Shown here: one piece after another, positions 1 to 64,000 of the stretch
Layout: every line of letters starts with the position of its first letter
How positions within the stretch are numbered: the first letter of the stretch is position 1
Assembly: GCA_040752415.1 (NCBI GenBank)
Contig: JBFMGU010000010.1
Span: 16,023-80,022 of the forward strand
Origin: Myxococcota bacterium
GTDB taxonomy: Bacteria; Myxococcota; JACRCW01
Direction of reading: 5' to 3'
Length of the DNA stretch: 64,000 nt
Notes under the pieces: model-generated
What the model was told of the DNA's origin: nothing
What the model saw: the letters and a program-made list of their open reading frames with translations, nothing else
Database searches by the model: none
Position numbers and translations under genes: made by a program

Positions 1-3000
1 GCCGACGTGAAGGGCGTGTCCGGAACGTGGAAGGACCTCACCGACAACGTCAACCTGCTCGCCGGAAACCTGACCAGCCAGGTGCGCAACATCGCCCTGG
101 TGACGACGGCGGTGGCCAACGGTGACCTGTCCAAGAAGATCACCGTCGACGTCAAGGGTGAGGTGCTGGAGCTCAAGAACACCATCAACACCATGGTGGA
201 CCAGCTGCGCGCGTTTGCCGCCGAGGTGACCCGCGTGGCGCGCGAGGTGGGCACCGAGGGCCGCCTGGGTGGTCAGGCGCACGTCCCCGACGTGGCCGGC
301 ACCTGGAAGGACCTCACCGACAACGTGAACCTGATGGCCAGCAACCTCACCAGCCAGGTGCGCGGCATCGTCCGGGTGGTGACCGCGGTGGCCAACGGCG
401 ACCTGTCCAAGAAGTTCGTCGTCGAAGCGAAGGGCGAGATTGCCGCCCTGGCCGACACGATCAACAACATGACCGACACCCTCCGCACCTTTGCCGAGCA
501 GGTCACCACGGTGGCCCGCGAAGTGGGCAGCGAAGGGAAGCTGGGTGGTCAGGCCAAGGTGCCCGGTGTGTCCGGCACGTGGCGCGACCTCACCGACAAC
601 GTCAACATGCTGGCCGGCAACCTGACCAACCAGGTGCGCAACATCGCGTTGGTGACCACGGCGCTGGCCAACGGTGACCTCTCGCAGAAGATCACCGTCG
701 ACGCGCGCGGCGAAATCCTCGAGCTGAAGAACACCATCAACGCCACCGTGGACAAGCTGCGCACGTTCGCCCGTGAGGTGACCCGCGTGGCGCGTGAAGT
801 GGGCACGGAAGGCCGCCTGGGTGGACAGGCGCAGGTGCCGGGTGTGGCCGGGACGTGGCAGGACCTCACCGACAACGTGAACCTGATGGCCAGCAACCTC
901 ACCAACCAGGTGCGCGGCATCGTCAAGGTGGTGACCGCGGTGGCCGAAGGGGACCTGTCCCAGAAGCTGGTGGTGGAAGCCAAGGGCGAGATTGCCGCAC
1001 TGGCCGACACCATCAACGGCATGACCGGCACGCTGCGCGTCTTTGCCGAGCAGGTGACGACGGTGGCCCGCGAAGTGGGCATTGAAGGGAAGCTGGGCGG
1101 GCAGGCCAAGGTGCCCGGCGTGGCGGGAACGTGGAAGGACCTCACCGACAACGTCAACATGCTGGCCGGCAACCTCACCAACCAGGTGCGCAACATCGCG
1201 TTGGTGACCACGGCAGTGGCCAAGGGCGACCTGTCACGCAAGATCACCGTCGACGCGCGCGGCGAGATCCTGGAGCTGAAGGACACCATCAACGCCATGG
1301 TGGACCAGCTGCGTACGTTCGCCGCGGAGGTGACCCGCGTGGCCCGCGAAGTGGGTACCGAGGGTCTGCTGGGTGGTCAGGCCCAGGTGCCCGACGTGGC
1401 CGGAACGTGGAAGGACCTCACCGACAACGTGAACCTGATGGCGAGCAACCTCACCAGCCAGGTGCGCGGCATCGTCAAGGTGGTGACCGCGGTGGCCAAC
1501 GGTGACCTGACGCAGAAGTTCGTCGTCGAGGCGAAGGGCGAGATTGCCGCCCTGGCCGACACGATCAACAACATGACCGACACGCTCCGCACCTTTGCCG
1601 AGCAGGTCACCACGGTGGCCCGCGAAGTGGGTGTGGAAGGAAAGCTGGGCGGCCAGGCCAAGGTGCCCGGAGCCGCCGGCACGTGGCGCGACCTCACCGA
1701 CAACGTGAACCAGCTGGCCGGCAACCTCACCACGCAGGTGCGCGCCATCTCCGAGGTGGCCACCGCCGTGATCAAGGGTGACCTCAGCCGCACCATTGAC
1801 GTCGGTGCGCAGGGCGAGGTGCTGGCCCTGAAGGACACCATCAACCAGATGATCGCCAACCTGCGCGACACCACGCAGACCAACAAGGAGCAGGACTGGC
1901 TGAAGACCAACCTGGCCAAGTTCTCCGGGATGATGCAGGGGCAACGCAGCCTGGAGTCGCTGGCCGCGCTCATCATGTCCGAGCTCACTCCGACGGTGGG
2001 AGCGCAGCTGGGCACGTTCTTCATGGTCAACGCCGACCAGGAGAAACCGGTGCTCAAGCTGGTCAGCAGCTACGGGTACACCGAGCGCAAGCACGTCTCC
2101 AATCGCTTCGGCCTGGGGGAAGGGCTGGTGGGCCAGTGCGCGCTGGAGAAGAAGCCCATCCTCGTGTCCGAGGTCCCCGACGACTACGTCAGGATCTCGT
2201 CGAGCCTGGGGGAGGCGCCGCCCCGCAACCTCATTGCGCTGCCGGTGTTGTTCGAGGACAAGATCCGCGGCGTCATCGAGCTGGGCTCCTTCCAGCACTT
2301 CCACTCCATCCACCGGACCTTCCTGGAGCAGCTCGCGCTGAGCATTGGCGTGGTGTTCAACATGATCAGCGCCAGCCGCCGCACCGAGGAGCTGCTGGAG
2401 GAGCTGCAGCGGTCCAACGCCGAGCTCAACAGCCGCACCAACGAGCTGGAGGACAAGGCCAGCCTGCTGGAGATCAAGAACCGCGAGATTGCCGAGGCCA
2501 GCGCGAACCTGGAGGAGAAGGCCAAGCAGCTGGCCCTGGTGTCCAAGTACAAGAGCGAGTTCCTGGCCAACATGTCCCACGAGCTGCGCACGCCGCTCAA
2601 CAGCATGCTGATCCTGGCCAACCTGATGGCGGAGAACACCGAGCACAATCTCACGCCCAAGCAGGTGGAGTACGCGCAGACCATCCACAGCGCCGGTCGC
2701 GACCTGCTCTCGCTCATCAGCCAGATCCTGGATCTCTCCAAGATCGAGGCGGGTCGGATGCAGATCGAGAAGCGGCGCACGCCGCTGGCGGAGATCCGGT
2801 CCTACGTGGAGCGAAGCTTCCGACCCATTGCGGAGCAGAAGGGCCTGGAGTTCAACGTCTCCATTGCGTCGGATGCGCCAGCCTCCATCAACACGGACTC
2901 CCAGCGGTTGCAGCAGATCCTGAAGAACCTGCTGTCCAACGCGTTCAAGTTCACCGAGTCCGGGCGGGTGGATGTCCGCATGTCGCTGGAGACCACGCGC

Positions 3001-3798
3001 CGCAACTTCCGCAATCCCGCGTTGCTGCGTGCCCCCGCCGTCCTGGCCGTCTCCGTCAGCGACACGGGCATTGGCATCCCCAAGGAGAAGCAGCAGCTCA
3101 TCTTCGAGGCGTTCCAGCAGGCCGACGCGTCGACGAGCCGCACCTACGGAGGCACCGGGCTGGGCCTGACCATCAGCCGCGAGCTGGCGCGCCTGCTGGG
3201 CGGCGAGATCGAGCTGAGGAGCAACGCCGGGGAGGGCAGCATCTTCACGCTGTACCTGCCGCTGGGTCCGGAGGACCGCGACGTGACCGCCATTTCCGAG
3301 GAGCTGGGCGGGTACGAGCGCACCCACGTGGAGATGCCGCGCCAGTTGCAGCACGCGGTGACGCCGGAATCCGTTGGGACGGCGCTGCCCACGCCGTCGG
3401 AGGGCGTCGACGTGGCGGGCAAGACGGTGCTGGTGGTGGATGATGACGTCCGCAACCTGTTCGCCGTCACCAGCCTGCTGGAGCGTCACGGCGTGAAGGT
3501 GGTGCCGGCAAGCAGCGCGCGCGAGGGCATTGCCGCGCTGGAGGCCCATCCCGAGGTGGAGGCCGTGCTCATGGACATCATGATGCCGGAGATGGATGGG
3601 TACGAGGCCACGCGGGAGATCCGCCGGAAGGACAAGTACGCCAACCTTCCCATCATTGCCCTGACGGCGAAGGCCATGCCCGGTGACCGGGAGAAGTGCA
3701 TGGAGGCGGGGTGCAGTGACTTCGTCCCCAAGCCGGTGGAGGCGGACCGGCTGATGGGCACGCTGCGGCAATGGGCCAAGGCACGTCCGGAGCAGTGA
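1..3798 (+). CDS. Poly-HAMP GAF hybrid sensor histidine kinase/response regulator (5' end lies outside the window)
   Basis: Tandem ~92-aa HAMP units ([11 protein letters not shown]...), GAF-like region, H-box [14 protein letters not shown], HATPase motifs ([23 protein letters not shown]) and a C-terminal receiver (VLVVDDD, LMDIMMP). The frame is open from base 1. Confidence 0.95.
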
Positions 3799-3946
3799 AG
3801 GTGCCGGACCGTGAGGCCAGGGTCGTCCCGGTCTCTCCCCTGGGAAGTGGCTCGCGCGGTCATGTTGCTTCCAAGCAGCTCGCCGCACGATGATCGGCCG
3901 CTCGTCGCCATCGAGCCGCAATGTCCAGCGACCCGAGGTCAAGACC

Positions 3947-4567
3947 ATGGCCAGCACCCGATTCCAGCGGTCCGAGAACGAGGTCACTCCGCCCATTCCC
4001 GACGACAACGCGCTGCAGGAGCTGCTCGCCCTGCGCATGATGGGCGCGTGCTGGCACCCGTTTACCGACGTGAAGGGAGCCCGGAAGATGACGCTCGGTG
4101 AGATGCTCAACGCGAAGGACGTCCAGCCTCCGTTGACCGGGACGATCTGCTCGGTGCGCGTGATGCCCAGCTTCCATGCGTGGGCGGACCTGGGCGTGGT
4201 GACTGCAAGGCGGGGTGACCAGGTTGCGTTCCACCGCGTTGGGATCGTCGTGGGCGGAGAGCCAGCGGCCAATGCACGCGCCGACCTGGTGGAGCTGGAG
4301 CTGCCCGCGCTGGATCTTCCCCCGCTGCTCCCCGCGCCGAACGACGAAGGCTCCATGCTGGATGGCTGCCGCTACTGCGCGACATTCATGAGCGCGGGGG
4401 CGAACATCACGGTCAGGTTCTCGCCGGTGAGCGCCCGCTACCGCGCGTGGGCACGGTCCTTCCACGAACTTGCGCACGCGCTTGCCCGGGTGGCCCGCAA
4501 CCCCGTGCTGGACGAGTACCTGGACGTCTGGGCGACCTACCTTCCAAGCGACCCGGGTCGCGGTTGA
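3947..4567 (+). CDS. Hypothetical protein
   Basis: ATG at 3947 preceded by GAGG; plausible composition; no family recognised. Confidence 0.55.
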   Translation: MASTRFQRSENEVTPPIPDDNALQELLALRMMGACWHPFTDVKGARKMTLGEMLNAKDVQPPLTGTICSVRVMPSFHAWADLGVVTARRGDQVAFHRVGIVVGGEPAANARADLVELELPALDLPPLLPAPNDEGSMLDGCRYCATFMSAGANITVRFSPVSARYRAWARSFHELAHALARVARNPVLDEYLDVWATYLPSDPGRG

Positions 4568-4616
4568 CCTCACGGCGCCATCCGACGGACAGGCAGCCCA
4601 ACGCACCAGCGGTGCT

Positions 4617-4877
4617 TCAGCGGTGCGCGGACCGGTTCTTGTCGGCCACCGCCGCGATGATGACGGCGAAGGCAATGAGGCGGATGACGAAGACGTAGGT
4701 GGCCACCTCGTTGCCCAGCCAGATGACGACGAGCGCAATGCGCTCCACCGCCAGGATCCAGAACGCCACCGCGAACATGAGGAACAGCCGGTCCCGCGTC
4801 TTGCTCCAGAAGCGCAGGAACATCATCCCCACCACCCAGCAGGCCATCATGATGGCGCCGGAGAGGAACTGGTTCAT
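4617..4877 (-). CDS. Small 3-TM membrane protein (DUF5985-like)
   Basis: Hydrophobic 86-aa ORF with FLRFWSKTRDRLFLMFAVAFWILA; paired with the similar neighbouring ORF. Confidence 0.75.
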   Translation of the reverse strand: MNQFLSGAIMMACWVVGMMFLRFWSKTRDRLFLMFAVAFWILAVERIALVVIWLGNEVATYVFVIRLIAFAVIIAAVADKNRSAHR

Positions 4878-4908
4878 GCCCGCCTCCGCGCGATTCTTGT
4901 CGGGAAGC

Positions 4909-5166
4909 TCATTCCGCCTCCCAGATGAGCCCGTAGAGCAGCATCATCAGCGCCACCACGGCGGAGCCGGACCGCCACAGTGACAGGTCAATGTGTGGCA
5001 CCAGGACCCGGTCCACGAACAGAAGCACGTTGTTGACGCCGAGCCCCAGGAAGCACAGAGCGCTCCACAGCAGCAGCCTGGCGTGGGACTGCCGGTAGGC
5101 GCGCAGCAGCAGGGTGGCGCACGCCGCACTGGCCAGGGCGCAAAGCGCGTACACGACCGCGGCCAT
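4909..5166 (-). CDS. Small 3-TM membrane protein (DUF5985-like)
   Basis: VYALCALASAACATLLLRAY...LLLWSALCFLGL pattern; operonic spacing. Confidence 0.75.
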   Translation of the reverse strand: MAAVVYALCALASAACATLLLRAYRQSHARLLLWSALCFLGLGVNNVLLFVDRVLVPHIDLSLWRSGSAVVALMMLLYGLIWEAE

Positions 5167-5169
5167 GGC

Positions 5170-5559
5170 TCAATCCTCCCTTCGAAGCTTGAACGCATCC
5201 GAAAAGACACGAAGGTTCTCGATGGGCTTGGCGAAGATCAGGTTGATGACCTCGTGGCGCCGGCTGGCGTAGGCCTGGCCCAGGCGTGCCACCACGCCGT
5301 CCAGGGGCTTGCCCACGAGGTCGTAGCAGTACGTGGGTCCCGCGTCCGCGCGGACACGGACGAAGCCACGCCCGGCCAGGTCCGTCAGCCGGGACGCCGC
5401 CGAGGTGACGCTGGTCCGCAGCTCCTCGTTGAGACGTACGGCGGTCCATTCCTGGTCAGGGTGCGCCCGGAGGAGCAGGAGGGCCTCCAGCTGCTCCACC
5501 GAATTGATGTGGGCCCGAATGAACTCCCGCACATCCGTGTCAATTCCGCCGTTGGCCAC
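5170..5559 (-). CDS. Winged-helix-like protein
   Basis: VREFIRAHINSVEQLEALLLL...LTDLAGRG...FSDAFKL; start chosen at GTG 5559 (uncertain); ends 3 bp before the next ORF. Confidence 0.7.
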   Translation of the reverse strand: MANGGIDTDVREFIRAHINSVEQLEALLLLRAHPDQEWTAVRLNEELRTSVTSAASRLTDLAGRGFVRVRADAGPTYCYDLVGKPLDGVVARLGQAYASRRHEVINLIFAKPIENLRVFSDAFKLRRED

Positions 5560-5796
5560 GGTGTCCACGCAAGGGTCCCCGCCGGGGCTGGACCCTCGTG
5601 AAGCTCGTCGATGCGGCGGGTCCTGGGACGCTCCCGCTGCGCTCGAAGGGCAACCTCCCGCCATCACGCAGTTCACCGAGAAGTAATGACGCCGTGGTGC
5701 GAGCGCAGGCGGCGGCGCAGGTTCCGTCCGCGCTCACGTCAGCGTCCCACCCCGGAGCTGGCGGCTGTGCTGCCGTGCCCGGAGCTCGCGGCGTGC

Positions 5797-6252
5797 TCAG
5801 CTCAGGGCGCCCGCGAGGATGTCCCCAACCACGGGGGCCTTGTCGGCGTGGTGGTGGATGAGCTTCCACCCGCCGTCTCTGCGACGGAAGATGTTGGTGC
5901 AGTTCAACGACATGCGGACCGTCTTGCCGTTGACGTTGTTCTCGCTTTCGAAGACCCCCGTGGTGTAGGCCACGTCTCCCAGCACGAACACCCTCTCAAT
6001 ACGGATGCCCATCACGGGCGGCGCACCCTGTGGAGCGGCAGCGGTGTTCTGCCGACTTAGCGCCGCCAGCTCCTCCCAGGTGGCCAGCACCTCGTCCCAG
6101 CCATGTGCCCATTCCCCAATGGGATGGCCAGAGGAAACTTCCGCACCGTGGTCCCACACGCGTCGCATGGGGTCCAGGTTGCCAGCCATGAGGAGGCCCA
6201 GGGCCTCGTAGAACCGCAAGGCCGCCGCCTTGACCTCGTCAGCATCAGCCAT
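5797..6252 (-). CDS. NTF2/SnoaL-like protein
   Basis: FYEAL...W...HP.G...GW..V...W and C-terminal TNIFRRRDGGWKLIHHH. Confidence 0.85.
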   Translation of the reverse strand: MADADEVKAAALRFYEALGLLMAGNLDPMRRVWDHGAEVSSGHPIGEWAHGWDEVLATWEELAALSRQNTAAAPQGAPPVMGIRIERVFVLGDVAYTTGVFESENNVNGKTVRMSLNCTNIFRRRDGGWKLIHHHADKAPVVGDILAGALS

Positions 6253-6658
6253 GGTTCACCTCCCTGGGGGGACCTGCGTGCAGCGCCACCGCTGCCTCGG
6301 CGTCCGACGTCACGCACGACCAGGCGCTGGCGTCGGTCTCCTTGATGAGTCGCTGGAGCTGCAACCGGGTCAGCGCGTTGGGACAGAGGATGATGGCCCG
6401 CGAAAGCCCGCCCGCCTGCAGCGCGATGAAGATGCGGCGCCACGCTTCCTGTCCTGCCAGCCGTTGCGGCTTCAGATGGGTTGCATCCGCCCGCACCACC
6501 ACCGGACGCAGGACCTTTTGACAAGCGCCCATCATCGCGTCGGCGAACTGTCCGGCCACGTCGTCCGGCCAGAACCCCCACACCTGAAGGCGCAACGCGC
6601 TTGCGAAGTGGTCGTAGGCTATCGAGTAGCCGCCGTCATCATTGCCGCCCCTGGTCAT
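6245..6658 (-). CDS. Hypothetical protein, possibly STAS/SpoIIAA-like
   Basis: LQVWGFW...ADATHLKP...LTRLQLQRL pattern; overlaps the downstream gene by 8 bp. Confidence 0.6.
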   Translation of the reverse strand: MTRGGNDDGGYSIAYDHFASALRLQVWGFWPDDVAGQFADAMMGACQKVLRPVVVRADATHLKPQRLAGQEAWRRIFIALQAGGLSRAIILCPNALTRLQLQRLIKETDASAWSCVTSDAEAAVALHAGPPREVNHG

Positions 6659-7266
6659 CGCGTCCTCAACTCAACCCATTTCGCCCGGAAGGCCTCTTCG
6701 GCGCAGTCCGTGCGGACCTTGAGCGATTGATGAGGGGCCAGGCTGGGAGCGGGGCATAGCGTCAATTCCTGTCTTCCTTACGTGGACCTGCCTTAGCCGG
6801 AGCGCTCTCCGCATTAGGCGCGCGGCAACCTCGACGTCGTGCCTGGCCGCGCCGGTGGAGCGCCGGCTTGGGCGGAAGTGCTCCCATGGGATTCAAACCT
6901 GAACGCCAAGAAGGTCTTGCCCTGCGTGTGCGGGATTCCCCGGTGATTGCCAGCCGCGGCCGAAGTTGCGTGAACAAGGTCTCCATCGCCCGGTGGTCAA
7001 AGGTGGGGTTTCCGTGGGTGTTGCGCTGGGCCGCGGCAGCGTCCCCCAGGGTGACGACGTGGATTGCGACGGTGGACAACCACGCTGCGTCCTGTGTCAT
7101 ACCCAGGAGCGGCCGGGCGGGGTTGGGCTTCCGCGTAACCAGGGCTAATTGCGGGTTGCGGAGATCCTGCGGACCATCACAAGATGGGACCCGCTCATCG
7201 TCCAGGTCACCGCCAGGTTCCATGGGCCAGCAGGCTTGGACGTGAGCAACGGGGGAGGCGACGTCC

Positions 7267-7755
7267 ATGGCGGTCTTCGCACAGCCGCAGGTTGACGTCC
7301 TGACGTTCGAGGTCGGGGGCCAGTGTTATGCCCTTCCCTCCCGTTCCGTGCGTGAAGTGTTGCGCGCGGTGAGCATTGTGCCCCTTCCGAGTGGGCCTCG
7401 TGTCGTGGAAGGCATCATCAACGTTCGCGGGTCGGTGGTCCCGGTCCTGGACATTCGCAGCCGCTTCCGCCTTCCGCCAAAGTCGTTGGAGCACACGGAT
7501 CACCTCGTGGTTGCGTGGGCGGGGCGCCGTGTGGTGGCCATTCGCGCCGACCGCGCCCAGGACGTGCTTCGGATCGACGGGGCGCAGCTCGAGGACGTGG
7601 CGGTGGCCATTCCGGGGGCAGGGTACGTGGCTGGGGTTGCCAAGCTCCGGGATGGACTCCTGCTCATCCATGACCTCGAGACCTTCCTGGCAGAAGCAGA
7701 GGCAACAGCGCTTGACGCCGCGGTGGCGACGGTGTCGTCGGAGGACTCCAGATGA
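7267..7755 (+). CDS. cheW: Chemotaxis coupling protein CheW
   Basis: LTFEVGGQCYALP..VREV; GIINVRGSVVPVLDIR; GGAGG RBS. Confidence 0.92.
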   Translation: MAVFAQPQVDVLTFEVGGQCYALPSRSVREVLRAVSIVPLPSGPRVVEGIINVRGSVVPVLDIRSRFRLPPKSLEHTDHLVVAWAGRRVVAIRADRAQDVLRIDGAQLEDVAVAIPGAGYVAGVAKLRDGLLLIHDLETFLAEAEATALDAAVATVSSEDSR

Positions 7756-9217
7756 GCGAGCCCGCATCGTCGGGGCACGGTTACGACGCGGTGGCGCGCC
7801 TGGTTGGCGCTCGCACCGGGCTCGCCTTCGCGCCCACCGCTGGGAAGACGCCGTGGGCGGGATTCGCCGCGCGATGGCCCGGGCGGCCATCGAGAGCATT
7901 GATGAATACCTCGGGGTGGTGTCCAGCAGGACCGAGGCACTGGACGGTCTCGTCGCGGAGCTCACCGTTGGCGAAACCTACTTCTTCCGCGAGCCGGCGC
8001 AGTTCGGGTTCATCCGTGACGAGGTCTTGCCTGGGTTGGTGCAGCAACGTGGACCATGCCACGTCCTTCAAGTGTGGAGCGCTGGTTGCGCGTCCGGAGA
8101 GGAGCCCTATTCGCTGGCCATTCTGCTGGAGGGAGCGGGACTGCTCCGTCGCGCCCATGTCATCGGCACGGACATCTCCCGCCCCGCTCTCGCCCGGGCC
8201 GCCGCGGCGTCCTACAGCCCGTGGTCCCTGCGCGGGGTCGAAGAATCCCTGGTGAGGCGGTACTTCCGGCCATGCGGTGTCCACCACGTTCTCGACGGGA
8301 CCGTCAAGGAGTCCGTCACCTTCCGCTACCTGAACCTGGCACAAGATCCCTACCCGCCCGTTGCGAGCGGTGCGGGTTTAGACCTCATCCTATGCAGGAA
8401 CGTGCTCATCTACCTCGACCGGCAGACGGTGGCCCGCATTGCCGCTCGGCTCTTTGACGCACTGGCGCCAGGTGGCTGGCTCGTCGCGGGTCCCTCCGAC
8501 CCCCCGCTTTCCGAGCTGGCGCCGTTCGAGACCGTCGTGACCCGGCATGGCGTGTTCTACCGTCGTGGGGAGGCGGGTCGTCGCATCTTCGCGCCGGTTC
8601 ATTCACTTCGTCTTGAGCCCACGTCACCGAGCGCTGGTGGTCCACTTCCCACGGATCCTCCATCTCGCGCCACCTCGTCATTGGGCGCTTCCGGCCCGCG
8701 TGCAGCGTCTGGCCCCGTTTCCCGGGGAGACCTGGTGAGTCCCGGGCGTGACGCCGAGGTGGAGGGAGAACACGGTGTGGCCGCGGCCTCCCTGCGACCC
8801 ACCGACCCGGAGGCCGCCGAGCTCGCGGTGCGTGCATGTGCAAACCACGTCAGCGTCCAGGCCGCGGCCAAAGAGGCGGCGAAAGCAATACGGTGCCACG
8901 CGTTGTCCCCTTCGCTGCACTTTCTCCATGCCGTCCTGCTGCAGGAGTTGGGGCGCCTGGATGAAGCCGTGGAAGCGCTCAGGCGCGCGCTGTACCTGGA
9001 CCGGTCCCTCGCCATTGTCCACTTTGTCCTGGGAACCGTGCTGGCGCGTCGGGGCGAGATTCAAGCGGCGCGCCGGGAATTCCGGACCGCCGCGGACCTT
9101 GCCAGTGCCCGTCCCCCCGGCGAGCTCGTTCCCCTTGGAGACGGAGAGCGGGCCGGGCGACTCGCCCATGCCGCGCGAACGTGGATGGAGTCCCTCCATG
9201 AGGAGCACGCCTCATGA
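7752..9217 (+). pseudogene. cheR: CheR methyltransferase with C-terminal TPR, frameshifted near 7833-7835 (real lesion or read error)
   Basis: The N-terminus MSEPASSGHGYDAVARLVGARTGLAFAP starts at 7752. The catalytic part (TVGETYFFRE, WSAGCASGEEPYS, DLILCRNVLIY) and the TPR are in another frame. One extra C in the CCC run joins them. Confidence 0.85.
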
Positions 9218-9849
9218 CCGCACCGCGGCGCAGGAAGAGGACGCCGGTCGACTGGCCGGAGGTCCGCGAACGACTCGCGCGCACGCAGGCTGCCTTGGAG
9301 TCCGCTCTCATGCTCACGCCGGAACGTGCGCGGGCGCTGATGGACGAGCGCGCCCGGTCCCTGGCGTCGGCGGGTACCGGGGGTGGGCAGACGCAGGAGA
9401 CGCTGGAGGTTGTGACCTTTGCGCTCGGGCGCGAGCACTACGGGATCGAGACCAGGTTCGTCCGGGAGGTCCGGCGGCTGGCGGATCTCACGCCGGTACC
9501 GGGTGTCCCCGACTTCGTCCTCGGCATCACGAACCTGCGCGGTGAGGCGCTCGCAGTCATCGACCTGCGGAGGTTCTTCGGCATCGCCGGGACCGGTCTT
9601 GCCGACCTTTCGCGTGTGGTCGTGCTCGGGACGGAGCATGATGAGTTCGGGATTCTCGCCGACGTTGCGCACGCGGTTGTACGCATCCCGGCGTCCGCGG
9701 CCTTGGCGCCCCCCGAGTCTGTGGCGGGCGTTGGACGCGGGTACCTGCGCGGCGTGACCCGTGATGCCCTCGTTGTGCTCGACGGCACCGCGCTTCTTGA
9801 GGACCGGCGACTCGTCGTCGATCACGGCGCCGCAGAGCTGCGCACTTAG
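9214..9849 (+). CDS. cheW: CheW (WspD-like)
   Basis: VTFALGREHYGIE..VREV; LGITNLRGEALAVIDL. Confidence 0.92.
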   Translation: MTAPRRRKRTPVDWPEVRERLARTQAALESALMLTPERARALMDERARSLASAGTGGGQTQETLEVVTFALGREHYGIETRFVREVRRLADLTPVPGVPDFVLGITNLRGEALAVIDLRRFFGIAGTGLADLSRVVVLGTEHDEFGILADVAHAVVRIPASAALAPPESVAGVGRGYLRGVTRDALVVLDGTALLEDRRLVVDHGAAELRT

Positions 9850-9860
9850 GAGAACATAGG

Positions 9861-11501
9861 ATGATTCAGGAAATTCCATGGGCGCGAAGCCTCAGTACGA
9901 AGCTGGGCGGCATCACGCTTGCGCTGCTTGGCCTCACGCTCATCCTCGTGGCGGCGAACCTCTACACGCTTCAAGGCATCAAGAGCGACGCCGCGCATCT
10001 TGAGGCGTTCGGGCGCGCGCGAAAGCAGATCTATGAGTACATGTACCTCGCCCACCGGCGTTTTGAGGTGACCGGTGCCGAGCGCGACGCGGTGTCCAAC
10101 GACCTGCGGGACGTCATGGCCAAGGTGGAGGCCCGCTTCTCGGCGTTGACGCTTGGTGACCTCTCCACCGGGACGCCCGGTGTGACCGACGAACACCTGC
10201 GCGAGTCCATTCGTCAGCGACGGGAACAATGGAACGACCAGATCAAGCCAGCGCTGACGCGTCTGCTCACCGTGGGCAGCCTCGAGGAGGCCGAGCCGCA
10301 CCTGCGGGTCCTGCGGGAATCCATCTCTTCCCGCGTGGCGGATCTCGAGAAGGACATGGATGCCGCCAGGCGCCTGTCCGAGCGGAAGGTCGAGCGTTTC
10401 GAGGTCCTCCAATACGCTTTCATCGCCTTCGTCCTGGTGGTGCTGGCGTTGGTGTTCCGCGTTGCCCAGAGCGTGGCGCGCCGTACGGAGAGCCTCGCAA
10501 CCACCGCTGAGCGCATCGCTTCGGGCGACCTCCAGCTCGCGGCCCCCGTGACCGGCTCCGACGAGATCGCGGCGCTCGGGATGGCGTTCAACGCGATGAC
10601 CGCCCACCTGAGGCGGATCATCGAATCCGAGAAGGAAGGGCGCGCGAAACTGGAGCAACTCCTTGCGGCGGTTGCGGAGACGACCAATGCGCTGGCCTCC
10701 GGGACCTCGGAGATCCTGGCGGGGACCACCCAGCAGGCTTCTGGCGCCCAGGAGCAGGCAACGGCGGTCTCGGAGACGGTGACCACCGTCGACGAGGTGA
10801 CACAGACCGCAGACCAGGCCGCGCAACGCGCCCGGTCCGTGGCCGAGTCATCCCAGCGGTCCCTGGAGATTTCGAGGGTGGGGCGAAAGGCGGTGGAAGA
10901 CACGATCGCGGGGATGGGAACCGTGAAGGAGCAGGTGGAGGGGATTGCGGAGAGCATCCTCGCGCTCGCGGACCAGGCGCAGGCCATTGGCGAGATCATT
11001 GCCACGGTCAACGACATTGCCGAGCAGACCAACATCCTTGCGCTCAACGCCGGTATCGAGGCTTCACGTGCCGGGGAGCAGGGGAAGGGCTTCTCGGTTG
11101 TCGCCGCCGAGGTCAAGGCCCTGGCCGACCAGGCGAAGAAGGCCACGGCGCAGGTGCGTCAGCTGCTCGGCGACATCCAGAAGGCCACCAACAGCGCGGT
11201 GATGGCGGCGGAAGACGGAACCAAGAGTGTCAACGACACCACGAAGCTGGTGCTCCAGGCGGGAGACGCCATCAAGCAGCTCTCGGAAACCATTGCCGAG
11301 GCCGCGCAATCCGCCGCGCAGATTGCCGCGTCGGCGGGTCAGCAGGCGGCGGGAATGTCGCAGATCCACCAGGCCATGAAACAGGTGAGCCAGGCGACAA
11401 ACCAGAGTCTGGCGTCCACAAGGCAGCAGGAGCGCGCGGCGCAGGACCTCAACGTCCTCGGCACCCGGCTCAAGCAGCTCATGGGCGGGTTCGGGCGGTG
11501 A
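9861..11501 (+). CDS. Methyl-accepting chemotaxis protein
   Basis: Two TM segments, a HAMP domain, and the hairpin tip IAEQTNILALNAGIEASRAGEQGKGFSVVAAEVK. Confidence 0.96.
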   Translation: MIQEIPWARSLSTKLGGITLALLGLTLILVAANLYTLQGIKSDAAHLEAFGRARKQIYEYMYLAHRRFEVTGAERDAVSNDLRDVMAKVEARFSALTLGDLSTGTPGVTDEHLRESIRQRREQWNDQIKPALTRLLTVGSLEEAEPHLRVLRESISSRVADLEKDMDAARRLSERKVERFEVLQYAFIAFVLVVLALVFRVAQSVARRTESLATTAERIASGDLQLAAPVTGSDEIAALGMAFNAMTAHLRRIIESEKEGRAKLEQLLAAVAETTNALASGTSEILAGTTQQASGAQEQATAVSETVTTVDEVTQTADQAAQRARSVAESSQRSLEISRVGRKAVEDTIAGMGTVKEQVEGIAESILALADQAQAIGEIIATVNDIAEQTNILALNAGIEASRAGEQGKGFSVVAAEVKALADQAKKATAQVRQLLGDIQKATNSAVMAAEDGTKSVNDTTKLVLQAGDAIKQLSETIAEAAQSAAQIAASAGQQAAGMSQIHQAMKQVSQATNQSLASTRQQERAAQDLNVLGTRLKQLMGGFGR

Positions 11502-13726
11502 CCATGGACAAGGACACGCTCAAGGCGCGCCTGTTGGCAACGTTCCTGGGAGAGCTGCAGGAACAGGTGCGCGCGCTTGAGGCCAACGCCATGGCGTTGG
11601 AGAAGTACCCGGAGGAAGCGCGCCCGGAGATCCTGAAGGCGCTGTTCAGGGTTGCGCATAGCCTCAAGGGTGCGGCCCGCTCGGCGGGAGTGCCACTGAT
11701 CGAGGCTGCGTGCCATCGCCTGGAGGAGACGCTTGGCAGGGCACGGGACGGTCTCTTTCCGGTGGGGCCGGACCTTGTCCCGGAGCTGCTGGCCACGGTG
11801 GACGCCCTGTCTGACGCCGGGCGTCGCATGCGGGCCGGTGAGGAGCTCCGGGGCGGGCCGTTGGCGATGATCCTGACGCGGATGGAAGACGCCGGTCATC
11901 TGGCCGCGCCGCCGCCGTCGTCATCACCCGCGCCCGCCAGGGTTGCCCCGGTGCAACAGGAGGGAGAGGGCGTGGTGAGGCTCGCGGCGGTGAAGCTGGA
12001 CGCGCTGGTGTCCCGCAGCGGCGAGCTCCTGGTGGCGCGTCGACGAGCCGAGAGATGGGTCAGCGCTGTTGCAGGGTTGCGGGAGACCTTGAGCCAGTGT
12101 CTGGGTGAATGGCAGCGCGTCGAGAAGCCCCTGCGTAGATTCGTGAGCCCCAACCACGGTGAGACCAGGCACGCCCGGCCGGAGAGGCTGCGACCGTTCA
12201 CGCGCCGCACCACGGTGGCGGTGGGGCGCACCAGGGACGGTCTGAGGAAACTGGAACGCGATCTGGATCGCCTCGCGCACGGGTTGGCGTCGGACCATCG
12301 CGTGCTCGAGCAGGCGGCGTCCCTGCTTGAAGACGAGGTGCGGCGTGTCCGGATGCTGCCCTTTGGCGAGGCGTGTGAGGGGCTGGAGCGCGCGGTCCGT
12401 GACCTGGCGAAGGCCGCGGGCAAGGAGATTGACCTCGTTGTGGAAGGGGCGGACGTGGAGCTGGACCGCGCCATCCTGGCAGGCCTCCGGGACCCGCTGC
12501 TCCACCTGGTTCGCAATGCCGTGGACCATGGCATCGAGACGCCGGCCGAGCGGATCGCGCGGGGCAAGCCCGCACACGGTTGCATCCGGGTTGCCGCCGT
12601 CCTCAAGGGCACGGGCGTGCAAGTCGTTGTCGACGACGATGGTCGTGGCATTGACGTGGATGCCATCCGCGAACAGGCGAGGAAGCGGAACCTCCCGGTC
12701 CCCGACGACGACAGGGATGTGGTGCGGCTGATCTTCCTGGCCGGGTTCTCGACCTCACGGCTGATCACGGAGCTCTCGGGAAGGGGCATTGGCCTGGACG
12801 TGGTGGGCCACCAGATCCAGGCGTTGCATGGCGGCGTGGACCTGTCATTCCAGCCCGGCCGCGGCACCCGCTTCCTCCTCACACTCCCGCTGACGCTGAC
12901 CACGCTGCGTGTGCTCCTCGTCCAGTGCGCCGGGCGGACGTTCGCGCTTCCCAGCGCCCAGGTGCGACGGATTGTGCGCGCCGGGCTCGGCGACCTCGGT
13001 TCCGTGGAGGGCCGGGAGGTGCTGCTGACCGGAGCCGCGCCGATTCCGATTGCGTCGCTGGGGGAGACGCTGGGGCTCGGCTCGAATGCACGGCTGGGAG
13101 CGGGGGGAAGGGTTCCGCTCGTCGTTGTGGCGGAGGGCAAGCACGAAGTGGCGCTCGCGGTGGATGACCTCCTTGCGGAGCAGGACGTGGTAGTCAAGAA
13201 CCTCGGACGGCGGCTGCGTCGGGTCCGTCACTTCAGCGGAGCCACGGTCCTTCCCACGGGGCAGCTCTCACTCATCATTGCCGCAGCCGAGCTGGTCCAG
13301 ACGGCCCTCCAGCGCGCGCCTGCACGGTCCATCGGCTTGAAGCCGGACGAGAGGCCCGCCGCGAAGTTGCGCCTGCTCGTGGTGGATGACTCCGTGACAA
13401 CCCGCAGCCTGGAGAAGAGCATTCTTGAAGCCGCCGGTTATGAAGTGCTGACGGCCGCCGACGGTGCGGAGGCCTGGCGGTTGCTGCAGGAGCGCGGCGC
13501 GGATCTCGTCGTGGCGGACGTGGAGATGCCCCACATGGACGGCTTCGCGCTGACGGAAGCCATTCGCTCCTCCAAGCGTTTCCGGAAGTTGCCGGTCATC
13601 CTGGTCACCGCACTGGAGACCGAGCGCGGCAAGGCACGCGGTCTTGAGGTGGGCGCCGACGCCTATCTGCTCAAGAGCACCTTCGACCAGAAGCAGCTCA
13701 TCGAGGTCATCACCAGCCTGTTGTGA
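11498..13726 (+). CDS. cheA: CheA-receiver hybrid kinase (WspE/FrzE-like)
   Basis: Hpt AHSLKGAA, LLHLVRNAVDHGIE, SGRGIGLDVV, a CheW-like domain and a C-terminal REC. Confidence 0.96.
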   Translation: MTMDKDTLKARLLATFLGELQEQVRALEANAMALEKYPEEARPEILKALFRVAHSLKGAARSAGVPLIEAACHRLEETLGRARDGLFPVGPDLVPELLATVDALSDAGRRMRAGEELRGGPLAMILTRMEDAGHLAAPPPSSSPAPARVAPVQQEGEGVVRLAAVKLDALVSRSGELLVARRRAERWVSAVAGLRETLSQCLGEWQRVEKPLRRFVSPNHGETRHARPERLRPFTRRTTVAVGRTRDGLRKLERDLDRLAHGLASDHRVLEQAASLLEDEVRRVRMLPFGEACEGLERAVRDLAKAAGKEIDLVVEGADVELDRAILAGLRDPLLHLVRNAVDHGIETPAERIARGKPAHGCIRVAAVLKGTGVQVVVDDDGRGIDVDAIREQARKRNLPVPDDDRDVVRLIFLAGFSTSRLITELSGRGIGLDVVGHQIQALHGGVDLSFQPGRGTRFLLTLPLTLTTLRVLLVQCAGRTFALPSAQVRRIVRAGLGDLGSVEGREVLLTGAAPIPIASLGETLGLGSNARLGAGGRVPLVVVAEGKHEVALAVDDLLAEQDVVVKNLGRRLRRVRHFSGATVLPTGQLSLIIAAAELVQTALQRAPARSIGLKPDERPAAKLRLLVVDDSVTTRSLEKSILEAAGYEVLTAADGAEAWRLLQERGADLVVADVEMPHMDGFALTEAIRSSKRFRKLPVILVTALETERGKARGLEVGADAYLLKSTFDQKQLIEVITSLL

Positions 13727-13735
13727 GAGGGAAGG

Positions 13736-14782
13736 ATGATTCGAACCCTTGTTGCCGAGGACTCGCTCACCACCCGCGAACTGCTCGTGGCCGTCCTGCG
13801 CTCCGACCCGCAGGTTGACGTTGTGGGTGAGGCGGCCAACGGTGTTGAAGCATTGGAGATGACCCGGAAGCTTCGACCCGACGTTGTCACCATGGACATC
13901 CGCATGCCGCTCCTCGACGGCTTCGAGGCCACGCGGCAAATCATGGTCGAGGCGCCCACGCCGATCGTCATCGTGTCGGCGAGCATCGACGTCCGCGACG
14001 TGGAGGTCTCCATGCACGCCTTGCGCGCCGGCGCACTGGCGCTGCTCCCGACACCCTCGGGACCGGGATCGCCGGCGTTCGAGGAGCAGGCGAAGCACTT
14101 CCTTGAGACCGTGAAGTTGATGTCGCAGGTCAAGGTGGTGCGCCGCTGGCCCCGGCACCGCGCCAGCGCCTCCGCTCCAAGCCCGGTTCCCGCCGGTGCG
14201 CGACCGCAGGTTGTCGCCGTGGGGGCGTCGACCGGCGGCCCCGCCGCGTTGGCGCGCATCATCTCGGAGCTGCCCGGAGACTTCCCCGTGCCGCTGCTCG
14301 CGGTGCAGCACATCGCCCGGGGATTCATGGATGGATTCGCCGCATGGTTGAACGCAGCGGGGGCTCTCAAGGTGAAGATTGGTGAGGACGGTGAGCCGCT
14401 GCAGCCGCGGACCGTGTACCTGGCGCCCGACGACGCCCACCTGGGTGTGTCGCCGGATCGGGTTTCCATCACCGTCTCGCGTGCGGCGTCGGTCGGAGGG
14501 TTTCGTCCGTCGGCGAGTTACCTCTTTGCATCTGTTGCCCGGGCTTTCGGCCCTTCCGCGGTGGCGGTCATCCTCACCGGGATGGGCAACGACGGCATCG
14601 AAGGTCTCCGCGCGGTGCATGCCGGTGGCGGGCGCGTCCTGGCACAGGACGAGGAGACCTCGGTCGTCTTCGGCATGCCTGGGGCCGCGGCGGCCGCGGG
14701 CGTCGTGGACGTGGTCCTTCCTCTCGGGGCAATCGCTTTCCGTCTCCTGGAGTTGGTGGGAAGGGGAGGGCCACACGCATGA
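13736..14782 (+). CDS. cheB: Protein-glutamate methylesterase CheB
   Basis: REC domain plus GASTGGP, VQHI, ILTGMGNDG and QDEETSVVFGMP. Confidence 0.96.
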   Translation: MIRTLVAEDSLTTRELLVAVLRSDPQVDVVGEAANGVEALEMTRKLRPDVVTMDIRMPLLDGFEATRQIMVEAPTPIVIVSASIDVRDVEVSMHALRAGALALLPTPSGPGSPAFEEQAKHFLETVKLMSQVKVVRRWPRHRASASAPSPVPAGARPQVVAVGASTGGPAALARIISELPGDFPVPLLAVQHIARGFMDGFAAWLNAAGALKVKIGEDGEPLQPRTVYLAPDDAHLGVSPDRVSITVSRAASVGGFRPSASYLFASVARAFGPSAVAVILTGMGNDGIEGLRAVHAGGGRVLAQDEETSVVFGMPGAAAAAGVVDVVLPLGAIAFRLLELVGRGGPHA

Positions 14783-15068
14783 TGCGCCCACGTCCTGACG
14801 CCGCTCACCCGGGTGCCCGGGGGCCCGTGGGCGTCGCCCTTCCGCGCGTGGTGGATTCGCACGGCGCGCGAAAGGTTCCCACGGGCAGGAAATCCCTCTC
14901 ACGTCTTCATCCGCAGCGCGGCGACACCACGGTTCCGGCGTTTCACGTCAGGCGCCTTGCACGCTGCATCACAACACGCCAGGGCGGGCGACCCGTGGTT
15001 CGGGAGGCCGTGCGGCATGGAACCGCCGTCCCGTTCGCGCCACCGTCCTCGCGCGGGGGTAGAGCCAC

Positions 15069-17141
15069 ATGACACGCATTCTCGTTGTCGAGGACAGCGC
15101 CACGCAGGCCGAGGAGCTGAGATTGATCCTGGAGTCCGAGGGATTCCAGGTTCAAACCGCGAACAGCGCCGAGAGCGCGGTCGAGCGGCTGCAGGATGGG
15201 TTGTTTGACGTGGTGGTCTCGGACATCGTCATGCCGGGACGCACGGGCTACGAGCTTTGCCGGGAGCTGAAGTCGGATCCCCGGTACAAGGACCTGCCGG
15301 TGCTCCTGTTGACGACGTTGTCGGATCCCATGGACATCATCCAGGGACTGGAGTCCGGCGCCGACAACTTCCTGACCAAGCCCTGTGAACCGCGGAACCT
15401 CGTCGGGCGAATCCGTACGATCGTGGAGAACAAACGGCTCCGCGTGGCGGGGAAGCTCAAGGTTGGCGTTGAAGTCCTGTTCATGGGGCGCAAGTTCATC
15501 ATCGGGTCGGACAAGGAGCAGATCCTCGACCTGCTGGTGTCCACGTTTGAAGACACGGTGCGCACGAACCGTGAGCTCCAGTCGAGCCAACGCGAGCTGG
15601 CCGCGGCGAAGGCGAAGCTTGAGGACTATGCACGCCAGCTGGAGCACCGGGCGAAAACGAGCGAAGCCAACTTCCGGACGCTGGTCGAGTCCATGGATGA
15701 CATGATCTTCACGCTGGACCGCGAGCAACGCTACACGGGCGTGTTTGGCCGCTGGTTGGCAAAGGAGGGGCACAGTCGTGAGCAGTACCTGGGCAGGAGC
15801 GCGCGGGAGCTGCTGGGCGGTGAGGCCGCCGTTGTTCATGAAGCTGCCAATGAGCGGGCGCTGCGGGGTGAACGCGTCGTGTACGAATGGAGCGACGGCG
15901 CGAACGAGGAGGTCCGTCACTTCCAGACCGCCCTCTCGCCGCTTCGCGATGAGACTGGCCAGGTGATGGGTCTGGTGGGCGTGGGTCGCGAGCTCACCGA
16001 GCAGAAGAGGCTCCAGTCTCACCTCATGGTCTCCGACCGCATGGCATCCGTGGGGACGCTTGCCGCCGGCGTCGCCCACGAAATCAACAATCCCCTGGCC
16101 TCCGTGATCGCGAACCTGGACCTGGCGATCGGCGACGCACATGGTCTCGCGGCCCGAATTGGTAGCCTGGGTGAGCTCACGGACGAGCTTCGCGATGCTC
16201 GCGACGCCGCGGAGCGGGTCCGCGAGATCGTCAGGGACCTGAGGATCTTCTCACGGGCGGAGGAGGACAAGCGCGGTCCGGTCGACGTGCACCGTGTGAT
16301 GGAGTCCACCATCCGCATGGCGTGGAATGAGATCCGTCACCGCGCGCGGCTGGTGCGAGCGTACGGCGATGTTCCTCCCGTCGACGCGAACGATTCCCGT
16401 CTTGGTCAGGTGTTCCTGAACCTGATCATCAACGCGGCCCAGGCCATTGGCGAGGGGCACGCGGACACGAACAGGATTGTGGTCACGACGCGCCAGGATG
16501 GAGCAGGTCGGGTCCTTGTCCAGGTCACCGACTCGGGGGCTGGTATCCCGCCGGAGGCGCTGCGCCACCTGTTCACCCCCTTCTACACGACGAAGCCGGC
16601 GAGCCTGGGGACGGGGCTTGGGCTGTCCATCTGCCAGCGGATTGTCACGGGGTTTGGCGGTGAAATCTCCGTCGAGAGCCACATGGGGCACGGTACCACC
16701 TTCACCGTTGCGCTGCCGGTTGCCACGGCGTTGAGCGAGGGGGTGCCGGCTCCCGCGAAACCGCTCAGAGCCATCCGGAGGGGCCGAGTTCTCATCATTG
16801 ATGACGAGCCCATGATGGGCCACACCATCCGGCGCACGCTGTCCCCTGAACACGACGTGAGAGTCACCCTGGGCGCTCGCGACGCCCTGGAGCTCATTAC
16901 GAAGGGAGAGCGCTTTGACGTCATCCTGTGCGACCTGATGATGCCGGAGGTGACGGGGATGGACTTGCACGCGGAGTTCCTGAGGGCAGCACCGGAGCAG
17001 GCGGGACGGATGATCTTCCTGACCGGGGGAGCGTTTACCCCCCGCGCGCGGACCTTCCTGGACCAGGTTGCGAATCAGCGGCTGGAGAAGCCCTTTGATG
17101 CGCAACACCTCCGGGCGATCGTCAATGAACGGGTGCGTTAG
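15069..17141 (+). CDS. REC-PAS-histidine kinase-REC hybrid, probable output of the che cluster
   Basis: N-terminal REC, PAS, GVAHEINNPL, GTGLGL and C-terminal REC. Confidence 0.92.
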   Translation: MTRILVVEDSATQAEELRLILESEGFQVQTANSAESAVERLQDGLFDVVVSDIVMPGRTGYELCRELKSDPRYKDLPVLLLTTLSDPMDIIQGLESGADNFLTKPCEPRNLVGRIRTIVENKRLRVAGKLKVGVEVLFMGRKFIIGSDKEQILDLLVSTFEDTVRTNRELQSSQRELAAAKAKLEDYARQLEHRAKTSEANFRTLVESMDDMIFTLDREQRYTGVFGRWLAKEGHSREQYLGRSARELLGGEAAVVHEAANERALRGERVVYEWSDGANEEVRHFQTALSPLRDETGQVMGLVGVGRELTEQKRLQSHLMVSDRMASVGTLAAGVAHEINNPLASVIANLDLAIGDAHGLAARIGSLGELTDELRDARDAAERVREIVRDLRIFSRAEEDKRGPVDVHRVMESTIRMAWNEIRHRARLVRAYGDVPPVDANDSRLGQVFLNLIINAAQAIGEGHADTNRIVVTTRQDGAGRVLVQVTDSGAGIPPEALRHLFTPFYTTKPASLGTGLGLSICQRIVTGFGGEISVESHMGHGTTFTVALPVATALSEGVPAPAKPLRAIRRGRVLIIDDEPMMGHTIRRTLSPEHDVRVTLGARDALELITKGERFDVILCDLMMPEVTGMDLHAEFLRAAPEQAGRMIFLTGGAFTPRARTFLDQVANQRLEKPFDAQHLRAIVNERVR

Positions 17142-17157
17142 CAACGGCGATCCCACG

Positions 17158-19092
17158 CTAAATCTCGATATACGCCCCCACCTCCACCACACGCTCCGCG
17201 GGCAGCCCGAAGAAGCGCGTGGCCCGGGTGGCGTTCCGTGCCATGAGGGCGAACACGTGCTCCCGCCACTTGGCCATCCCCGGCAGCTCCGAGGCCAGGA
17301 TGGTCTCATGGCCCAGGAAGAAGGTTGCGCGGCCGAGGTCGATCTGCAGCTCCGGGTAGAGGGAGGCCACGTGGCGCAGCAGCTCCGGCACGTCGGGATC
17401 CTCCATGAACCCGTAGACGCCGGTGACGCGCCACACGCCCCGACCCAGCGGCTCCACCCACGCGCGCTCCGCCAGCTCCACGTGGGGCGTGTCGTCGGTG
17501 CGGATGGTGAGGATCACCACGCGGTCATGCAGGACCCGGAGGTGCCGCGTGGTGTAGGCCAGCGCCAGCGGTACCACGTCCGGCGTGCTGCTCATGTAGA
17601 TGGCCGTCCCCGGCACCCGCGAGAGGAAGAGCTCCCGGTGCTCGGCGCGCACCTCATCCATGAACCTCCACAGCGGCGTGGTCCGTTCCGAGATCCGCCG
17701 GGCCAACAGCGTCCGGCCCGTCTTCCACGTGGTCATGAGCGTCAGCACCACCGCCGCCAGCAGCAGCGGGACCCACCCGCCCTCGGCGATCTTGAAGAGA
17801 TTCGCGCCGAAGAAGGCGAGGTCGGCGACGAGGAATACCGCCGTCACCAAGGTGGCGAGCGCGAACGGCCATCCCCAGCGCCGGTGCACCACCCGGTACG
17901 CCAGGACCGTGGTGATGCTCATCGTCGACGTCACGGCGATGCCGTAGGCGGCGGCGAGCGCGCTTGAGCTCTGGAAGGCCAGCACCATGCCCACCGTGGC
18001 GAGCATCAGCGCCCAGTTCACCGCGGGCATGTAGATCTGGCCAACCTCCCGTGACGAGGTGTGCTCGATCTTCAGGCGCGGCAGGTAGCCCATCATCACC
18101 GCCTGACGGGACAACGAGAAGGCGCCGGAGATCACCGCCTGGGAGGCGATCACGGTGGCGCAGGTGGAAAGCACCACGAGCGGGACCAGCGACCACGACG
18201 GCGCGCTGCGGAAGAAGAGGTTCTCGACGGCGGAGGGGTCACGGACGGCCAGCGCGCCCTGGCCGAAGTAGTTGAGCAGCAACGCGGGCAGGACCAGGAA
18301 GAACCAGGCAATCCGGATGGGACGGGTGCCGAAGTGCCCCAGGTCCGCGTAGATGGCCTCCGCGCCGGTGACCACCAGGAACACCGCGCCCAGCACCACG
18401 AACCCCGCCCGCCCGTTGTCGACGAAGAAGCGCACCGCCCAGATGGGATTGAGCGCCACCAGCACCCTGGGCTCCTGGAGGATCTGGTAGACGCCGATGG
18501 TGGCCAGGGCGAGGAACCAGATGGCGGTGATGGGGCCGAACACCGCGCCCACGGCCCGGGTGCCATGGCGCTGCAGCCAGAAGAGGCCCACCAGCACCGC
18601 CACGGTCACCGGCAGCACGAAGGGGCGCAACGAGGGCGCAATGACCTCCAAACCCTCCACGGCGCTGAGCACCGAGATGGCGGGGGTGATCATGCCGTCG
18701 CCGTAGAGGAGCGCCGCACCGAACAGTCCCACGAGGACCAGCGGCTTTCCCCACCGGTCCGGCTGCTTCTCGCGGCTGGGCACCGCCAGCGCGGTCAAGG
18801 CCAGGATGCCGCCCTCCCCGTGATGGTCGGCGCGCAGCACGTAGGCCAGGTACTTCACGCTGACCACCAGCACCAGCGACCAGACGATCAGCGAGAGCAC
18901 GCCGAGGACATTCAGCGTGGTGGCATGCACCGAGTGTGCGCCGTGGAAGCACTCACGGATGGCATACAGCGGGCTGGTGCCTATGTCGCCAAAGACGATG
19001 CCGAGCGCGGCGAGGGAGAGCGCGGCAAGCCCGCCATGGCGCGGGGTCAGGCCGATGGCGGCGCCGGGAATCCCGGAATCTGGGTGCGCCAT
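17158..19092 (-). CDS. kup: KUP/HAK potassium transporter
   Basis: LGIVFGDIGTSPLYA, GEGGILAL, GDGMITPAISVLSAVEG, GAEAIYADLGHF; start MAHPDS after GGAG. Confidence 0.96.
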   Translation of the reverse strand: MAHPDSGIPGAAIGLTPRHGGLAALSLAALGIVFGDIGTSPLYAIRECFHGAHSVHATTLNVLGVLSLIVWSLVLVVSVKYLAYVLRADHHGEGGILALTALAVPSREKQPDRWGKPLVLVGLFGAALLYGDGMITPAISVLSAVEGLEVIAPSLRPFVLPVTVAVLVGLFWLQRHGTRAVGAVFGPITAIWFLALATIGVYQILQEPRVLVALNPIWAVRFFVDNGRAGFVVLGAVFLVVTGAEAIYADLGHFGTRPIRIAWFFLVLPALLLNYFGQGALAVRDPSAVENLFFRSAPSWSLVPLVVLSTCATVIASQAVISGAFSLSRQAVMMGYLPRLKIEHTSSREVGQIYMPAVNWALMLATVGMVLAFQSSSALAAAYGIAVTSTMSITTVLAYRVVHRRWGWPFALATLVTAVFLVADLAFFGANLFKIAEGGWVPLLLAAVVLTLMTTWKTGRTLLARRISERTTPLWRFMDEVRAEHRELFLSRVPGTAIYMSSTPDVVPLALAYTTRHLRVLHDRVVILTIRTDDTPHVELAERAWVEPLGRGVWRVTGVYGFMEDPDVPELLRHVASLYPELQIDLGRATFFLGHETILASELPGMAKWREHVFALMARNATRATRFFGLPAERVVEVGAYIEI

Positions 19093-19306
19093 TGCGGGCT
19101 CCTGAGAGTACGTTCCGTTCCCTCGAGGGCGAATCAAGCGCGGCCGCCATGGAAGGCTAACTCTTCCGGGGAGCGCGCGGTCAGTGCGTGGGATGTCCAT
19201 GCTCGGCCTTGCGTTGGCCCTCACGGCGTGGCGCAGGAGGTCCCCCGCTCCTGTCGCGTAGCGGGGCGAAGACGCCGCGGTTCTGGACGACAAGGCGTGA
19301 CGAAGG

Positions 19307-22228
19307 ATGTCCGCGGCACCCCGGCGCATGCATGGCGCGGGGAACTGCCGCGACATCGGGGCACGCCTTCCACGGAAGAAGCTGACAGGTTGGGGCTCGA
19401 AGCCTAACTCCCGTGGGAAGGTCAGCGCGGAGTGGGCCTTGGAGATCCATGCGCAGGCGGGCGTCCTCGACGTGGCGCGGGGCCTGGTGAGCGAGCTTCG
19501 CGGACCCCGGGCTGCGCTTCACCTCGGGCCGGGGGATGCGCTGGAGGCCGACCTCGGGCTGGGCAGCCTCGAGCGGGTGGAGCTGCTGCTGAGACTGGAG
19601 CAGGCATTCCACGTGGCGCTCTCCGAGGACGCCGTGGCCACTGCTCGCACGCTGCAGGACCTCGCGCGCGCCGTGGAGGCCGCCCACCCGACGACGCCGG
19701 CGCCCACCCCCGTGCCGTGGGCGGCCCCGGCGGTTGCAGCGGCACCACCCGACCCGGTGTCGACGCTGGTGGAGGTTCTGAGCTGGCACGCCCAGGCGCA
19801 TCCCGAGCAGCCACACCTGCTGCTGTGCGGAGCGGACGGCAAACCAGCTCCCATGTCCTACGGTGAGCTGTGGGCTGCCACGACGGAGCTGGCCGGGGGC
19901 CTCCAGGCCTCGGGTGTCCAGCCGGGTCAGACCGTGGGCCTGATGCTGCGCACGGAGGCGGCGTTCTTCCCGGCGTTCCTCGGTGCGCTGCTGGTTGGCG
20001 GCGTGCCGGTGCCCATCTATCCGCCATTCCGCGCGGACCAGGTCGAAGATTACGTGCGGCGACAGGTCCTGATCCTGCGCAACGCGCAGGCGCGCTGCCT
20101 GGTGACCTTTCCGGAAGCGGAGCGCGTGGCGCGTTGGCTCCGACTCCAGCTCCCGCACCTGGCGGAGGTGACCACCGCCGAGAGTCTGCGTACGCGCGGC
20201 GCCCGGGTCCTTCCCGTTGTGCGTCAGCCCCACGATCCCGCGCTCATCCAGTACACCTCCGGCAGCACCGGCAACCCCAAGGGCGTCCTGCTGACCCACG
20301 CCAACCTGATCACCAACATCCGCGCCATCGGAGCGGGCCTGGACATCCGTCCTGACGACGTCGCGGTGAGTTGGCTGCCGCTCTACCACGACATGGGGCT
20401 CATCGGGAGCTGGTTGACTTCGCTGTACTTCGGAATTCCGCTCGTGCTGCTATCGCCCTTGACGTTCCTGGCACGTCCGGTGAGCTGGCTGCGGGTGATC
20501 CACGCCCACCACGGGACGCTCTCCGCGGCGCCCAACTTCGCGTTCGATCTCTGCGCGCGCAAGATCGCCGACGAGGAGCTGACGGGATTGGACCTGGGGA
20601 GCTGGCGCGTGGCGCTCAACGGCTCGGAAGCGGTGTTGCCGGAGACCCTGGAGCGGTTCACGCGTCGCTTCACTCCGTATGGTTTCCGCGCGCGTGCCAT
20701 GTTCCCCGTCTACGGGTTGGCGGAGTGCTCCGTGGCGCTGACGTTTCCGCCGTTGGACCGCGGACCCCGCGTTGACGAGGTGGACCGTGAGCAGCTCCAG
20801 CGCCACGGCCACGCGTTGCCGAGCAGGACGGGAGATGTCCGTGCGCAGCGTTTCGTCTCTTGTGGCACGGCCCTCCCCGGCCACCAGGTCCGCGTGGTGG
20901 ATGAGCGCGACGTGCCGCTGGCCGAGCGGCGGGAGGGCTGCATCCAGTTCCGCGGTCCGTCGGTCACGCAGGGCTACCACCGCAACCCGGAAGCAACGCA
21001 CGCCGCTTTCCACGACGGATGGATGGACTCCGGCGACCTCGGCTACCTGGCCGACGGGGAGCTCTATGTCACCGGCCGGCGCAAGGACCTGATCATCAAG
21101 GCCGGGCGGAACCTCCATCCGCAGGAGGTCGAGGAGGTGGTGGGCGGGATCCCGGGCATCCGCAAGGGCTGTGTTGCGGCCTTCGGCGTGGTCGACCCGG
21201 CACTGGGCACGGAGCGTTTCGTGGTGGTGGCGGAGACATCCGAGCCGTCCGCGGCGCAGCGGCAGCGCCTGCGGGACTCCGCGGTCCAGCAGGTGCTGCG
21301 GCAGGTGGGCGTGCCACCCGACGTCGTGGTGCTGGTTCCGCCCCGCACGATCCCGAAGACCTCCAGCGGCAAGCTCCGTCGGCGCGCTGCGCAGGAGATG
21401 TACACCGCGGGCGACCTGACCCGTCCCCGGCGTCCGGTGCGGGTGCAGGTGCTGCGCGTGGTTGAGCACGCTCTTCGGGCGTGGGCCAGGCGCTTCCTTC
21501 GTCGGTCATTAGGGCTGGCCTATGCGGCCTACGCGGGCATCCTCCTGCTGCTGCTGTTGCCGTTGTTGCGCGGGCTCCTGCTGGTGACGCCCGCGGGGCC
21601 ACGCGCCGACCACCTCGTGCGGCGGTGGTGCCGCCTTCTCCTTGCGCTCGCCGGATGCCCCATCCGCGTCACCGGACTGGAGCACCTCCGCGGAGGCGGA
21701 CCGCTGGTGCTCGTGGCCAACCATGTCAGCTACCTGGATGCGCTGGTGCTGCTGGCGGTGCTGCCGCTGGACCTGCGTGCCGTGGCCCGGGGCGAGGTCG
21801 CGCGGTGGCCGGTGGTCGGCGCGTCCATCCGACGGGCAGGTCACCTGGTGGTCAGTGCCGACCCGCGGTCCCGGCTGGAGACCGTGGCTCAAGCTACCGG
21901 TGCGCTCGCAGCGGGCTCGTCGGTGCTCCTCTTCCCGGAGGGGCGACGCGGACCAGGCGACGAGCTCCTGCCGTTCCAGCTCGGCGCGTTCCGGGTTGCG
22001 GTGGATGCCCGCAGGCCCGTGGGGCCGATCTGGATCCGTGGAACCGAGCGCGCGCTGCCGCTGGGGAGCTGGTGTCCGCGCCCAGCCAGCATCACGGTGG
22101 AAGTCGGCGCGCCCCTGCCCGTCTCGGGCGCGGGATGGCCCGAGATGGTGCGCCTGCGCGACGAGGCGCGGGGACGCATCCGCGCGGGCCTGGAGCAGGC
22201 AGGGCCGGACGCATCCGCTCCTGCGTGA
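19307..22228 (+). CDS. Acyl carrier protein - fatty acyl-AMP ligase - PlsC-type acyltransferase fusion (true start probably further downstream)
   Basis: ACP motif DLGLGSLERVEL, AMP-binding QYTSGSTGNPKG, SWLPLYHDMGLIG, acyltransferase NHVSYLD and FPEG. Confidence 0.9.
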   Translation: MSAAPRRMHGAGNCRDIGARLPRKKLTGWGSKPNSRGKVSAEWALEIHAQAGVLDVARGLVSELRGPRAALHLGPGDALEADLGLGSLERVELLLRLEQAFHVALSEDAVATARTLQDLARAVEAAHPTTPAPTPVPWAAPAVAAAPPDPVSTLVEVLSWHAQAHPEQPHLLLCGADGKPAPMSYGELWAATTELAGGLQASGVQPGQTVGLMLRTEAAFFPAFLGALLVGGVPVPIYPPFRADQVEDYVRRQVLILRNAQARCLVTFPEAERVARWLRLQLPHLAEVTTAESLRTRGARVLPVVRQPHDPALIQYTSGSTGNPKGVLLTHANLITNIRAIGAGLDIRPDDVAVSWLPLYHDMGLIGSWLTSLYFGIPLVLLSPLTFLARPVSWLRVIHAHHGTLSAAPNFAFDLCARKIADEELTGLDLGSWRVALNGSEAVLPETLERFTRRFTPYGFRARAMFPVYGLAECSVALTFPPLDRGPRVDEVDREQLQRHGHALPSRTGDVRAQRFVSCGTALPGHQVRVVDERDVPLAERREGCIQFRGPSVTQGYHRNPEATHAAFHDGWMDSGDLGYLADGELYVTGRRKDLIIKAGRNLHPQEVEEVVGGIPGIRKGCVAAFGVVDPALGTERFVVVAETSEPSAAQRQRLRDSAVQQVLRQVGVPPDVVVLVPPRTIPKTSSGKLRRRAAQEMYTAGDLTRPRRPVRVQVLRVVEHALRAWARRFLRRSLGLAYAAYAGILLLLLLPLLRGLLLVTPAGPRADHLVRRWCRLLLALAGCPIRVTGLEHLRGGGPLVLVANHVSYLDALVLLAVLPLDLRAVARGEVARWPVVGASIRRAGHLVVSADPRSRLETVAQATGALAAGSSVLLFPEGRRGPGDELLPFQLGAFRVAVDARRPVGPIWIRGTERALPLGSWCPRPASITVEVGAPLPVSGAGWPEMVRLRDEARGRIRAGLEQAGPDASAPA

Positions 22229-22278
22229 TGGTGTGAGGAGGCTGCGCCAGGACAATTGCCCATGGGGTTTGTGACCGC

Positions 22279-22488
22279 CTCAAGCGGACCACAACCTGGA
22301 GTGCGGCGAGCCCTCGCCGCCCTGGCCAGCGCCGAGCGGGTGGCTCTCTCGTCAACGGTCGACGCTCACGGAGACGTCGACGCCCCCGTGGTCGACCCAG
22401 TCAAGGCCCGTTCCACCCGTTGAGAACGCGCTCGGCGCTGGCCAGGGCGGCGAGGGCCCGCCGCACTCCAGGTTGTGGTCCGCTTGAG
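22279..22488. repeat. 60-bp near-perfect inverted repeat with a 90-bp spacer (MITE-like element or long hairpin)
   Basis: 22279-22338 is the reverse complement of 22429-22488 with one mismatch. Confidence 0.9.
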
Positions 22489-22792
22489 TCACTCTCTCAC
22501 ACGCTTCGCGGGACTTCGCGACGCTGAGGAAAACCATCGTCATGGTTTCGGGGTGGGCACGGAGGAGGTGCGAGGGCTCAGGACAAGATGGCGAATCTGG
22601 TCCTCAACGTCGTCCAGCATCCCACCATCACGTCCCCCACTGTTGACCGACCCCAAACCGTGGACGCGGACACCGGCCAGCGCGGTGCGCAGCCCGTCAG
22701 CCCGGGGCATGCCCAGGGAGCCATGGCCGGTAGAACCAGGGGCGCAGCGCGACACCAACAATGCTCCATCCAAGGGAAGGAGCGCCAGCGCG

Positions 22793-24748
22793 ATGTTCCT
22801 CGACGTTGAACGCCACGGGCCCTTCGTCCTCGATCCCACCTTCCTCGAGCGCTACCGCCAGCGTCCGGTCGAGTGGGGTTTCGGCGCGCTGTCCTGGGTG
22901 ACGTACCGGCGGACCTACAGCCGGGACGGCGAGCAGTGGTGGCAGACGTGTCGTCGGGTGATCGAAGGAATGTTCACCATCCAGCGGGTCCACTGCCTGC
23001 AGCACGGGCTGCGTTGGGACGCGCACAAGGCCCGCGCCTTCGCGGAGGACGCCTATGACCGGCTATGGTCATTCAAGTGGACGCCGCCCGGACGCGGCCT
23101 GTGGATCATGGGCACGCGCTTCGTCTACGAGCGGGGGGCCGCCGCGCTGAACAACTGCGGCTTCGTTTCCACGCGCAACATCGTCGACGCCTATGCGGAG
23201 CCCTTTGTGTGGATGCTGGCCATGTCCATGTTGGGGGTGGGCGTGGGGTTTGATGTTCGGGGCAAGGGAACCGTCACCGTTGTTGCTCCCGTCCGTGGCC
23301 CGGAACCCCACACCATTGGTGATAGCCGGGAGGGCTGGTGCGAGGCGACCGCGAGGCTCCTGAATGCCTACGTGGGAAAGGGCACGCTGCCTGCGCGCTG
23401 GGACTACTCCCAGATCAGACCGGCGGGGACGCCGCTGCGGGGCTTCGGCGGTGTGGCCAGCGGGCCCGAACCGCTCCGGAAGATGCTCGAGAGCCTGGAG
23501 CAGCTCCATGACGGGTACCGTCAGCGGCCCGTGGATGCCGCGCTCATCGTCGACACCATGAATGTCATTGGCCGTTGCGTGGCGGCGGGCGGCTCCCGGC
23601 GTTCCGCGCAGCTGGCCCTGGGCGGCGCCGACGACCCGCAGTTCCTGGACCTCAAGCAGGACCGGGAGAAGCTGACGGCGTGGCGCTGGGTCTCCAACAA
23701 CTCCGTGGTCGTGCGTGCGGGGACGGACTATCGGGACATGGCGCGCCGCACCGTGGACAACGGTGAGCCCGGCTTCTTCTGGCTCGAGAACGCACAAGCC
23801 TACGGCAGGATGAAGGACCCGCCGAACTGGCTCGACGCCAACGCGGAGGGAAGCAATCCCTGTGTGGAGCAGACCCTGTGGGACCGCGAGCTGTGCACGT
23901 TGGTGGAGACCTACCCCGCGCGGCACGAGAGCGTGGAGGACTACAAGCGCACGCTCACGGTGGCGTACCAGTACGCCAAGGTCGTGACGCTGGTGCCCAC
24001 GCCGGACGCGCGCACGAACGTCGTCATGGCACGCAATCGCCGCATCGGTTGCTCGATGACGGGGATTGTGCAGGCCATCAACCGGCACGGCTACCGTGCG
24101 TTCTTGGGATGGTGCGAAGAAGGCTATCGCCACATCCAGGAGCTGGACCGCGCCTACTCGGATTGGTTGTGCGTTCCCCGCTCCATCAAGACCACCACGG
24201 TGAAACCCTCCGGCACCGTGAGCCTGCTGGCGGGCGCCACACCGGGCGTGCACTGGGATCACGCGCCCTACTACGTGCGGCGGGTTCGCATCGCCCAGGC
24301 GCATCCCCTCGTCGAGATGTGCGCGCGTGCCGGCTACCCCGTGGAGCCCGACCGGTACGCCCCGCAGACCATGGTCATTTCATTCCCGGTCCACAGCGCC
24401 AACCTGGACCGGCGCAAAGCGGACGTCCCGCTGTGGGAGAAGGTCGACCTCGCGGCCCAGATGCAGCGGTACTGGTCGGACAACCAGGTGAGCTGCACCG
24501 CGGAATTCGACCCCGAGCGGGAGGGGGGTGAGCTGCAGCGGGTCCTCTCCGCCTACGAGGACCGGCTCAAGGCCATGGTGTTCCTCCCCGCGCGCGGCCA
24601 CGGCTACGAGCAGCCGCCCTACGAGGAGATGACGCGTGAGCAGTATGTGGAGCAGGTCTCCCGGCTGCGGCCGCTGGAAGGCGTGCTGGATCACGAGCAC
24701 GAACTCGAAGCGCGCGGATGCGAGGGCGGGGTGTGCAGCTTCGAGTGA
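22793..24748 (+). CDS. nrdJ: Class II (adenosylcobalamin-dependent) monomeric ribonucleotide reductase
   Basis: PPGRGLW, ALNNC, NPCVEQ, TTVKPSGTVSLLAG, C-terminal CEGGVC; AAGGAG RBS before ATG 22793. Confidence 0.92.
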   Translation: MFLDVERHGPFVLDPTFLERYRQRPVEWGFGALSWVTYRRTYSRDGEQWWQTCRRVIEGMFTIQRVHCLQHGLRWDAHKARAFAEDAYDRLWSFKWTPPGRGLWIMGTRFVYERGAAALNNCGFVSTRNIVDAYAEPFVWMLAMSMLGVGVGFDVRGKGTVTVVAPVRGPEPHTIGDSREGWCEATARLLNAYVGKGTLPARWDYSQIRPAGTPLRGFGGVASGPEPLRKMLESLEQLHDGYRQRPVDAALIVDTMNVIGRCVAAGGSRRSAQLALGGADDPQFLDLKQDREKLTAWRWVSNNSVVVRAGTDYRDMARRTVDNGEPGFFWLENAQAYGRMKDPPNWLDANAEGSNPCVEQTLWDRELCTLVETYPARHESVEDYKRTLTVAYQYAKVVTLVPTPDARTNVVMARNRRIGCSMTGIVQAINRHGYRAFLGWCEEGYRHIQELDRAYSDWLCVPRSIKTTTVKPSGTVSLLAGATPGVHWDHAPYYVRRVRIAQAHPLVEMCARAGYPVEPDRYAPQTMVISFPVHSANLDRRKADVPLWEKVDLAAQMQRYWSDNQVSCTAEFDPEREGGELQRVLSAYEDRLKAMVFLPARGHGYEQPPYEEMTREQYVEQVSRLRPLEGVLDHEHELEARGCEGGVCSFE

Positions 24749-26818
<2,070 letters not shown>

Positions 26819-26908
26819 GTGCGCTTTCGTCGGTGCGGCTCTGCAAAGACGACGGAGCCCCTGGAGGCGGGGAGCAGAATCAGCTTGGCGCAGAGCAGGC
26901 AGCGGGTG

Positions 26909-28663
26909 TCACGGAGGACGCTCCCATGGGGGCCTCCGCGGCAAGGTGACAACGAAGGTGGTGCCATCCCGGTCGGGTGACTGGACCGTGACGCTCCCGC
27001 CGTGGGCACGCGCGATCTCGCGGACGATGTAGAGGCCCAGCCCGAGCCCGCTGCCGGACTCCTGGGGGCCCGTGCCACGACGGAACGGCTCGAAGAGGCA
27101 AGCCTGCGCCTCCTTGGGAATCGGCGGACCGGGATTGTGGACCTCCAGCGTCACCACGTCCGCGCTGGCGCCCACCCGGACGGACACGGTCCCGGTGCTG
27201 TACTTCAGCGCGTTGGCGACGAGGTTGGAGAGAGCCTGGCCCAGCCGCTCCGGGTCGGCGTCCACGGTGATGGGGCAGGGCGCCTCGAACTGGATCTCCC
27301 GTCCGGGATGCGCCAGTCGGAGCTCCTCCACCACGTTCTCCAGCGGGTCGCACACGTCCACGTGGCGTCTTGCCAGCGGCAGGGGAACGCCCTGCTGGAG
27401 CCGCGCGTAGTCCATGAGCTGGGACACCATCTCCGTCATGCGTTGGACGCTGTTGCCCATCCGCTCCAGGATGCGTGCGTCCGGCGGGGCCAGCGCTCCA
27501 CGTCGTCGCAGCAGCGAGATTCCCAACGTCACCGCGCCCAGCGGGTTGCGCAGGTCATGCGTGACAATGGCCAGCAGGCGGTCTCTCAGCTTCACCGCCT
27601 CCTCGGTGCGAACGCGCTCCGCACGCTCCCGCTCCTCCGCCATCCGCCTGGCCTGCAGCGCTCTCTCCGCCTGCGCGCGCGCCCGCGTCTGACGGTGGGT
27701 GAGGAAGAAGAGGAGCACGCTGGCCACGGTGCCGACAAAACCGGAGGCCGGGACGCTGCGCGGTGTCGTCGAGAATCCGGCAGGCGCGCGGAATCGGATG
27801 GTCCAGGTGTGCTGGGCAATCTGCACCTGGCGCGTCGCCTCGAAGGTTGTCTTCCAGCCCGGTGCCAGGGGCTCGGACAGCAGCGCCGCGGGGTCCGCGG
27901 ATGGCCCGTCATAGACCTCGAACGGCAACGGCGAGCGTCCGCCGGAAAAGCTCCCCCGCACGAAGTCCTCCGCGCGGAACGGCGCGTAGGAAAAGCCCAT
28001 CAGCTGTGCGCGCCGCTCCTCCACCGTCGCGGGTATGCCGCCTCCCCGATACACGGGCACGTAGATGAGGAACCCCGCCTGTTTCCGGCCCTCAATCTCC
28101 TGGACCAGCGTCACCTTTCCGGACAGCTGGGGCCGCGCGTGGTCCCGGGCGCTCTCCATCGCCTCACGACGTACCGGGTGCGTGAACATGTCGTAGCCAA
28201 CCGCGGCGAGATTGCGCGCGTCTTCGGGCTCAAGGAATTCAATCGTGTGGTACTCGTCGCGGACGCCCTCGGGCCATACCCGGAACGAAGGCCGCTGCTC
28301 CCGCTGTCTGGCCACGAACGACGCGACTTCATCTGGAGTTAGTCTCCGCGTGAACCCGATGCCCTGGATGCCAGGGTAATAGCTGTCGATGCGCAGGCGC
28401 GTGACGTATCGGTGGAACTGCCCGGCGTCGACCTCCTCAACAGCGTGGTAGAGGCCGGCCGCGCCGCGAAGCACCGCGATGTAGACCTGCAGCCTGGTCT
28501 CCAGGGCGGACTCCGCCTCGACCATCAGGACCTCGAAGCGGTGCCGGTCGCGGTCATGGAACGCGCGCTGCAGCGTGGTCACGCCCGCAGTGGTGGTTGC
28601 CAGGCCCAGGACCAGGACCACCCAGGGGAGCCATTCACGTCGTGATCGGAGGCGCGCCACCAC
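26909..28663 (-). CDS. CHASE-domain sensor histidine kinase
   Basis: TM-CHASE (YPGIQGIGF, GYDMF..PVRREAM..ARD)-TM, HDLRNPL, GLGLGLYI. Confidence 0.92.
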   Translation of the reverse strand: MVARLRSRREWLPWVVLVLGLATTTAGVTTLQRAFHDRDRHRFEVLMVEAESALETRLQVYIAVLRGAAGLYHAVEEVDAGQFHRYVTRLRIDSYYPGIQGIGFTRRLTPDEVASFVARQREQRPSFRVWPEGVRDEYHTIEFLEPEDARNLAAVGYDMFTHPVRREAMESARDHARPQLSGKVTLVQEIEGRKQAGFLIYVPVYRGGGIPATVEERRAQLMGFSYAPFRAEDFVRGSFSGGRSPLPFEVYDGPSADPAALLSEPLAPGWKTTFEATRQVQIAQHTWTIRFRAPAGFSTTPRSVPASGFVGTVASVLLFFLTHRQTRARAQAERALQARRMAEERERAERVRTEEAVKLRDRLLAIVTHDLRNPLGAVTLGISLLRRRGALAPPDARILERMGNSVQRMTEMVSQLMDYARLQQGVPLPLARRHVDVCDPLENVVEELRLAHPGREIQFEAPCPITVDADPERLGQALSNLVANALKYSTGTVSVRVGASADVVTLEVHNPGPPIPKEAQACLFEPFRRGTGPQESGSGLGLGLYIVREIARAHGGSVTVQSPDRDGTTFVVTLPRRPPWERPP

Positions 28664-28855
28664 ACAAACCTAGCGGCGGCGGCGGGCCGGTTCCGGCGGA
28701 ACGCGGGCGCAAGCGTGGCGGAGCGGTGGGTGCTGCCGGACGTGATGCCAACCGCTAAAGCGCGCCTGGGACTTGCGTGCAGGCGGGAAGACGCCCGCGC
28801 CCACGCTGGTGGTGTCGGATCCGCACCCGCATCACTTCGGGGAGTTGGAGGCCTG

Positions 28856-30487
28856 ATGGCTGAGACGGAAGGCAGGCCCGTCAACATCCTCGTCGTGGAC
28901 GACCGACCGGCAAACGTGCGCGCCATCGAAGCCATCCTGGACCAGCCGGACTACCGGATTGTGCCCGCGCTCAGCGGCGAGGAGGCGCTGCGCCAGGTCC
29001 TGCACCAGGACTTTGCGGTGATCCTGCTGGACGTGGCCATGCCCGGGATGGATGGCTTCGAGACGGCGGCGCTCATCAAGCAGCGGGAGGCGTCCCGGGA
29101 GATTCCCATCATCTTCGTCACCGCCACGGTCTACGAGATGGAACAGGTGTTCCACGGCTACACCATGGGCGCGGTGGACTACCTGCTCAAGCCCCTGGAC
29201 CCGCACGCGCTGCGCGCCAAGGTGTCCGTCTTTGTGCAGCTGTTCCGCCAGCGACGCCGGATTGCCGAGCAGGCGGAGCAGCTCCGGGAGGCGGAGCGGC
29301 GCCAGGGGGAGCTGGAGATGATGCGTGTCCGCTTCGAAGCGGAACGACGCTACCGTAACCTGGCCGAAGCGGTACCGCAGATTGTGTGGCGGGCCACGCC
29401 GGATGGCACCTGGGAGTACGTGAACCGTCGCTGGCTGGAGGCCACCGGGCTCGCACCCGGCCAGGCCCTGGGCGAGGGCTGGACCCACGCCTTGCATCCC
29501 GCCGACGTGGACCCGCACCGCTTGAGCTGGCAGGAATCCGTGCGCTCCGGTGCCCCGTTCGAGCGGGAGTCGCGCCTGCGCAGCGCGGAAGGGTCCTACC
29601 GCTGGTACCTGTGTCGCGCGTTGCCGGAGCGGAGCGCGGAGCAGGGGATCACCGGCTGGCTGGGCACCTTCACCGACGTCGACGACCAGAAACGCCGCGC
29701 GGAGGAGCGGGCGGAGCTGCTGGAGCGGGCGGAGGAGGGCGTGCGCACGCGGGACACCTTCCTGGCGGTGGCCGCGCATGAATTGAAGACGCCGCTGACG
29801 CCCCTGCGCCTGGAGACGCAGCTCCTCCGTCGGGCGCTGGAGCAGGGCGTGCGCGAGCAGCTGGTGCCGGAGCGGGTGATGCCGCGCCTGCAGCTGATGG
29901 AGCGGCAGATTGGCCGCCTGGAGCGGCTCACCAATGACCTGCTGGAGGTGGCCCGCGCCACCCGCGGCTACCTGGAGCTGCAGCGCGACACGGTGGACCT
30001 CTCCGCGCTGCTGACCGAGGTGGTGGCGCGTCACCAGCAGGAGGCGGAGCGCGGCGGCACGCCCATGCACGTCAACGTGCAGCCCGGCGTCGTCGGATAC
30101 TGGGATGCCGGCCGGCTGGAGCAGGTGTTCACCAACCTGATCTCCAACGCCATCAAGTACGGGCGCGGCCAACCCATCCTGGTGACGCTGGACGTTGATG
30201 ACGTGCAGGCCCGCATCCGCGTGCAGGACCACGGCATCGGGGTGCCACCGGAGAGCCAGCAGCGCATCTTCGAGCGGTTCGAGCGCGCGGTCTCGTCGGT
30301 GCACTACGGCGGGCTGGGGCTGGGGCTGTGGATCTCACAGAAGATCGTCGAGGCGCATGGCGGCCGCATCGAGCTGGACAGCCAGCCGGGCGCCGGCGCC
30401 ACCTTCACCGTGTTCCTTCCCCGGCGGGTCGTCGAGAAACAGGACGACGCCACGGCGTACCTGTCCCACTCCGCCTCCCCTGCTTGA
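28856..30487 (+). CDS. REC-PAS sensor histidine kinase
   Basis: ILVVDD...LLDVAMPGMDG, PAS/PAC, AHELKTPL, GGLGLGL; GGAGG RBS. Confidence 0.92.
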   Translation: MAETEGRPVNILVVDDRPANVRAIEAILDQPDYRIVPALSGEEALRQVLHQDFAVILLDVAMPGMDGFETAALIKQREASREIPIIFVTATVYEMEQVFHGYTMGAVDYLLKPLDPHALRAKVSVFVQLFRQRRRIAEQAEQLREAERRQGELEMMRVRFEAERRYRNLAEAVPQIVWRATPDGTWEYVNRRWLEATGLAPGQALGEGWTHALHPADVDPHRLSWQESVRSGAPFERESRLRSAEGSYRWYLCRALPERSAEQGITGWLGTFTDVDDQKRRAEERAELLERAEEGVRTRDTFLAVAAHELKTPLTPLRLETQLLRRALEQGVREQLVPERVMPRLQLMERQIGRLERLTNDLLEVARATRGYLELQRDTVDLSALLTEVVARHQQEAERGGTPMHVNVQPGVVGYWDAGRLEQVFTNLISNAIKYGRGQPILVTLDVDDVQARIRVQDHGIGVPPESQQRIFERFERAVSSVHYGGLGLGLWISQKIVEAHGGRIELDSQPGAGATFTVFLPRRVVEKQDDATAYLSHSASPA

Positions 30488-30513
30488 GGCGCATTCCAGA
30501 ACCCGAGGTCGTG

Positions 30514-30897
30514 ATGGTTGGTAGGATCCTCCTGATTGAAGACGACGCTGACATCCGTGAGTCCATGGCGGACGTGCTCCGCCTGGATGGCCACGACGTG
30601 CAATGCGCCGCCGACGGCGCCAGCGCGCTCCAACTCGTCCTGGGGGGGGCCCGCCCCTCGGTGATCCTGTTGGACATGATGATGCCGGGCATGAGCGGTG
30701 CGGAGTTCCTGGAGCAGTGCCACAGCAACGCGCTGCTGGCCGGCATCCCGGTGGTGGTGGTCACCGCGTACTCGCAGGTTCCGCCCATCGCGCGCACCGC
30801 GGACGCCATGTTGAACAAGCCGGTCCACGTTGACGAGCTGCTCACGCTCACCCGCCAGCTCGTGGCCCGCCAGGTGCCGCCGGCCCCGGTGGTGTGA
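30514..30897 (+). CDS. Single-domain response regulator
   Basis: ILLIEDD, ILLDMMMPGMSG, KP motif. Confidence 0.9.
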   Translation: MVGRILLIEDDADIRESMADVLRLDGHDVQCAADGASALQLVLGGARPSVILLDMMMPGMSGAEFLEQCHSNALLAGIPVVVVTAYSQVPPIARTADAMLNKPVHVDELLTLTRQLVARQVPPAPVV

Positions 30898-30913
30898 ACA
30901 CGGAGTAGGCCGG

Positions 30914-31023
30914 GGACCCAACGCCTTCCGGCATCGATGACGGAATCATCGCCCGCCTGGGGCGCTGATCCGAGCGGCGACGAGGCAGTGCTCAACGCTT
31001 TCTGGCAACGAGGACGGAATCGC
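30914..31023 (-). CRISPR. Detached two-repeat remnant of the array (degenerate repeats 30914-30949 and 30988-31023, 38-bp spacer)
   Basis: GGACCCAACGCCTTCCGGCATCGATGACGGAATCAT and GTGCTCAACGCTTTCTGGCAACGAGGACGGAATCGC versus the + strand consensus GTGCTCAACGCCTTCCGGCATCGAGGACGGAATCAC. Confidence 0.9.
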
Positions 31024-31082
31024 TGGCGGCGAAGCGCCTGGAACGCTCTCTCCCCGCGGCCGCTGTGGGCTGATTTGAGACG

Positions 31083-31409
31083 TCAGTTGCCAGCATCAGG
31101 TAGTCCCGCATCTGGCTGGATGGGGAACTTCAGAGAATCGGCGCAGTCCGCGAAATAGAAGCTGCAGTACCAGGAGTGGCCGGCGTCATTCCTTCCCTCG
31201 TAGTAGCAACGGTCGAACTCGCCGCCCTCCGGGTCCGAGGGGCACACGGTTCCGCAGGTCCCGCCGTCTGGTCCGAGCCCACTGCTGAAAGATGCACCGC
31301 GGCCGCAACTGTTTGGGATCTCGTCAGTTGCGGGGTTACCCGGTGGAGGACACCCGACGCACGCGAGCCAGCCCGCAGCGACGAGAATCCTACTGAGCCG
31401 CGTACTCAT
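31083..31409 (-). CDS. Small Cys-rich putative lipoprotein
   Basis: MSTRLSRILVAAGWLACVGC signal/lipobox-like N-terminus; several Cys; DAG motifs. Confidence 0.6.
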   Translation of the reverse strand: MSTRLSRILVAAGWLACVGCPPPGNPATDEIPNSCGRGASFSSGLGPDGGTCGTVCPSDPEGGEFDRCYYEGRNDAGHSWYCSFYFADCADSLKFPIQPDAGLPDAGN

Positions 31410-31905
31410 ACACGCGATTATCACTCTCAGCTGACAACAGTAGATGACCGGCATCAGATCGCCCCACGAGGTAGTTGCGGACTTGGTCGGAGGGACAAGT
31501 GAAGAAGACACTTACCACTCCCGTCTGGAAAGGACTCCACGTTCCCACGGAAACACGATGACGCCCACCATCAGCGTCTTCGAAGGCCAACCGGACGTGG
31601 GACGACGTGATCGTCGCGGTTCCTTTCAACACCTCCGGTTCCGTCCCATCAGGTACAGAGTGTGTCACCACTGAAATGAGTTCATGGAACCCTTCCGGCA
31701 ATTCGGAAACTGTCCCAAGCGATTGTGGACGCGGTGACTGAGTCGTGGTGCCAAAGACAAGGTACGTTCCTTCCAAGTTCTCTTCGCACGCGAGAGGTTG
31801 TGGGCCCGCGTCGCCTTGACCTCCATCGGTACCAGCGTCGGCCTGAGACATCCCGGTGCAGGCCGAGGTCATGAGCAACAGCGCGAGGCCAACGTGTCTT
31901 CTCAT
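31390..31905 (-). CDS. Putative lipoprotein
   Basis: MRRHVGLALLLMTSAC lipobox; DAGTDGGQGDAG linker; ATGA overlap with the upstream gene. Confidence 0.65.
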   Translation of the reverse strand: MRRHVGLALLLMTSACTGMSQADAGTDGGQGDAGPQPLACEENLEGTYLVFGTTTQSPRPQSLGTVSELPEGFHELISVVTHSVPDGTEPEVLKGTATITSSHVRLAFEDADGGRHRVSVGTWSPFQTGVVSVFFTCPSDQVRNYLVGRSDAGHLLLSAESDNRVYEYAAQ

Positions 31906-33599
31906 GGCAAGCACTCCATGGCGCACGATTCCGTCGAGACCCGAGTACTTACCTCAACACGAATGCACCCGTAGCCAAAGGGCGCAACGAAACATCCCTG
32001 GGAGCTGGGACAGTTTGTGGTTGACCCGCACGTAACCGGGGTGACGATCGCCGAGTGCACAGGCCTTACACAGGATCCGTTTTGCATGTAGCAGCCCCTT
32101 ACCTCGGGGCACTGGTTTGTGCATGGCCACGTTGAGCACCGCCCGTTTGAGCAGGCAAGACCAACCGTGCAATGTTCATCACGGGAACACGTCGAACCAA
32201 GTGGCCTCTTCAAGCGGCATGCAGGCCCGCCAGTGAGGTCCTTTCCGCAGAACGTTTCGGATCCGCAGTCATTGTCGGTCACACAGGGATCGAACTCGTA
32301 CCCCTTTGTGAGCCGCGACATCAGGACGACCTCGTCGTTCTCCGCCAACTGAGCCATAAACGCTCGGTCCTCAGGCACACAGACCAAGTTCGGAACCTCC
32401 CGAGTGAGGTCACCGCTCTCCGGGTGCGTTCCCCACCAAAGCCTGTGCGTGAACGGATCGACAATGTACGTCTGCCGCTCGAACTCCCAGGTATCCAGCG
32501 GAATCGACTGAGGCATGGACCAGAAGCGAGGATCCACCGGGCGACGAAGCTCGAAATGGACATGGGGAGCGGATGACGGGCCAGCGCTCCCAATTCGCGC
32601 AAGGGGTTGCCCGCACTTCACTTCCTCGTTCAGCTTGACCACAGGGCTGTTCTTCATGTTGTGAACGTAGCGAGAGACCGTTCCATCGGAATGCTTGATA
32701 CTGAGGATGTTCGAGGCATTGCCGCCGCCGGGACACACGCTCGGTCCTGCGGAGCCGTGACAGCGGTCCTCATTGCCGTCAACCAATTCCACGACGACCC
32801 CGCCCGCCGCCGCCAGCAGCTCGATTCCACCGAGCTCCATCATGCGAAAGCCCGGCCTTCCAGAGCCGAAATCGATCGCATTGTGGTTGTCCATCGCAGG
32901 GCCCGCAGAGCCCTTGATGACGCCACGTTTCCAATCAACGTCGACTCTGTTGCCAGCTTCAATCCATCGGGTGAGATAGTAGGGTGCGCTGAGTCTCACC
33001 GTCGGGCCCGGGTCGACAGAGGAATCGAAGTCGTCGAGGAACCAATCGCGCGAAAAACCTGCCTGAAGGGCCCCGCGGGCTTCCTCGTGTACCATGACGC
33101 TCGCAGTCGCCGTCGTCGAGTTCACAAGGGAAAACCTGTTTGTGTAACTCGAAAACGCGACTGACGCATCGCGCATTTCAGAAAACGAGACGAAGCGAAC
33201 GCGATCTCCTCGCCTCACTGTTCCGGGCCCCGCGGTCCGCTCCAAGAGCCATATTGAATTGCTGTAGTCATAGACCGACTCGGCACTGGCGGGACCCTGA
33301 TGGATGTGGTTGGTCGTCAAGAACCGCCCTTGGTCTGCTGTGGTGCCGATGGCTGCATAGAATGTCACCAAGTCGCCGTGTTCGAGCGCACCTCCGTTGA
33401 GATCGAGGAGGATGAGGTTTCCGTTGCCCGCAGTCTGGACCGTGCTGAACGTGTTTAGGTTGAGCGGATTGACCGTTAGTGAGCGGCGCCAGAATGTCGT
33501 GTCCCGGATAGCCACGCTGTACGTCCTCTGGAAGGCGTGTGCCATATCCGAGAATGCCAGGCACTGGACCAACGTCGCGACGAAAAGGAAGAACTTCAT
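31902..33599 (-). CDS. Secreted M23 family metallopeptidase with a Cys-rich C-terminal region
   Basis: Signal peptide MKFFLFVATL...AHA; M23 motifs HNAIDF, RYVH, GPSSAPHVHFE; many paired Cys at the C-terminus. Confidence 0.85.
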   Translation of the reverse strand: MKFFLFVATLVQCLAFSDMAHAFQRTYSVAIRDTTFWRRSLTVNPLNLNTFSTVQTAGNGNLILLDLNGGALEHGDLVTFYAAIGTTADQGRFLTTNHIHQGPASAESVYDYSNSIWLLERTAGPGTVRRGDRVRFVSFSEMRDASVAFSSYTNRFSLVNSTTATASVMVHEEARGALQAGFSRDWFLDDFDSSVDPGPTVRLSAPYYLTRWIEAGNRVDVDWKRGVIKGSAGPAMDNHNAIDFGSGRPGFRMMELGGIELLAAAGGVVVELVDGNEDRCHGSAGPSVCPGGGNASNILSIKHSDGTVSRYVHNMKNSPVVKLNEEVKCGQPLARIGSAGPSSAPHVHFELRRPVDPRFWSMPQSIPLDTWEFERQTYIVDPFTHRLWWGTHPESGDLTREVPNLVCVPEDRAFMAQLAENDEVVLMSRLTKGYEFDPCVTDNDCGSETFCGKDLTGGPACRLKRPLGSTCSRDEHCTVGLACSNGRCSTWPCTNQCPEVRGCYMQNGSCVRPVHSAIVTPVTCGSTTNCPSSQGCFVAPFGYGCIRVEVSTRVSTESCAMECLP

Positions 33600-33787
33600 G
33601 CGGGCGCCACAGGACATAGGTGCTCTCCTTTGAGGCGATGCCCTACCAGTGCTGTGGGTTGTGGTCAAGCTTCGACCGAAGCCCGAAGCTGCGCGCGCCC
33701 TGCGCAGGGCACGATGCGCGTCATTCGTTCCTAATAGTCAAGTAGGCGAAACGATTTCCAGGAGACCTCGGGCAAAGAGGTGATGCG

Positions 33788-36700
33788 GTGGTGCGCCGCC
33801 TCCGGCATCGAGGACGCGATCACCACTGGCCTTGCCCAGCGTCGGCCCAACCGTGCCACTGCTCAACGCCTCCCGGCATCGTGGACGGAATCACCTGGGC
33901 CAACCTGCCCACGCGCACGGATGTCTCCGAAGTGCTCAGCGCCTTCCGGCATCAAGGACAAATCACCCGCACCGATCGCACCGGCAAGATGCTGGAGGCG
34001 CTGCAGCGCCTTCCCGCATCGAGGAAGGATCACGCAGTTCCGGGAACTGTTTGGACCCAACGCCTGGTGCTCAACGCCTTCGGGCATCGAGGACGGAATC
34101 ACCGCACGCTGGCCTCCAGCTCTCCCACGCGCTGCTGGTGCTCAACGCCTTCCGGCATCGCGGACGGAATCACAACCCCGCGATGCGCACGCCCGTCGGA
34201 CCTCACCGGTGCTCAACGCCTTCCGGCATCGAGGACGGAATCACCTCGGCAATGCGACGGTCAAGTTCGCCAACGCGACCGGGTGCTCAACGCCTTCCGG
34301 CATCGAGGACGGAATCACCCTTGCCACCGGCAACACCGGCGGCGTCGAGGCGCTGTGCTCAACGCCTTCCGGCATCGAGGACGGAATCACACGCCGGCCA
34401 GCGCTTCTCGAGGCCAGCGTTGGCGTGCTCAACGCCTTCCGGCATCGAGGACGGAATCACGCGTGGCGGGGACGATGGCGGCCAGCGCCGTCACCACGTG
34501 TGCTCAACGCCTTCCGGCATCGAGGACGGAATCACGCTGCCATTGCCCAGGGTCAGCAACAGGAGCACGAGGTGCTCAACGCCTTCCGGCATCGAGGACG
34601 GAATCACCCGGTACTCACCGGGCCTGCGCTGGATGTCGTGAGGTGCTCAACGCCTTCCGGCATCGAGGACGGAATCACCCGGGGGCCGCGGTGGTGATGG
34701 CATCGCAGTGGCGTGCTCAACGCCTTCCGGCATCGAGGACGGAATCACGAGGCGACCGCCTTCGAGCGCGGGGACGTGCTCCGGTGCTCAACGCCTTCCG
34801 GCATCGAGGACGGAATCACTCAACGACGCTGCCGACGCGTTCAAGACGGTGTCCCGTGAGTGCTCAACGCCTTCCGGCATCGAGGACGGAATCACCTCAT
34901 GGTTCGCGCGGACCTGACAACGGCCTGGTAGTGCTCAACGCCTTCCGGCATCGAGGACGGAATCACTTTTCGGGGTGGTTTCACGACGACACGCGGTTTC
35001 GTGCTCAACGTCTTCCGGCATCGAGGACGGAATCACGCAACGTTGCTCCGTCGGCGGGCGCCGTCGAGCAGTAAAGTGCTCAACGCCTTCCGGCATCGAG
35101 GACGGAATCACTTCTGGAGGGAGTTTGCTGCGGGGGTCGTCATGGGGTGCTCAACGCCTTCCGGCATCGAGGACGGAATCACACGCGCTCGTGTCGCACC
35201 GGCTCGCGGCCACGGAACACGTGCTCAACGCCTTCCGGCATCGAGGACGGAATCACCGATGACCGCCCCCGTCGCCGTTGCCACCAAGGCGTGCTCAACG
35301 CCTTCCGGCATCGAGGACGGAATCACGTGCCGGCAGGCGACAACGCCGGGGAGAGCAGAATCCTGTGCTCAACGCCTTCCGGCATCGAGGACGGAATCAC
35401 ATGCGAAAGCCTGGCGCGGTGGTGGCGCGCGTCGACGAGTGCTCAACGCCTTCCGGCATCGAGGACGGAATCACGAGCCGGATGCGGACGATGTTCTGCA
35501 GGTGGTTGACGTGCTCAACGCCTTCCGGCATCGAGGACGGAATCACAGACCGCGCCTTCCCACAGCGTGCGTGGCCGCCAGCGGTGCTCAACGCCTTCCG
35601 GCATCGAGGACGGAATCACGCGTGCGCGGCCGCTTCCCCGCGCAAGGCGACGAGTGCTCAACGCCTTCCGGCATCGAGGACGGAATCACACACCGTCGGC
35701 GGGCTGTACTTCCCCAACGAGTACAAGTGCTCAACGCCTTCCGGCATCGAGGACGGAATCACCAATGTACGGATTGAGGCGTCCCGACGTCGGATGCACG
35801 TGCTCAACGCCTTCCGGCATCGAGGACGGAATCACGCCCGCACAAAGCGGGCAGCGCAGGCGCAGGTGCGTTGTGCTCAACGCCTTCCGGCATCGAGGAC
35901 GGAATCACGACGGCGCAGGCGCACGTGTGGTCCCTTTGGCGCGCGTGCTCAACGCCTTCCGGCATCGAGGACGGAATCACCGTGTGCGAATCCGACGACA
36001 AGTGCCCCGGAGGTGTCGGTGCTCAACGCCTTCCGGCATCGAGGACGGAATCACGGACGTACACCGGTCGCCCGGCGGTGCCCTTGTTGGCGATGTGCTC
36101 AACGCCTTCCGGCATCGAGGACGGAATCACCGTTCCAAGCGCCGCCCTCCGCCGCCGGGTAATCCTGTGCTCAACGCCTTCCGGCATCGAGGACGGAATC
36201 ACACAGTGAGCCGCGCCTTCAGGAGGGGCAGGCCCAGGTGCTCAACGCCTTCCGGCATCGAGGACGGAATCACTTCCAGCGGCCACGTCTGCCAATCGAA
36301 GTCCACCGTGTGCTCAACGCCTTCCGGCATCGAGGACGGAATCACTTCCAGCGGCCACGTCTGCCAATCGAAGTCCACCGTGTGCTCAACGCCTTCCGGC
36401 ATCGAGGACGGAATCACTTCCAGCGGCCACGTCTGCCAATCGAAGTCCACCGTGTGCTCAACGCCTTCCGGCATCGAGGACGGAATCACACCAATCGCCG
36501 GCGCCCTGCGGATCCTGACCTCGTTTTGTGCTCAACGCCTTCCGGCATCGAGGACGGAATCACGTCTGAACCCGGGTTGCCTCCTGGTCCAGGTTCAAGT
36601 GCTCAACGCCTTCCGGCATCGAGGACGGAATCACACGCGCTTCAACCTCAGCTTCGCCGACGGCACCGTGTGCTCAACGCCTTCCGGCATCGAGGACGGA

Positions 36701-39700
36701 ATCACACCGCCTCCCCACTCTCGGCCTGCTGCGGATCAAGCAGTGCTCAACGCCTTCCGGCATCGAGGACGGAATCACGTCTGGACCGGCCGCGGGCAAA
36801 GACGGAGCCGAGTCGGTGCTCAACGCCTTCCGGCATCGAGGACGGAATCACGGAGCCTTGCGCCGCATAGCGGACGATGCGAACGCAAGTGCTCAACGCC
36901 TTCCGGCATCGAGGACGGAATCACCGCCCACGACCGCGTTGCTGAAACCCTGTTGTCCAAAGTGCTCAACGCCTTCCGGCATCGAGGACGGAATCACATG
37001 GCCAGGTTGCTGCTCCCCACGACGGGGCACCAGTGCTCAACGCCTTCCGGCATCGAGGACGGAATCACGCGCGCGGCCGTCGTCGGCGGCAACCTGGGCG
37101 GCGGCGGGTGCTCAACGCCCTCCGGCATCGAGGACGGAATCACGGTCGCCCTCTGCTCTGGCGCGCCGCCGCGGAGTGGTGCTCAACGCCTTCCCGCATC
37201 GAGGACGGAATCACCGGGGAAATGTACCGCCCCGTCCACAGCTCCTGAACCATCACGTGCTCAACGCCTTCCGGCATCGAGGACGGAATCACCCAGTGCG
37301 CCCGCCCCGGCGCTGGCCAACGTCAACGTGTGCTCAACGCCTTCCGGCATCGAGGACGGAATCACGCGGATGGAGGGACTGAGCCGTGGCGACCCCGTCC
37401 CGTGCTCATCGCCTTCCGGCATCGAGGACGGAATCACTCCGGTTGCTGGCGCGTCGACCCGAGCAGCAACAAGGTGTGCTCAACGCCTTCCGGCATCGAG
37501 GACGGAATCACGGTTAGGCGGCGCGAGGCTGGCCGCGGTGCGGAGGCGGGTGCTCAACGCCTTCCGGCATCGAGGACGGAATCACGGCCCGCTCATTTCC
37601 ATCCTGGAGGAGGACAACTTGTGCTCAACGCCTTCCGGCATCGAGGACGGAATCACCGGGGATCGCCACCGCGGGACCGATGGGCATACGTGTGCTCAAC
37701 GCCTTCCGGCATCGAGGACGGAATCACCAAATGTTCAGTCCACCCGTCGTAACACCCATGCTGTGCTCAACGCCTTCCGGCATCGAGGACGGAATCACTG
37801 GCGCTGCTGGTGGTGGCGATGGTGGCCGCGGCGCGTGCTCAACGCCTTCCGGCATCGAGGACGGAATCACCCGCATCGCCATCCGGGACAAGCACAAAGA
37901 GATCGCGTGCTCAACGCCTTCCGGCATCGAGGACGGAATCACCAACCCGGAGTCGTCACCCGTCGTGGTGTCGCCGGGTGCTCAACGCCTTCCGGCATCG
38001 AGGACGGAATCACTTCCCGGTGCCCGACGAGGCCCGGCGCCGCTTCGGGCCCATGTGCTCAACGCCTTCCGGCATCGAGGACGGAATCACGCGCGTGCTG
38101 CTGGTCTGGGACCCTCAGCGGAAGTGGTGCTCAACGCCTTCCGGCATCGAGGACGGAATCACCACCGGCAGCAGCTTCCCGACGGGGTCCATTGTCTGGT
38201 GCTCAACGCCTTCCGGCATCGAGGACGGAATCACGCAACAGAGTGGTGCCACGGTGGTATGCGGCGTGTCCGTGCTCAACGCCTTCCGGCATCGAGGACG
38301 GAATCACCCGCCGCCGCCGAAGGCGGTTATCTTGAACAGGGGCGTGCTCAACGCCTTCCGGCATCGAGGACGGAATCACTCACCGCGTCCGGGCGCGGAG
38401 TTCACTGGCCGCCGCCTCGTGCTCAACGCCTTCCGTCATCGAGGACGGAATCACACGGCGCGTGGGTGGGTGGGGTCTGACGGAGCCACGTGCTCAACGC
38501 CTTCCGGCATCGAGGACGGAATCACACGCCGAAGCGCGCCAGAAGTGGAACGACCAACTGGTGCTCAACGCCTTCCGGCATCGAGGACGGAATCACACGC
38601 AACATACACATATAAGTAAACCGCACCTTAGGTGCTCAACGCCTTCCGGCATCGAGGACGGAATCACCACCTACGTGGACAGCGCCGGCAAGCCCTTCGC
38701 CGCGTGCTCAACGCCTTCCGGCATCGAGGACGGAATCACTGGTGCCGCTGATTGCCCTGTTGGGCGTCGTCAACGGCGTGGGGTGCCCAACGCCTTCCGG
38801 CATCGAGGACGGAATCACGCACCGGCCCTTGTGGCGTTGCGCTGGCCCAGTTCTGGTGCTCAACGCCTTCCGGCATCGAGGACGGAATCACCAATGACGG
38901 TGACGGTGCGTCCCGTGGAGAACTGAAGTGCTCAACGCCTTCCGGCATCGAGGACGGAATCACTCACAACAGCACCGGGACAGAGAGGAATAGCGCTGAT
39001 GGGTGCTCAACGCCTTCCGGCATCGAGGACGGAATCACGCTGTGGCGGTTGGGCAGTGGGCGGGCTGTCTTCCAGTGCTCAACGCCTTCCGGCATCGAGG
39101 ACGGAATCACCCGTGACGACGGCCAGCCTCATCTTGGTGGCCAGCTGTGCTCAACGCCTTCCGGCATCGAGGACGGAATCACCAGGCTTTCGCCTTGTCG
39201 AGCCAGAACTTCGGGTCGGTGTGCTCAACGCCTTCCGGCATCGAGGACGGAATCACACCAGCGGCCAGATCAAGGTGCTGTGGGAGCACGGTGTGCTCAA
39301 CGCCTTCCGGCATCGAGGACGGAATCACTGAAATGGATGGACCAGGTGCGGCCGCGCGTCGTGTGCTCAACGCCTTCCGGCATCGAGGACGGAATCACTC
39401 ACCAACGTTCCCGACGGCGGCGGGAGTGCGCAGCACAGGTGCTCAACGCCTTCCGGCATCGAGGACGGAATCACCGGGATCAGTCGGCGGGCTCCGAGGT
39501 TCACAGCACCCGGGTGCTCAACGCCTTCCGGCATCGAGGACGGAATCACAAGTAGCGGGCGGACTTGCTGAACAGGAACACGTACTGTGCTCAACGCCTT
39601 CCGGCATCGAGGACGGAATCACACGATGTTGCGAATCCACTCAGGACGGAGCGTGCGCGGTGCTCAACGCCTTCCGGCATCGAGGACGGAATCACTGGTC

Positions 39701-42700
39701 ACCAGGGCGTCGACCACCATGTTCATCGTGCTGTGCTCAACGCCTTCCGGCATCGAGGACGGAATCACCCTTGGGGGACTCCCCTATCGAGCCGGTGGGG
39801 GCGAGTGCTCAACGCCTTCCGGCATCGAGGACGGAATCACCAGGCGCCTCATTACCTGCTGGTCGCCACGCTCCTTGTGTGCTCAACGCCTTCCGGCATC
39901 GAGGACGGAATCACGACGAGAAGTTGCGCGCGTTCTGTAAAACGCTCGGGTGCTCAACGCCTTCCGGCATCGAGGACGGAATCACGCGCGGGGGCCGTAG
40001 AAGGTGGCTGTCGTCGTGATGTGCTCAACGCCTTCCGGCATCGAGGACGGAATCACGCAACGATCCGCAAACCACAGGTGCGCACGCTGGCGCGTGCTCA
40101 ACGCCTTCCGGCATCGAGGACGGAATCACCAGTCAGCGGCGGTCACTCACCCCGCCTCGCCCGCGTGCTCAACGCCTTCCGGCATCGAGGACGGAATCAC
40201 TGGAGATCGGCCTCTTGGCGCTTCAACTGCTCGATGTGCTCAACGCCTTCCGGCATCGAGGACGGAATCACTCACGAGACACCGACGGCGCACGGCGTGT
40301 CCACCACCGCGTGCTCAACGCCTTCCGGCATCGAGGACGGAATCACCCATCACGCCAGTGGAGGATGTGGACGCGGCGCGCGTGTGCTCAACGCCTTCCG
40401 GCATCGAGGACGGAATCACGGTTGGCGGCCGGCGAGTGAGGCGCAGCGGATCCCAGGTGCTCAACGCCTTCCGGCATCGAGGACGGAATCACCGCCAATC
40501 GCGACCGCGAGCACCAGCAGCGAAGCAAGGTGCTCAACGCCTTCCGGCATCGAGGACGGAATCACGCCGCGTTGGCGCGCCCATGCACCGAGGCACCGCA
40601 GCGTGCTCAACGCCTTCCGGCATCGAGGACGGAATCACGTCTTGCCGGACGCTTTGGCGAGCGCATAGCCGTCGTGTGGTGCTCAACGCCTTCCGGCATC
40701 GAGGACGGAATCACGTCATGCCCAGGCGCTTGGCACTGAGAATGATCTCGTGCTCAACGCCTTCCGGCATCGAGGACGGAATCACCGGGCGGTACTGTTT
40801 GCGGTTGACGTTGCCGCCCTGTGCTCAACGCCTTCCGGCATCGAGGACGGAATCACTGGAGACACCAGCGAGACACGCACACGCCCGCCGTTCAGTGCTC
40901 AACGCCTTCCGGCATCGAGGACGGAATCACCCCACGGAGCTACACTCCCCAACACGGATGGTTCACGTGCTCAACGCCTTCCGGCATCGAGGACGGAATC
41001 ACTCATTGGAATTCATGACGTCCTCACGCCGGCTCAAAGTGCTCAACGCCTTCCGGCATCGAGGACGGAATCACATGGATGGGCAAGGGTGGCGCCTTGG
41101 AGCAGGTGGAGTGCTCAACGCCTTCCGGCATCGAGGACGGAATCACTCAAGGCCGGCGTCGCGTTCAATGCCGTCGGGCTTCGCAAGTGCTCAACGCCTT
41201 CCGGCATCGAGGACGGAATCACACGCCGCCACGCTGCCCGAGCCGCCCCCGTAGAGCGGTGCTCAACGCCTTCCGGCATCGAGGACGGAATCACGACGCT
41301 GAGCCTGTACATCAACGGCATCCTGGTCTGTGCTCAACGCCTTCCGGCATCGAGGACGGAATCACTCAGCGGCCAGCCGCTTTCACAGCAGCCCGAGCGC
41401 GTGCGGTGCTCAACGCCTTCCGGCATCGAGGACGGAATCACGCATCCTCATGTCGCTCAACGCGTTCGATGCGAACGACTACGCGTGCTCAACGCCTTCC
41501 GGCATCGAGGACGGAATCACATACCTGGGACTGAAGCCGGTGATCCGCAACGAGGAGTGCTCAACGCCTTCCGGCATCGAGGACGGAATCACATGCACGC
41601 CAGCGAGCGGGACAGCATCTACTTCGAAGCGTGCTCAACGCCTTCCGGCATCGAGGACGGAATCACCGGCTGCATCCGCGGCTACCTGGGCTGTGCCGGC
41701 TTCCCGTGCTCAACGCCTTCCGGCATCGAGGACGGAATCACTGACGTGCTGAAGGATCTGGTGAATGGGCGCGGCCAGCCGTGCTCAACGCCTTCCGGCA
41801 TCGAGGACGGAATCACAAGCTGGACCCCTGGGCGGACGTCAAGGGCGCGGACGAGTGCTCAACGCCTTCCGGCATCGAGGACGGAATCACACGGTCCCCT
41901 GCGGCCCGCCGGATGACCGGAGCGCGTGTGCTCAACGCCTTCCGGCATCGAGGACGGAATCACAGCAGCAGGGACCCCACAACGGCCCCCAGGGCCATCA
42001 GGTGCTCAACGCCTTCCGGCATCGAGGACGGAATCACTCGTCGGCGCTGCAACCGAGGCGCAGCGCCAGCGCGTCGAGGTGCTCAACGCCTTCCGGCATC
42101 GAGGACGGAATCACACGGGCCAGACCATCTACAGCGGCGTTGCCACCGAGTGCTCAACGCCTTCCGGCATCGAGGACGGAATCACGCGGAGGTCTTCGAC
42201 AAGTATGTTGATGGCGACCGGTGCTCAACGCCTTCCGGCATCGAGGACGGAATCACACTGGCCTTCAGCTCCTCCAGCTTCCTGCCGTAGAGTGCTCAAC
42301 GCCTTCCGGCATCGAGGACGGAATCACCCTAACGTCGGCCGACACCACGGTGCAGGTGCCGCAGTTGTGCTCAACGCCTTCCGGCATCGAGGACGGAATC
42401 ACATCACCCACGCCGGGACCTGTACGCCGTGCCACTGATAGTGCTCAACGCCTTCCGGCATCGAGGACGGAATCACGGGATTGCGCCGAGGCGAAAATGA
42501 ACCTGCTGCGCGTGTGCTCAACGCCTTCCGGCATCGAGGACGGAATCACGGTGGAGCTCGGGCTCGCCGCGCCGTCGGGGAACCTGTGCTCAACGCCTTC
42601 CGGCATCGAGGACGGAATCACCAGGCGTCAGGCGGGGTCGGCGTAGCCGTGCGGTGGTGCTCAACGCCTTCCGGCATCGAGGACGGAATCACCAGGCGGA

Positions 42701-45390
42701 CAACCAGCACCCCAGACGACGCCCTCCCTGGTGCTCAACGCCTTCCGGCATCGAGGACGGAATCACATCGCGGTGGTATCCCAGCGCCCCGGAGGTCCCA
42801 CCGTGCTCAACGCCTTCCGGCATCGAGGACGGAATCACCGTCACGCCGCGTTGGCTCAGAGGAGGGCCAGCGCCCAGTGCTCAACGCCTTCCGGCATCGA
42901 GGACGGAATCACACAAACCGCCCATCTCCAGACGCCCGACAGTCGTTGCCCTGTGCTCAACGCCTTCCGGCATCGAGGACGGAATCACGGTACGGATCGT
43001 GGAGCGGGAGAATCCGCGACCGACGAGTGCTCAACGCCTTCCGGCATCGAGGACGGAATCACGGCGTAGCCGCGAACGTCGCCCATGACGGCGGCGACGT
43101 GCTCAACGCCTTCCGGCATCGAGGACGGAATCACGCCGTCCACGTACCGATCAGCCCCGCCCTGGGTAACGTGCTCAACGCCTTCCGGCATCGAGGACGG
43201 AATCACTCCAGCGAACAACGCGTCTCGTGTCAGCCATCGTCGTGTGCTCAACGCCTTCCGGCATCGAGGACGGAATCACGGCCGAGCTCCGCAACGAGAT
43301 GCGCTTCCGCGTTTGACCGTGCTCAACGCCTTCCGGCATCGAGGACGGAATCACTGGGCGGCGCGTGGACCGTGACGTCGCACGAGGACCTGCGTGCTCA
43401 ACGCCTTCCGGCATCGAGGACGGAATCACACACCGCCCCTGGGCGCGCGTTATCTATGCAAGCCGGTGCTCAACGCCTTCCGGCATCGAGGACGGAATCA
43501 CTTCGTGGGCGTTTTGGGGCTGCGTGCTCGTGCTCGTGCTGTGCTCAACGCCTTCCGGCATCGAGGACGGAATCACAGACGGCGCCCTCCCCTCTGCCTC
43601 TGCGTGCTCTGTCGTGCTCAACGCCTTCCGGCATCGAGGACGGAATCACGGGAGGCCAAGAGCGGCATGCTGGCGCGCCTGGCCCAACGGTGCTCAACGC
43701 CTTCCGGCATCGAGGACGGAATCACTGCTGACCGGCGCCAACCACGCGGGGAAGAGCAGGTGCTCAACGCCTTCCGGCATCGAGGACGGAATCACCTTGA
43801 GCGCCAGGTGCGCGTCCGTGTCCACCGGAAACTTGCGTGCTCAACGCCTTCCGGCATCGAGGACGGAATCACACCTGTACGCGCACAAGAAGGTGCCCGC
43901 GGGAGCGTGCTCAACGCCTTCCGGCATCGAGGACGGAATCACGGTGGAGCGCCGGACCGAAGCCTACCGCAGGCGGCTGTGCTCAACGCCTTCCGGCATC
44001 GAGGACGGAATCACCCAGCACCTTGTGGCCCTCGCCAACCTTGGCAACACTAGTGCTCAACGCCTTCCGGCATCGAGGACGGAATCACCAGGCATCCACT
44101 TCAACACTTTTTTCTACCTCCACGTGCTCAACGCCTTCCGGCATCGAGGACGGAATCACCCTTATGAATCTGATGAAGGTTACGGGCCATTAATTTTGTG
44201 CTCAACGCCTTCCGGCATCGAGGACGGAATCACCATTCTTGAATGCAACGATGTTGTTGGTCATCATAGTGTGCTCAACGCCTTCCGGCATCGAGGACGG
44301 AATCACACCGTGTCCGTAGGTCGCCAGCCCTGATCGAATGGGTGCTCAACGCCTTCCGGCATCGAGGACGGAATCACTAGGGATATTAAGGCCGTTACAC
44401 ACCTCTTCTTCTAGTGCTCAACGCCTTCCGGCATCGAGGACGGAATCACCGGGCGGATCGCTGTTCGGCCTGTATCCGTGCTCCTTGTGCTCAACGCCTT
44501 CCGGCATCGAGGACGGAATCACACGGAGACGTGTTGTTTGATAACTGCACCGGCATGAAGTGCTCAACGCCTTCCGGCATCGAGGACGGAATCACGCCAG
44601 CAGAACCAGCCAGAGCGCGCCGGAGAATCTGTGCTCAACGCCTTCCGGCATCGAGGACGGAATCACACGCCAGAGAAACACCCCGATGGACAACACAGGG
44701 ATGTGCTCAACGCCTTCCGGCATCGAGGACGGAATCACGGCTTCGGGCGGCGGAGCCGGCACCGCGGCAAGCAACGGTGCTCAACGCCTTCCGGCATCGA
44801 GGACGGAATCACGCGCCAGACTCTGATATAGTAGCACCGGCTCCAACGGTGCTCAACGCCTTCCGGCATCGAGGACGGAATCACCTGTTGGAGGACTTGG
44901 GCCGGGTTGATCTGGCGGGGTGCTCAACGCCTTCCGGCATCGAGGACGGAATCACCGGTGATGGTGAGCGCACCGCCAGCCTGGCCGTCAGGTGCTCAAC
45001 GCCTTCCGGCATCGAGGACGGAATCACCGGTGGGCAGTGTGCCGCCAGTCGGGATCAGCGCGTCGTGCTCAACGCCTTCCGGCATCGAGGACGGAATCAC
45101 TTCTTGCGACTGCGCTCTCGCACCTCCTCCACCTGCGCGTGCTCAACGCCTTCCGGCATCGAGGACGGAATCACGTGCCTGGCGTGTTTCAGAAGGCGCG
45201 CCTCGTGGTGTGCTCAACGCCTTCCGGCATCGAGGACGGAATCACTCGAGGACTCCGACGGCATTGACCTGCCGCACGGTGGATGTGCTCAACGCCTTCC
45301 GGCATCGAGGACGGAATCACTTCGTACGCCGGTTGATTTCGTATCCGCCTCGGGGTGCTCAACGCCTTCCGGCATCGAGGACGGAATCAC
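33788..45390 (-). CRISPR. CRISPR array of about 160 x 36-bp repeats with spacers of roughly 31-43 bp; leader at the right, degenerate trailer at the left
   Basis: Hand count of ~160 copies of GTGCTCAACGCCTTCCGGCATCGAGGACGGAATCAC. The leftmost six are mutated. The reverse complement ends in ...GTTGAGCAC, as in type I-B2 repeats, so transcription is inferred on the minus strand. Confidence 0.99.
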
Positions 45391-45643
45391 CCCGCCCGCC
45401 CAAGTCTGCGACATGACCGGGAGTTTCCACTTCCCTGACAAGCACCATTCCGCCCGCACCCAGCGGCCGGGTCTGGCATGCGTCCAAACCTCTGCCAGCC
45501 GACCGTGATTCCGTTGTTCTTCCGAGCACCTTCCGCATCCGTCATGCACCTCCTTGGTCCTGCCCACAGGGCAACCTGTTGAAATCCATACCCTATTGCG
45601 TTGCCAAAGCACCCAATCACGACAAACGCGCTGGGGTCCATGA
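45391..45643 (-). promoter_or_regulatory. CRISPR leader
   Basis: Non-coding, lower-GC stretch between cas2 and the non-degenerate end of the array. Confidence 0.8.
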
Positions 45644-45940
45644 TCACGCCAGGATGAACGGCGGCGGGTCCTCATCCAGCCCGGCGAGGTCCTTGCCTCG
45701 CACGGTCACGCGACCGGCGCAACCCTCACACAGCCGGGCGACCATCAGCCGATCCTTTTCCTCGAGGATGCCAGCCAGCTCGAAGCGGAGCTGCTCCAGC
45801 TCCCTGGCGGTGCAGCGCACCCGGAAGACGGAGTACTGCACTGGCTTTCCCCATGCGGTCAGCTTCTTGTGAACTTGTCGCAGCGCCTTGTCGTTGGACA
45901 CGTCGTACATCACCAGGTGCCAGTGTCGCGGTTCCGCCAT
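45644..45940 (-). CDS. cas2: CRISPR-associated Cas2
   Basis: LVMYDVS...WGKPVQYSVF; 98 aa; next to the leader. Confidence 0.96.
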   Translation of the reverse strand: MAEPRHWHLVMYDVSNDKALRQVHKKLTAWGKPVQYSVFRVRCTARELEQLRFELAGILEEKDRLMVARLCEGCAGRVTVRGKDLAGLDEDPPPFILA

Positions 45941-45950
45941 GGTGTCCTCC

Positions 45951-47612
45951 TCATCGGATCCGGAACCGCGCGAACAGCCCCGGCTCTCCCGACCACTCCT
46001 TCTCCAACAGACGTACCTCCAGCTCCATCATGCGCTCGTAGGACAGCGCGTAGCCGATGGCGCTGTGCCGGTATTCCTCCTTCTTGCGTCGCTCATAGAC
46101 GCCAATGAGCTTCTTCCTGCCCTCCTCCGACAACCACACCTGCGGTCCCGTGACCGTGAAATCGGCTGCCGGGTCGAACGTGCGCCGGTTCACCGCCGCC
46201 ATGACCGCCATGTCCACCACCGGCACCCGGAAGAGCTCCATCAGGTCCAGCACCAGCGGCCAGGCCGCCGAGCGGGGCTGGTGCAGCACGCCGAAGGCCG
46301 GCTCCAGGCCCACGCGGAGGACCGCGCTGAAGATGTCGCGTTCCAGCAGCGCGTAGCCGAACGACAACAGCGCATTGAACCGGTCCCGCGGCGGCCGCTG
46401 CGACCTGCCCGCCGGCCGGAGCTCCTCACCCGCCTCCGGGCTCACCAGCACGCTCAGCGCGCCGAAGTACGCACGGGCCGCGAGGCCCTCGTTGCCCATC
46501 AGCGCGTCGCGGTCGGCGGCGCGCGCCAGCCCGGAGAGGCCGGAGCGCATGGTACGCAGGTGTTGATCCACCTGGGGGCGCAGCCCTCCGTCCCCGCGCG
46601 ACGCGCGCAGCACGTGGCGTAGCTGCATCTCCACCTTCGCGTGGAGCAGGCGCCGGGCGAGCGAGAGCGCGCGGTCATCATCCGTCAGTCCGCGGTACTG
46701 CCGGATGCGCCGCTGCACGCCGCCGCTGGGACCGCTGAAGGTCCCCAGCAGGCTCCCCGACATGGTGACCAGGTGGACCGGGATGCGCTCGTCGGCGCAG
46801 AGGCGCAGCGCCTGGGTGGTGATCTGCGCATACCCGTGCAGGGTGATGTCCCCGACCTCCCGCGCACCGACCTTGAGGGGCGTCTCGTCGGGCGCCACCA
46901 CGGTGAAGCCCTCTCCGCTGCGCGAGACCCGTGCCCCCTGGGTCAGCACGTGCAGCGAGCGCCGCTCCGAGTCCGCGGGGAACAGTCGCAGCGGCGTGGG
47001 CGTGGCGGCGTCCTCCGCCTGGGCCAACCGGACCTCCTCCGGCAGGCAGACCGGCGCCAGGGAGCACCGGACGCATTTCCGCTCGTCGGTGGTCACCGGC
47101 GGGCGCTCGGTGAAGCGCGCCAGCTCACGCGCGCGGCGGACCGCGAGGGCCACCTCGGTGCGGAGCACGTCGGTGATTGGGATGCGCACGGTGACGTTGT
47201 CGCGGTGGTAGCGGATGCGCGCCTCGGCCACCGGGCGACCCAGGTGCTCCTCCAGCAGCATGGCGTAGGCGGCGGCTTGCACGCGGTCGGCGTCCCAGGC
47301 GCCGGGCCCTCCGTCGGTGCGTCGGGCGCGGCCGCGCTTGTGCTCGACCGGGAAGACGGTCCCGTCGCGCTTGCGCAGCGCGTCCACCTTCCCGCGCATG
47401 CCCAGCCGGGCGGACTCCAGCGTTAGCTCGACGACCTCCGCGGGCTCGTCCAGCTCCGCGTGCAGCACGCGACCGGCCCAGACCGCCTCGTCGGCAACGC
47501 GGATCTCCTCGACCTCCTCCAGGAAGAACAGGCGCTCGCAGTAGAGCAGGGCGTGCAGCGCCATGACGCGCACAGTGGGGAGGCGCGCGTCTTCCAGGGC
47601 TTCCAGGGTCAT
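45951..47612 (-). CDS. cas1: Cas4-Cas1 fusion (Myxan type)
   Basis: N-terminal Cas4 (YCERL, KVD, VEHKRG, CVRCSLAPVC) followed by Cas1 (EGLAARAYF, RPPRDRFNALLSFGY, GVLH, LDLMELFR). Confidence 0.96.
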   Translation of the reverse strand: MTLEALEDARLPTVRVMALHALLYCERLFFLEEVEEIRVADEAVWAGRVLHAELDEPAEVVELTLESARLGMRGKVDALRKRDGTVFPVEHKRGRARRTDGGPGAWDADRVQAAAYAMLLEEHLGRPVAEARIRYHRDNVTVRIPITDVLRTEVALAVRRARELARFTERPPVTTDERKCVRCSLAPVCLPEEVRLAQAEDAATPTPLRLFPADSERRSLHVLTQGARVSRSGEGFTVVAPDETPLKVGAREVGDITLHGYAQITTQALRLCADERIPVHLVTMSGSLLGTFSGPSGGVQRRIRQYRGLTDDDRALSLARRLLHAKVEMQLRHVLRASRGDGGLRPQVDQHLRTMRSGLSGLARAADRDALMGNEGLAARAYFGALSVLVSPEAGEELRPAGRSQRPPRDRFNALLSFGYALLERDIFSAVLRVGLEPAFGVLHQPRSAAWPLVLDLMELFRVPVVDMAVMAAVNRRTFDPAADFTVTGPQVWLSEEGRKKLIGVYERRKKEEYRHSAIGYALSYERMMELEVRLLEKEWSGEPGLFARFRIR

Positions 47613-47648
47613 GGGAACCTCCTTGCGGGAGGCTGGCTTCGGAGCGTC

Positions 47649-48608
47649 TCAGCCTGTGTGAGACGGCGCCCGGTACGGAGACAGCGCAGTCTCCAGCTCC
47701 GCCCGCACCTGCTCACGGAAGAACGCGGGCTCCAGCGCCTCCGCGTTGCGGCCCCAGCGCAGGACCCAGTGCAGTGCCTCCATGGTGCCGGCCACGTGCG
47801 CCCGGACCACGACGGCACCGTCGGGCTGCGGAGCCAGGGTCTGGGTGTCGCTGAGGGGCCACTCGTGGATCAGTGGTGCCACCTGCGCGCGAATCCGCAC
47901 CGCCACCTCCACGGTGTCGCCCGACCAGATGCCCATGCTGTTGGCGAAGATCCGTTGCGGGTCGTAGTCGGGGCGCTGCGCGGCGGGCTCATCCAGGATC
48001 TCCGGCTGCTCGGCGCGGGCGGGCTTGAAGACGCGCCAGTCGTTCCGCTGCGTGTCGAAAGCCACCAGGTAGAGCTGATCCTCATGCAGGCGAAGCTCCT
48101 GCGGGTCAACCACGCGGCGCTCCGGGCTCCCGCCGGGCTTCCGGTACAGGAACGCGAGGCGGCGACGCTGGGCCACCGCGGTCTCCATGGCGCGGATGAC
48201 ATCCCCGGGAACCTGCGGGTGCGCGCTGGGCGCCAGCGTCACGGGCAACTCGGCCACGCGCGGCGGAGCCATGGCTGCCAGCAGGCCGTCGAGCTCGCGC
48301 AGGATCTCCGTGCCCTCCAGCGGCGTCATGACCTGGCGCAACATCAGGATCGCGGCCACCTGCATCGGCGTCGGGCGAAGCGGCGGTAAGCTCCATTCCA
48401 GCAGGTAGCGGGTCTCACCGTTCACCGTCTCGGTCCGGATGGGCACGCCCGCTTCCTCCAGGGTCTCGAGGTCGCGGTAGACGGTGGCGCGACTGGCGTT
48501 GCACCGCTCCACCAGCTGCTCCACGCGCAAGCCACGTTTCACGCCCTGAAGAGCGAGGACGTGGCCGAGCTGTCGGGTGAGCATCTCCTTGTTCTTCCAG
48601 CGGGCCAT
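47649..48608 (-). CDS. HTH-WYL-WCX transcriptional regulator
   Basis: HTH SRATVYRDLETL, YRKP...RVVDP, LYLVAFD..RNDWRVFKPAR, WVLRWG...LEP. Confidence 0.93.
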   Translation of the reverse strand: MARWKNKEMLTRQLGHVLALQGVKRGLRVEQLVERCNASRATVYRDLETLEEAGVPIRTETVNGETRYLLEWSLPPLRPTPMQVAAILMLRQVMTPLEGTEILRELDGLLAAMAPPRVAELPVTLAPSAHPQVPGDVIRAMETAVAQRRRLAFLYRKPGGSPERRVVDPQELRLHEDQLYLVAFDTQRNDWRVFKPARAEQPEILDEPAAQRPDYDPQRIFANSMGIWSGDTVEVAVRIRAQVAPLIHEWPLSDTQTLAPQPDGAVVVRAHVAGTMEALHWVLRWGRNAEALEPAFFREQVRAELETALSPYRAPSHTG

Positions 48609-48890
48609 GGGGCCTCCGGTAGTGACGTCGCGGACAGTGACCCTGCCTTACCGCAACTTTAGTTGCACGGGTGATCGATCATGAGCAGGTCACGCCGTCG
48701 CGCATCACCAGGCATCCCGGTTAACCGGAGCCGAAACCGCGGTAATCCAATGGAAGGGCAACCCGCCGCGGGGGACATTTCCTCTCTCCATCCGTCACCT
48801 GTCCCTTGCTCTTCAACGCGGGCCGTGGTCACCTGCCGCCCGTTGCGGCCAATGGGGGCCCGCAAAAAAAACACACTCATGGGGGTATCA

Positions 48891-49697
48891 ATGACAACGA
48901 CGCTCAGCGCGCTCGACGAGCTGAAGGACCTCACCTCTCCGTACGACGCCAAGGGACGCACGTTTCTGTCCAAGACCTATACGTTCCTGGTCAACGTCAC
49001 CGTGCCGCGCATCGCCGCACGCGCCGCGAAATGCGGCTACGACAACGCGGAGCACCAGGAGGGCAAAGAGCTGCACGCGGTGGCCTCCGGCCTCAAGCGG
49101 CCTCTGGTGCACTTCCTTTCGGAGGCGGAGCGGAAGGTTGCCGCCGGAGACGGGAAGCTCCGCGCCATCATCAAGAAGACCGACGACGACGAGAACACCT
49201 GGTTCCCGCGGACCCGCAGCGCCATCCAGCGCTTCGTTCATGCTGATCACCGGCAGGCCGTGGAGGAAGCGTTCTTCGCCGACCTGGCTCAGCAGCCCGA
49301 GGGTCCCGCCGTCATCGACTCCATGGAGCGCTACCTGGAGCGCCTGGACGGGCTCAAGAACAGCGACAAGCCCGGTGCCAAGGAGGCGTTTGCTTCGCTG
49401 CAGAAGAAGGGGCTGACGGACGCGGAGATTGCGCGGATCAAGGACCAGATCGCCAAGGCCAAGGAGCTGGTCGTCATCCCGGCGCCCCCGGTTGATGAAG
49501 AGGAGCAGCGCAAGGCCGCTGCAGCGCAGCTGGAGGCGTTCGACAAGCTGAAGCGCTGGTACGGGGATTGGGCGGACACGCTCCGCCAGGAACTGCCCCA
49601 CAATGACTTGGTCCGCCTGGGCCTTCGGGCGCAGAAGGGCGGCCGCGCCGCGGCCGCGGGCAAGGATGAGGATACGGACGAGCTGGTTCCGGCGTGA
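48891..49697 (+). CDS. Hypothetical, probably all-helical 268-aa protein
   Basis: Strong GC3 codon bias; GYDNAEHQEG and WYGDWADTLR...LVRLGL segments; no family recognised. Confidence 0.8.
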   Translation: MTTTLSALDELKDLTSPYDAKGRTFLSKTYTFLVNVTVPRIAARAAKCGYDNAEHQEGKELHAVASGLKRPLVHFLSEAERKVAAGDGKLRAIIKKTDDDENTWFPRTRSAIQRFVHADHRQAVEEAFFADLAQQPEGPAVIDSMERYLERLDGLKNSDKPGAKEAFASLQKKGLTDAEIARIKDQIAKAKELVVIPAPPVDEEEQRKAAAAQLEAFDKLKRWYGDWADTLRQELPHNDLVRLGLRAQKGGRAAAAGKDEDTDELVPA

Positions 49698-49774
49698 CCC
49701 ACATCACGGTTCCGGCACCACTTCCATGACGGTTTTCGGGGCTGCGTGGGCATGCCGAGCAGGAACGGCCACCC

Positions 49775-49928
49775 TCGACCCCCGGATTGGTGACTCCAGA
49801 CCACAGGATTGCCAGCGTTCGACCCTCGGAATGGGGAGTCTAGTCCACAGGATCGCGGGCGACCGATCCCTGGCTTGCCTACGGGCGACCCCTGGATGCG
49901 GTTGTGGGACTCCCCGGATGCCGTCGAC
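49775..49928. repeat. Seven degenerate tandem 22-bp units with core GACCCCNGGAT
   Basis: Units start at 49775, 49797, 49819, 49841, 49863, 49885 and 49907; the first two 44-bp blocks match at 34/44. Confidence 0.7.
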
Positions 49929-50054
49929 GCGATTCTGTGTCTCCGCCGTCCCTTGCTGAGAGGTGGTTTTGCGACAATGCGTTGATTGTCTCTGTGTTTT
50001 CAGTGGGTTGGCGTGCCGTCCGTCCCGGATCCCCGAGTGGGTGGCAGATCAGGG

Positions 50055-50083
50055 TTGACACCTTGCGGGCTACTCCCTACTCA
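50055..50083 (+). promoter_or_regulatory. Putative sigma70 promoter for the CRISPR-like RNA and cas6 operon
   Basis: TTGACA (50055-50060), 17 bp, TACTCA (50078-50083); the -10 match is imperfect. Confidence 0.6.
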
Positions 50084-50194
50084 GTGTCAACATCGAATCG
50101 ACCGCACCGGTGCGGCGCAGTGTGGAGGAGTGGCTTCCAAACCCACCCCTCGGCCCCGCCGGCGCGGTTCGTCCGCGCCTCCAAAACGCGGCAC

Positions 50195-50326
50195 CAGATT
50201 CGTCCTTGATCGTCGCGCCGGCTCCCCAGCGGGGGGCGCGCGCGTGGCGTTGAGCACTTGACCCTGAGGAGGGAGTGACCCGGCCTCATGGTGCCGTCAT
50301 GGATGCCTTCGGGCGCTCCGTCGCAC
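50195..50326 (+). ncRNA. CRISPR-like regulatory RNA (CreR/CreA-type): pseudo-repeat, 30-nt spacer, pseudo-repeat
   Basis: Exact repeat 3' end GGCGTTGAGCAC at 50246-50257; spacer 50258-50287; degenerate repeat ATGGTGCCGTCATGGATGCCTTCGGGCG from 50288; the spacer matches 50090-50072 (minus strand) next to ATG. Confidence 0.85.
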
Positions 50327-50396
50327 TTTGGGTTGTCGCAGAAGAGCTGAGACGGCGACGGCGCACCGTGCGCCGCGCCGCAAGAAGGAGCTTGGA

Positions 50397-51026
50397 ATGA
50401 GCCAGGTTGAGGCCGAGGAGGTTGTGGACGTGGCGTTCCCCTTGAAGGGGAAGCGAGTTCCACTGGATCACGGTTACGCACTCTTTGGCGCGCTCAGCCG
50501 GGAGTTGCCAGCGTTGCATGAGATGCACGGCCTCGGCCTGCACGCCATCCGGGGCAAGATGGAGGAACGCGGAACGCTGACTCTGCGGACGGGGAGCAGT
50601 GTGACGCTCCGGGTGCCGACGAGCCAGCTTGGTTTGTTCATGACGTTGGTGGGCAAGACCCTGGAGCTGGACGGTCACCGCATCACGCTTCTGCCTCCTC
50701 GAGTCTTCCCCTTGCGCCCCGTGGTGGCGCTGAAGGCGCATTTGGTGACCATCAAGAATCACAAAGAACGAGCGACTTTTATCGAAGCGGTGAAGGCGCA
50801 ACTCGCTGCGGTGCCGGGGTTGCAGCAAGATCCCGCAACCATCGACGTGGTCGTGCCGGAAGAGCCTCGCGGTCGCCGGATTCTCCGTGTTGCGGAGCAC
50901 AAGGTCGTCGGTTTTGTCGTGGGGCTTGATGGTCTCGGGGCGGATGCGTCGCTGGCCGTTCAGCGTCACGGCCTGGGTGGGCGCCGACACATGGGTGCGG
51001 GCGTGTTTGTTCCCGCGCGAGCGTGA
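50397..51026 (+). CDS. cas6: Cas6 (Myxan type)
   Basis: VDVAFPLKG...DHGYALFGALS; C-terminal G-rich loop GLGGRRHMGAGVF; AAGGAG RBS. Confidence 0.95.
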   Translation: MSQVEAEEVVDVAFPLKGKRVPLDHGYALFGALSRELPALHEMHGLGLHAIRGKMEERGTLTLRTGSSVTLRVPTSQLGLFMTLVGKTLELDGHRITLLPPRVFPLRPVVALKAHLVTIKNHKERATFIEAVKAQLAAVPGLQQDPATIDVVVPEEPRGRRILRVAEHKVVGFVVGLDGLGADASLAVQRHGLGGRRHMGAGVFVPARA

Positions 51027-53410
51027 AGCGGAAAGAAATGCGCATGCCCCAACATCTTCCCGCCAAAAGTCCTCGCCGCGACGGCGAGCTGCTCTCCCTG
51101 GACCGTCACTGTGCGGAGACCGAAGAAGCCGCGTCACGCCTCTTTCGCCCGCAGGGCGAGTGGAGTCGTTGGGGCAACGCATGGTGCCGGTTCTTCCGCA
51201 TCCCGGTCCCGCTGCGCGACCGCTGGCTGTTGAACTTGCGGGTGGCGTGTCTGGCGCACGACCTCGGCAAGGCGAATGCGGACTTCGTGAAGGCAGTGAT
51301 CGAGAGGGGGTTTCACGAACAGCCCATCAGGCATGAGCACCTGAGCGCGCTGTTCCTTCACCTGCCGGCGGTGCGGGCGTGGCTGCGTGGGAACACCGGG
51401 CTCGACGTCGATGTCATCACCGCCGCTGTCTTGAGCCACCACCTCAAGGCCCACGACGGGACCGGTGAGCACCCCCCTTGGCAATGGGGCAACTTCCAGG
51501 GGTTAGTGCAGCAGGTTGTCCTGCACTTCTCGCATCCCGACGTGCAGCGAATCCTGGACAGGATGGCGGAGGTGGCTGGTCTGCCACGGCTCACGTTCCA
51601 ACCGCCCGCGCGTTACACCGCGAAGGAATGGGAAAAGGAACGGAGCGACGGCAAGCGCGCCGCTCACGACCTTCGCAAGGCTGCGTGCGGCACCTCCGAG
51701 AGCGTCGAAGCAAGGGACCCCGCGCGGCAGTCGCTCCTGCTGGCAACCAAGGCGGGAGTGATCGTGGCGGATGCCGTGTCGAGCGGGCTGTTCCGCGAGG
51801 GCCATTCCCTGGCGGACTGGATTGCACGGCATGTCCACCGGCCACCGCTAGCCGCCGAAGATCTTGAACGGGAGATCCTGGCGCCGCGGATTCGCGAGCT
51901 GGAGGGACAGCGCAAGGCAAAATTCAGCTATCACCGGTTCCAGGACCTGGCCGCGGAGCAGCCCGGCCGTGCGTTGCTCATGGCGGCGTGCGGCGCCGGC
52001 AAGTCCATGGCGGCGTATCGGTGGGCCCAGTCGCAGTTGGCGCACCAGCCCCTTGGCTCGGTCCTGTTCCTCTACCCCACGCGCGGCACCGCCACCGAGG
52101 GCTTCCGCGACTACGTGGGCCACGCTCCGGAGACGGAAGCGACGCTCCTGCACGGGAGCAGCGCGTACGAGCTGAGGGGCATCGCGGAGAACCCAAGCGA
52201 AGCGACGCAGGGCAAGAATTACTCCCTGGAAGAAGCCAGCGCCCGGCTGTTCGCGTTGGGGCTGTGGGGACGCCGGTACTTCAGCGCCACGGTCGACCAG
52301 TTCATCTCGTTCATGGAGCACCGCTACGAGAGCCTATGTCTCCTCCCGCTACTGGCCGACTCGGCGGTGATCATCGACGAGGTGCACAGCTTCAGTGAGA
52401 GCATGCTGCGGAGTCTCCTGGCTTTCCTGAAGCGCTTTGATGTGCCGGTGCTGTGCATGACGGCCACGCTCCTTCCGCAGCGACGCGAGCAGTTGCAGGC
52501 GGCTGGGCTCAAGGTGTTTCCGGACGGGGCGGAGCGCGCGGAGCTCCAGGACCTTGAGGTCGCGGAGGACCACCCCCGCTACTCGCTGGAGCCGGTGGAG
52601 GGTGAGGAGGAAGCGTTGCAGCGCGCGGTGGCTGCCTTCGAGGCAGGAAACCGTGTGCTCTGGGTGGTGAATACGGTGCGTCGCTGCCAGGCGCTTGCAA
52701 GAAAGCTGGACGCGCGTCTTGGCAGGATTCCGCTTTGCTACCACAGCCGGTTCAAGCTGGATGACCGCAAGCGGATGCACGGTGAGACGGTCAGCGCGTT
52801 CAAGCAGCGGGCAACGCCGCAGGTGGCGGTGACCACCCAGGTCTGTGAGATGAGCCTGGACCTGGATGCGGACGTGCTCATCACGGAATGGGCGCCACCT
52901 TCGTCACTGGTGCAGCGCTTTGGGCGGTGCAACCGCAAGCTGGATGGGAAGAAGGACGGCTTCACGGGGCGACTCATCACCTACAAACCAGAAAGCCACC
53001 GCCCCTACGAGAAGGAGGATCTGGCGGACGCTGCAGCGTTCCTCGCGGAGCTTCCAGGGAGCACACTCAGCCAGAAGAAGTTGGCGGAGAAGCTTGATGC
53101 GCTCCCGCGGCGCGGTGGGACGCCCTCAACCGCGACGGCCTTCCTCACGGGCGGGTATTTCGCGACACCGGGGCATTTCCGCGAAGAAGACGAATTCGGG
53201 GCCAACGCGGTGTTGCGCACCGAAGCGGCGGAGGTCGTGGCTGCTCTGGAGCGCGGAAAGCCGATTGATGGATACCTGATCAACGTCCCCAGGAAGGACT
53301 GTCTCCCGGATGCGGAGCGGCCTGCGGGGCTGCCGCCGCATGTGCACGTCGTGGATGAGAACCGGTACACGCGTGAGCTGGGATTCCTGGTGGACAAGGA
53401 GACGGCATGA
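51023..53410 (+). CDS. cas3: Cas3 HD nuclease-helicase
   Basis: HDLGKA, SHH, Walker A CGAGKS, IIDEVH, MTAT, QRFGRCNR. Confidence 0.97.
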   Translation: MKRKEMRMPQHLPAKSPRRDGELLSLDRHCAETEEAASRLFRPQGEWSRWGNAWCRFFRIPVPLRDRWLLNLRVACLAHDLGKANADFVKAVIERGFHEQPIRHEHLSALFLHLPAVRAWLRGNTGLDVDVITAAVLSHHLKAHDGTGEHPPWQWGNFQGLVQQVVLHFSHPDVQRILDRMAEVAGLPRLTFQPPARYTAKEWEKERSDGKRAAHDLRKAACGTSESVEARDPARQSLLLATKAGVIVADAVSSGLFREGHSLADWIARHVHRPPLAAEDLEREILAPRIRELEGQRKAKFSYHRFQDLAAEQPGRALLMAACGAGKSMAAYRWAQSQLAHQPLGSVLFLYPTRGTATEGFRDYVGHAPETEATLLHGSSAYELRGIAENPSEATQGKNYSLEEASARLFALGLWGRRYFSATVDQFISFMEHRYESLCLLPLLADSAVIIDEVHSFSESMLRSLLAFLKRFDVPVLCMTATLLPQRREQLQAAGLKVFPDGAERAELQDLEVAEDHPRYSLEPVEGEEEALQRAVAAFEAGNRVLWVVNTVRRCQALARKLDARLGRIPLCYHSRFKLDDRKRMHGETVSAFKQRATPQVAVTTQVCEMSLDLDADVLITEWAPPSSLVQRFGRCNRKLDGKKDGFTGRLITYKPESHRPYEKEDLADAAAFLAELPGSTLSQKKLAEKLDALPRRGGTPSTATAFLTGGYFATPGHFREEDEFGANAVLRTEAAEVVAALERGKPIDGYLINVPRKDCLPDAERPAGLPPHVHVVDENRYTRELGFLVDKETA

Positions 53411-55104
53411 TGGCTGGCACAAAGACCAAGAAGGCGTCGGCGAAGAAGAAGGAGCCAGCGCGGAAGTCCCAAGAGTCCGCCATCCCGGATGAGCAGACGG
53501 TGCGGTGGAACCTGGAGGACCTGCCTACCTCGCAGCACCGCGCCGGACTGGCCGGGCTCGTGATGATGGTGCAATGGCTCAACCGCCAGGGGACGCACAA
53601 GGGGGCTTGCGTCGTCGAGAAGCTGGACGCGCATGGCGCGACCTTCCGGTTCGACCGCGCGGGATTCCAGTCGTTGATGGATCACACGTATGAGGCCAGT
53701 GAGGAGGAACAAGAGCGTGAGCAACCGCTGAAGGACAAGAAGAAGCAGATCATTGCACCGCTGCGTGAGGTGACGCGACGGGTGACGGACGCCAAGGGGA
53801 AGGAGCGGGAAAAGACCTTCTACGTGTATCCCGTGACGGTGCCGCATGGGGCGGTGGTTACCGAGTGGGAACCTCCCTCGGAAGGCGGCAAGGCCCTGTG
53901 GCTGAAGATGTGGCGGGATCTGCTTTGGGGCGTGTTGCGCGGCGTTCCAGCGACCCGAGCGCCCTACGAACAGCGCGCGGAACGAAAGCCCATGGCGGAC
54001 GCCGCAGCTCTCTATGACGAGATTGCGCGAGATCCGGTTGTGCCCCTTCCCAGCACGTACTTCCTGGGCGCGCAGGCGAAGACCGCCGAAGACGTGGGAT
54101 TCAAGGACCAGGCGCGCCGGCAGTTCGTGCTGCACTTCTGGCCTTTCGCCATTCGCATCTACACGCCAATCACGGTGGACCGGGAGGGTAAGGAGGAGTT
54201 CACTGGCTTTGCCGTGGCGTTTCCGGACGTGAGCGACTTACGGGACTACTGCGAGACGTTCCCCTCCCTCATGCGCGGGCGCGGTGTCGAGGCGGCTGGT
54301 TATCGGCCGCGGGAGTCCAAGGTGGACCTGGCGCTCGAAGCCGGCGTGGACTTGATGTGGCGGCTTCGGCGCCTGGTTCCGGCTCAGCTGGAAGCGTCAC
54401 AAGGGCTGACGGCGTTTTCGCTGCGCGGCGTGGACGTGGTGCACGTGGAGAAGCAGGGGAACAACGTTCGCGTTTGGAGCTCGACCCGCGTGGAGCCCAA
54501 GCCAGGCATGTTGAACGAGTACGGGAGCGTGAAAGGCGTCTTTTGGAGCGCCGACTTCCGACGCCAGCGGCTGGTGAACCTCGTGGCGGGGCGCGACTGG
54601 CACGCCGGCTTCTTGGGCATTTTCAAGACGGCGCCCTGGGAGCGGTTCCTCGGGGACAAGCAGTTTTTTGGACATGATGCTCGCGCGGCCTTCAAGGCCG
54701 TGACGGGCGCGGAGGCGGAGATGGATGAGGGCAAGGAGACGGAGGCCGCGTTGGAGACCATCGTCCTCAAGGTGGTGCGCGGCTACCTGGCCAGGAAGAT
54801 GGAAGCGAAGCACGGCGTGAAGACCACGAAGGAGGGAGACAAGTGGGTCTGGGTCACCGCGGAGGGGAAGCCCGCGCCGGACCAGGAAGGCCTGAGCAAG
54901 AGGCGCCACAAGCTGGCCGTGGACGCATTCCTGGGTTGTCGCTCCCGTACCGGTGCGGATTTCCAAGACTACTTCACCGGGACGCTTTGCTCCGTCCCGC
55001 AATACCTGGGCGAGACGGGATACCGGACCCTCTCCACGGCACTGCTGCGCAACGACGACACCGTTCGAACCCTGACCATGCTGGCGCTGAGCGCCTCGGC
55101 GTGA
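53407..55104 (+). CDS. cmx8: Cascade large subunit Cas8 (Cmx8/DevT-like)
   Basis: LPTSQHRAGLAGL, WRDLLWGVLRGVPATR, FVLHFWP; lies between cas3 and cas7. Confidence 0.9.
   Translation: MMAGTKTKKASAKKKEPARKSQESAIPDEQTVRWNLEDLPTSQHRAGLAGLVMMVQWLNRQGTHKGACVVEKLDAHGATFRFDRAGFQSLMDHTYEASEEEQEREQPLKDKKKQIIAPLREVTRRVTDAKGKEREKTFYVYPVTVPHGAVVTEWEPPSEGGKALWLKMWRDLLWGVLRGVPATRAPYEQRAERKPMADAAALYDEIARDPVVPLPSTYFLGAQAKTAEDVGFKDQARRQFVLHFWPFAIRIYTPITVDREGKEEFTGFAVAFPDVSDLRDYCETFPSLMRGRGVEAAGYRPRESKVDLALEAGVDLMWRLRRLVPAQLEASQGLTAFSLRGVDVVHVEKQGNNVRVWSSTRVEPKPGMLNEYGSVKGVFWSADFRRQRLVNLVAGRDWHAGFLGIFKTAPWERFLGDKQFFGHDARAAFKAVTGAEAEMDEGKETEAALETIVLKVVRGYLARKMEAKHGVKTTKEGDKWVWVTAEGKPAPDQEGLSKRRHKLAVDAFLGCRSRTGADFQDYFTGTLCSVPQYLGETGYRTLSTALLRNDDTVRTLTMLALSASA
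54721..55104 (+). CDS. cas11: Probable internally translated Cas11 small subunit (127 aa)
   Basis: In-frame ATG at 54721 preceded by GGAGGCGGAG; helical C-terminal domain AFLGCRSR...FQDYFTGTLCSVPQ. Confidence 0.7.
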   Translation: MDEGKETEAALETIVLKVVRGYLARKMEAKHGVKTTKEGDKWVWVTAEGKPAPDQEGLSKRRHKLAVDAFLGCRSRTGADFQDYFTGTLCSVPQYLGETGYRTLSTALLRNDDTVRTLTMLALSASA

Positions 55105-55114
55105 GGAAACCACC

Positions 55115-56029
55115 ATGACGACTGACAAGAAGAAGCTGAACCTGTTTGGAACCGTCCTGACCTACGCCGGCCCCAGCAGCAACTACCGGGGCGAGAGCGA
55201 GGAGAACCGCACGGTGATCCAGCGGATCACCCGCGAGAACAAGGAGCACGCGGTGGTGAGCCCGGAGGCGATGCGCAACGCGCTCCGAGAGACGTTGGCC
55301 ACCTACGGCCTACCGATGAACCGGACCCGGCTGCACCAGGAAGACCAGCTGGCGGTGAAGTTCCACGACTTCCCGGACGGCTCAAAGTATGCGGATGACT
55401 TCCTCTTCGGGTTCCTGGTGGCGGACGGCAAAGAGTTGAGGAAGAAAAAGGGCGATGACGCCGAGGTCAAGCGCGACAGCATCCTCCGCATGAACCTCGC
55501 GGTGGCGCTGCAGCCCTATCGGTTCAACGCCACGTTCCACCAGTCGCCCAAGAACGTCGACAGTCCCTTCCAGAACGCTGGCAGCTCCGCGTTGCTGCAC
55601 CGCGAGGTCTCGGACACGGCGTTCCAGTACCCCTTCGCTCTCTCGATGGCGGACTGCCACGCCCACAAGGAAGGTCCCCGCTGGGCGGGTCACCTGCTGC
55701 GCGCCATTGGTGAGCTCAACAACGTGGCCGGCGGTCACGCACGGAGCTACTTCGAGTTCGCTCCGCGCAGTGTGGTCGTCCGTCTCACGCCGCGGCTGGT
55801 GGCCGGGTTCAAGACGTACGGGTTTGAGCCGGATGGCAGCTTCCCGGAGCTGAGTCGCATCAACGGGAGTGACATGCCCGGCAACGAGTTCTGGCTGGGC
55901 GGTGAGCTGGTCCGGAAGATGGACGCGAAGCGGCGCGAAGAGCTGAAGGCCGCGGGAGTGCACATGGAGGACAACCCGCAGACGCTGCTGGAGAAGGTGG
56001 CGCAGGCCGCGGGGTTGGTGGCCCAATGA
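55115..56029 (+). CDS. cas7: Cas7 (DevR)
   Basis: NYRGESEENRTVIQ, SPEAMRNALRE, YADDFLFG, VAGGHARSYFEFAP. Confidence 0.93.
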   Translation: MTTDKKKLNLFGTVLTYAGPSSNYRGESEENRTVIQRITRENKEHAVVSPEAMRNALRETLATYGLPMNRTRLHQEDQLAVKFHDFPDGSKYADDFLFGFLVADGKELRKKKGDDAEVKRDSILRMNLAVALQPYRFNATFHQSPKNVDSPFQNAGSSALLHREVSDTAFQYPFALSMADCHAHKEGPRWAGHLLRAIGELNNVAGGHARSYFEFAPRSVVVRLTPRLVAGFKTYGFEPDGSFPELSRINGSDMPGNEFWLGGELVRKMDAKRREELKAAGVHMEDNPQTLLEKVAQAAGLVAQ

Positions 56030-56736
56030 GCACCCTGTGGTTGCGCGTGCGCGCCCCGTTTGCCGCGTACCGCTGGATGCAGGCGGGCGTGTGGCGCGCC
56101 ACCAGTCCGGTGATGCCCCACAGCGCGGCGTGGGGATTGGTGCTGAACCTGGCGGGCGTGGAGACGCGACTCAAAACGGATGACGTCACCACGCTCGTCG
56201 ACCCCCAAGCCCCATCGCTGCGTGTCGCGGTTGGAGAGGTGGCGGTGGGGGAGCAACGCATGGCGGCGGGACGGACAAGCTTGTACCAGCAACTGCACTC
56301 GTATCCCGTGGGCAATTCCGGCGCGGAGTTGGCGGAGCGCACGTTCGGGGCGAAGTACTGGATTGCGCCGACTCGCCGTGAACTCCTAGTGGAGCTCGAC
56401 TGCATCCTCGGCGTCCAGTCGGATTCCCAGACGTTGCTGGATAACGTGGTGAAGGGACTGAATGGCACCCTCGACGTGAAGCGTTACGGCTTGCCGTTCG
56501 CGGGCGACAACAACCTCCTGCTGGACCGCGTGGACGTCCTGCCCGAGCCGCCGCCTGCGTTCTGGTACGAGGTTATGTCCGAGGATTCACCCGCTTCTGA
56601 AGGCTCGTGCCGGCTCACCGTCTCGATAGACCGGGCGGATAGCTCGCGCACAGTGACCCGCCTCTTCGCGCCGACGGGGCCTCATGCTCAGCCGCCCGAG
56701 CCCGCTTGGGTGGACACGGGACCGTTAGCCGCTTGA
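56026..56736 (+). CDS. cas5: Cas5 (DevS)
   Basis: LRVRAPFAAYR, PHSAAWGLVLNLAG, YQQLHSYPVG, RYGLPFAGDNN. Confidence 0.93.
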   Translation: MSTLWLRVRAPFAAYRWMQAGVWRATSPVMPHSAAWGLVLNLAGVETRLKTDDVTTLVDPQAPSLRVAVGEVAVGEQRMAAGRTSLYQQLHSYPVGNSGAELAERTFGAKYWIAPTRRELLVELDCILGVQSDSQTLLDNVVKGLNGTLDVKRYGLPFAGDNNLLLDRVDVLPEPPPAFWYEVMSEDSPASEGSCRLTVSIDRADSSRTVTRLFAPTGPHAQPPEPAWVDTGPLAA

Positions 56737-56893
56737 AACTCGCACGCCGTTGGAACCGGTGAGGCGTCAAACGACAGGGTGACGTCGAGCGTCGCGGGCA
56801 AGATGAGGGTCCGCTACAAGGACGAGTATTTCCGGACCTGGCAGGCGGGCTCACGGTAGCGCCGATGCCATGAGGACCCGCGAGGACTGAACC

Positions 56894-57565
56894 ATGGCCA
56901 TCCGCCGCATCAAGCCATTCGACCCCGCCCCCTCCGGCAGGCTGGCGAGGGACCTCCTGAAGAAGGCGCGCGTCCCGGCTGCCGTCGTCGGGCGGCTCGC
57001 GGTCTGGCACTGGATCCCCGACGAGAGTCAGCACGCGTTCACCAAGGACCTCGACCTCGCCGTGTCGCGGGCCGGCATGATCCGTGTGCGCGAGGTCATT
57101 TCGGGCTTGGACCTGACCACCAGCGAGCTTCCCATCGGGGGCGTCAACGTTTCGAAAGCACAACCGGTCATCAACGTGGACTTCATCGACCGTGCCAGCA
57201 GCGAGTGGGGGGACCTCTCCGGCCTGTTCACGGAGGCGGTGCAGGAGGCGCAGCGCAATGACGAGTTGCTGGAGGTTGCGCCGCACGTCGCATTTCACGT
57301 CGTCTCGCCGGAGCACCTGACGGTGATGAAGCTGGCAACGGGAATGCGTAAGGACGAGGAGGATGCCGTCCGCCTGCTGGAGCACGTGCCCGACCTGGAC
57401 ATCGGTCGCGTCCGCGAGATCGTCCGGCAACATCTGGACGCGACGTGGCGCGGGCGGCTGGAGCAGCTGCTGCGCGACGCCGGACATCGCGCGGCCCGCC
57501 CATCCTACGCTCTCTCGACGGGGCAGCCGGCTGGCCGTGGCTCCAAGGGACCTCGCAGCCGTTGA
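56894..57565 (+). CDS. Pol-beta-superfamily nucleotidyltransferase (AbiEii/DUF6036-like)
   Basis: AVVGRLAV...TKDLDLAV and C-terminal PEHLTVMKLATGMRKDEED motifs. Confidence 0.7.
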   Translation: MAIRRIKPFDPAPSGRLARDLLKKARVPAAVVGRLAVWHWIPDESQHAFTKDLDLAVSRAGMIRVREVISGLDLTTSELPIGGVNVSKAQPVINVDFIDRASSEWGDLSGLFTEAVQEAQRNDELLEVAPHVAFHVVSPEHLTVMKLATGMRKDEEDAVRLLEHVPDLDIGRVREIVRQHLDATWRGRLEQLLRDAGHRAARPSYALSTGQPAGRGSKGPRSR

Positions 57566-57621
57566 CCGCGACCCCGAACCACCACATCGGCGCCCCGCAA
57601 CCCTTTCGCATCCAGCCTCCA

Positions 57622-57637
57622 TGGCGCGTGCGTTGCT
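57622..57637 (+). promoter_or_regulatory. Sigma54 promoter motif
   Basis: TGGCGCGTGCGTTGCT (GG-N10-GC), ~35 bp upstream of ATG 57672. Confidence 0.6.
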
Positions 57638-57671
57638 TGCACACCACCCCACCACGTCAGGGAGAGGGTGC

Positions 57672-58319
57672 ATGCCCAGGAACGGGAAGGACGCGCTGGA
57701 CGCGCCGGTGCCCTATGAGTGCCGCGGGGCGGACACGCCGGTGGAGCCACGTCGGAAGGAAGCGGTGGAGGTGGTGCTGCGGCCGGGGACCGTTGACGAG
57801 CTGGACGCGCTCTCCGCGCTGATGCAGCCGCGCGACATCTGGGGGAACCTGCGCTTCAAGCGTCCACCCACGCCCTTTGTGCTGCGCCTGTTGTGGCGCT
57901 CCGGCCTGCAGGTGCTCTTCATCCACCGCAGTGACGACGAGCGCCTGGTGGGCTTCTTCCTGGTCTACGGCCCCGACGACCCGCTGGCGGCGCGCGAGTT
58001 CGACGGCGCCATCCTCCACGTGGGCGACCGCCGCTTGGGCCTGGCGCAGAAGAGCGTGCACGCGTTCCAGGACCGCATGTTCTCCGCGCGTCGCTGCGCC
58101 GCGCTGGTGGCGTCCATCAACGCGGAGAACGTCCCCTCCCAGCAGCTGCTGCGCTCCTGTGGTTTCCGCGTGACGCCGGGGGAGCCGGAGGACGTGGGCC
58201 TGGTGCGGGGCGTGGTGCAGACCTACGACGCGCAGATGAACCGCGTGGACTGGGAGCGGCTGCGCGCGCAACAGGCGCACCGGCGCGCAACTTTGGGGCA
58301 AAGCGCGCACCGCCGGTGA
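57672..58319 (+). CDS. GNAT (RimJ/RimL-like) acetyltransferase
   Basis: RRLGLA and INAENVPSQQLLRSCGF motifs; GGAGAGGG RBS. Confidence 0.75.
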   Translation: MPRNGKDALDAPVPYECRGADTPVEPRRKEAVEVVLRPGTVDELDALSALMQPRDIWGNLRFKRPPTPFVLRLLWRSGLQVLFIHRSDDERLVGFFLVYGPDDPLAAREFDGAILHVGDRRLGLAQKSVHAFQDRMFSARRCAALVASINAENVPSQQLLRSCGFRVTPGEPEDVGLVRGVVQTYDAQMNRVDWERLRAQQAHRRATLGQSAHRR

Positions 58320-58347
58320 CAGGCTTGCGCGTTCTGCCGGGGCCCAC

Positions 58348-58381
58348 AAACACGAACGGCGCCCTGAGGAGGCGCCGCTCG
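58348..58381 (-). terminator. Intrinsic-terminator-like hairpin
   Basis: On the minus strand, an 11-bp stem CGAGCGGCGCC/GGCGCCGTTCG (one G-U) followed by TGTTT. Confidence 0.45.
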
Positions 58382-58857
58382 CTTGCAACAGGCTGTTGTC
58401 GTCGTCCCTGCTTCCGCTTCCCGCGGGCAACCTCGTCGGTGCTCGGAGGGACACCCACGCGTCACGCCACAGGCAACGGTGTCACCAGGACCCTTGCGGG
58501 CCGTGGCAACGCAGCGTGGCCGCGCGATCAAGGGCCTGCTGCCGGTGCGGTCCGCGTCGTCGAGGGTGCAAGCACCTCCAACAACACGTCCGCACCCGCC
58601 AGGCGGTATCCCGTCTGAGGGGACCCACCCGGCCCGCGGTTGGGTGGCGTCTCCAGGTGCGTGCTTGGCACGTCCTTGGGGCTGCTCCCTCCCGCGCATG
58701 GCGGCACCCGTTGCCGAGCGCCGCCACGCACCAGTGATAACCACGGCTTCCCACGCAACAAGCGTCAGCGCGGGGTTTCGCCGTACCCGCTCGCGGACAA
58801 GCCCGGGGCCGACAACGCTTGCGGCGCGCGGCGTCCCGTGGGATTCGCGTGCGCGTC

Positions 58858-60669
58858 GTGTGGAAGACGTACCTGCGCCTGCTGGGCTACGTGCGCCCGT
58901 ATGCACTGGGCATGGCCCTGGCCGTGTTCTGCATGGCGGTGCTCTCCGCCACCACCATGGTCTACGCGTTCCTCAGCGGCCCGCTGCTGGCCTCGCTGTT
59001 GCGCGGCGACGCGGGCGCCCTGGGCGAGGTGGCGGTCTGGGTGCCGCAGCTCAAGGACGTCATCAACCGCGGGGACAAGCAGGCGCTGATGCTGTTGCTG
59101 CCGCTGCTGTTGCTGGGGGTGGCCGCCGTGAAGGGCGTGGCCTACGCCGGTCAGTTCGTGCTCATCCGCGGCATTGGCCAGCGCGTCATGGCGGACCTGC
59201 GCAACGCGCTGTTCGACAAGATGCTCACGCTCCCGGTCAGCTTCCATGAAACCCGCCAGCGCGGGGACCTCATGGCGCGCTTCACCTCCGACGTGCAGAA
59301 CGTGGAGCAGAGCGTCACCGACGCCAGCGCCGACGCCATCCGCCACGCGCTGCAGGTGGTGGGGCTGGTCATCCAGGCGTTCCTCATTGACTGGCAGCTG
59401 GCCGCGGCGTGTTTCATCAGCGTGCCGGCAACGTTCTGGCCGGTGAGCCGCTTCGGCAGGTTCCTCAAGCGCGTGGGCAGCGAGGGGCAGGCGCGCATTG
59501 GCCAGATGACCAGCCAGGTGCAGGAGACGCTGCATGGCATCCGCGTGGTGCAGGCCTTTGGTGGTGAGGAGGCCGCGCGCACCGGCTACCGGGAGCAGGC
59601 CAGGCGCTTCGTGCGGCTCATGGACCGCAGCGTGCTGGCGCGCGGGCTCTACAGCCCCACCATGGAGATCCTCGGCGTCATCGGCATCGGCATCCTCTTG
59701 CGTTACGCGGGTGGGCGCATCGTGGCGGGGGAGCTGAGCGCGGAGCGTTTCATCAGCTTCATCACCTGCATGTTCCTGCTCTATGCGCCCATCAAGGCCA
59801 TCGGGAAGCTGAGCACGTACGTCATCAACGGCGTGGCCAGCGCGGAGCGCCTGTTCGAGGTGCTGGACGCGCCCATCACCATCGCCGACAAGCCGGACGC
59901 GCGCGCGCTCACCCGCGCCCGGGGTGAGGTCACCTTCCGTGACATCCGCTTCCGCTACGTGGGTGACGAGGTGCTGCGCGGCGTGGACCTCACGGTGCGC
60001 GCGGGCGAGGTGGTGGCGCTGGTGGGACCTTCCGGCTCCGGCAAGACCACGCTGCTGGCGCTCCTGCCGCGCTTCCATGACCCGGTCCGTGGCCAGGTGC
60101 TGCTGGATGGCGTGGACGTGCGCGACTACCGCCTGCGGGATCTCCGTCGTCAGATTGCCACCGTGACGCAGGATACCGTGCTGTTCCATGCCACGGTGCG
60201 GGAGAACATCCGCTACGGCCGTCCCGACGCCACCGACGCGGACGTGGAGGCGGCGGCACGCGCCGCGCACGCGTGGGAGTTCATTGCGGCGCTGCCGCGC
60301 GGGCTGGACACGCTGCTGGGTGAGAACGGCGTGAACCTCAGCGGCGGTCAGCGCCAACGCGTGGCCATTGCGCGCGCGCTCATCCGCGACGCACCCATCC
60401 TCATCCTCGACGAGGCCACCAGCGCGCTGGACACCGAGAGCGAGTCGCACGTGCAGGCCGCGCTCAACAACCTCATGAAGGGACGCACCACGCTCATGAT
60501 TGCGCACCGCCTCTCCACGGTGCGTCGCGCGGACCGCATTGTGGTGTTGGAGGCGGGACAGGTGGTGGAGGAGGGCGGGCACGAGGCGCTGCTGGCGCGG
60601 GGTGGCACCTATGCGCGCCTGGCCGCGCACGGTGAACGCAACGCCGACGTGGATGCGCTGGCTGGCTGA
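58858..60669 (+). CDS. MsbA-like ABC transporter (permease + ATPase)
   Basis: TM domain, GPSGSGKT, LSGGQRQR, ILDEATSALD, IAHRLST; start approximate. Confidence 0.92.
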   Translation: MWKTYLRLLGYVRPYALGMALAVFCMAVLSATTMVYAFLSGPLLASLLRGDAGALGEVAVWVPQLKDVINRGDKQALMLLLPLLLLGVAAVKGVAYAGQFVLIRGIGQRVMADLRNALFDKMLTLPVSFHETRQRGDLMARFTSDVQNVEQSVTDASADAIRHALQVVGLVIQAFLIDWQLAAACFISVPATFWPVSRFGRFLKRVGSEGQARIGQMTSQVQETLHGIRVVQAFGGEEAARTGYREQARRFVRLMDRSVLARGLYSPTMEILGVIGIGILLRYAGGRIVAGELSAERFISFITCMFLLYAPIKAIGKLSTYVINGVASAERLFEVLDAPITIADKPDARALTRARGEVTFRDIRFRYVGDEVLRGVDLTVRAGEVVALVGPSGSGKTTLLALLPRFHDPVRGQVLLDGVDVRDYRLRDLRRQIATVTQDTVLFHATVRENIRYGRPDATDADVEAAARAAHAWEFIAALPRGLDTLLGENGVNLSGGQRQRVAIARALIRDAPILILDEATSALDTESESHVQAALNNLMKGRTTLMIAHRLSTVRRADRIVVLEAGQVVEEGGHEALLARGGTYARLAAHGERNADVDALAG

Positions 60670-60820
60670 AGCTTTCGCCCGCGGAGCATGGGACGTCCCT
60701 CCACGCTGACGCTGACGTCGGGAGCCGGGGACGCGCGCGCCTTCCCGGTTGACACCGTCTTCAAGCCGGTGGTGTGGTGCCCGCGCATGGGTTGCGTCCA
60801 CGGCGTTGGAGGGGTTGGCG

Positions 60821-62758
60821 GTGGATGAGGTTTCCTGTCGGGCCACGCTGGTGTGCCTGGAGCAGTTGGACCAGCTGGGCATTCCCCGCGCGCGCCTGGT
60901 GGAAGGGCTGCCGGTGGAGCTCGCGCACCTGGAGCGGACCCGCAGTCGACTGAGCTGGGACGTGTACGTGGACGTCATGGAGCGGTTCGAGGCGCTGGTG
61001 GGCGGCGCCGTGGCGTTGGAGCAAACCGGGGAGATGTCCACGGGGACGGGCGCCTTCCAGTTCTTCCACCGGATTGCGCGCCTCACCACGGAGCCGGCGT
61101 GGGTCTACCGCTTCGTCTTCCAGTTCTTCGGGCCGGCCATGTTCTCCAACGTGCGCAACACCATGGAGGAGGTGGCGCCGCGGCGTTACCGGTTCACCCT
61201 GGAGATTCCGCCCACCTACCGGGACTGCCCCGCGTTCTTCCGCATCTCCGCCGGCGCCTTCCGCACCTCTCCCACCGTCTTCGGTTATCCGCGCGCGGAC
61301 GTGGTCATGCAGCTCACCCCGCGCAGGGCCGTCTACGACGTCACGGTGCCCGACGGCGGGACCGCTCCGCGCACGCGGGTGCGCGAGTGGGTGGCGCGCA
61401 GCCTGTGGGCCAAGGAGTCCCTGGACGTCCTGCGTGAGCTGCAGGATGAGCTGCGCGGCGGCTACCACGGCCTGCAGGAGGCCAACCAGCGCATCCAGGA
61501 ACAGAAGCAGCTCTTGGAGCGGGCCATGGAGGAGCAGCGTCGGGTGGAGCAGGAGAACCGCCACCTGGAAAGACAGCTCCACCGCGCGCAGAAGCTGGAG
61601 GGCCTGGGCCTCTTGGCCGGCGGCATTGCCCACGACTTCAACAACCTGCTCACCGTGATCGTGGCCAACCTGGAGCTGGCCCAGGCTGGCATGCCCCACG
61701 CGGAGGGGGAGGTGCTGGGCTACCTGGAGGGAATCCGGGAGGCGGCCACGCGCGCCGGGGACCTGACCCGCCAGCTGCTGGCCTACGCGGGACGTCGCCC
61801 GCCCACGCTGCGCGCTTTTGACCTGGGCGCGCTGGTGGGGAACGTGGGCAACCTGCTGCGCGCCGCGTTTCCGCGCCACGTTGCGCTCATCTTCCACGGG
61901 AGCGAGGGGCTCCCGCCGGTGCACGGGGACCCCGCCCAGCTGCAGCAGGTGATCATGAACCTCATCACCAACGCGGCGGAGGCGGCGCACGGTGAACGCG
62001 GCACCATCACCCTGCGCACCGGCGTGACGAAGGTGGACGAAGCGCGTCGGCTCCGCGCGAACCTGGGCGAAGGGGCGGCGCCCGGCGACTACGTGTTCTT
62101 CGAGGTGGCCGACGACGGCGTGGGCATGGACGACGAGGTGCTGGGGCGCATCTTCGACCCGTTCTTCAGCACCAAGGGTGAGGGGCGCGGGTTGGGTCTG
62201 TCGGCCATCCTGGGCATCATCCGCGGTCACCGCGGGCTGCTGGAGGTGGAGACGCGCGCGGGCGCGGGCAGCCTGTTCCGCGTGTTGCTGCCGCTGCGTC
62301 GGGGAGAGGACTCCCGCGTCGCGCCGTCTCCGTCGACGAAGGCCACGCCGGGTGGGGGCTGGCGCGGCCGCGGCGTGGTGCTGGTGGTGGATGACGAGGA
62401 GCTGGTGCGCGAGAGCGTGGCGCGGATGCTGGAGCGCCTGGGCTTTGAGGTGCGGACCGCCACCGACGGCGCGGACGCCGTGGACCGCGTGCGTGCGCAC
62501 GAGGGCAGCTGGGCGGCCATCCTGCTGGACCTCAGCATGCCGCGCATGGGCGGAGAGCAGGCCTTCCGCGCCATCCGCGCGCTGCGGCCCGACGCGCGGG
62601 TGGTGCTGTGCAGCGGCAACCTGGATGACCGCGTGGTGCAGGACCTGCTCGGCGAGGGACTGGCGGGCGTGCTGCCCAAGCCGTTCCGCGCGCAGGAGCT
62701 GGCCACGTTGCTGCAACGCGTGCTGGACGTGGGGGTGGCCTCGGGATCGCCCCGGTGA
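60821..62758 (+). CDS. Hybrid sensor histidine kinase/response regulator
   Basis: GGIAHDFNNLL, NLITNAAEA, GRGLGL, C-terminal REC; start approximate. Confidence 0.92.
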   Translation: MDEVSCRATLVCLEQLDQLGIPRARLVEGLPVELAHLERTRSRLSWDVYVDVMERFEALVGGAVALEQTGEMSTGTGAFQFFHRIARLTTEPAWVYRFVFQFFGPAMFSNVRNTMEEVAPRRYRFTLEIPPTYRDCPAFFRISAGAFRTSPTVFGYPRADVVMQLTPRRAVYDVTVPDGGTAPRTRVREWVARSLWAKESLDVLRELQDELRGGYHGLQEANQRIQEQKQLLERAMEEQRRVEQENRHLERQLHRAQKLEGLGLLAGGIAHDFNNLLTVIVANLELAQAGMPHAEGEVLGYLEGIREAATRAGDLTRQLLAYAGRRPPTLRAFDLGALVGNVGNLLRAAFPRHVALIFHGSEGLPPVHGDPAQLQQVIMNLITNAAEAAHGERGTITLRTGVTKVDEARRLRANLGEGAAPGDYVFFEVADDGVGMDDEVLGRIFDPFFSTKGEGRGLGLSAILGIIRGHRGLLEVETRAGAGSLFRVLLPLRRGEDSRVAPSPSTKATPGGGWRGRGVVLVVDDEELVRESVARMLERLGFEVRTATDGADAVDRVRAHEGSWAAILLDLSMPRMGGEQAFRAIRALRPDARVVLCSGNLDDRVVQDLLGEGLAGVLPKPFRAQELATLLQRVLDVGVASGSPR

Positions 62759-62916
62759 TTCCTTCCGCGTTGATCCGCGCGGAACCCGCCGGGACGCCGT
62801 CAGACAGCCCCCGGGCACCTCGTTAGCCTCCCGGGTGGAGCCCGGCGCGCGCTGATGACGTCGGACACGGACGGAGGCACGCGTCTCCCGGTTTCCGGGC
62901 TCCCACGGAGCTGCGA

Positions 62917-63774
62917 ATGCCGCGCCCTGCCCGTTCCTGCCTGACCGCGCTCTTCCTGGTGGGCGTGACGTTGCCCGCCTGGGCGGATGACAACGAGGAG
63001 CCCCTCCCGGGCAACGTGCTCATGACCTTTGCGGCCATGGGTGACATCCCCTACTCCGGCGACGAGGAGGACGACCTGGAGGACCAGCTGGAGGAGCTCC
63101 CGCCGTCTGTGGAGCTGGTGCTGCACGTGGGTGACATCCAGTCCGACCCCGGCGGTGACTGCGACGAGGAGGTCTACGAGACGGTCAGCGACATCCTCAA
63201 GCTCTCTCCCCGGCCGGTGTTCATCGTGCCGGGAGACAACGAGTTCAATGACTGCGACAACGCCGAGGAGGCCCTGGAGCTGTGGATTGAATCCTTCGTG
63301 GGGCTGGAGGACCTGTGGCCGCTGACGTTCCCGGTGATGCGGCAACCGGAGCGCCCGGAGAACGTGGCGTTCGTGACCAACGGTGTCTTGTTCGTGGGGT
63401 TGAACCTAGTGGGCGGGCTGGTGCACGACGACGACGAGTGGGAGGAGCGCCACCGCCAGGACCTGGACTGGACGCTGCAGCAGGTGGGGATGAACCTGGA
63501 GACGGCGCACGCGGTGGTGCTGTTTGCGCAGGCCGCTCCGCAGGACAAGCACGAGGACTACTTTGACGACGACCTCTTTGACGCGCTGAGCGACTTCGGC
63601 AAGCCCGTGCTCTACGTGCATGGCGACGGACACGAGTGGATCGACGACCAGCCGTTCCCGCCGGACAACATGTGGCGCGTGCAGGTGGAGCGGGGTGGGG
63701 ACGCGCCGCCGGTGGTGGTGACGGTGACGGACAACCCGGAGCAGCCCTTCATCTACGACCGCGGTGGGGACTGA
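62917..63774 (+). CDS. Secreted calcineurin-like metallophosphoesterase
   Basis: Signal peptide; GDIPY, HVGDI, PGDNEFND, HGDGH. Confidence 0.85.
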   Translation: MPRPARSCLTALFLVGVTLPAWADDNEEPLPGNVLMTFAAMGDIPYSGDEEDDLEDQLEELPPSVELVLHVGDIQSDPGGDCDEEVYETVSDILKLSPRPVFIVPGDNEFNDCDNAEEALELWIESFVGLEDLWPLTFPVMRQPERPENVAFVTNGVLFVGLNLVGGLVHDDDEWEERHRQDLDWTLQQVGMNLETAHAVVLFAQAAPQDKHEDYFDDDLFDALSDFGKPVLYVHGDGHEWIDDQPFPPDNMWRVQVERGGDAPPVVVTVTDNPEQPFIYDRGGD

Positions 63775-63856
63775 GGTGTCGCGATTCCAGTCACCCTGTC
63801 CGGAATTCAGACAGGTCCGGATCGTCTTCCCACCCGATTTCCGTCGGGAAGTGGGT

Positions 63857-63872
63857 TGGCATTGCGCGTGCT
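63857..63872 (+). promoter_or_regulatory. Possible sigma54 promoter for a gene beyond the window
   Basis: TGGCATTGCGCGTGCT (GG-N10-GC). Confidence 0.3.
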
Positions 63873-64000
63873 CTGCGCTCACACGCCCCCCCGGCCCCAA
63901 GAACAAACCAGCCAGGCGGCGTGGCCACAAAGCCTGGCTGGGGGGCTAAGAGACAGTGGGGGTTGGCACGGAGATAAGCACCGGAATTGCCAGATTCCGA

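Follow-up and report, generated by a model that had tools for sequence, protein, structure and literature searches.

A three-gene operon of probable foreign origin between degenerate repeats at the trailer end of a myxobacterial type I CRISPR array

The window, by which we mean the whole stretch of 64,000 nucleotides that was analysed, carries a CRISPR-Cas locus of type I-MYXAN (I-B-like). Its main array comprises 160 repeats (33788-45390, minus strand) with spacers of 31 to 43 nt, and is preceded by a leader of 253 nt (45391-45643, minus strand) that separates the first repeat from cas2 (45644-45940, minus strand). A cas4-cas1 fusion follows on the same strand (45951-47612), and the effector genes of the type, cas6/Cmx6 (50328-51026), cas3, Cmx8 (Cas8b-like), cas7 and cas5, occupy 50328-56736 on the plus strand. 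The succession of cas2, leader and first repeat sets the transcription of the array on the minus strand, and an identical cas2-leader-repeat layout is seen in the sole genome of the same family. Searching with the consensus repeat at three or fewer mismatches gave 157 matches, compared with none in 100 shuffles; the repeat was found on none of the other contigs of the source genome (520 contigs in all). Matches to the Rfam family CRISPR-DR33 were weak and lay on the minus strand. The body of the array (34209-45390, minus strand) consists of perfect or near-perfect repeats, and its low-coordinate end is a degenerate trailer of six repeats (33788-34173, minus strand) with 1 to 13 mismatches: one each at 34138 and 34067, 13 and an indel at 33999, eight and an indel at 33932, three at 33859, and nine to the 36-nt consensus in the last repeat-like unit (33788-33823).

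Beyond the trailer, two more repeats stand apart in what we call the stub. The terminal repeat A (30914-30949, minus strand) matches the consensus at 31 of 36 positions (five mismatches) and is altered at the end that would supply the crRNA 5′ handle. Repeat B (30988-31023, minus strand) matches at 32 of 36 (four mismatches), and its hairpin is weakened, with a predicted folding energy of -6.4 kcal/mol compared with -14.7 kcal/mol for the consensus; the last trailer unit, at 33788, folds differently. The two start 74 nt apart on the strand of the array, and the 38-nt spacer between them (30950-30987, minus strand) is within the length range of the array spacers. Both go back to the consensus of the array and have acquired changes of their own, and these variants are unique within the source genome. 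Compared with the other 159 spacers, that of the stub has no match (best score 15, where shuffles averaged 12.9 and peaked at 17), so that we rejected the stub as a recent duplicate of an array unit. No leader-like sequence adjoins it (score 18, against a shuffle mean of 18.7), and no remnant of a further repeat was found at the expected next position (approximately 31061-31096), either by eye or at up to 13 mismatches. Judged by these properties, the stub seems to be the old end of the neighbouring array, left stranded. On its other side, 16 nt from repeat A, ends a plus-strand gene for a response regulator (30328-30897), of host-like composition and convergent with both the array and the genes described next.

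The 2,764 bp between stub and trailer (31024-33787) hold three translationally coupled genes, here g1, g2 and g3, on the minus strand, which is also the strand of array transcription; counting from the leader, this cassette takes up interval 160 of 161. The stop codon of g1 and the start codon of g2 overlap as ATGA (31902-31905), and the end of g2 overlaps the start of g3 by 20 nt. Upstream of g1 lie 170 nt (33618-33787, minus strand) with AGGAGA as ribosome-binding site, 7 nt ahead of the ATG. At the other end, 59 nt (31024-31082) separate repeat B from the g3 stop codon, with a GC content that is host-like to about 31070 and then drops. On the minus strand, neither the interval from repeat 33788 to g1 nor the DNA past g3 has a terminator-like site, and a scan for promoters, which covers the sigma-70 consensus only, returned none in 30700-34300. 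No tRNA and no relevant Rfam match were found.

The cassette differs from its surroundings in composition. At 59.7%, its GC content falls short of the genome average (68.9%), and among 9,852 windows of that length just 0.2% go as low. The cassette genes have a GC3 of 0.59-0.70, against 0.81-0.92 for eight genes nearby; past the stub, the DNA has host-like composition. The original prediction had described the two degenerate, normally spaced repeats, the 2,764-bp gap, the three coupled genes co-oriented with the array, the lower GC content and the lack of a transposase or integrase, and all of these features were borne out, the GC3 comparison it proposed included. Pfam, NCBIfam and PADLOC revealed no transposase or integrase in g1-g3, and PADLOC gave no match at all. 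Among the reported repeats of 30850-33900 there were no inverted ends, target duplications or repeat halves at the junctions; insertion-sequence ends and target-site duplications had been named as evidence against the original prediction. The cassette was rejected as an insertion sequence or transposon.

The first gene (g1, 31902-33617, minus strand) encodes a predicted secreted protein of 571 amino acids, with a signal peptide, an N-terminal domain of unknown type, an M23 peptidase domain and a cysteine-rich C-terminal tail that is Dickkopf_N/DUF7107-like. The M23 assignment is well above the Pfam cut-off (PF01551, 48.9 bits, cut-off 28.7, E = 7.7e-13). Peptidases of family M23 bind zinc through the motifs HxxxD and HxH, and the translation of g1 carries HNAID and HVH, of which HVH is aligned with QLH in DipM, an inactive protein. 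Among proteins of solved structure, g1 is related to DipM, LytM and zoocin A. We take g1 to be a secreted and probably active peptidoglycan endopeptidase. Among 5.8 billion protein clusters it matched others through the M23 domain only, over 11-29% of the query. The model of the N-terminal domain resembled beta-trefoil or lectin-like folds (TM 0.51-0.60), which at a pLDDT of 0.50 is a lead only. One array spacer, present in triplicate (family D11), shows a 17/20 similarity to g1, which is chance level by our own estimate; overall, the spacers gave only short matches to the cassette and to the genome, none of full length.

The other two genes encode small proteins that are close to orphans. The 171-residue product of g2 (31390-31905, minus strand) is lipoprotein-like, with a signal ending in LMTSAC. 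It has one remote full-length homologue (P0019); an alignment search of genome contigs found nothing, and a phylum-wide profile search gave a single match of signal-peptide level, in one of 400 other genomes. The product of g3 (31083-31409, minus strand; 108 amino acids, eight of them cysteines) has a lipoprotein-type signal peptide and no homologue in the public protein collections searched, and its best atlas score, 0.84, is under the 0.9 needed for more than a lead. The AlphaFold models of both (mean pLDDT 41 for g2 and 39 for g3) were too poor for a structure search. The two may be small lipoproteins that protect the producer or assist the g1 enzyme. This arrangement recalls the SitAI-type toxin-immunity cassettes of myxobacteria, which, in the available text of two papers (PMC8546572, PMC5562445), are likewise small coupled operons of two or three genes with lipoprotein signals and are often moved horizontally; neither paper mentions CRISPR. 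SitA proteins, however, combine an escort domain, a lipobox and a nuclease, whereas g1 is a cell-wall peptidase whose signal ends in AHA-FQ, with no standard lipobox. No SitA domain was detected by NCBIfam in g1-g3, and g1 was rejected as a SitA-type lipoprotein toxin.

Cassette DNA was absent from all 40 other genomes searched. No close relative of the source genome was present in the collections searched, and hence no empty site was seen. The sole genome of the same family shares the repeat family and lacks the cassette; it holds no orthologues of the flanking kinases, the best matches being partial (46% and 38% identity). In metagenomes, the best-ranked of 80 listed loci matched the flanking hybrid kinase at 44% identity over most of the query, and the best segments in the same scan reached 61% with much weaker E-values. 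Taken together, the GC and GC3 values, the absence from 40 of 40 genomes and the near-orphan proteins provide good support for a foreign origin of the insert.

Repeat-flanked gene cassettes elsewhere, for which a search had been suggested along with the original prediction, do exist. Of 32 surveyed arrays with repeats of this family, four likewise have genes that separate a stranded repeat from the end of the array; these analogues are in Sorangium, Corallococcus, Myxococcus and Pyxidicoccus. In all five arrays, that of the window included, the distal repeat is 2.1-2.8 kb past the array end and the cassette encodes at least one lipoprotein-type protein. The cassette is co-oriented with its array in four of the five, the Pyxidicoccus analogue being antisense. 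Two of the four analogues are polymorphic toxin-immunity pairs; among the analogue cassettes, that of L149 matches SitA5_escort and that of L152 matches Tox-PAAR-like plus SUKH. Relatives of the analogues differ in their distal repeats. In So ce56 the 'cassette' of Sorangium So ce1000 is found directly past the array, at 90-98% identity, while the distal repeat of So ce1000 and the 1,337 bp adjoining it are missing. A relative of Corallococcus terminator has the cassette at 94% identity, and the base at which it begins past the last repeat is identical in the two; their spacers are not shared, and no distal repeat was seen within about 1.5 kb. In Myxococcus sp. RHSTA-1-4, a second array bears a copy of the cassette with 93.75% identity, followed only by a truncated repeat. 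On this comparison, the distal repeats are not conserved between close relatives, as would be expected of scars.

Since the stub resembles a stranded old array end, an insertion into the trailer is the simplest reading of the locus. A horizontally acquired operon of 2.7 kb would have entered a decaying trailer at its second-oldest spacer slot, either inserting there or replacing a few old units, and would have left the last two repeats stranded. Most likely this happened by illegitimate recombination, with no dedicated mobility enzyme involved. The insertion would have been kept because the trailer end is the sole place in an array where it costs no useful spacers. The cassette, which carries ribosome-binding sites of its own and probably a promoter as well, would have no functional link to CRISPR-Cas, and is most likely a neutral scar. 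We consider this reading, taken as a whole, to be probably correct, if by a narrow measure. It retains from the original prediction the entry of foreign DNA into the old end of the array, and finds support for neither mechanism offered there. For repeat-mediated recombination, the junctions offer no repeat halves, duplication or inverted ends. Capture as an oversized spacer does not agree with the data: 2,764 bp in the second-oldest slot clash with the acquisition of 31-43-nt spacers at the leader end.

Several points count against this reading. An empty site was not seen, as the collections searched hold no close relative. With four to five mismatches, the stub repeats show no greater decay than the proximal trailer, where up to 13 occur, so that the age order is not clear. 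The co-orientation of four of five cassettes with their arrays is not predicted by a purely neutral model. In Myxococcus sp. RHSTA-1-4, the second copy of the cassette has no more than a truncated repeat behind it. Lastly, the analogues in So ce1000 and C. terminator keep the cassette beside the array while the distal repeat varies, and stranded repeats may therefore arise after the genes are in place. The cassette would then be no more than the DNA next to the array end, and the distal repeats would come, for example, from duplication of terminal repeat-spacer units, as proposed for the birth of mini-arrays in the available part of a preprint (bioRxiv 10.1101/2023.03.03.530964), from re-insertion of such units, or from recombination with another array; the two relatives that have the cassette next to the array and no distal repeat in view speak for this order. 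For the window we regard this order of events as unlikely. The stub spacer scores at shuffle level against the array, which argues against a recent duplicate; each stub repeat carries four to five private changes and so is old; and the compositional outlier is the cassette, the DNA past the stub being host-like. We infer that the genes were inserted between repeats rather than that the stub was born later.

If the insertion did occur, it could nevertheless have come under the control of the array, with read-through from the array promoter expressing the cassette and Cas6 cutting the flanking repeats to free the mRNA. The shared orientation, here and in four of the five such cassettes, fits this idea, as do the presence of cas6/Cmx6 at the locus and the lack of both a minus-strand terminator-like site and a sigma-70-like promoter around the cassette. 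The leader, however, is 11.6 kb and 160 repeats upstream, the promoter scan is limited to the sigma-70 consensus, and in Pyxidicoccus the analogue runs antisense to the array. The repeats on either side of the cassette have lost the consensus hairpin (repeat 33788, with its nine mismatches, and repeat B), which speaks weakly against Cas6 processing there. Expression by read-through thus seems to us quite improbable.

A regulatory role of the stub itself is very doubtful in our view. It would be a mini-array whose crRNA-like RNA directs Cascade to the cassette or to a cas promoter for repression, in the manner of CreTA or crlRNAs. In the available text of the same preprint (bioRxiv 10.1101/2023.03.03.530964), loci of types I-B, I-E and I-F1 commonly carry mini-arrays with toxin-antitoxin cargo and a distal repeat that has degenerated, and the likeness to the stub is considerable: in both, two repeat-like units enclose one spacer away from the main array, the distal unit is degenerate, the locus is of type I and non-cas cargo lies in between. 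CreTA of type I-B, as presented there, likewise joins an I-B-like system to degenerate repeats around a spacer beside a potentially harmful gene. The differences are as follows. The cargo described there is a toxin-antitoxin pair located between mini-array and cas genes, whereas that of the window is a secreted peptidase operon past the trailer; CreT is a small RNA toxin between cas genes whose promoter is matched by the CreA spacer. The stub spacer has no such match: no seed match of at least 9/10 was found in six candidate regions upstream of g1, at the junctions, in the cas intergenic regions and in the leader, window-wide there were 19 non-self matches (up to two mismatches in 12 nt) against 16 expected from shuffles, and its match in the cassette falls within the g1 coding sequence. 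The consensus fold is gone from repeat B, and repeat A no longer has the end that would supply the 5′ handle. Conservation in closely related loci would be expected of a mini-array, and it failed in the analogues of the cassette.

We give equally little credence to the proposal that trailer-end repeats of type I-MYXAN arrays capture small cassettes of toxin or lytic-enzyme genes and make the array an integron-style expression platform. Under it, repeat homology or a Cas1-dependent reaction may bring in the genes, the stranded distal repeat marking their outer limit. The cargo may then be expressed from the leader transcript and freed at Cas6 sites, or its presence may make loss of the array costly. 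The survey figures for the five arrays, with their spacing, orientation, lipoprotein-type products and two toxin-immunity pairs, are compatible with this. An assembly artefact, a chimeric join that put unrelated DNA inside the array of this metagenome-derived assembly, is extremely unlikely: the genome is in 520 contigs with an estimated contamination of 4.3% and the cassette differs in composition, but two joins would be needed, both in unique sequence and not in perfect repeats, the stub repeat variants are unique in the genome, and both flanks have the same array type and host composition.

Kilobase-sized DNA between CRISPR repeats has been described for mobile elements. According to the available text, array-targeting Tn7-like transposons, a mostly cargo-free family, are tolerated by the array (PMC11837452), and transposases interrupt CRISPR loci of Clostridium novyi (PMC8473940); the cassette is unlike such elements in that it lacks a transposase, inverted ends and a target duplication. 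We found no description of non-transposon gene cassettes between trailer repeats in the open-access literature searched. If the plain reading is true, the dead end of a CRISPR array is a safe landing place for foreign genes. The case is also a warning to array-finding software and to spacer chronology, as the true oldest units may sit kilobases past the apparent end. Its recurrence with toxin-immunity cargo in the four genera would join two fast-evolving conflict systems in one hot spot, and the loci offer a concrete set on which to test for any role of stranded repeats in regulation or RNA processing. Accessory DNA is frequent at the trailer flanks of this repeat family: insertion sequences were present in the surveyed loci L129, L145, L190 and L152, the last with a DDE_5 element between perfect repeats, and toxin genes in L177, L191 and L186.

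The stranded-repeat feature of the window is real and had been correctly described: our repeat scan returned the same coordinates and layout as the original prediction for the two stranded repeats and for the gap that separates them from the array. The window holds a single CRISPR array of very large size, whose 36-nt repeat was found in 157 copies at up to 3 mismatches in a search of the window (0 in shuffles). With degenerate units included there are 162 repeat starts, and the 160 spacers measure 31-43 nt. The repeat was absent from all other contigs of this 520-contig, 11.0-Mb genome. Beyond the last unit of the degenerate trailer (33788-33823), interval 160 of 161 counting from the leader widens to a 2,764-bp gap (31024-33787) holding a cassette of three genes, g1, g2 and g3, after which come repeat B (30988-31023, 4 mismatches to the consensus) and repeat A (30914-30949, 5 mismatches). 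These two repeats, hereafter the stub, have a 74-nt period and a 38-nt spacer, and each carries private changes from the consensus. We lean slightly towards reading the feature as an operon for a secreted peptidase that arrived by horizontal transfer and came to lie at the dead end of the array, without a functional tie to CRISPR.

The array is transcribed on the minus strand with its old end at 33788, as indicated by the position of the leader (253 nt between the cas2 stop and the first repeat), by the same order of cas2, leader and array on one strand in the one same-family genome, by the location of the degenerate repeats at the low-coordinate end, opposite the leader, and by the strand of the Rfam CRISPR-DR33 matches, which are weak and under the gathering score. 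The cas2 end and leader start of the two genomes could be aligned (score 36, compared with a shuffle maximum of 28). Located at coordinates above the array, the cas genes are of type I-MYXAN by NCBIfam, with Cas8b domains by Pfam. The minus strand carries cas2 (45644-45940) and a cas4-cas1 fusion (45951-47612), and the plus strand cas6/Cmx6 (50328-51026) together with cas3, Cmx8 (Cas8b-like), cas7 and cas5. A WYL/WCX/HTH regulator gene (47649-48608) separates cas4-cas1 from the effector genes; a regulator of this type is also encoded just beyond the array trailer of the same-family genome (L159 7684-8958).

All three cassette genes are on the minus strand. The product of g1 (31902-33617, starting MSCGARMKFF, with an AGGAGA site 7 nt before the start) consists of a signal peptide, a family-less N-terminal region, a peptidase domain of family M23 (PF01551; 48.9 bits, cut-off 28.7) and a cysteine-rich tail (Dickkopf_N, 38 bits against 25; DUF7107, 24.4 against 24.6 and thus slightly under its cut-off). 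Its translation contains HNAID and HVH, the motifs that supply the zinc ligands in active M23 enzymes, and the HVH aligned to QLH of the inactive DipM. The nearest solved relatives are DipM, EnvC, LytM and zoocin A, with likeness confined to the catalytic core; 15 of 16 matches among 5.8 billion clusters span 11-29% of the query, the M23 domain only, the sixteenth being the window's own protein. The ATG of g2 (31390-31905) overlaps the g1 stop as ATGA, and g3 (31083-31409) overlaps the end of g2 by 20 nt; both encode lipoprotein-type signals (LMTSAC in g2), and g3 has 8 cysteines in 108 residues. Neither had a match among the 5.8 billion clusters. When 1.84 billion representatives were searched in full with HMMER, g2 had four weak matches, one of them a colinear 168-aa lipoprotein-like protein with cysteines and motifs in common (E 3.4e-4 in the library, 3e-9 pairwise), which lends modest support to g2 being a real gene. 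PADLOC matched none of the three. The region upstream of g1 is GC-poor apart from a GC-rich patch, and this patch contains a perfect 14-nt palindrome, GCCCTGCGCAGGGC (33697-33710), 80 nt before the gene, that may be an operator or a hairpin.

The lower GC of the insert was borne out, at 59.7% for the cassette against 68.9% for the genome, and just 0.2% of 9,852 windows of 2,764 bp reach a GC as low. GC3 was 0.70, 0.59 and 0.70 in g1-g3, against 0.81-0.92 in eight neighbouring genes. These values point to a foreign origin of the cassette. The drop starts at about 31070 and ends at about 33770; therefore host-like sequence abuts both flanking repeats. The cassette DNA was unmatched in 40 other genomes, where matches were to the kinase/regulator part and the repeats only, and no close relative was found among these genomes or among the loci retained from a metagenome scan.

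The most useful new point is that cargo with a stranded repeat recurs at the trailers of this repeat family, often as toxin-immunity cargo. We searched with the exact 22-nt repeat core, one genome per species, which gave 88 stretches; 80 loci were examined, each rescanned with its own consensus at up to 8 mismatches. Leaving out 9 arrays whose trailer side was cut by a contig end and 21 records with fewer than 5 repeats, we counted 32 arrays with at least about 3 kb visible past the trailer, including one Pyxidicoccus array with 3 repeats visible and a contig end on the leader side. No further repeat lay past the trailer in 28 of these, and in four a solitary repeat stood 2.1-2.5 kb on, with genes between. 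In Sorangium sp. So ce1000 (gap 2,450 bp, distal repeat with 0 mismatches) the cargo has no recognised family; Corallococcus terminator (2,489 bp, 3 mismatches) carries a SitA5_escort match (E 6e-21, under the curated cut-off) and a HEAT-like protein; Myxococcus sp. RHSTA-1-4 (2,422 bp, 2 mismatches) a Tox-PAAR-like and an SMI1/KNR4 protein, with a DDE_5 insertion sequence two units upstream, flanked by perfect repeats; and Pyxidicoccus sp. 3LFB2 (2,093 bp, 0 mismatches) a DUF6310 lipoprotein and a DUF5953 protein, encoded on the strand opposite the array. A lipoprotein-type signal is present in one or more proteins of each of the four cassettes; three of the cassettes, all but the Corallococcus one, have a GC 3-6 points below the next 3 kb. 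Accessory DNA was seen in trailer flanks without a distal repeat too: Tox-PAAR-like genes (L177, L191), an RHS protein (L186) and transposases (L129, L145, L190). Separately, in an Acidobacteriota MAG (L153 6037-7150), a pair of repeat-like units with 0 and 8 mismatches, separated by 1,150 bp, encloses a 337-aa ORF with a partial PADLOC match to DrmA of DISARM (E 6.9e-11).

Comparisons among these analogues showed that the distal repeat is their labile part. The So ce1000 cassette is also found directly after the array of Sorangium So ce56 (90-98% identity), which lacks the distal repeat together with the 1,337 bp after it; both genomes have an extra degenerate repeat at the start of the region counted as cassette. 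A C. terminator relative has a 94% identical cassette whose start relative to the last repeat is the same to the base, with no common spacers and no distal repeat in the approximately 1.5 kb seen. In RHSTA-1-4, a second array on another contig (L177) is followed by a 93.75% identical copy of the 2.4-kb Tox-PAAR-like and SUKH cassette, which in both arrays follows the last repeat without a gap, while their spacers differ; inspection of the sequence beyond this copy found only the first half of a repeat. From these comparisons, the sharp upstream boundary of the cassettes is the conserved flank of the array. Scars or secondary repeat birth would be expected to show such lability, and a conserved functional element would not. 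In the case of the window this lability speaks for neutrality, and it also keeps alive the alternative that the stub arose after the cassette genes. As a further observation, L115 12493-13866 of So ce1000 comprises a perfect solitary repeat and then 1,337 bp containing a 347-aa ORF that belongs to no known family. In So ce56, which is colinear elsewhere, some 29 nt take the place of this segment, and the difference resembles an insertion or deletion of repeat-bearing DNA immediately beyond the array.

As to the entry route, we infer that foreign DNA entered the trailer, and favour illegitimate recombination, which would have placed it into, or in exchange for, old trailer units. This preference rests on several results. 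The cassette proteins contain no transposase or integrase domain, as originally stated; inverted ends and a direct duplication, which the original prediction had named as signs of ordinary insertion, were both absent from the cassette junctions; no tRNA was found at the locus, and no half-repeat where the next repeat would be expected. The stub has no leader of its own by comparison with the leader, and was ruled out as a copy of a current array unit, matching none of the present units. Arrival by recombination through a repeat on the incoming element is possible, but the site bears no distinguishing mark of it. CRISPR spacer acquisition occurs at the leader; the proposed oversized spacer-like capture is thus unlikely for an insert about 70 times the size of a spacer, at the old end.

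The original prediction also envisaged that the cassette is expressed by read-through from the array and released by Cas6 at the flanking repeats. The shared orientation on which this drew is real, and read-through by itself is possible, since simple scans found no terminator-like site on the minus strand between the array and g1 or after g3, and no sigma-70-like promoter in 30700-34300. Release by Cas6 was not supported, and several features count against it: the folding energy is -14.7 kcal/mol (z -2.5) for the consensus repeat and -6.4 (z -0.1) for repeat B, the unit at 33788 pairs differently from the consensus and the 3′ end of repeat A is altered. Nor was there support for the stub as a regulatory mini-array, the closest described kind (10.1101/2023.03.03.530964). 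Its spacer has no seed match of at least 9/10 upstream of g1, at the junctions, between the cas genes or in the leader, and its matches across the window are at chance level (19 against 16); as the seed search was limited to the window and the PAM of the system is not known, this only lowers the idea. Repeat-targeted capture of the cassette was likewise not supported; all three readings are of low probability.

Within the array, a 36-nt spacer is triplicated in tandem (36274-36453; starts 36274, 36346 and 36418), a local triplication of the repeat-spacer unit. The trailer repeats at 33932 and 33999 (33932-34034) have in common an A-to-G change at repeat position 8, and each has one state matching the repeat variant of the same-family genome (L013) and not the modern consensus, which could be chance or an older form of the repeat. 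The left half of the window contains a chemosensory cluster (7376-14782; CheR, MCP, a CheA-CheW-receiver hybrid and CheB) and many hybrid histidine kinases.

Follow-up and report, generated by a model that had tools for sequence, protein, structure and literature searches.

A candidate CRISPR-like guide in the leader of a myxobacterial type I-MYXAN effector operon, with a predicted role in autorepression

Can a type I CRISPR effector complex be turned into the repressor of its own genes by a guide hidden in front of them? The question is raised by a 64,000-nucleotide stretch of DNA from a Myxococcota genome (hereafter the window), in which an earlier, sequence-only reading had pointed to a degenerate CRISPR-like unit ahead of cas6 whose spacer resembles the presumed promoter region of the cas operon. 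Systems of this kind are already known: autorepression by CreR RNAs has been shown for types I-B, I-E and V-A, where it is relieved by crRNA load and Cas inhibition (10.1101/2023.03.10.532045), and mini-arrays upstream of type I-B cas6 that target the cas6 promoter were described by Shmakov et al. 2023 (PMC10120712). The string 'Myxococc' has no occurrence in the text and two supplementary files of the latter paper, and this material names no I-MYXAN example. The evidence presented here supports the element in the window as an added I-MYXAN case of this known kind.

A complete I-MYXAN locus in two divergent halves

A single type I-MYXAN CRISPR-Cas locus, complete and split into two divergent halves (Table 1), lies in the window, which comes from an 11-Mb metagenome-assembled genome of 520 contigs, 96.8% complete. 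Its assignment to I-MYXAN (Dev-type, I-B2) is given by the presence of a Cmx6 Cas6, a Cmx8 Cas8, a DevR-type Cas7, a DevS-type Cas5, Cas3 and a Cas4-Cas1 fusion; matches to TIGR02807, TIGR04413 and TIGR03983 exceed their cut-offs, and those to TIGR02585 and TIGR02586 fall slightly under. Exact repeats make up 148 of the 159 in the array, which are separated by spacers of 34-43 nt. In crRNA sense, that is, on the minus strand, the repeat reads GTGATTCCGTCCTCGATGCCGGAAGGCGTTGAGCAC, ending in GGCGTTGAGCAC; it alone scored in an Rfam search, below threshold. The roughly 700 nt ahead of cas6 contain no convincing gene.

Table 1. Features of the I-MYXAN locus and of the predicted guide and target (window coordinates)
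Feature	Position	Strand	Basis and remarks
Candidate -35, TTGACA	50055..50060	+	Predicted from sequence; perfect hexamer
Weak candidate -10, TACTCA	50078..50083	+	Predicted from sequence, weak; 2/6 to TATAAT, 17 nt after -35
Protospacer, guide positions 1-25	50066..50090	-	Alignment and genome-wide scan; mismatches 6, 12, 20, 21
5'-ATG PAM of target	50091..50093	-	Sequence; ATG at every predicted target in 9 loci
psiR1, small G+C hairpin, then exact 12-nt repeat 3' end	50238..50257	+	Sequence, predicted fold, repeat alignment
Spacer-like guide, TTGACCCTGAGGAGGGAGTGACCCGGCCTC	50258..50287	+	30 nt, up to 33 nt depending on psiR2 start
psiR2, degenerate repeat	50288..50326	+	24/36 identical plus 3-nt insertion; hairpin with UUCG loop
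cas6 (Cmx6), first effector operon gene	50397..51026	+	TIGR02807, 176 bits (cut-off 98.85)
cas3 (HD nuclease and helicase)	51023..53410	+	TIGR01587 and TIGR01596
cas8, Cmx8 type	53407..55104	+	TIGR04413, 534.6 bits
cas7 (Cst2/DevR type)	55115..56029	+	TIGR02585, 67.1 bits, just below cut-off 72.75
cas5 (Cmx5/DevS type)	56026..56736	+	TIGR02586, 109.8 bits, just below cut-off 111.5
CRISPR array, 159 repeats	30914..45390	-	Leader ~45391-45640
cas2	45644..45940	-	Divergent adaptation operon
cas4/cas1 fusion	45951..47612	-	Divergent adaptation operon
WYL regulator	47649..48608	-	Heads adaptation operon (total span 45644..48608)

A degenerate mini-CRISPR upstream of cas6

Lying 71-151 nt upstream of cas6 and in the same orientation, two repeat-like sequences from the locus's own repeat (12/12 and 24/36 identical) enclose a spacer-like stretch, which is the anatomy of a mini-CRISPR; the array itself is 5 kb off on the opposite strand. 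The first, psiR1, carries GGCGTTGAGCAC at 50246-50257 of the plus strand, identical to the last 12 nt of the array repeat in crRNA sense, and within it sits the presumed 8-nt 5' handle TTGAGCAC. Every letter and coordinate that the sequence-only reading had quoted for this exact repeat end and the spacer after it proved correct. The match of psiR1 to the repeat is confined to these 12 nt, and its 4-bp hairpin (50238-50250) is a prediction; the 12-mer is not rare, occurring alone at 19 places in the genome, for the most part apparently within genes, and by itself it is weak evidence.

The second repeat, psiR2, had been described as degenerate but with its stem kept, and it does retain a hairpin at the repeat's homologous place, in which two stem pairs have both partners replaced (A-U in one and G-C in the other, where the repeat has C-G); its 24/36 identity is a hand count on a pairwise alignment, and the stem changes come from a comparison of two predicted folds. 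The guide between the two is shorter than the array spacers (30-33 nt versus 34-43 nt). The 371-nt region examined matches once in its own genome; being single-copy, the region is therefore not a repeated mobile element. A search with the same stretch against 40 relatives matched nothing real.

Such a unit could be an inert relic, either a decayed array or a self-acquired spacer beside cas6 that was disarmed by mutation and has no present function. Arrays do occur at this position, as in one relative (L055) where a full array, oriented alike, ends 481 nt ahead of cas6, and the shrinkage of psiR1 to 12 nt fits decay. The hairpin of psiR2, kept through compensating changes, does not.

A single ATG-flanked candidate target upstream of the guide

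From 50093 the minus strand reads ATG-TTGACACTGAGTAGGGAGTAGCCCG. The guide TTGACCCTGAGGAGGGAGTGACCCGGCCTC mismatches this sequence at positions 6, 12, 20, 21 and 26-30 (identity 21/30), so that the pairing proposed earlier, a match at every position from 1 to 19 apart from 6 and 12, resuming at 22-25, directly behind an ATG, is borne out letter by letter. In Cascade every sixth guide base is flipped out, and positions 6 and 12 accordingly do not pair; the chance that two mismatches among 19 positions both fall at multiples of six is 3/171 (hand arithmetic). This pattern speaks against a relic: disarming should hit the seed first, whereas the first 19 positions are intact bar the two that do not pair.

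The pair stands out against the rest of the genome. An inverted-repeat search detected it unprompted (25 nt, 84% complementary), and the next-best seed-type match on either strand of the 64-kb window extends over 8 nt versus 19 for the target. Across the 11-Mb genome (22 million positions, both strands), the target is the only ATG-flanked match to guide positions 1-5 and 7-11; 15 further sites match these positions with other PAMs, none of them above 19/30 identities. As a background, 299,997 random genomic positions were examined: 865 lay within about 800 nt of a 15/15 masked match, mostly true repeats, and 48 had a match of at least 13/15 plus ATG. The guide/target match is more than chance.

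A guide that works might nevertheless have its main job elsewhere, at a distant site or an RNA, with the promoter-proximal match secondary; short seeds suffice in known cases such as CreA, a point also made in Shmakov et al. (PMC10120712). Yet the genome offers no other ATG-flanked 10/10 seed site, and the 15 sites with other PAMs do not extend. With the genome 96.8% complete in 520 contigs, a target site may have been missed; even so, we rate a different main job as very improbable. A search of viral contigs for copies of the guide gave a single match to an 18-base pattern, dismissed as chance because the contig lacks GGCG and diverges past the seed, and none to the Myxococcus-type pattern.

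The target region as a candidate promoter

The sequence-only reading had placed the target over the predicted -10 box and start region. The target does span TACTCA, but this -10 is weak, with two of six consensus positions, and a consensus promoter scan of 49600-50500 called no promoter. The target site may coincide with the operon promoter; if the real start lies further upstream, it would still act as a roadblock. The guide pairs with the operon's non-template strand. A sigma-54 promoter near 50040 (TGGCAG..TTGA) was considered and rejected by eye, its spacing being wrong. Some 200-300 nt upstream of the candidate promoter, at 49760-49897, there is a 44-nt tandem direct repeat in two copies, 70% alike, with a partial third; it may hold activator binding sites.

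Between target and mini-array lies a single ORF of 47 aa (50110-50253); inspection by eye shows no ribosome-binding site for it, and it encodes no hydrophobic helix. A DevI homologue was sought in both the window and the genome and not found, nor does the window contain a DevI-like or other small toxin gene. With no toxin-like gene under the guide's control in the window, the arrangement is therefore that of the plain CreR form.

By construction, the two arms (50066-50090 and 50258-50282) form an inverted repeat, and a nested palindrome, TTGACAC...GTGTCAA, is present at 50055-50061 and 50085-50091, so that either could instead be the operator of a protein, such as the WYL protein encoded in the locus, or pair within the leader RNA. 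Relatives do have another palindrome (GTCTCAC..GTGAGAC) immediately before cas6, in many cases after a WYL-like gene. An operator, however, would leave unexplained why one arm starts exactly after a repeat handle and is followed by a repeat-like hairpin, and why the other has an ATG beside it and mismatches at 6 and 12. RNA structure fares no better: the upstream arm would be outside the RNA if transcription starts near 50090, and the fold of 50240-50330 has no excess stability (z = 0.11). We consider this explanation improbable, and a protein operator may coexist with the guide.

Within the leader, complementarity would allow two further pairings: the 3' portion of psiR2, 50312-50324, with 50355-50367 (a span of 50312-50367 in the window), and 50108-50124 with 50364-50380. 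Alternative folds of this kind could form at the expense of the Cas6 hairpin or hide the ribosome-binding site of cas6.

A model for guide-directed autorepression

Mini-CRISPR anatomy, a unique ATG target, mismatches at 6 and 12, recurrence, and covariation in two locus pairs all support the reading of this element as a guide with its target. On this sequence evidence, we think it probable that the mini-array guide lets Cascade repress its own effector operon in the manner of CreR. The region 50238-50326 would be a degenerate mini-CRISPR in the 5' leader of cas6-cas3-cmx8-cas7-cas5, co-transcribed with the operon and cut by Cas6 at the two repeat-like hairpins. As psiR1 has only 12 nt of repeat, cutting on the 5' side rests on its predicted 4-bp hairpin. 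The product would be a crRNA-like RNA with a normal 5' handle and a guide of 30-33 nt.

Cascade loaded with this RNA would find the ATG site at 50066-50093, about 165 bp upstream, just behind TTGACA and over the probable -10 and start. Since both seed mismatches are at flipped-out bases (6 and 12), pairing would continue without interruption through position 19 and then fail toward the PAM-distal end. Such partial pairing should hold Cascade firmly on the site yet stop short of the complete R-loop needed to license Cas3, leaving Cascade to block RNA polymerase with no cutting; the match of 19-25 nt is long for the CreR class, and Cas3 cleavage is therefore also possible. Cascade synthesis, and the guide too, would thereby come under negative feedback. 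About 158 array crRNAs would compete for the same proteins, so that free Cascade would set the level of repression, and repression would ease when array crRNAs or inhibitors tie up Cascade, a feature that the model borrows from CreR.

The guide and target design recurs in other cmx6-type loci

We compared the window with three sets of loci: 40 regions of up to 20 kb from the phylum (401 genomes, of which 38 have a cas6 match), 10 cmx6-type loci from metagenome contigs, and the best 80 of 133 relatives from named species. Effector genes adjoin cas6 in 24 of the 40 phylum regions, 12 belonging to the Myxococcus 'dev' clade and 12 to the window's clade (four partial); the other 16 have cas6 with an array only.

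A PAM-agnostic scan required a motif resembling the repeat end and, after it, a guide whose 15 masked positions match a site close by; among 25 effector-linked cmx6 loci of the phylum it found six matches of at least 14/15 beside such a motif. Five have ATG (the window, L034, L038, L044 and L045); the sixth, in L070, was set aside for its poor motif (8/12) and a PAM of CCC. Among the best 80 of the 133 named loci, the top three targets (at least 13/15) all have ATG: they are in a Bacillota metagenome-assembled genome (L156), in one from a Gloeomargaritaceae cyanobacterium (L178), and in L192, which is the same place as L045. A strict scan, with positions 1-5 and 7-11 exact at 16 motif sites in 83 loci, gave four targets, namely the window's, one in Oscillatoria L167 and two in Oscillatoria L166. 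ATG flanks 4/4; a control of 16,600 random positions gave 545 hits, 8 of them with ATG.

The guide/target layout is thus present in eight further loci from three phyla: four of the Myxococcus clade, two Oscillatoria, one other cyanobacterial metagenome-assembled genome and one from Bacillota. The guides of different locus groups are unrelated in sequence; the ATG is always there, upstream of a cmx6-type cas6. Covariation of spacer and target in related loci, proposed earlier as a check, is seen in two pairs, guide and target changing jointly at positions 7, 8 and 11 between L034 and L045 and at positions 1, 4 and 7 between L166 and L167. For the window's own guide no comparable pair was found: the 371-nt region had no real match among 40 relatives, and none of the 10 metagenome loci (Cas6 at most 51% identical) has the element. 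A design that recurs with unrelated guides and covaries is, we conclude, under selection in the I-MYXAN subtype.

The element's distribution is nonetheless patchy. It is missing from the other 11 loci of the window's clade and from the 10 metagenome loci, and the window is therefore a single instance in its lineage; 8 of the 12 dev-clade loci are also without it. In the closest relative (L071/L114, Cas6 70% identical) all that we found was a remnant, ACGTTGAGCGC; the 20 kb searched contained no ATG-flanked target, as might be expected of a relic. Recurrence of the same ATG design in unrelated loci, with covariation, is hard to reconcile with one, and overall we regard an inert relic as unlikely. 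The Cascade-guiding reading remains the one that we prefer.

Two Oscillatoria loci differ in where the target lies: in L166 and L167 it is within the first cas6 codons, where the ATG of the PAM reads in frame as Met, at codon 9 of the longest ORF, and L166 has a second ATG-flanked target 380 nt upstream.

Separately, the palindrome GTCTCAC-N4-6-GTGAGAC stands 20-60 nt upstream of cas6 in many loci of the window's clade, namely L071/L114, L072, L074, L077, L079, L080, L082 and L083. It is followed by a CCCCGTAGGCT-like sequence, often has a WYL-like gene upstream, and is absent from the window; it looks like an alternative, protein-operated control of the effector operon.

ATG as a likely PAM

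That ATG would be the PAM of I-B2 systems had been stated as established. It is documented for I-B2 CAST Cascades (10.1101/2021.10.18.464778), evidence that concerns CASTs and not the window's own system. Within the loci compared here, ATG stands beside all predicted targets in 9 loci, versus 8 of 545 control hits, and these targets belong to four phylogenetically separate locus groups. Protospacers gave no independent reading of the PAM: 156 array spacers searched against their own genome returned short chance matches only, the window's array and two Myxococcus-clade arrays had no match in 50,697 phage records, and for the window's array against the 401 phylum genomes, array-to-array matches swamped any protospacer signal. 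We take the recurrence of ATG as indirect evidence that it behaves as the PAM across the I-MYXAN subtype.

A possible counterpart in the Myxococcus dev operon

The window's genome and the Myxococcus-type genomes belong to one phylum. The window shares the CRISPR subtype family of DevTRS (Cmx6, with DevR/DevS-type Cas7 and Cas5), but its Cas6 is only about 44% identical to that of the dev clade, its Cmx8 and Cas5 found no match there (tblastn, E 1e-8), its guide and target sequences are unrelated to those of the dev loci, and its target is on the opposite strand.

In the four dev-clade loci with the element (L034, L038, L044 and L045), the order is probable promoter, ATG-flanked target, small ORF, mini-array, cas6. 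The first repeat end of the dev mini-array reads GGTGTTGAGCAA; the second repeat has decayed strongly in L044 but can be made out in the other three loci. The small ORF of L034 (2177-2299, plus strand) is of devI type: it encodes 40 aa identical to MXAN_7266 (M. xanthus DK 1622), a protein whose cluster is represented by an entry named DevI. The mini-array target in this locus, some 20 nt past the likely -10, takes in the ribosome-binding region of devI. In L038, L044 and L045, which have counterpart devI-type ORFs, the PAM ATG is in frame with the ORF.

Autoregulation by DevTRS (Cas8, Cas7 and Cas5) is described as keeping DevI from blocking sporulation, and deletion of devT, devR or devS as raising the dev transcript about 10-fold (10.1101/2023.07.26.550624). 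How this autoregulation works is called unknown in a 2021 review, according to which no array spacer matches the target (PMC8616872); Koonin and Makarova 2022 cite the 2017 dev paper for 'a distinct antisense RNA'. We lean, with some reserve, towards the guide circuit as this missing mechanism: DevT, DevR and DevS, together with the mini-array RNA, would repress Pdev. DevTRS autoregulation in M. xanthus is reported not to need Cas6 and Cas3 activity (PMC8616872), and the dispensability of Cas6 argues against a guide in dev, unless the second Cas6 of M. xanthus, 66% identical (PMC6061681), substitutes for it.

If a guide does act there, devI would be a small protein gene between a Cascade-repressed promoter and its guide, as in the CreTA/CrePA layout, and an apparent guard of a CRISPR system would have been turned into a sporulation timer; the window would then be the bare form, a guide without an inhibitor gene, in a distant myxobacterial lineage. 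Mini-array and target together provide a specific, testable hypothesis for the repression by DevT/DevR/DevS that holds down the sporulation inhibitor DevI. The literature searched, the primary 2007, 2015 and 2017 dev papers aside, makes no link between a mini-array and dev autoregulation, in agreement with the statement in the sequence-only reading that it knew of no description in a Dev-type system, the key 2015 and 2017 papers again excepted.

Relation to known guide-based regulators

As in CreR, the window has a degenerate mini-CRISPR in a cas locus, with a guide partly complementary to a predicted cas promoter region beside a likely PAM, and the expected autorepression would likewise sense crRNA load and Cas inhibition (10.1101/2023.03.10.532045). 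It differs from the CreR systems of that report in its subtype (I-MYXAN, with Cmx6 and Cmx8), in its place in the operon's 5' leader upstream of cas6 and not before cas8, in a psiR1 cut down to 12 nt, and in a longer match (19-25 nt); the window's element is known from sequence alone. With the mini-arrays of Shmakov et al. (PMC10120712) it shares the neighbourhood of cas6, a predicted target in the cas6 promoter region, a seed beside a likely PAM and a basis in comparative genomics, but in their examples from Clostridium and Fusobacterium the target lies between mini-array and cas6, whereas in the window it lies upstream and on the other strand.

CreTA (reviewed in PMC12737573) and CrePA (10.1101/2024.01.05.574328) pair a Cascade-repressed toxin with a crRNA-like antitoxin. 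The guide logic of the window is similar, and the Myxococcus-clade loci are closer still, having a target, a small protein gene (devI) and a mini-array in this layout. Unlike CreTA and CrePA, the window has no candidate for a protein toxin, an RNA toxin being possible, and DevI, by the published description, inhibits sporulation rather than killing (10.1101/2023.07.26.550624).

If the model holds, RNA-guided Cas autorepression would extend to the I-MYXAN subtype, with the window as a clean case in which the seed mismatches fall exactly at the two non-pairing positions. A class 2 parallel is tracr-L, which Workman et al. in 2021 reportedly found to autorepress the S. pyogenes cas9 operon. There too a naturally occurring, partly complementary guide makes the effector repress the promoter from which it is expressed; unlike the window's system, tracr-L serves a single protein and is a long tracrRNA form, with no mini-array.

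Other features of the locus

The WYL regulator has an HTH-WYL-WCX architecture, and the gene order on its side of the locus is WYL, cas4/cas1, cas2, leader, array; the window's locus may be under both protein-based (WYL) and RNA-guided control. The array leader contains a repeat-like 25-mer (45505-45529, plus strand), antisense to the array, which consists of the repeat's first 10 and last 6 nt with the hairpin missing; a genome search found no target for the sequence after it. The array's old end is interrupted (30914-34102), degenerate repeats at 30914 and 30988 being 2.8 kb from the remaining array, and in the 2.8-kb interruption lies a gene for an M23 peptidase with a Dickkopf-type cysteine-rich domain (31902-33668, minus strand). 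Finally, three genes stand 3' of cas5 (56894-58618, plus strand), where Myxococcus loci have cas4, cas1 and cas2: they encode a DUF6036 nucleotidyltransferase-like protein (a weak match), a GNAT acetyltransferase and, in a 100-aa ORF, a product that falls in no known family.
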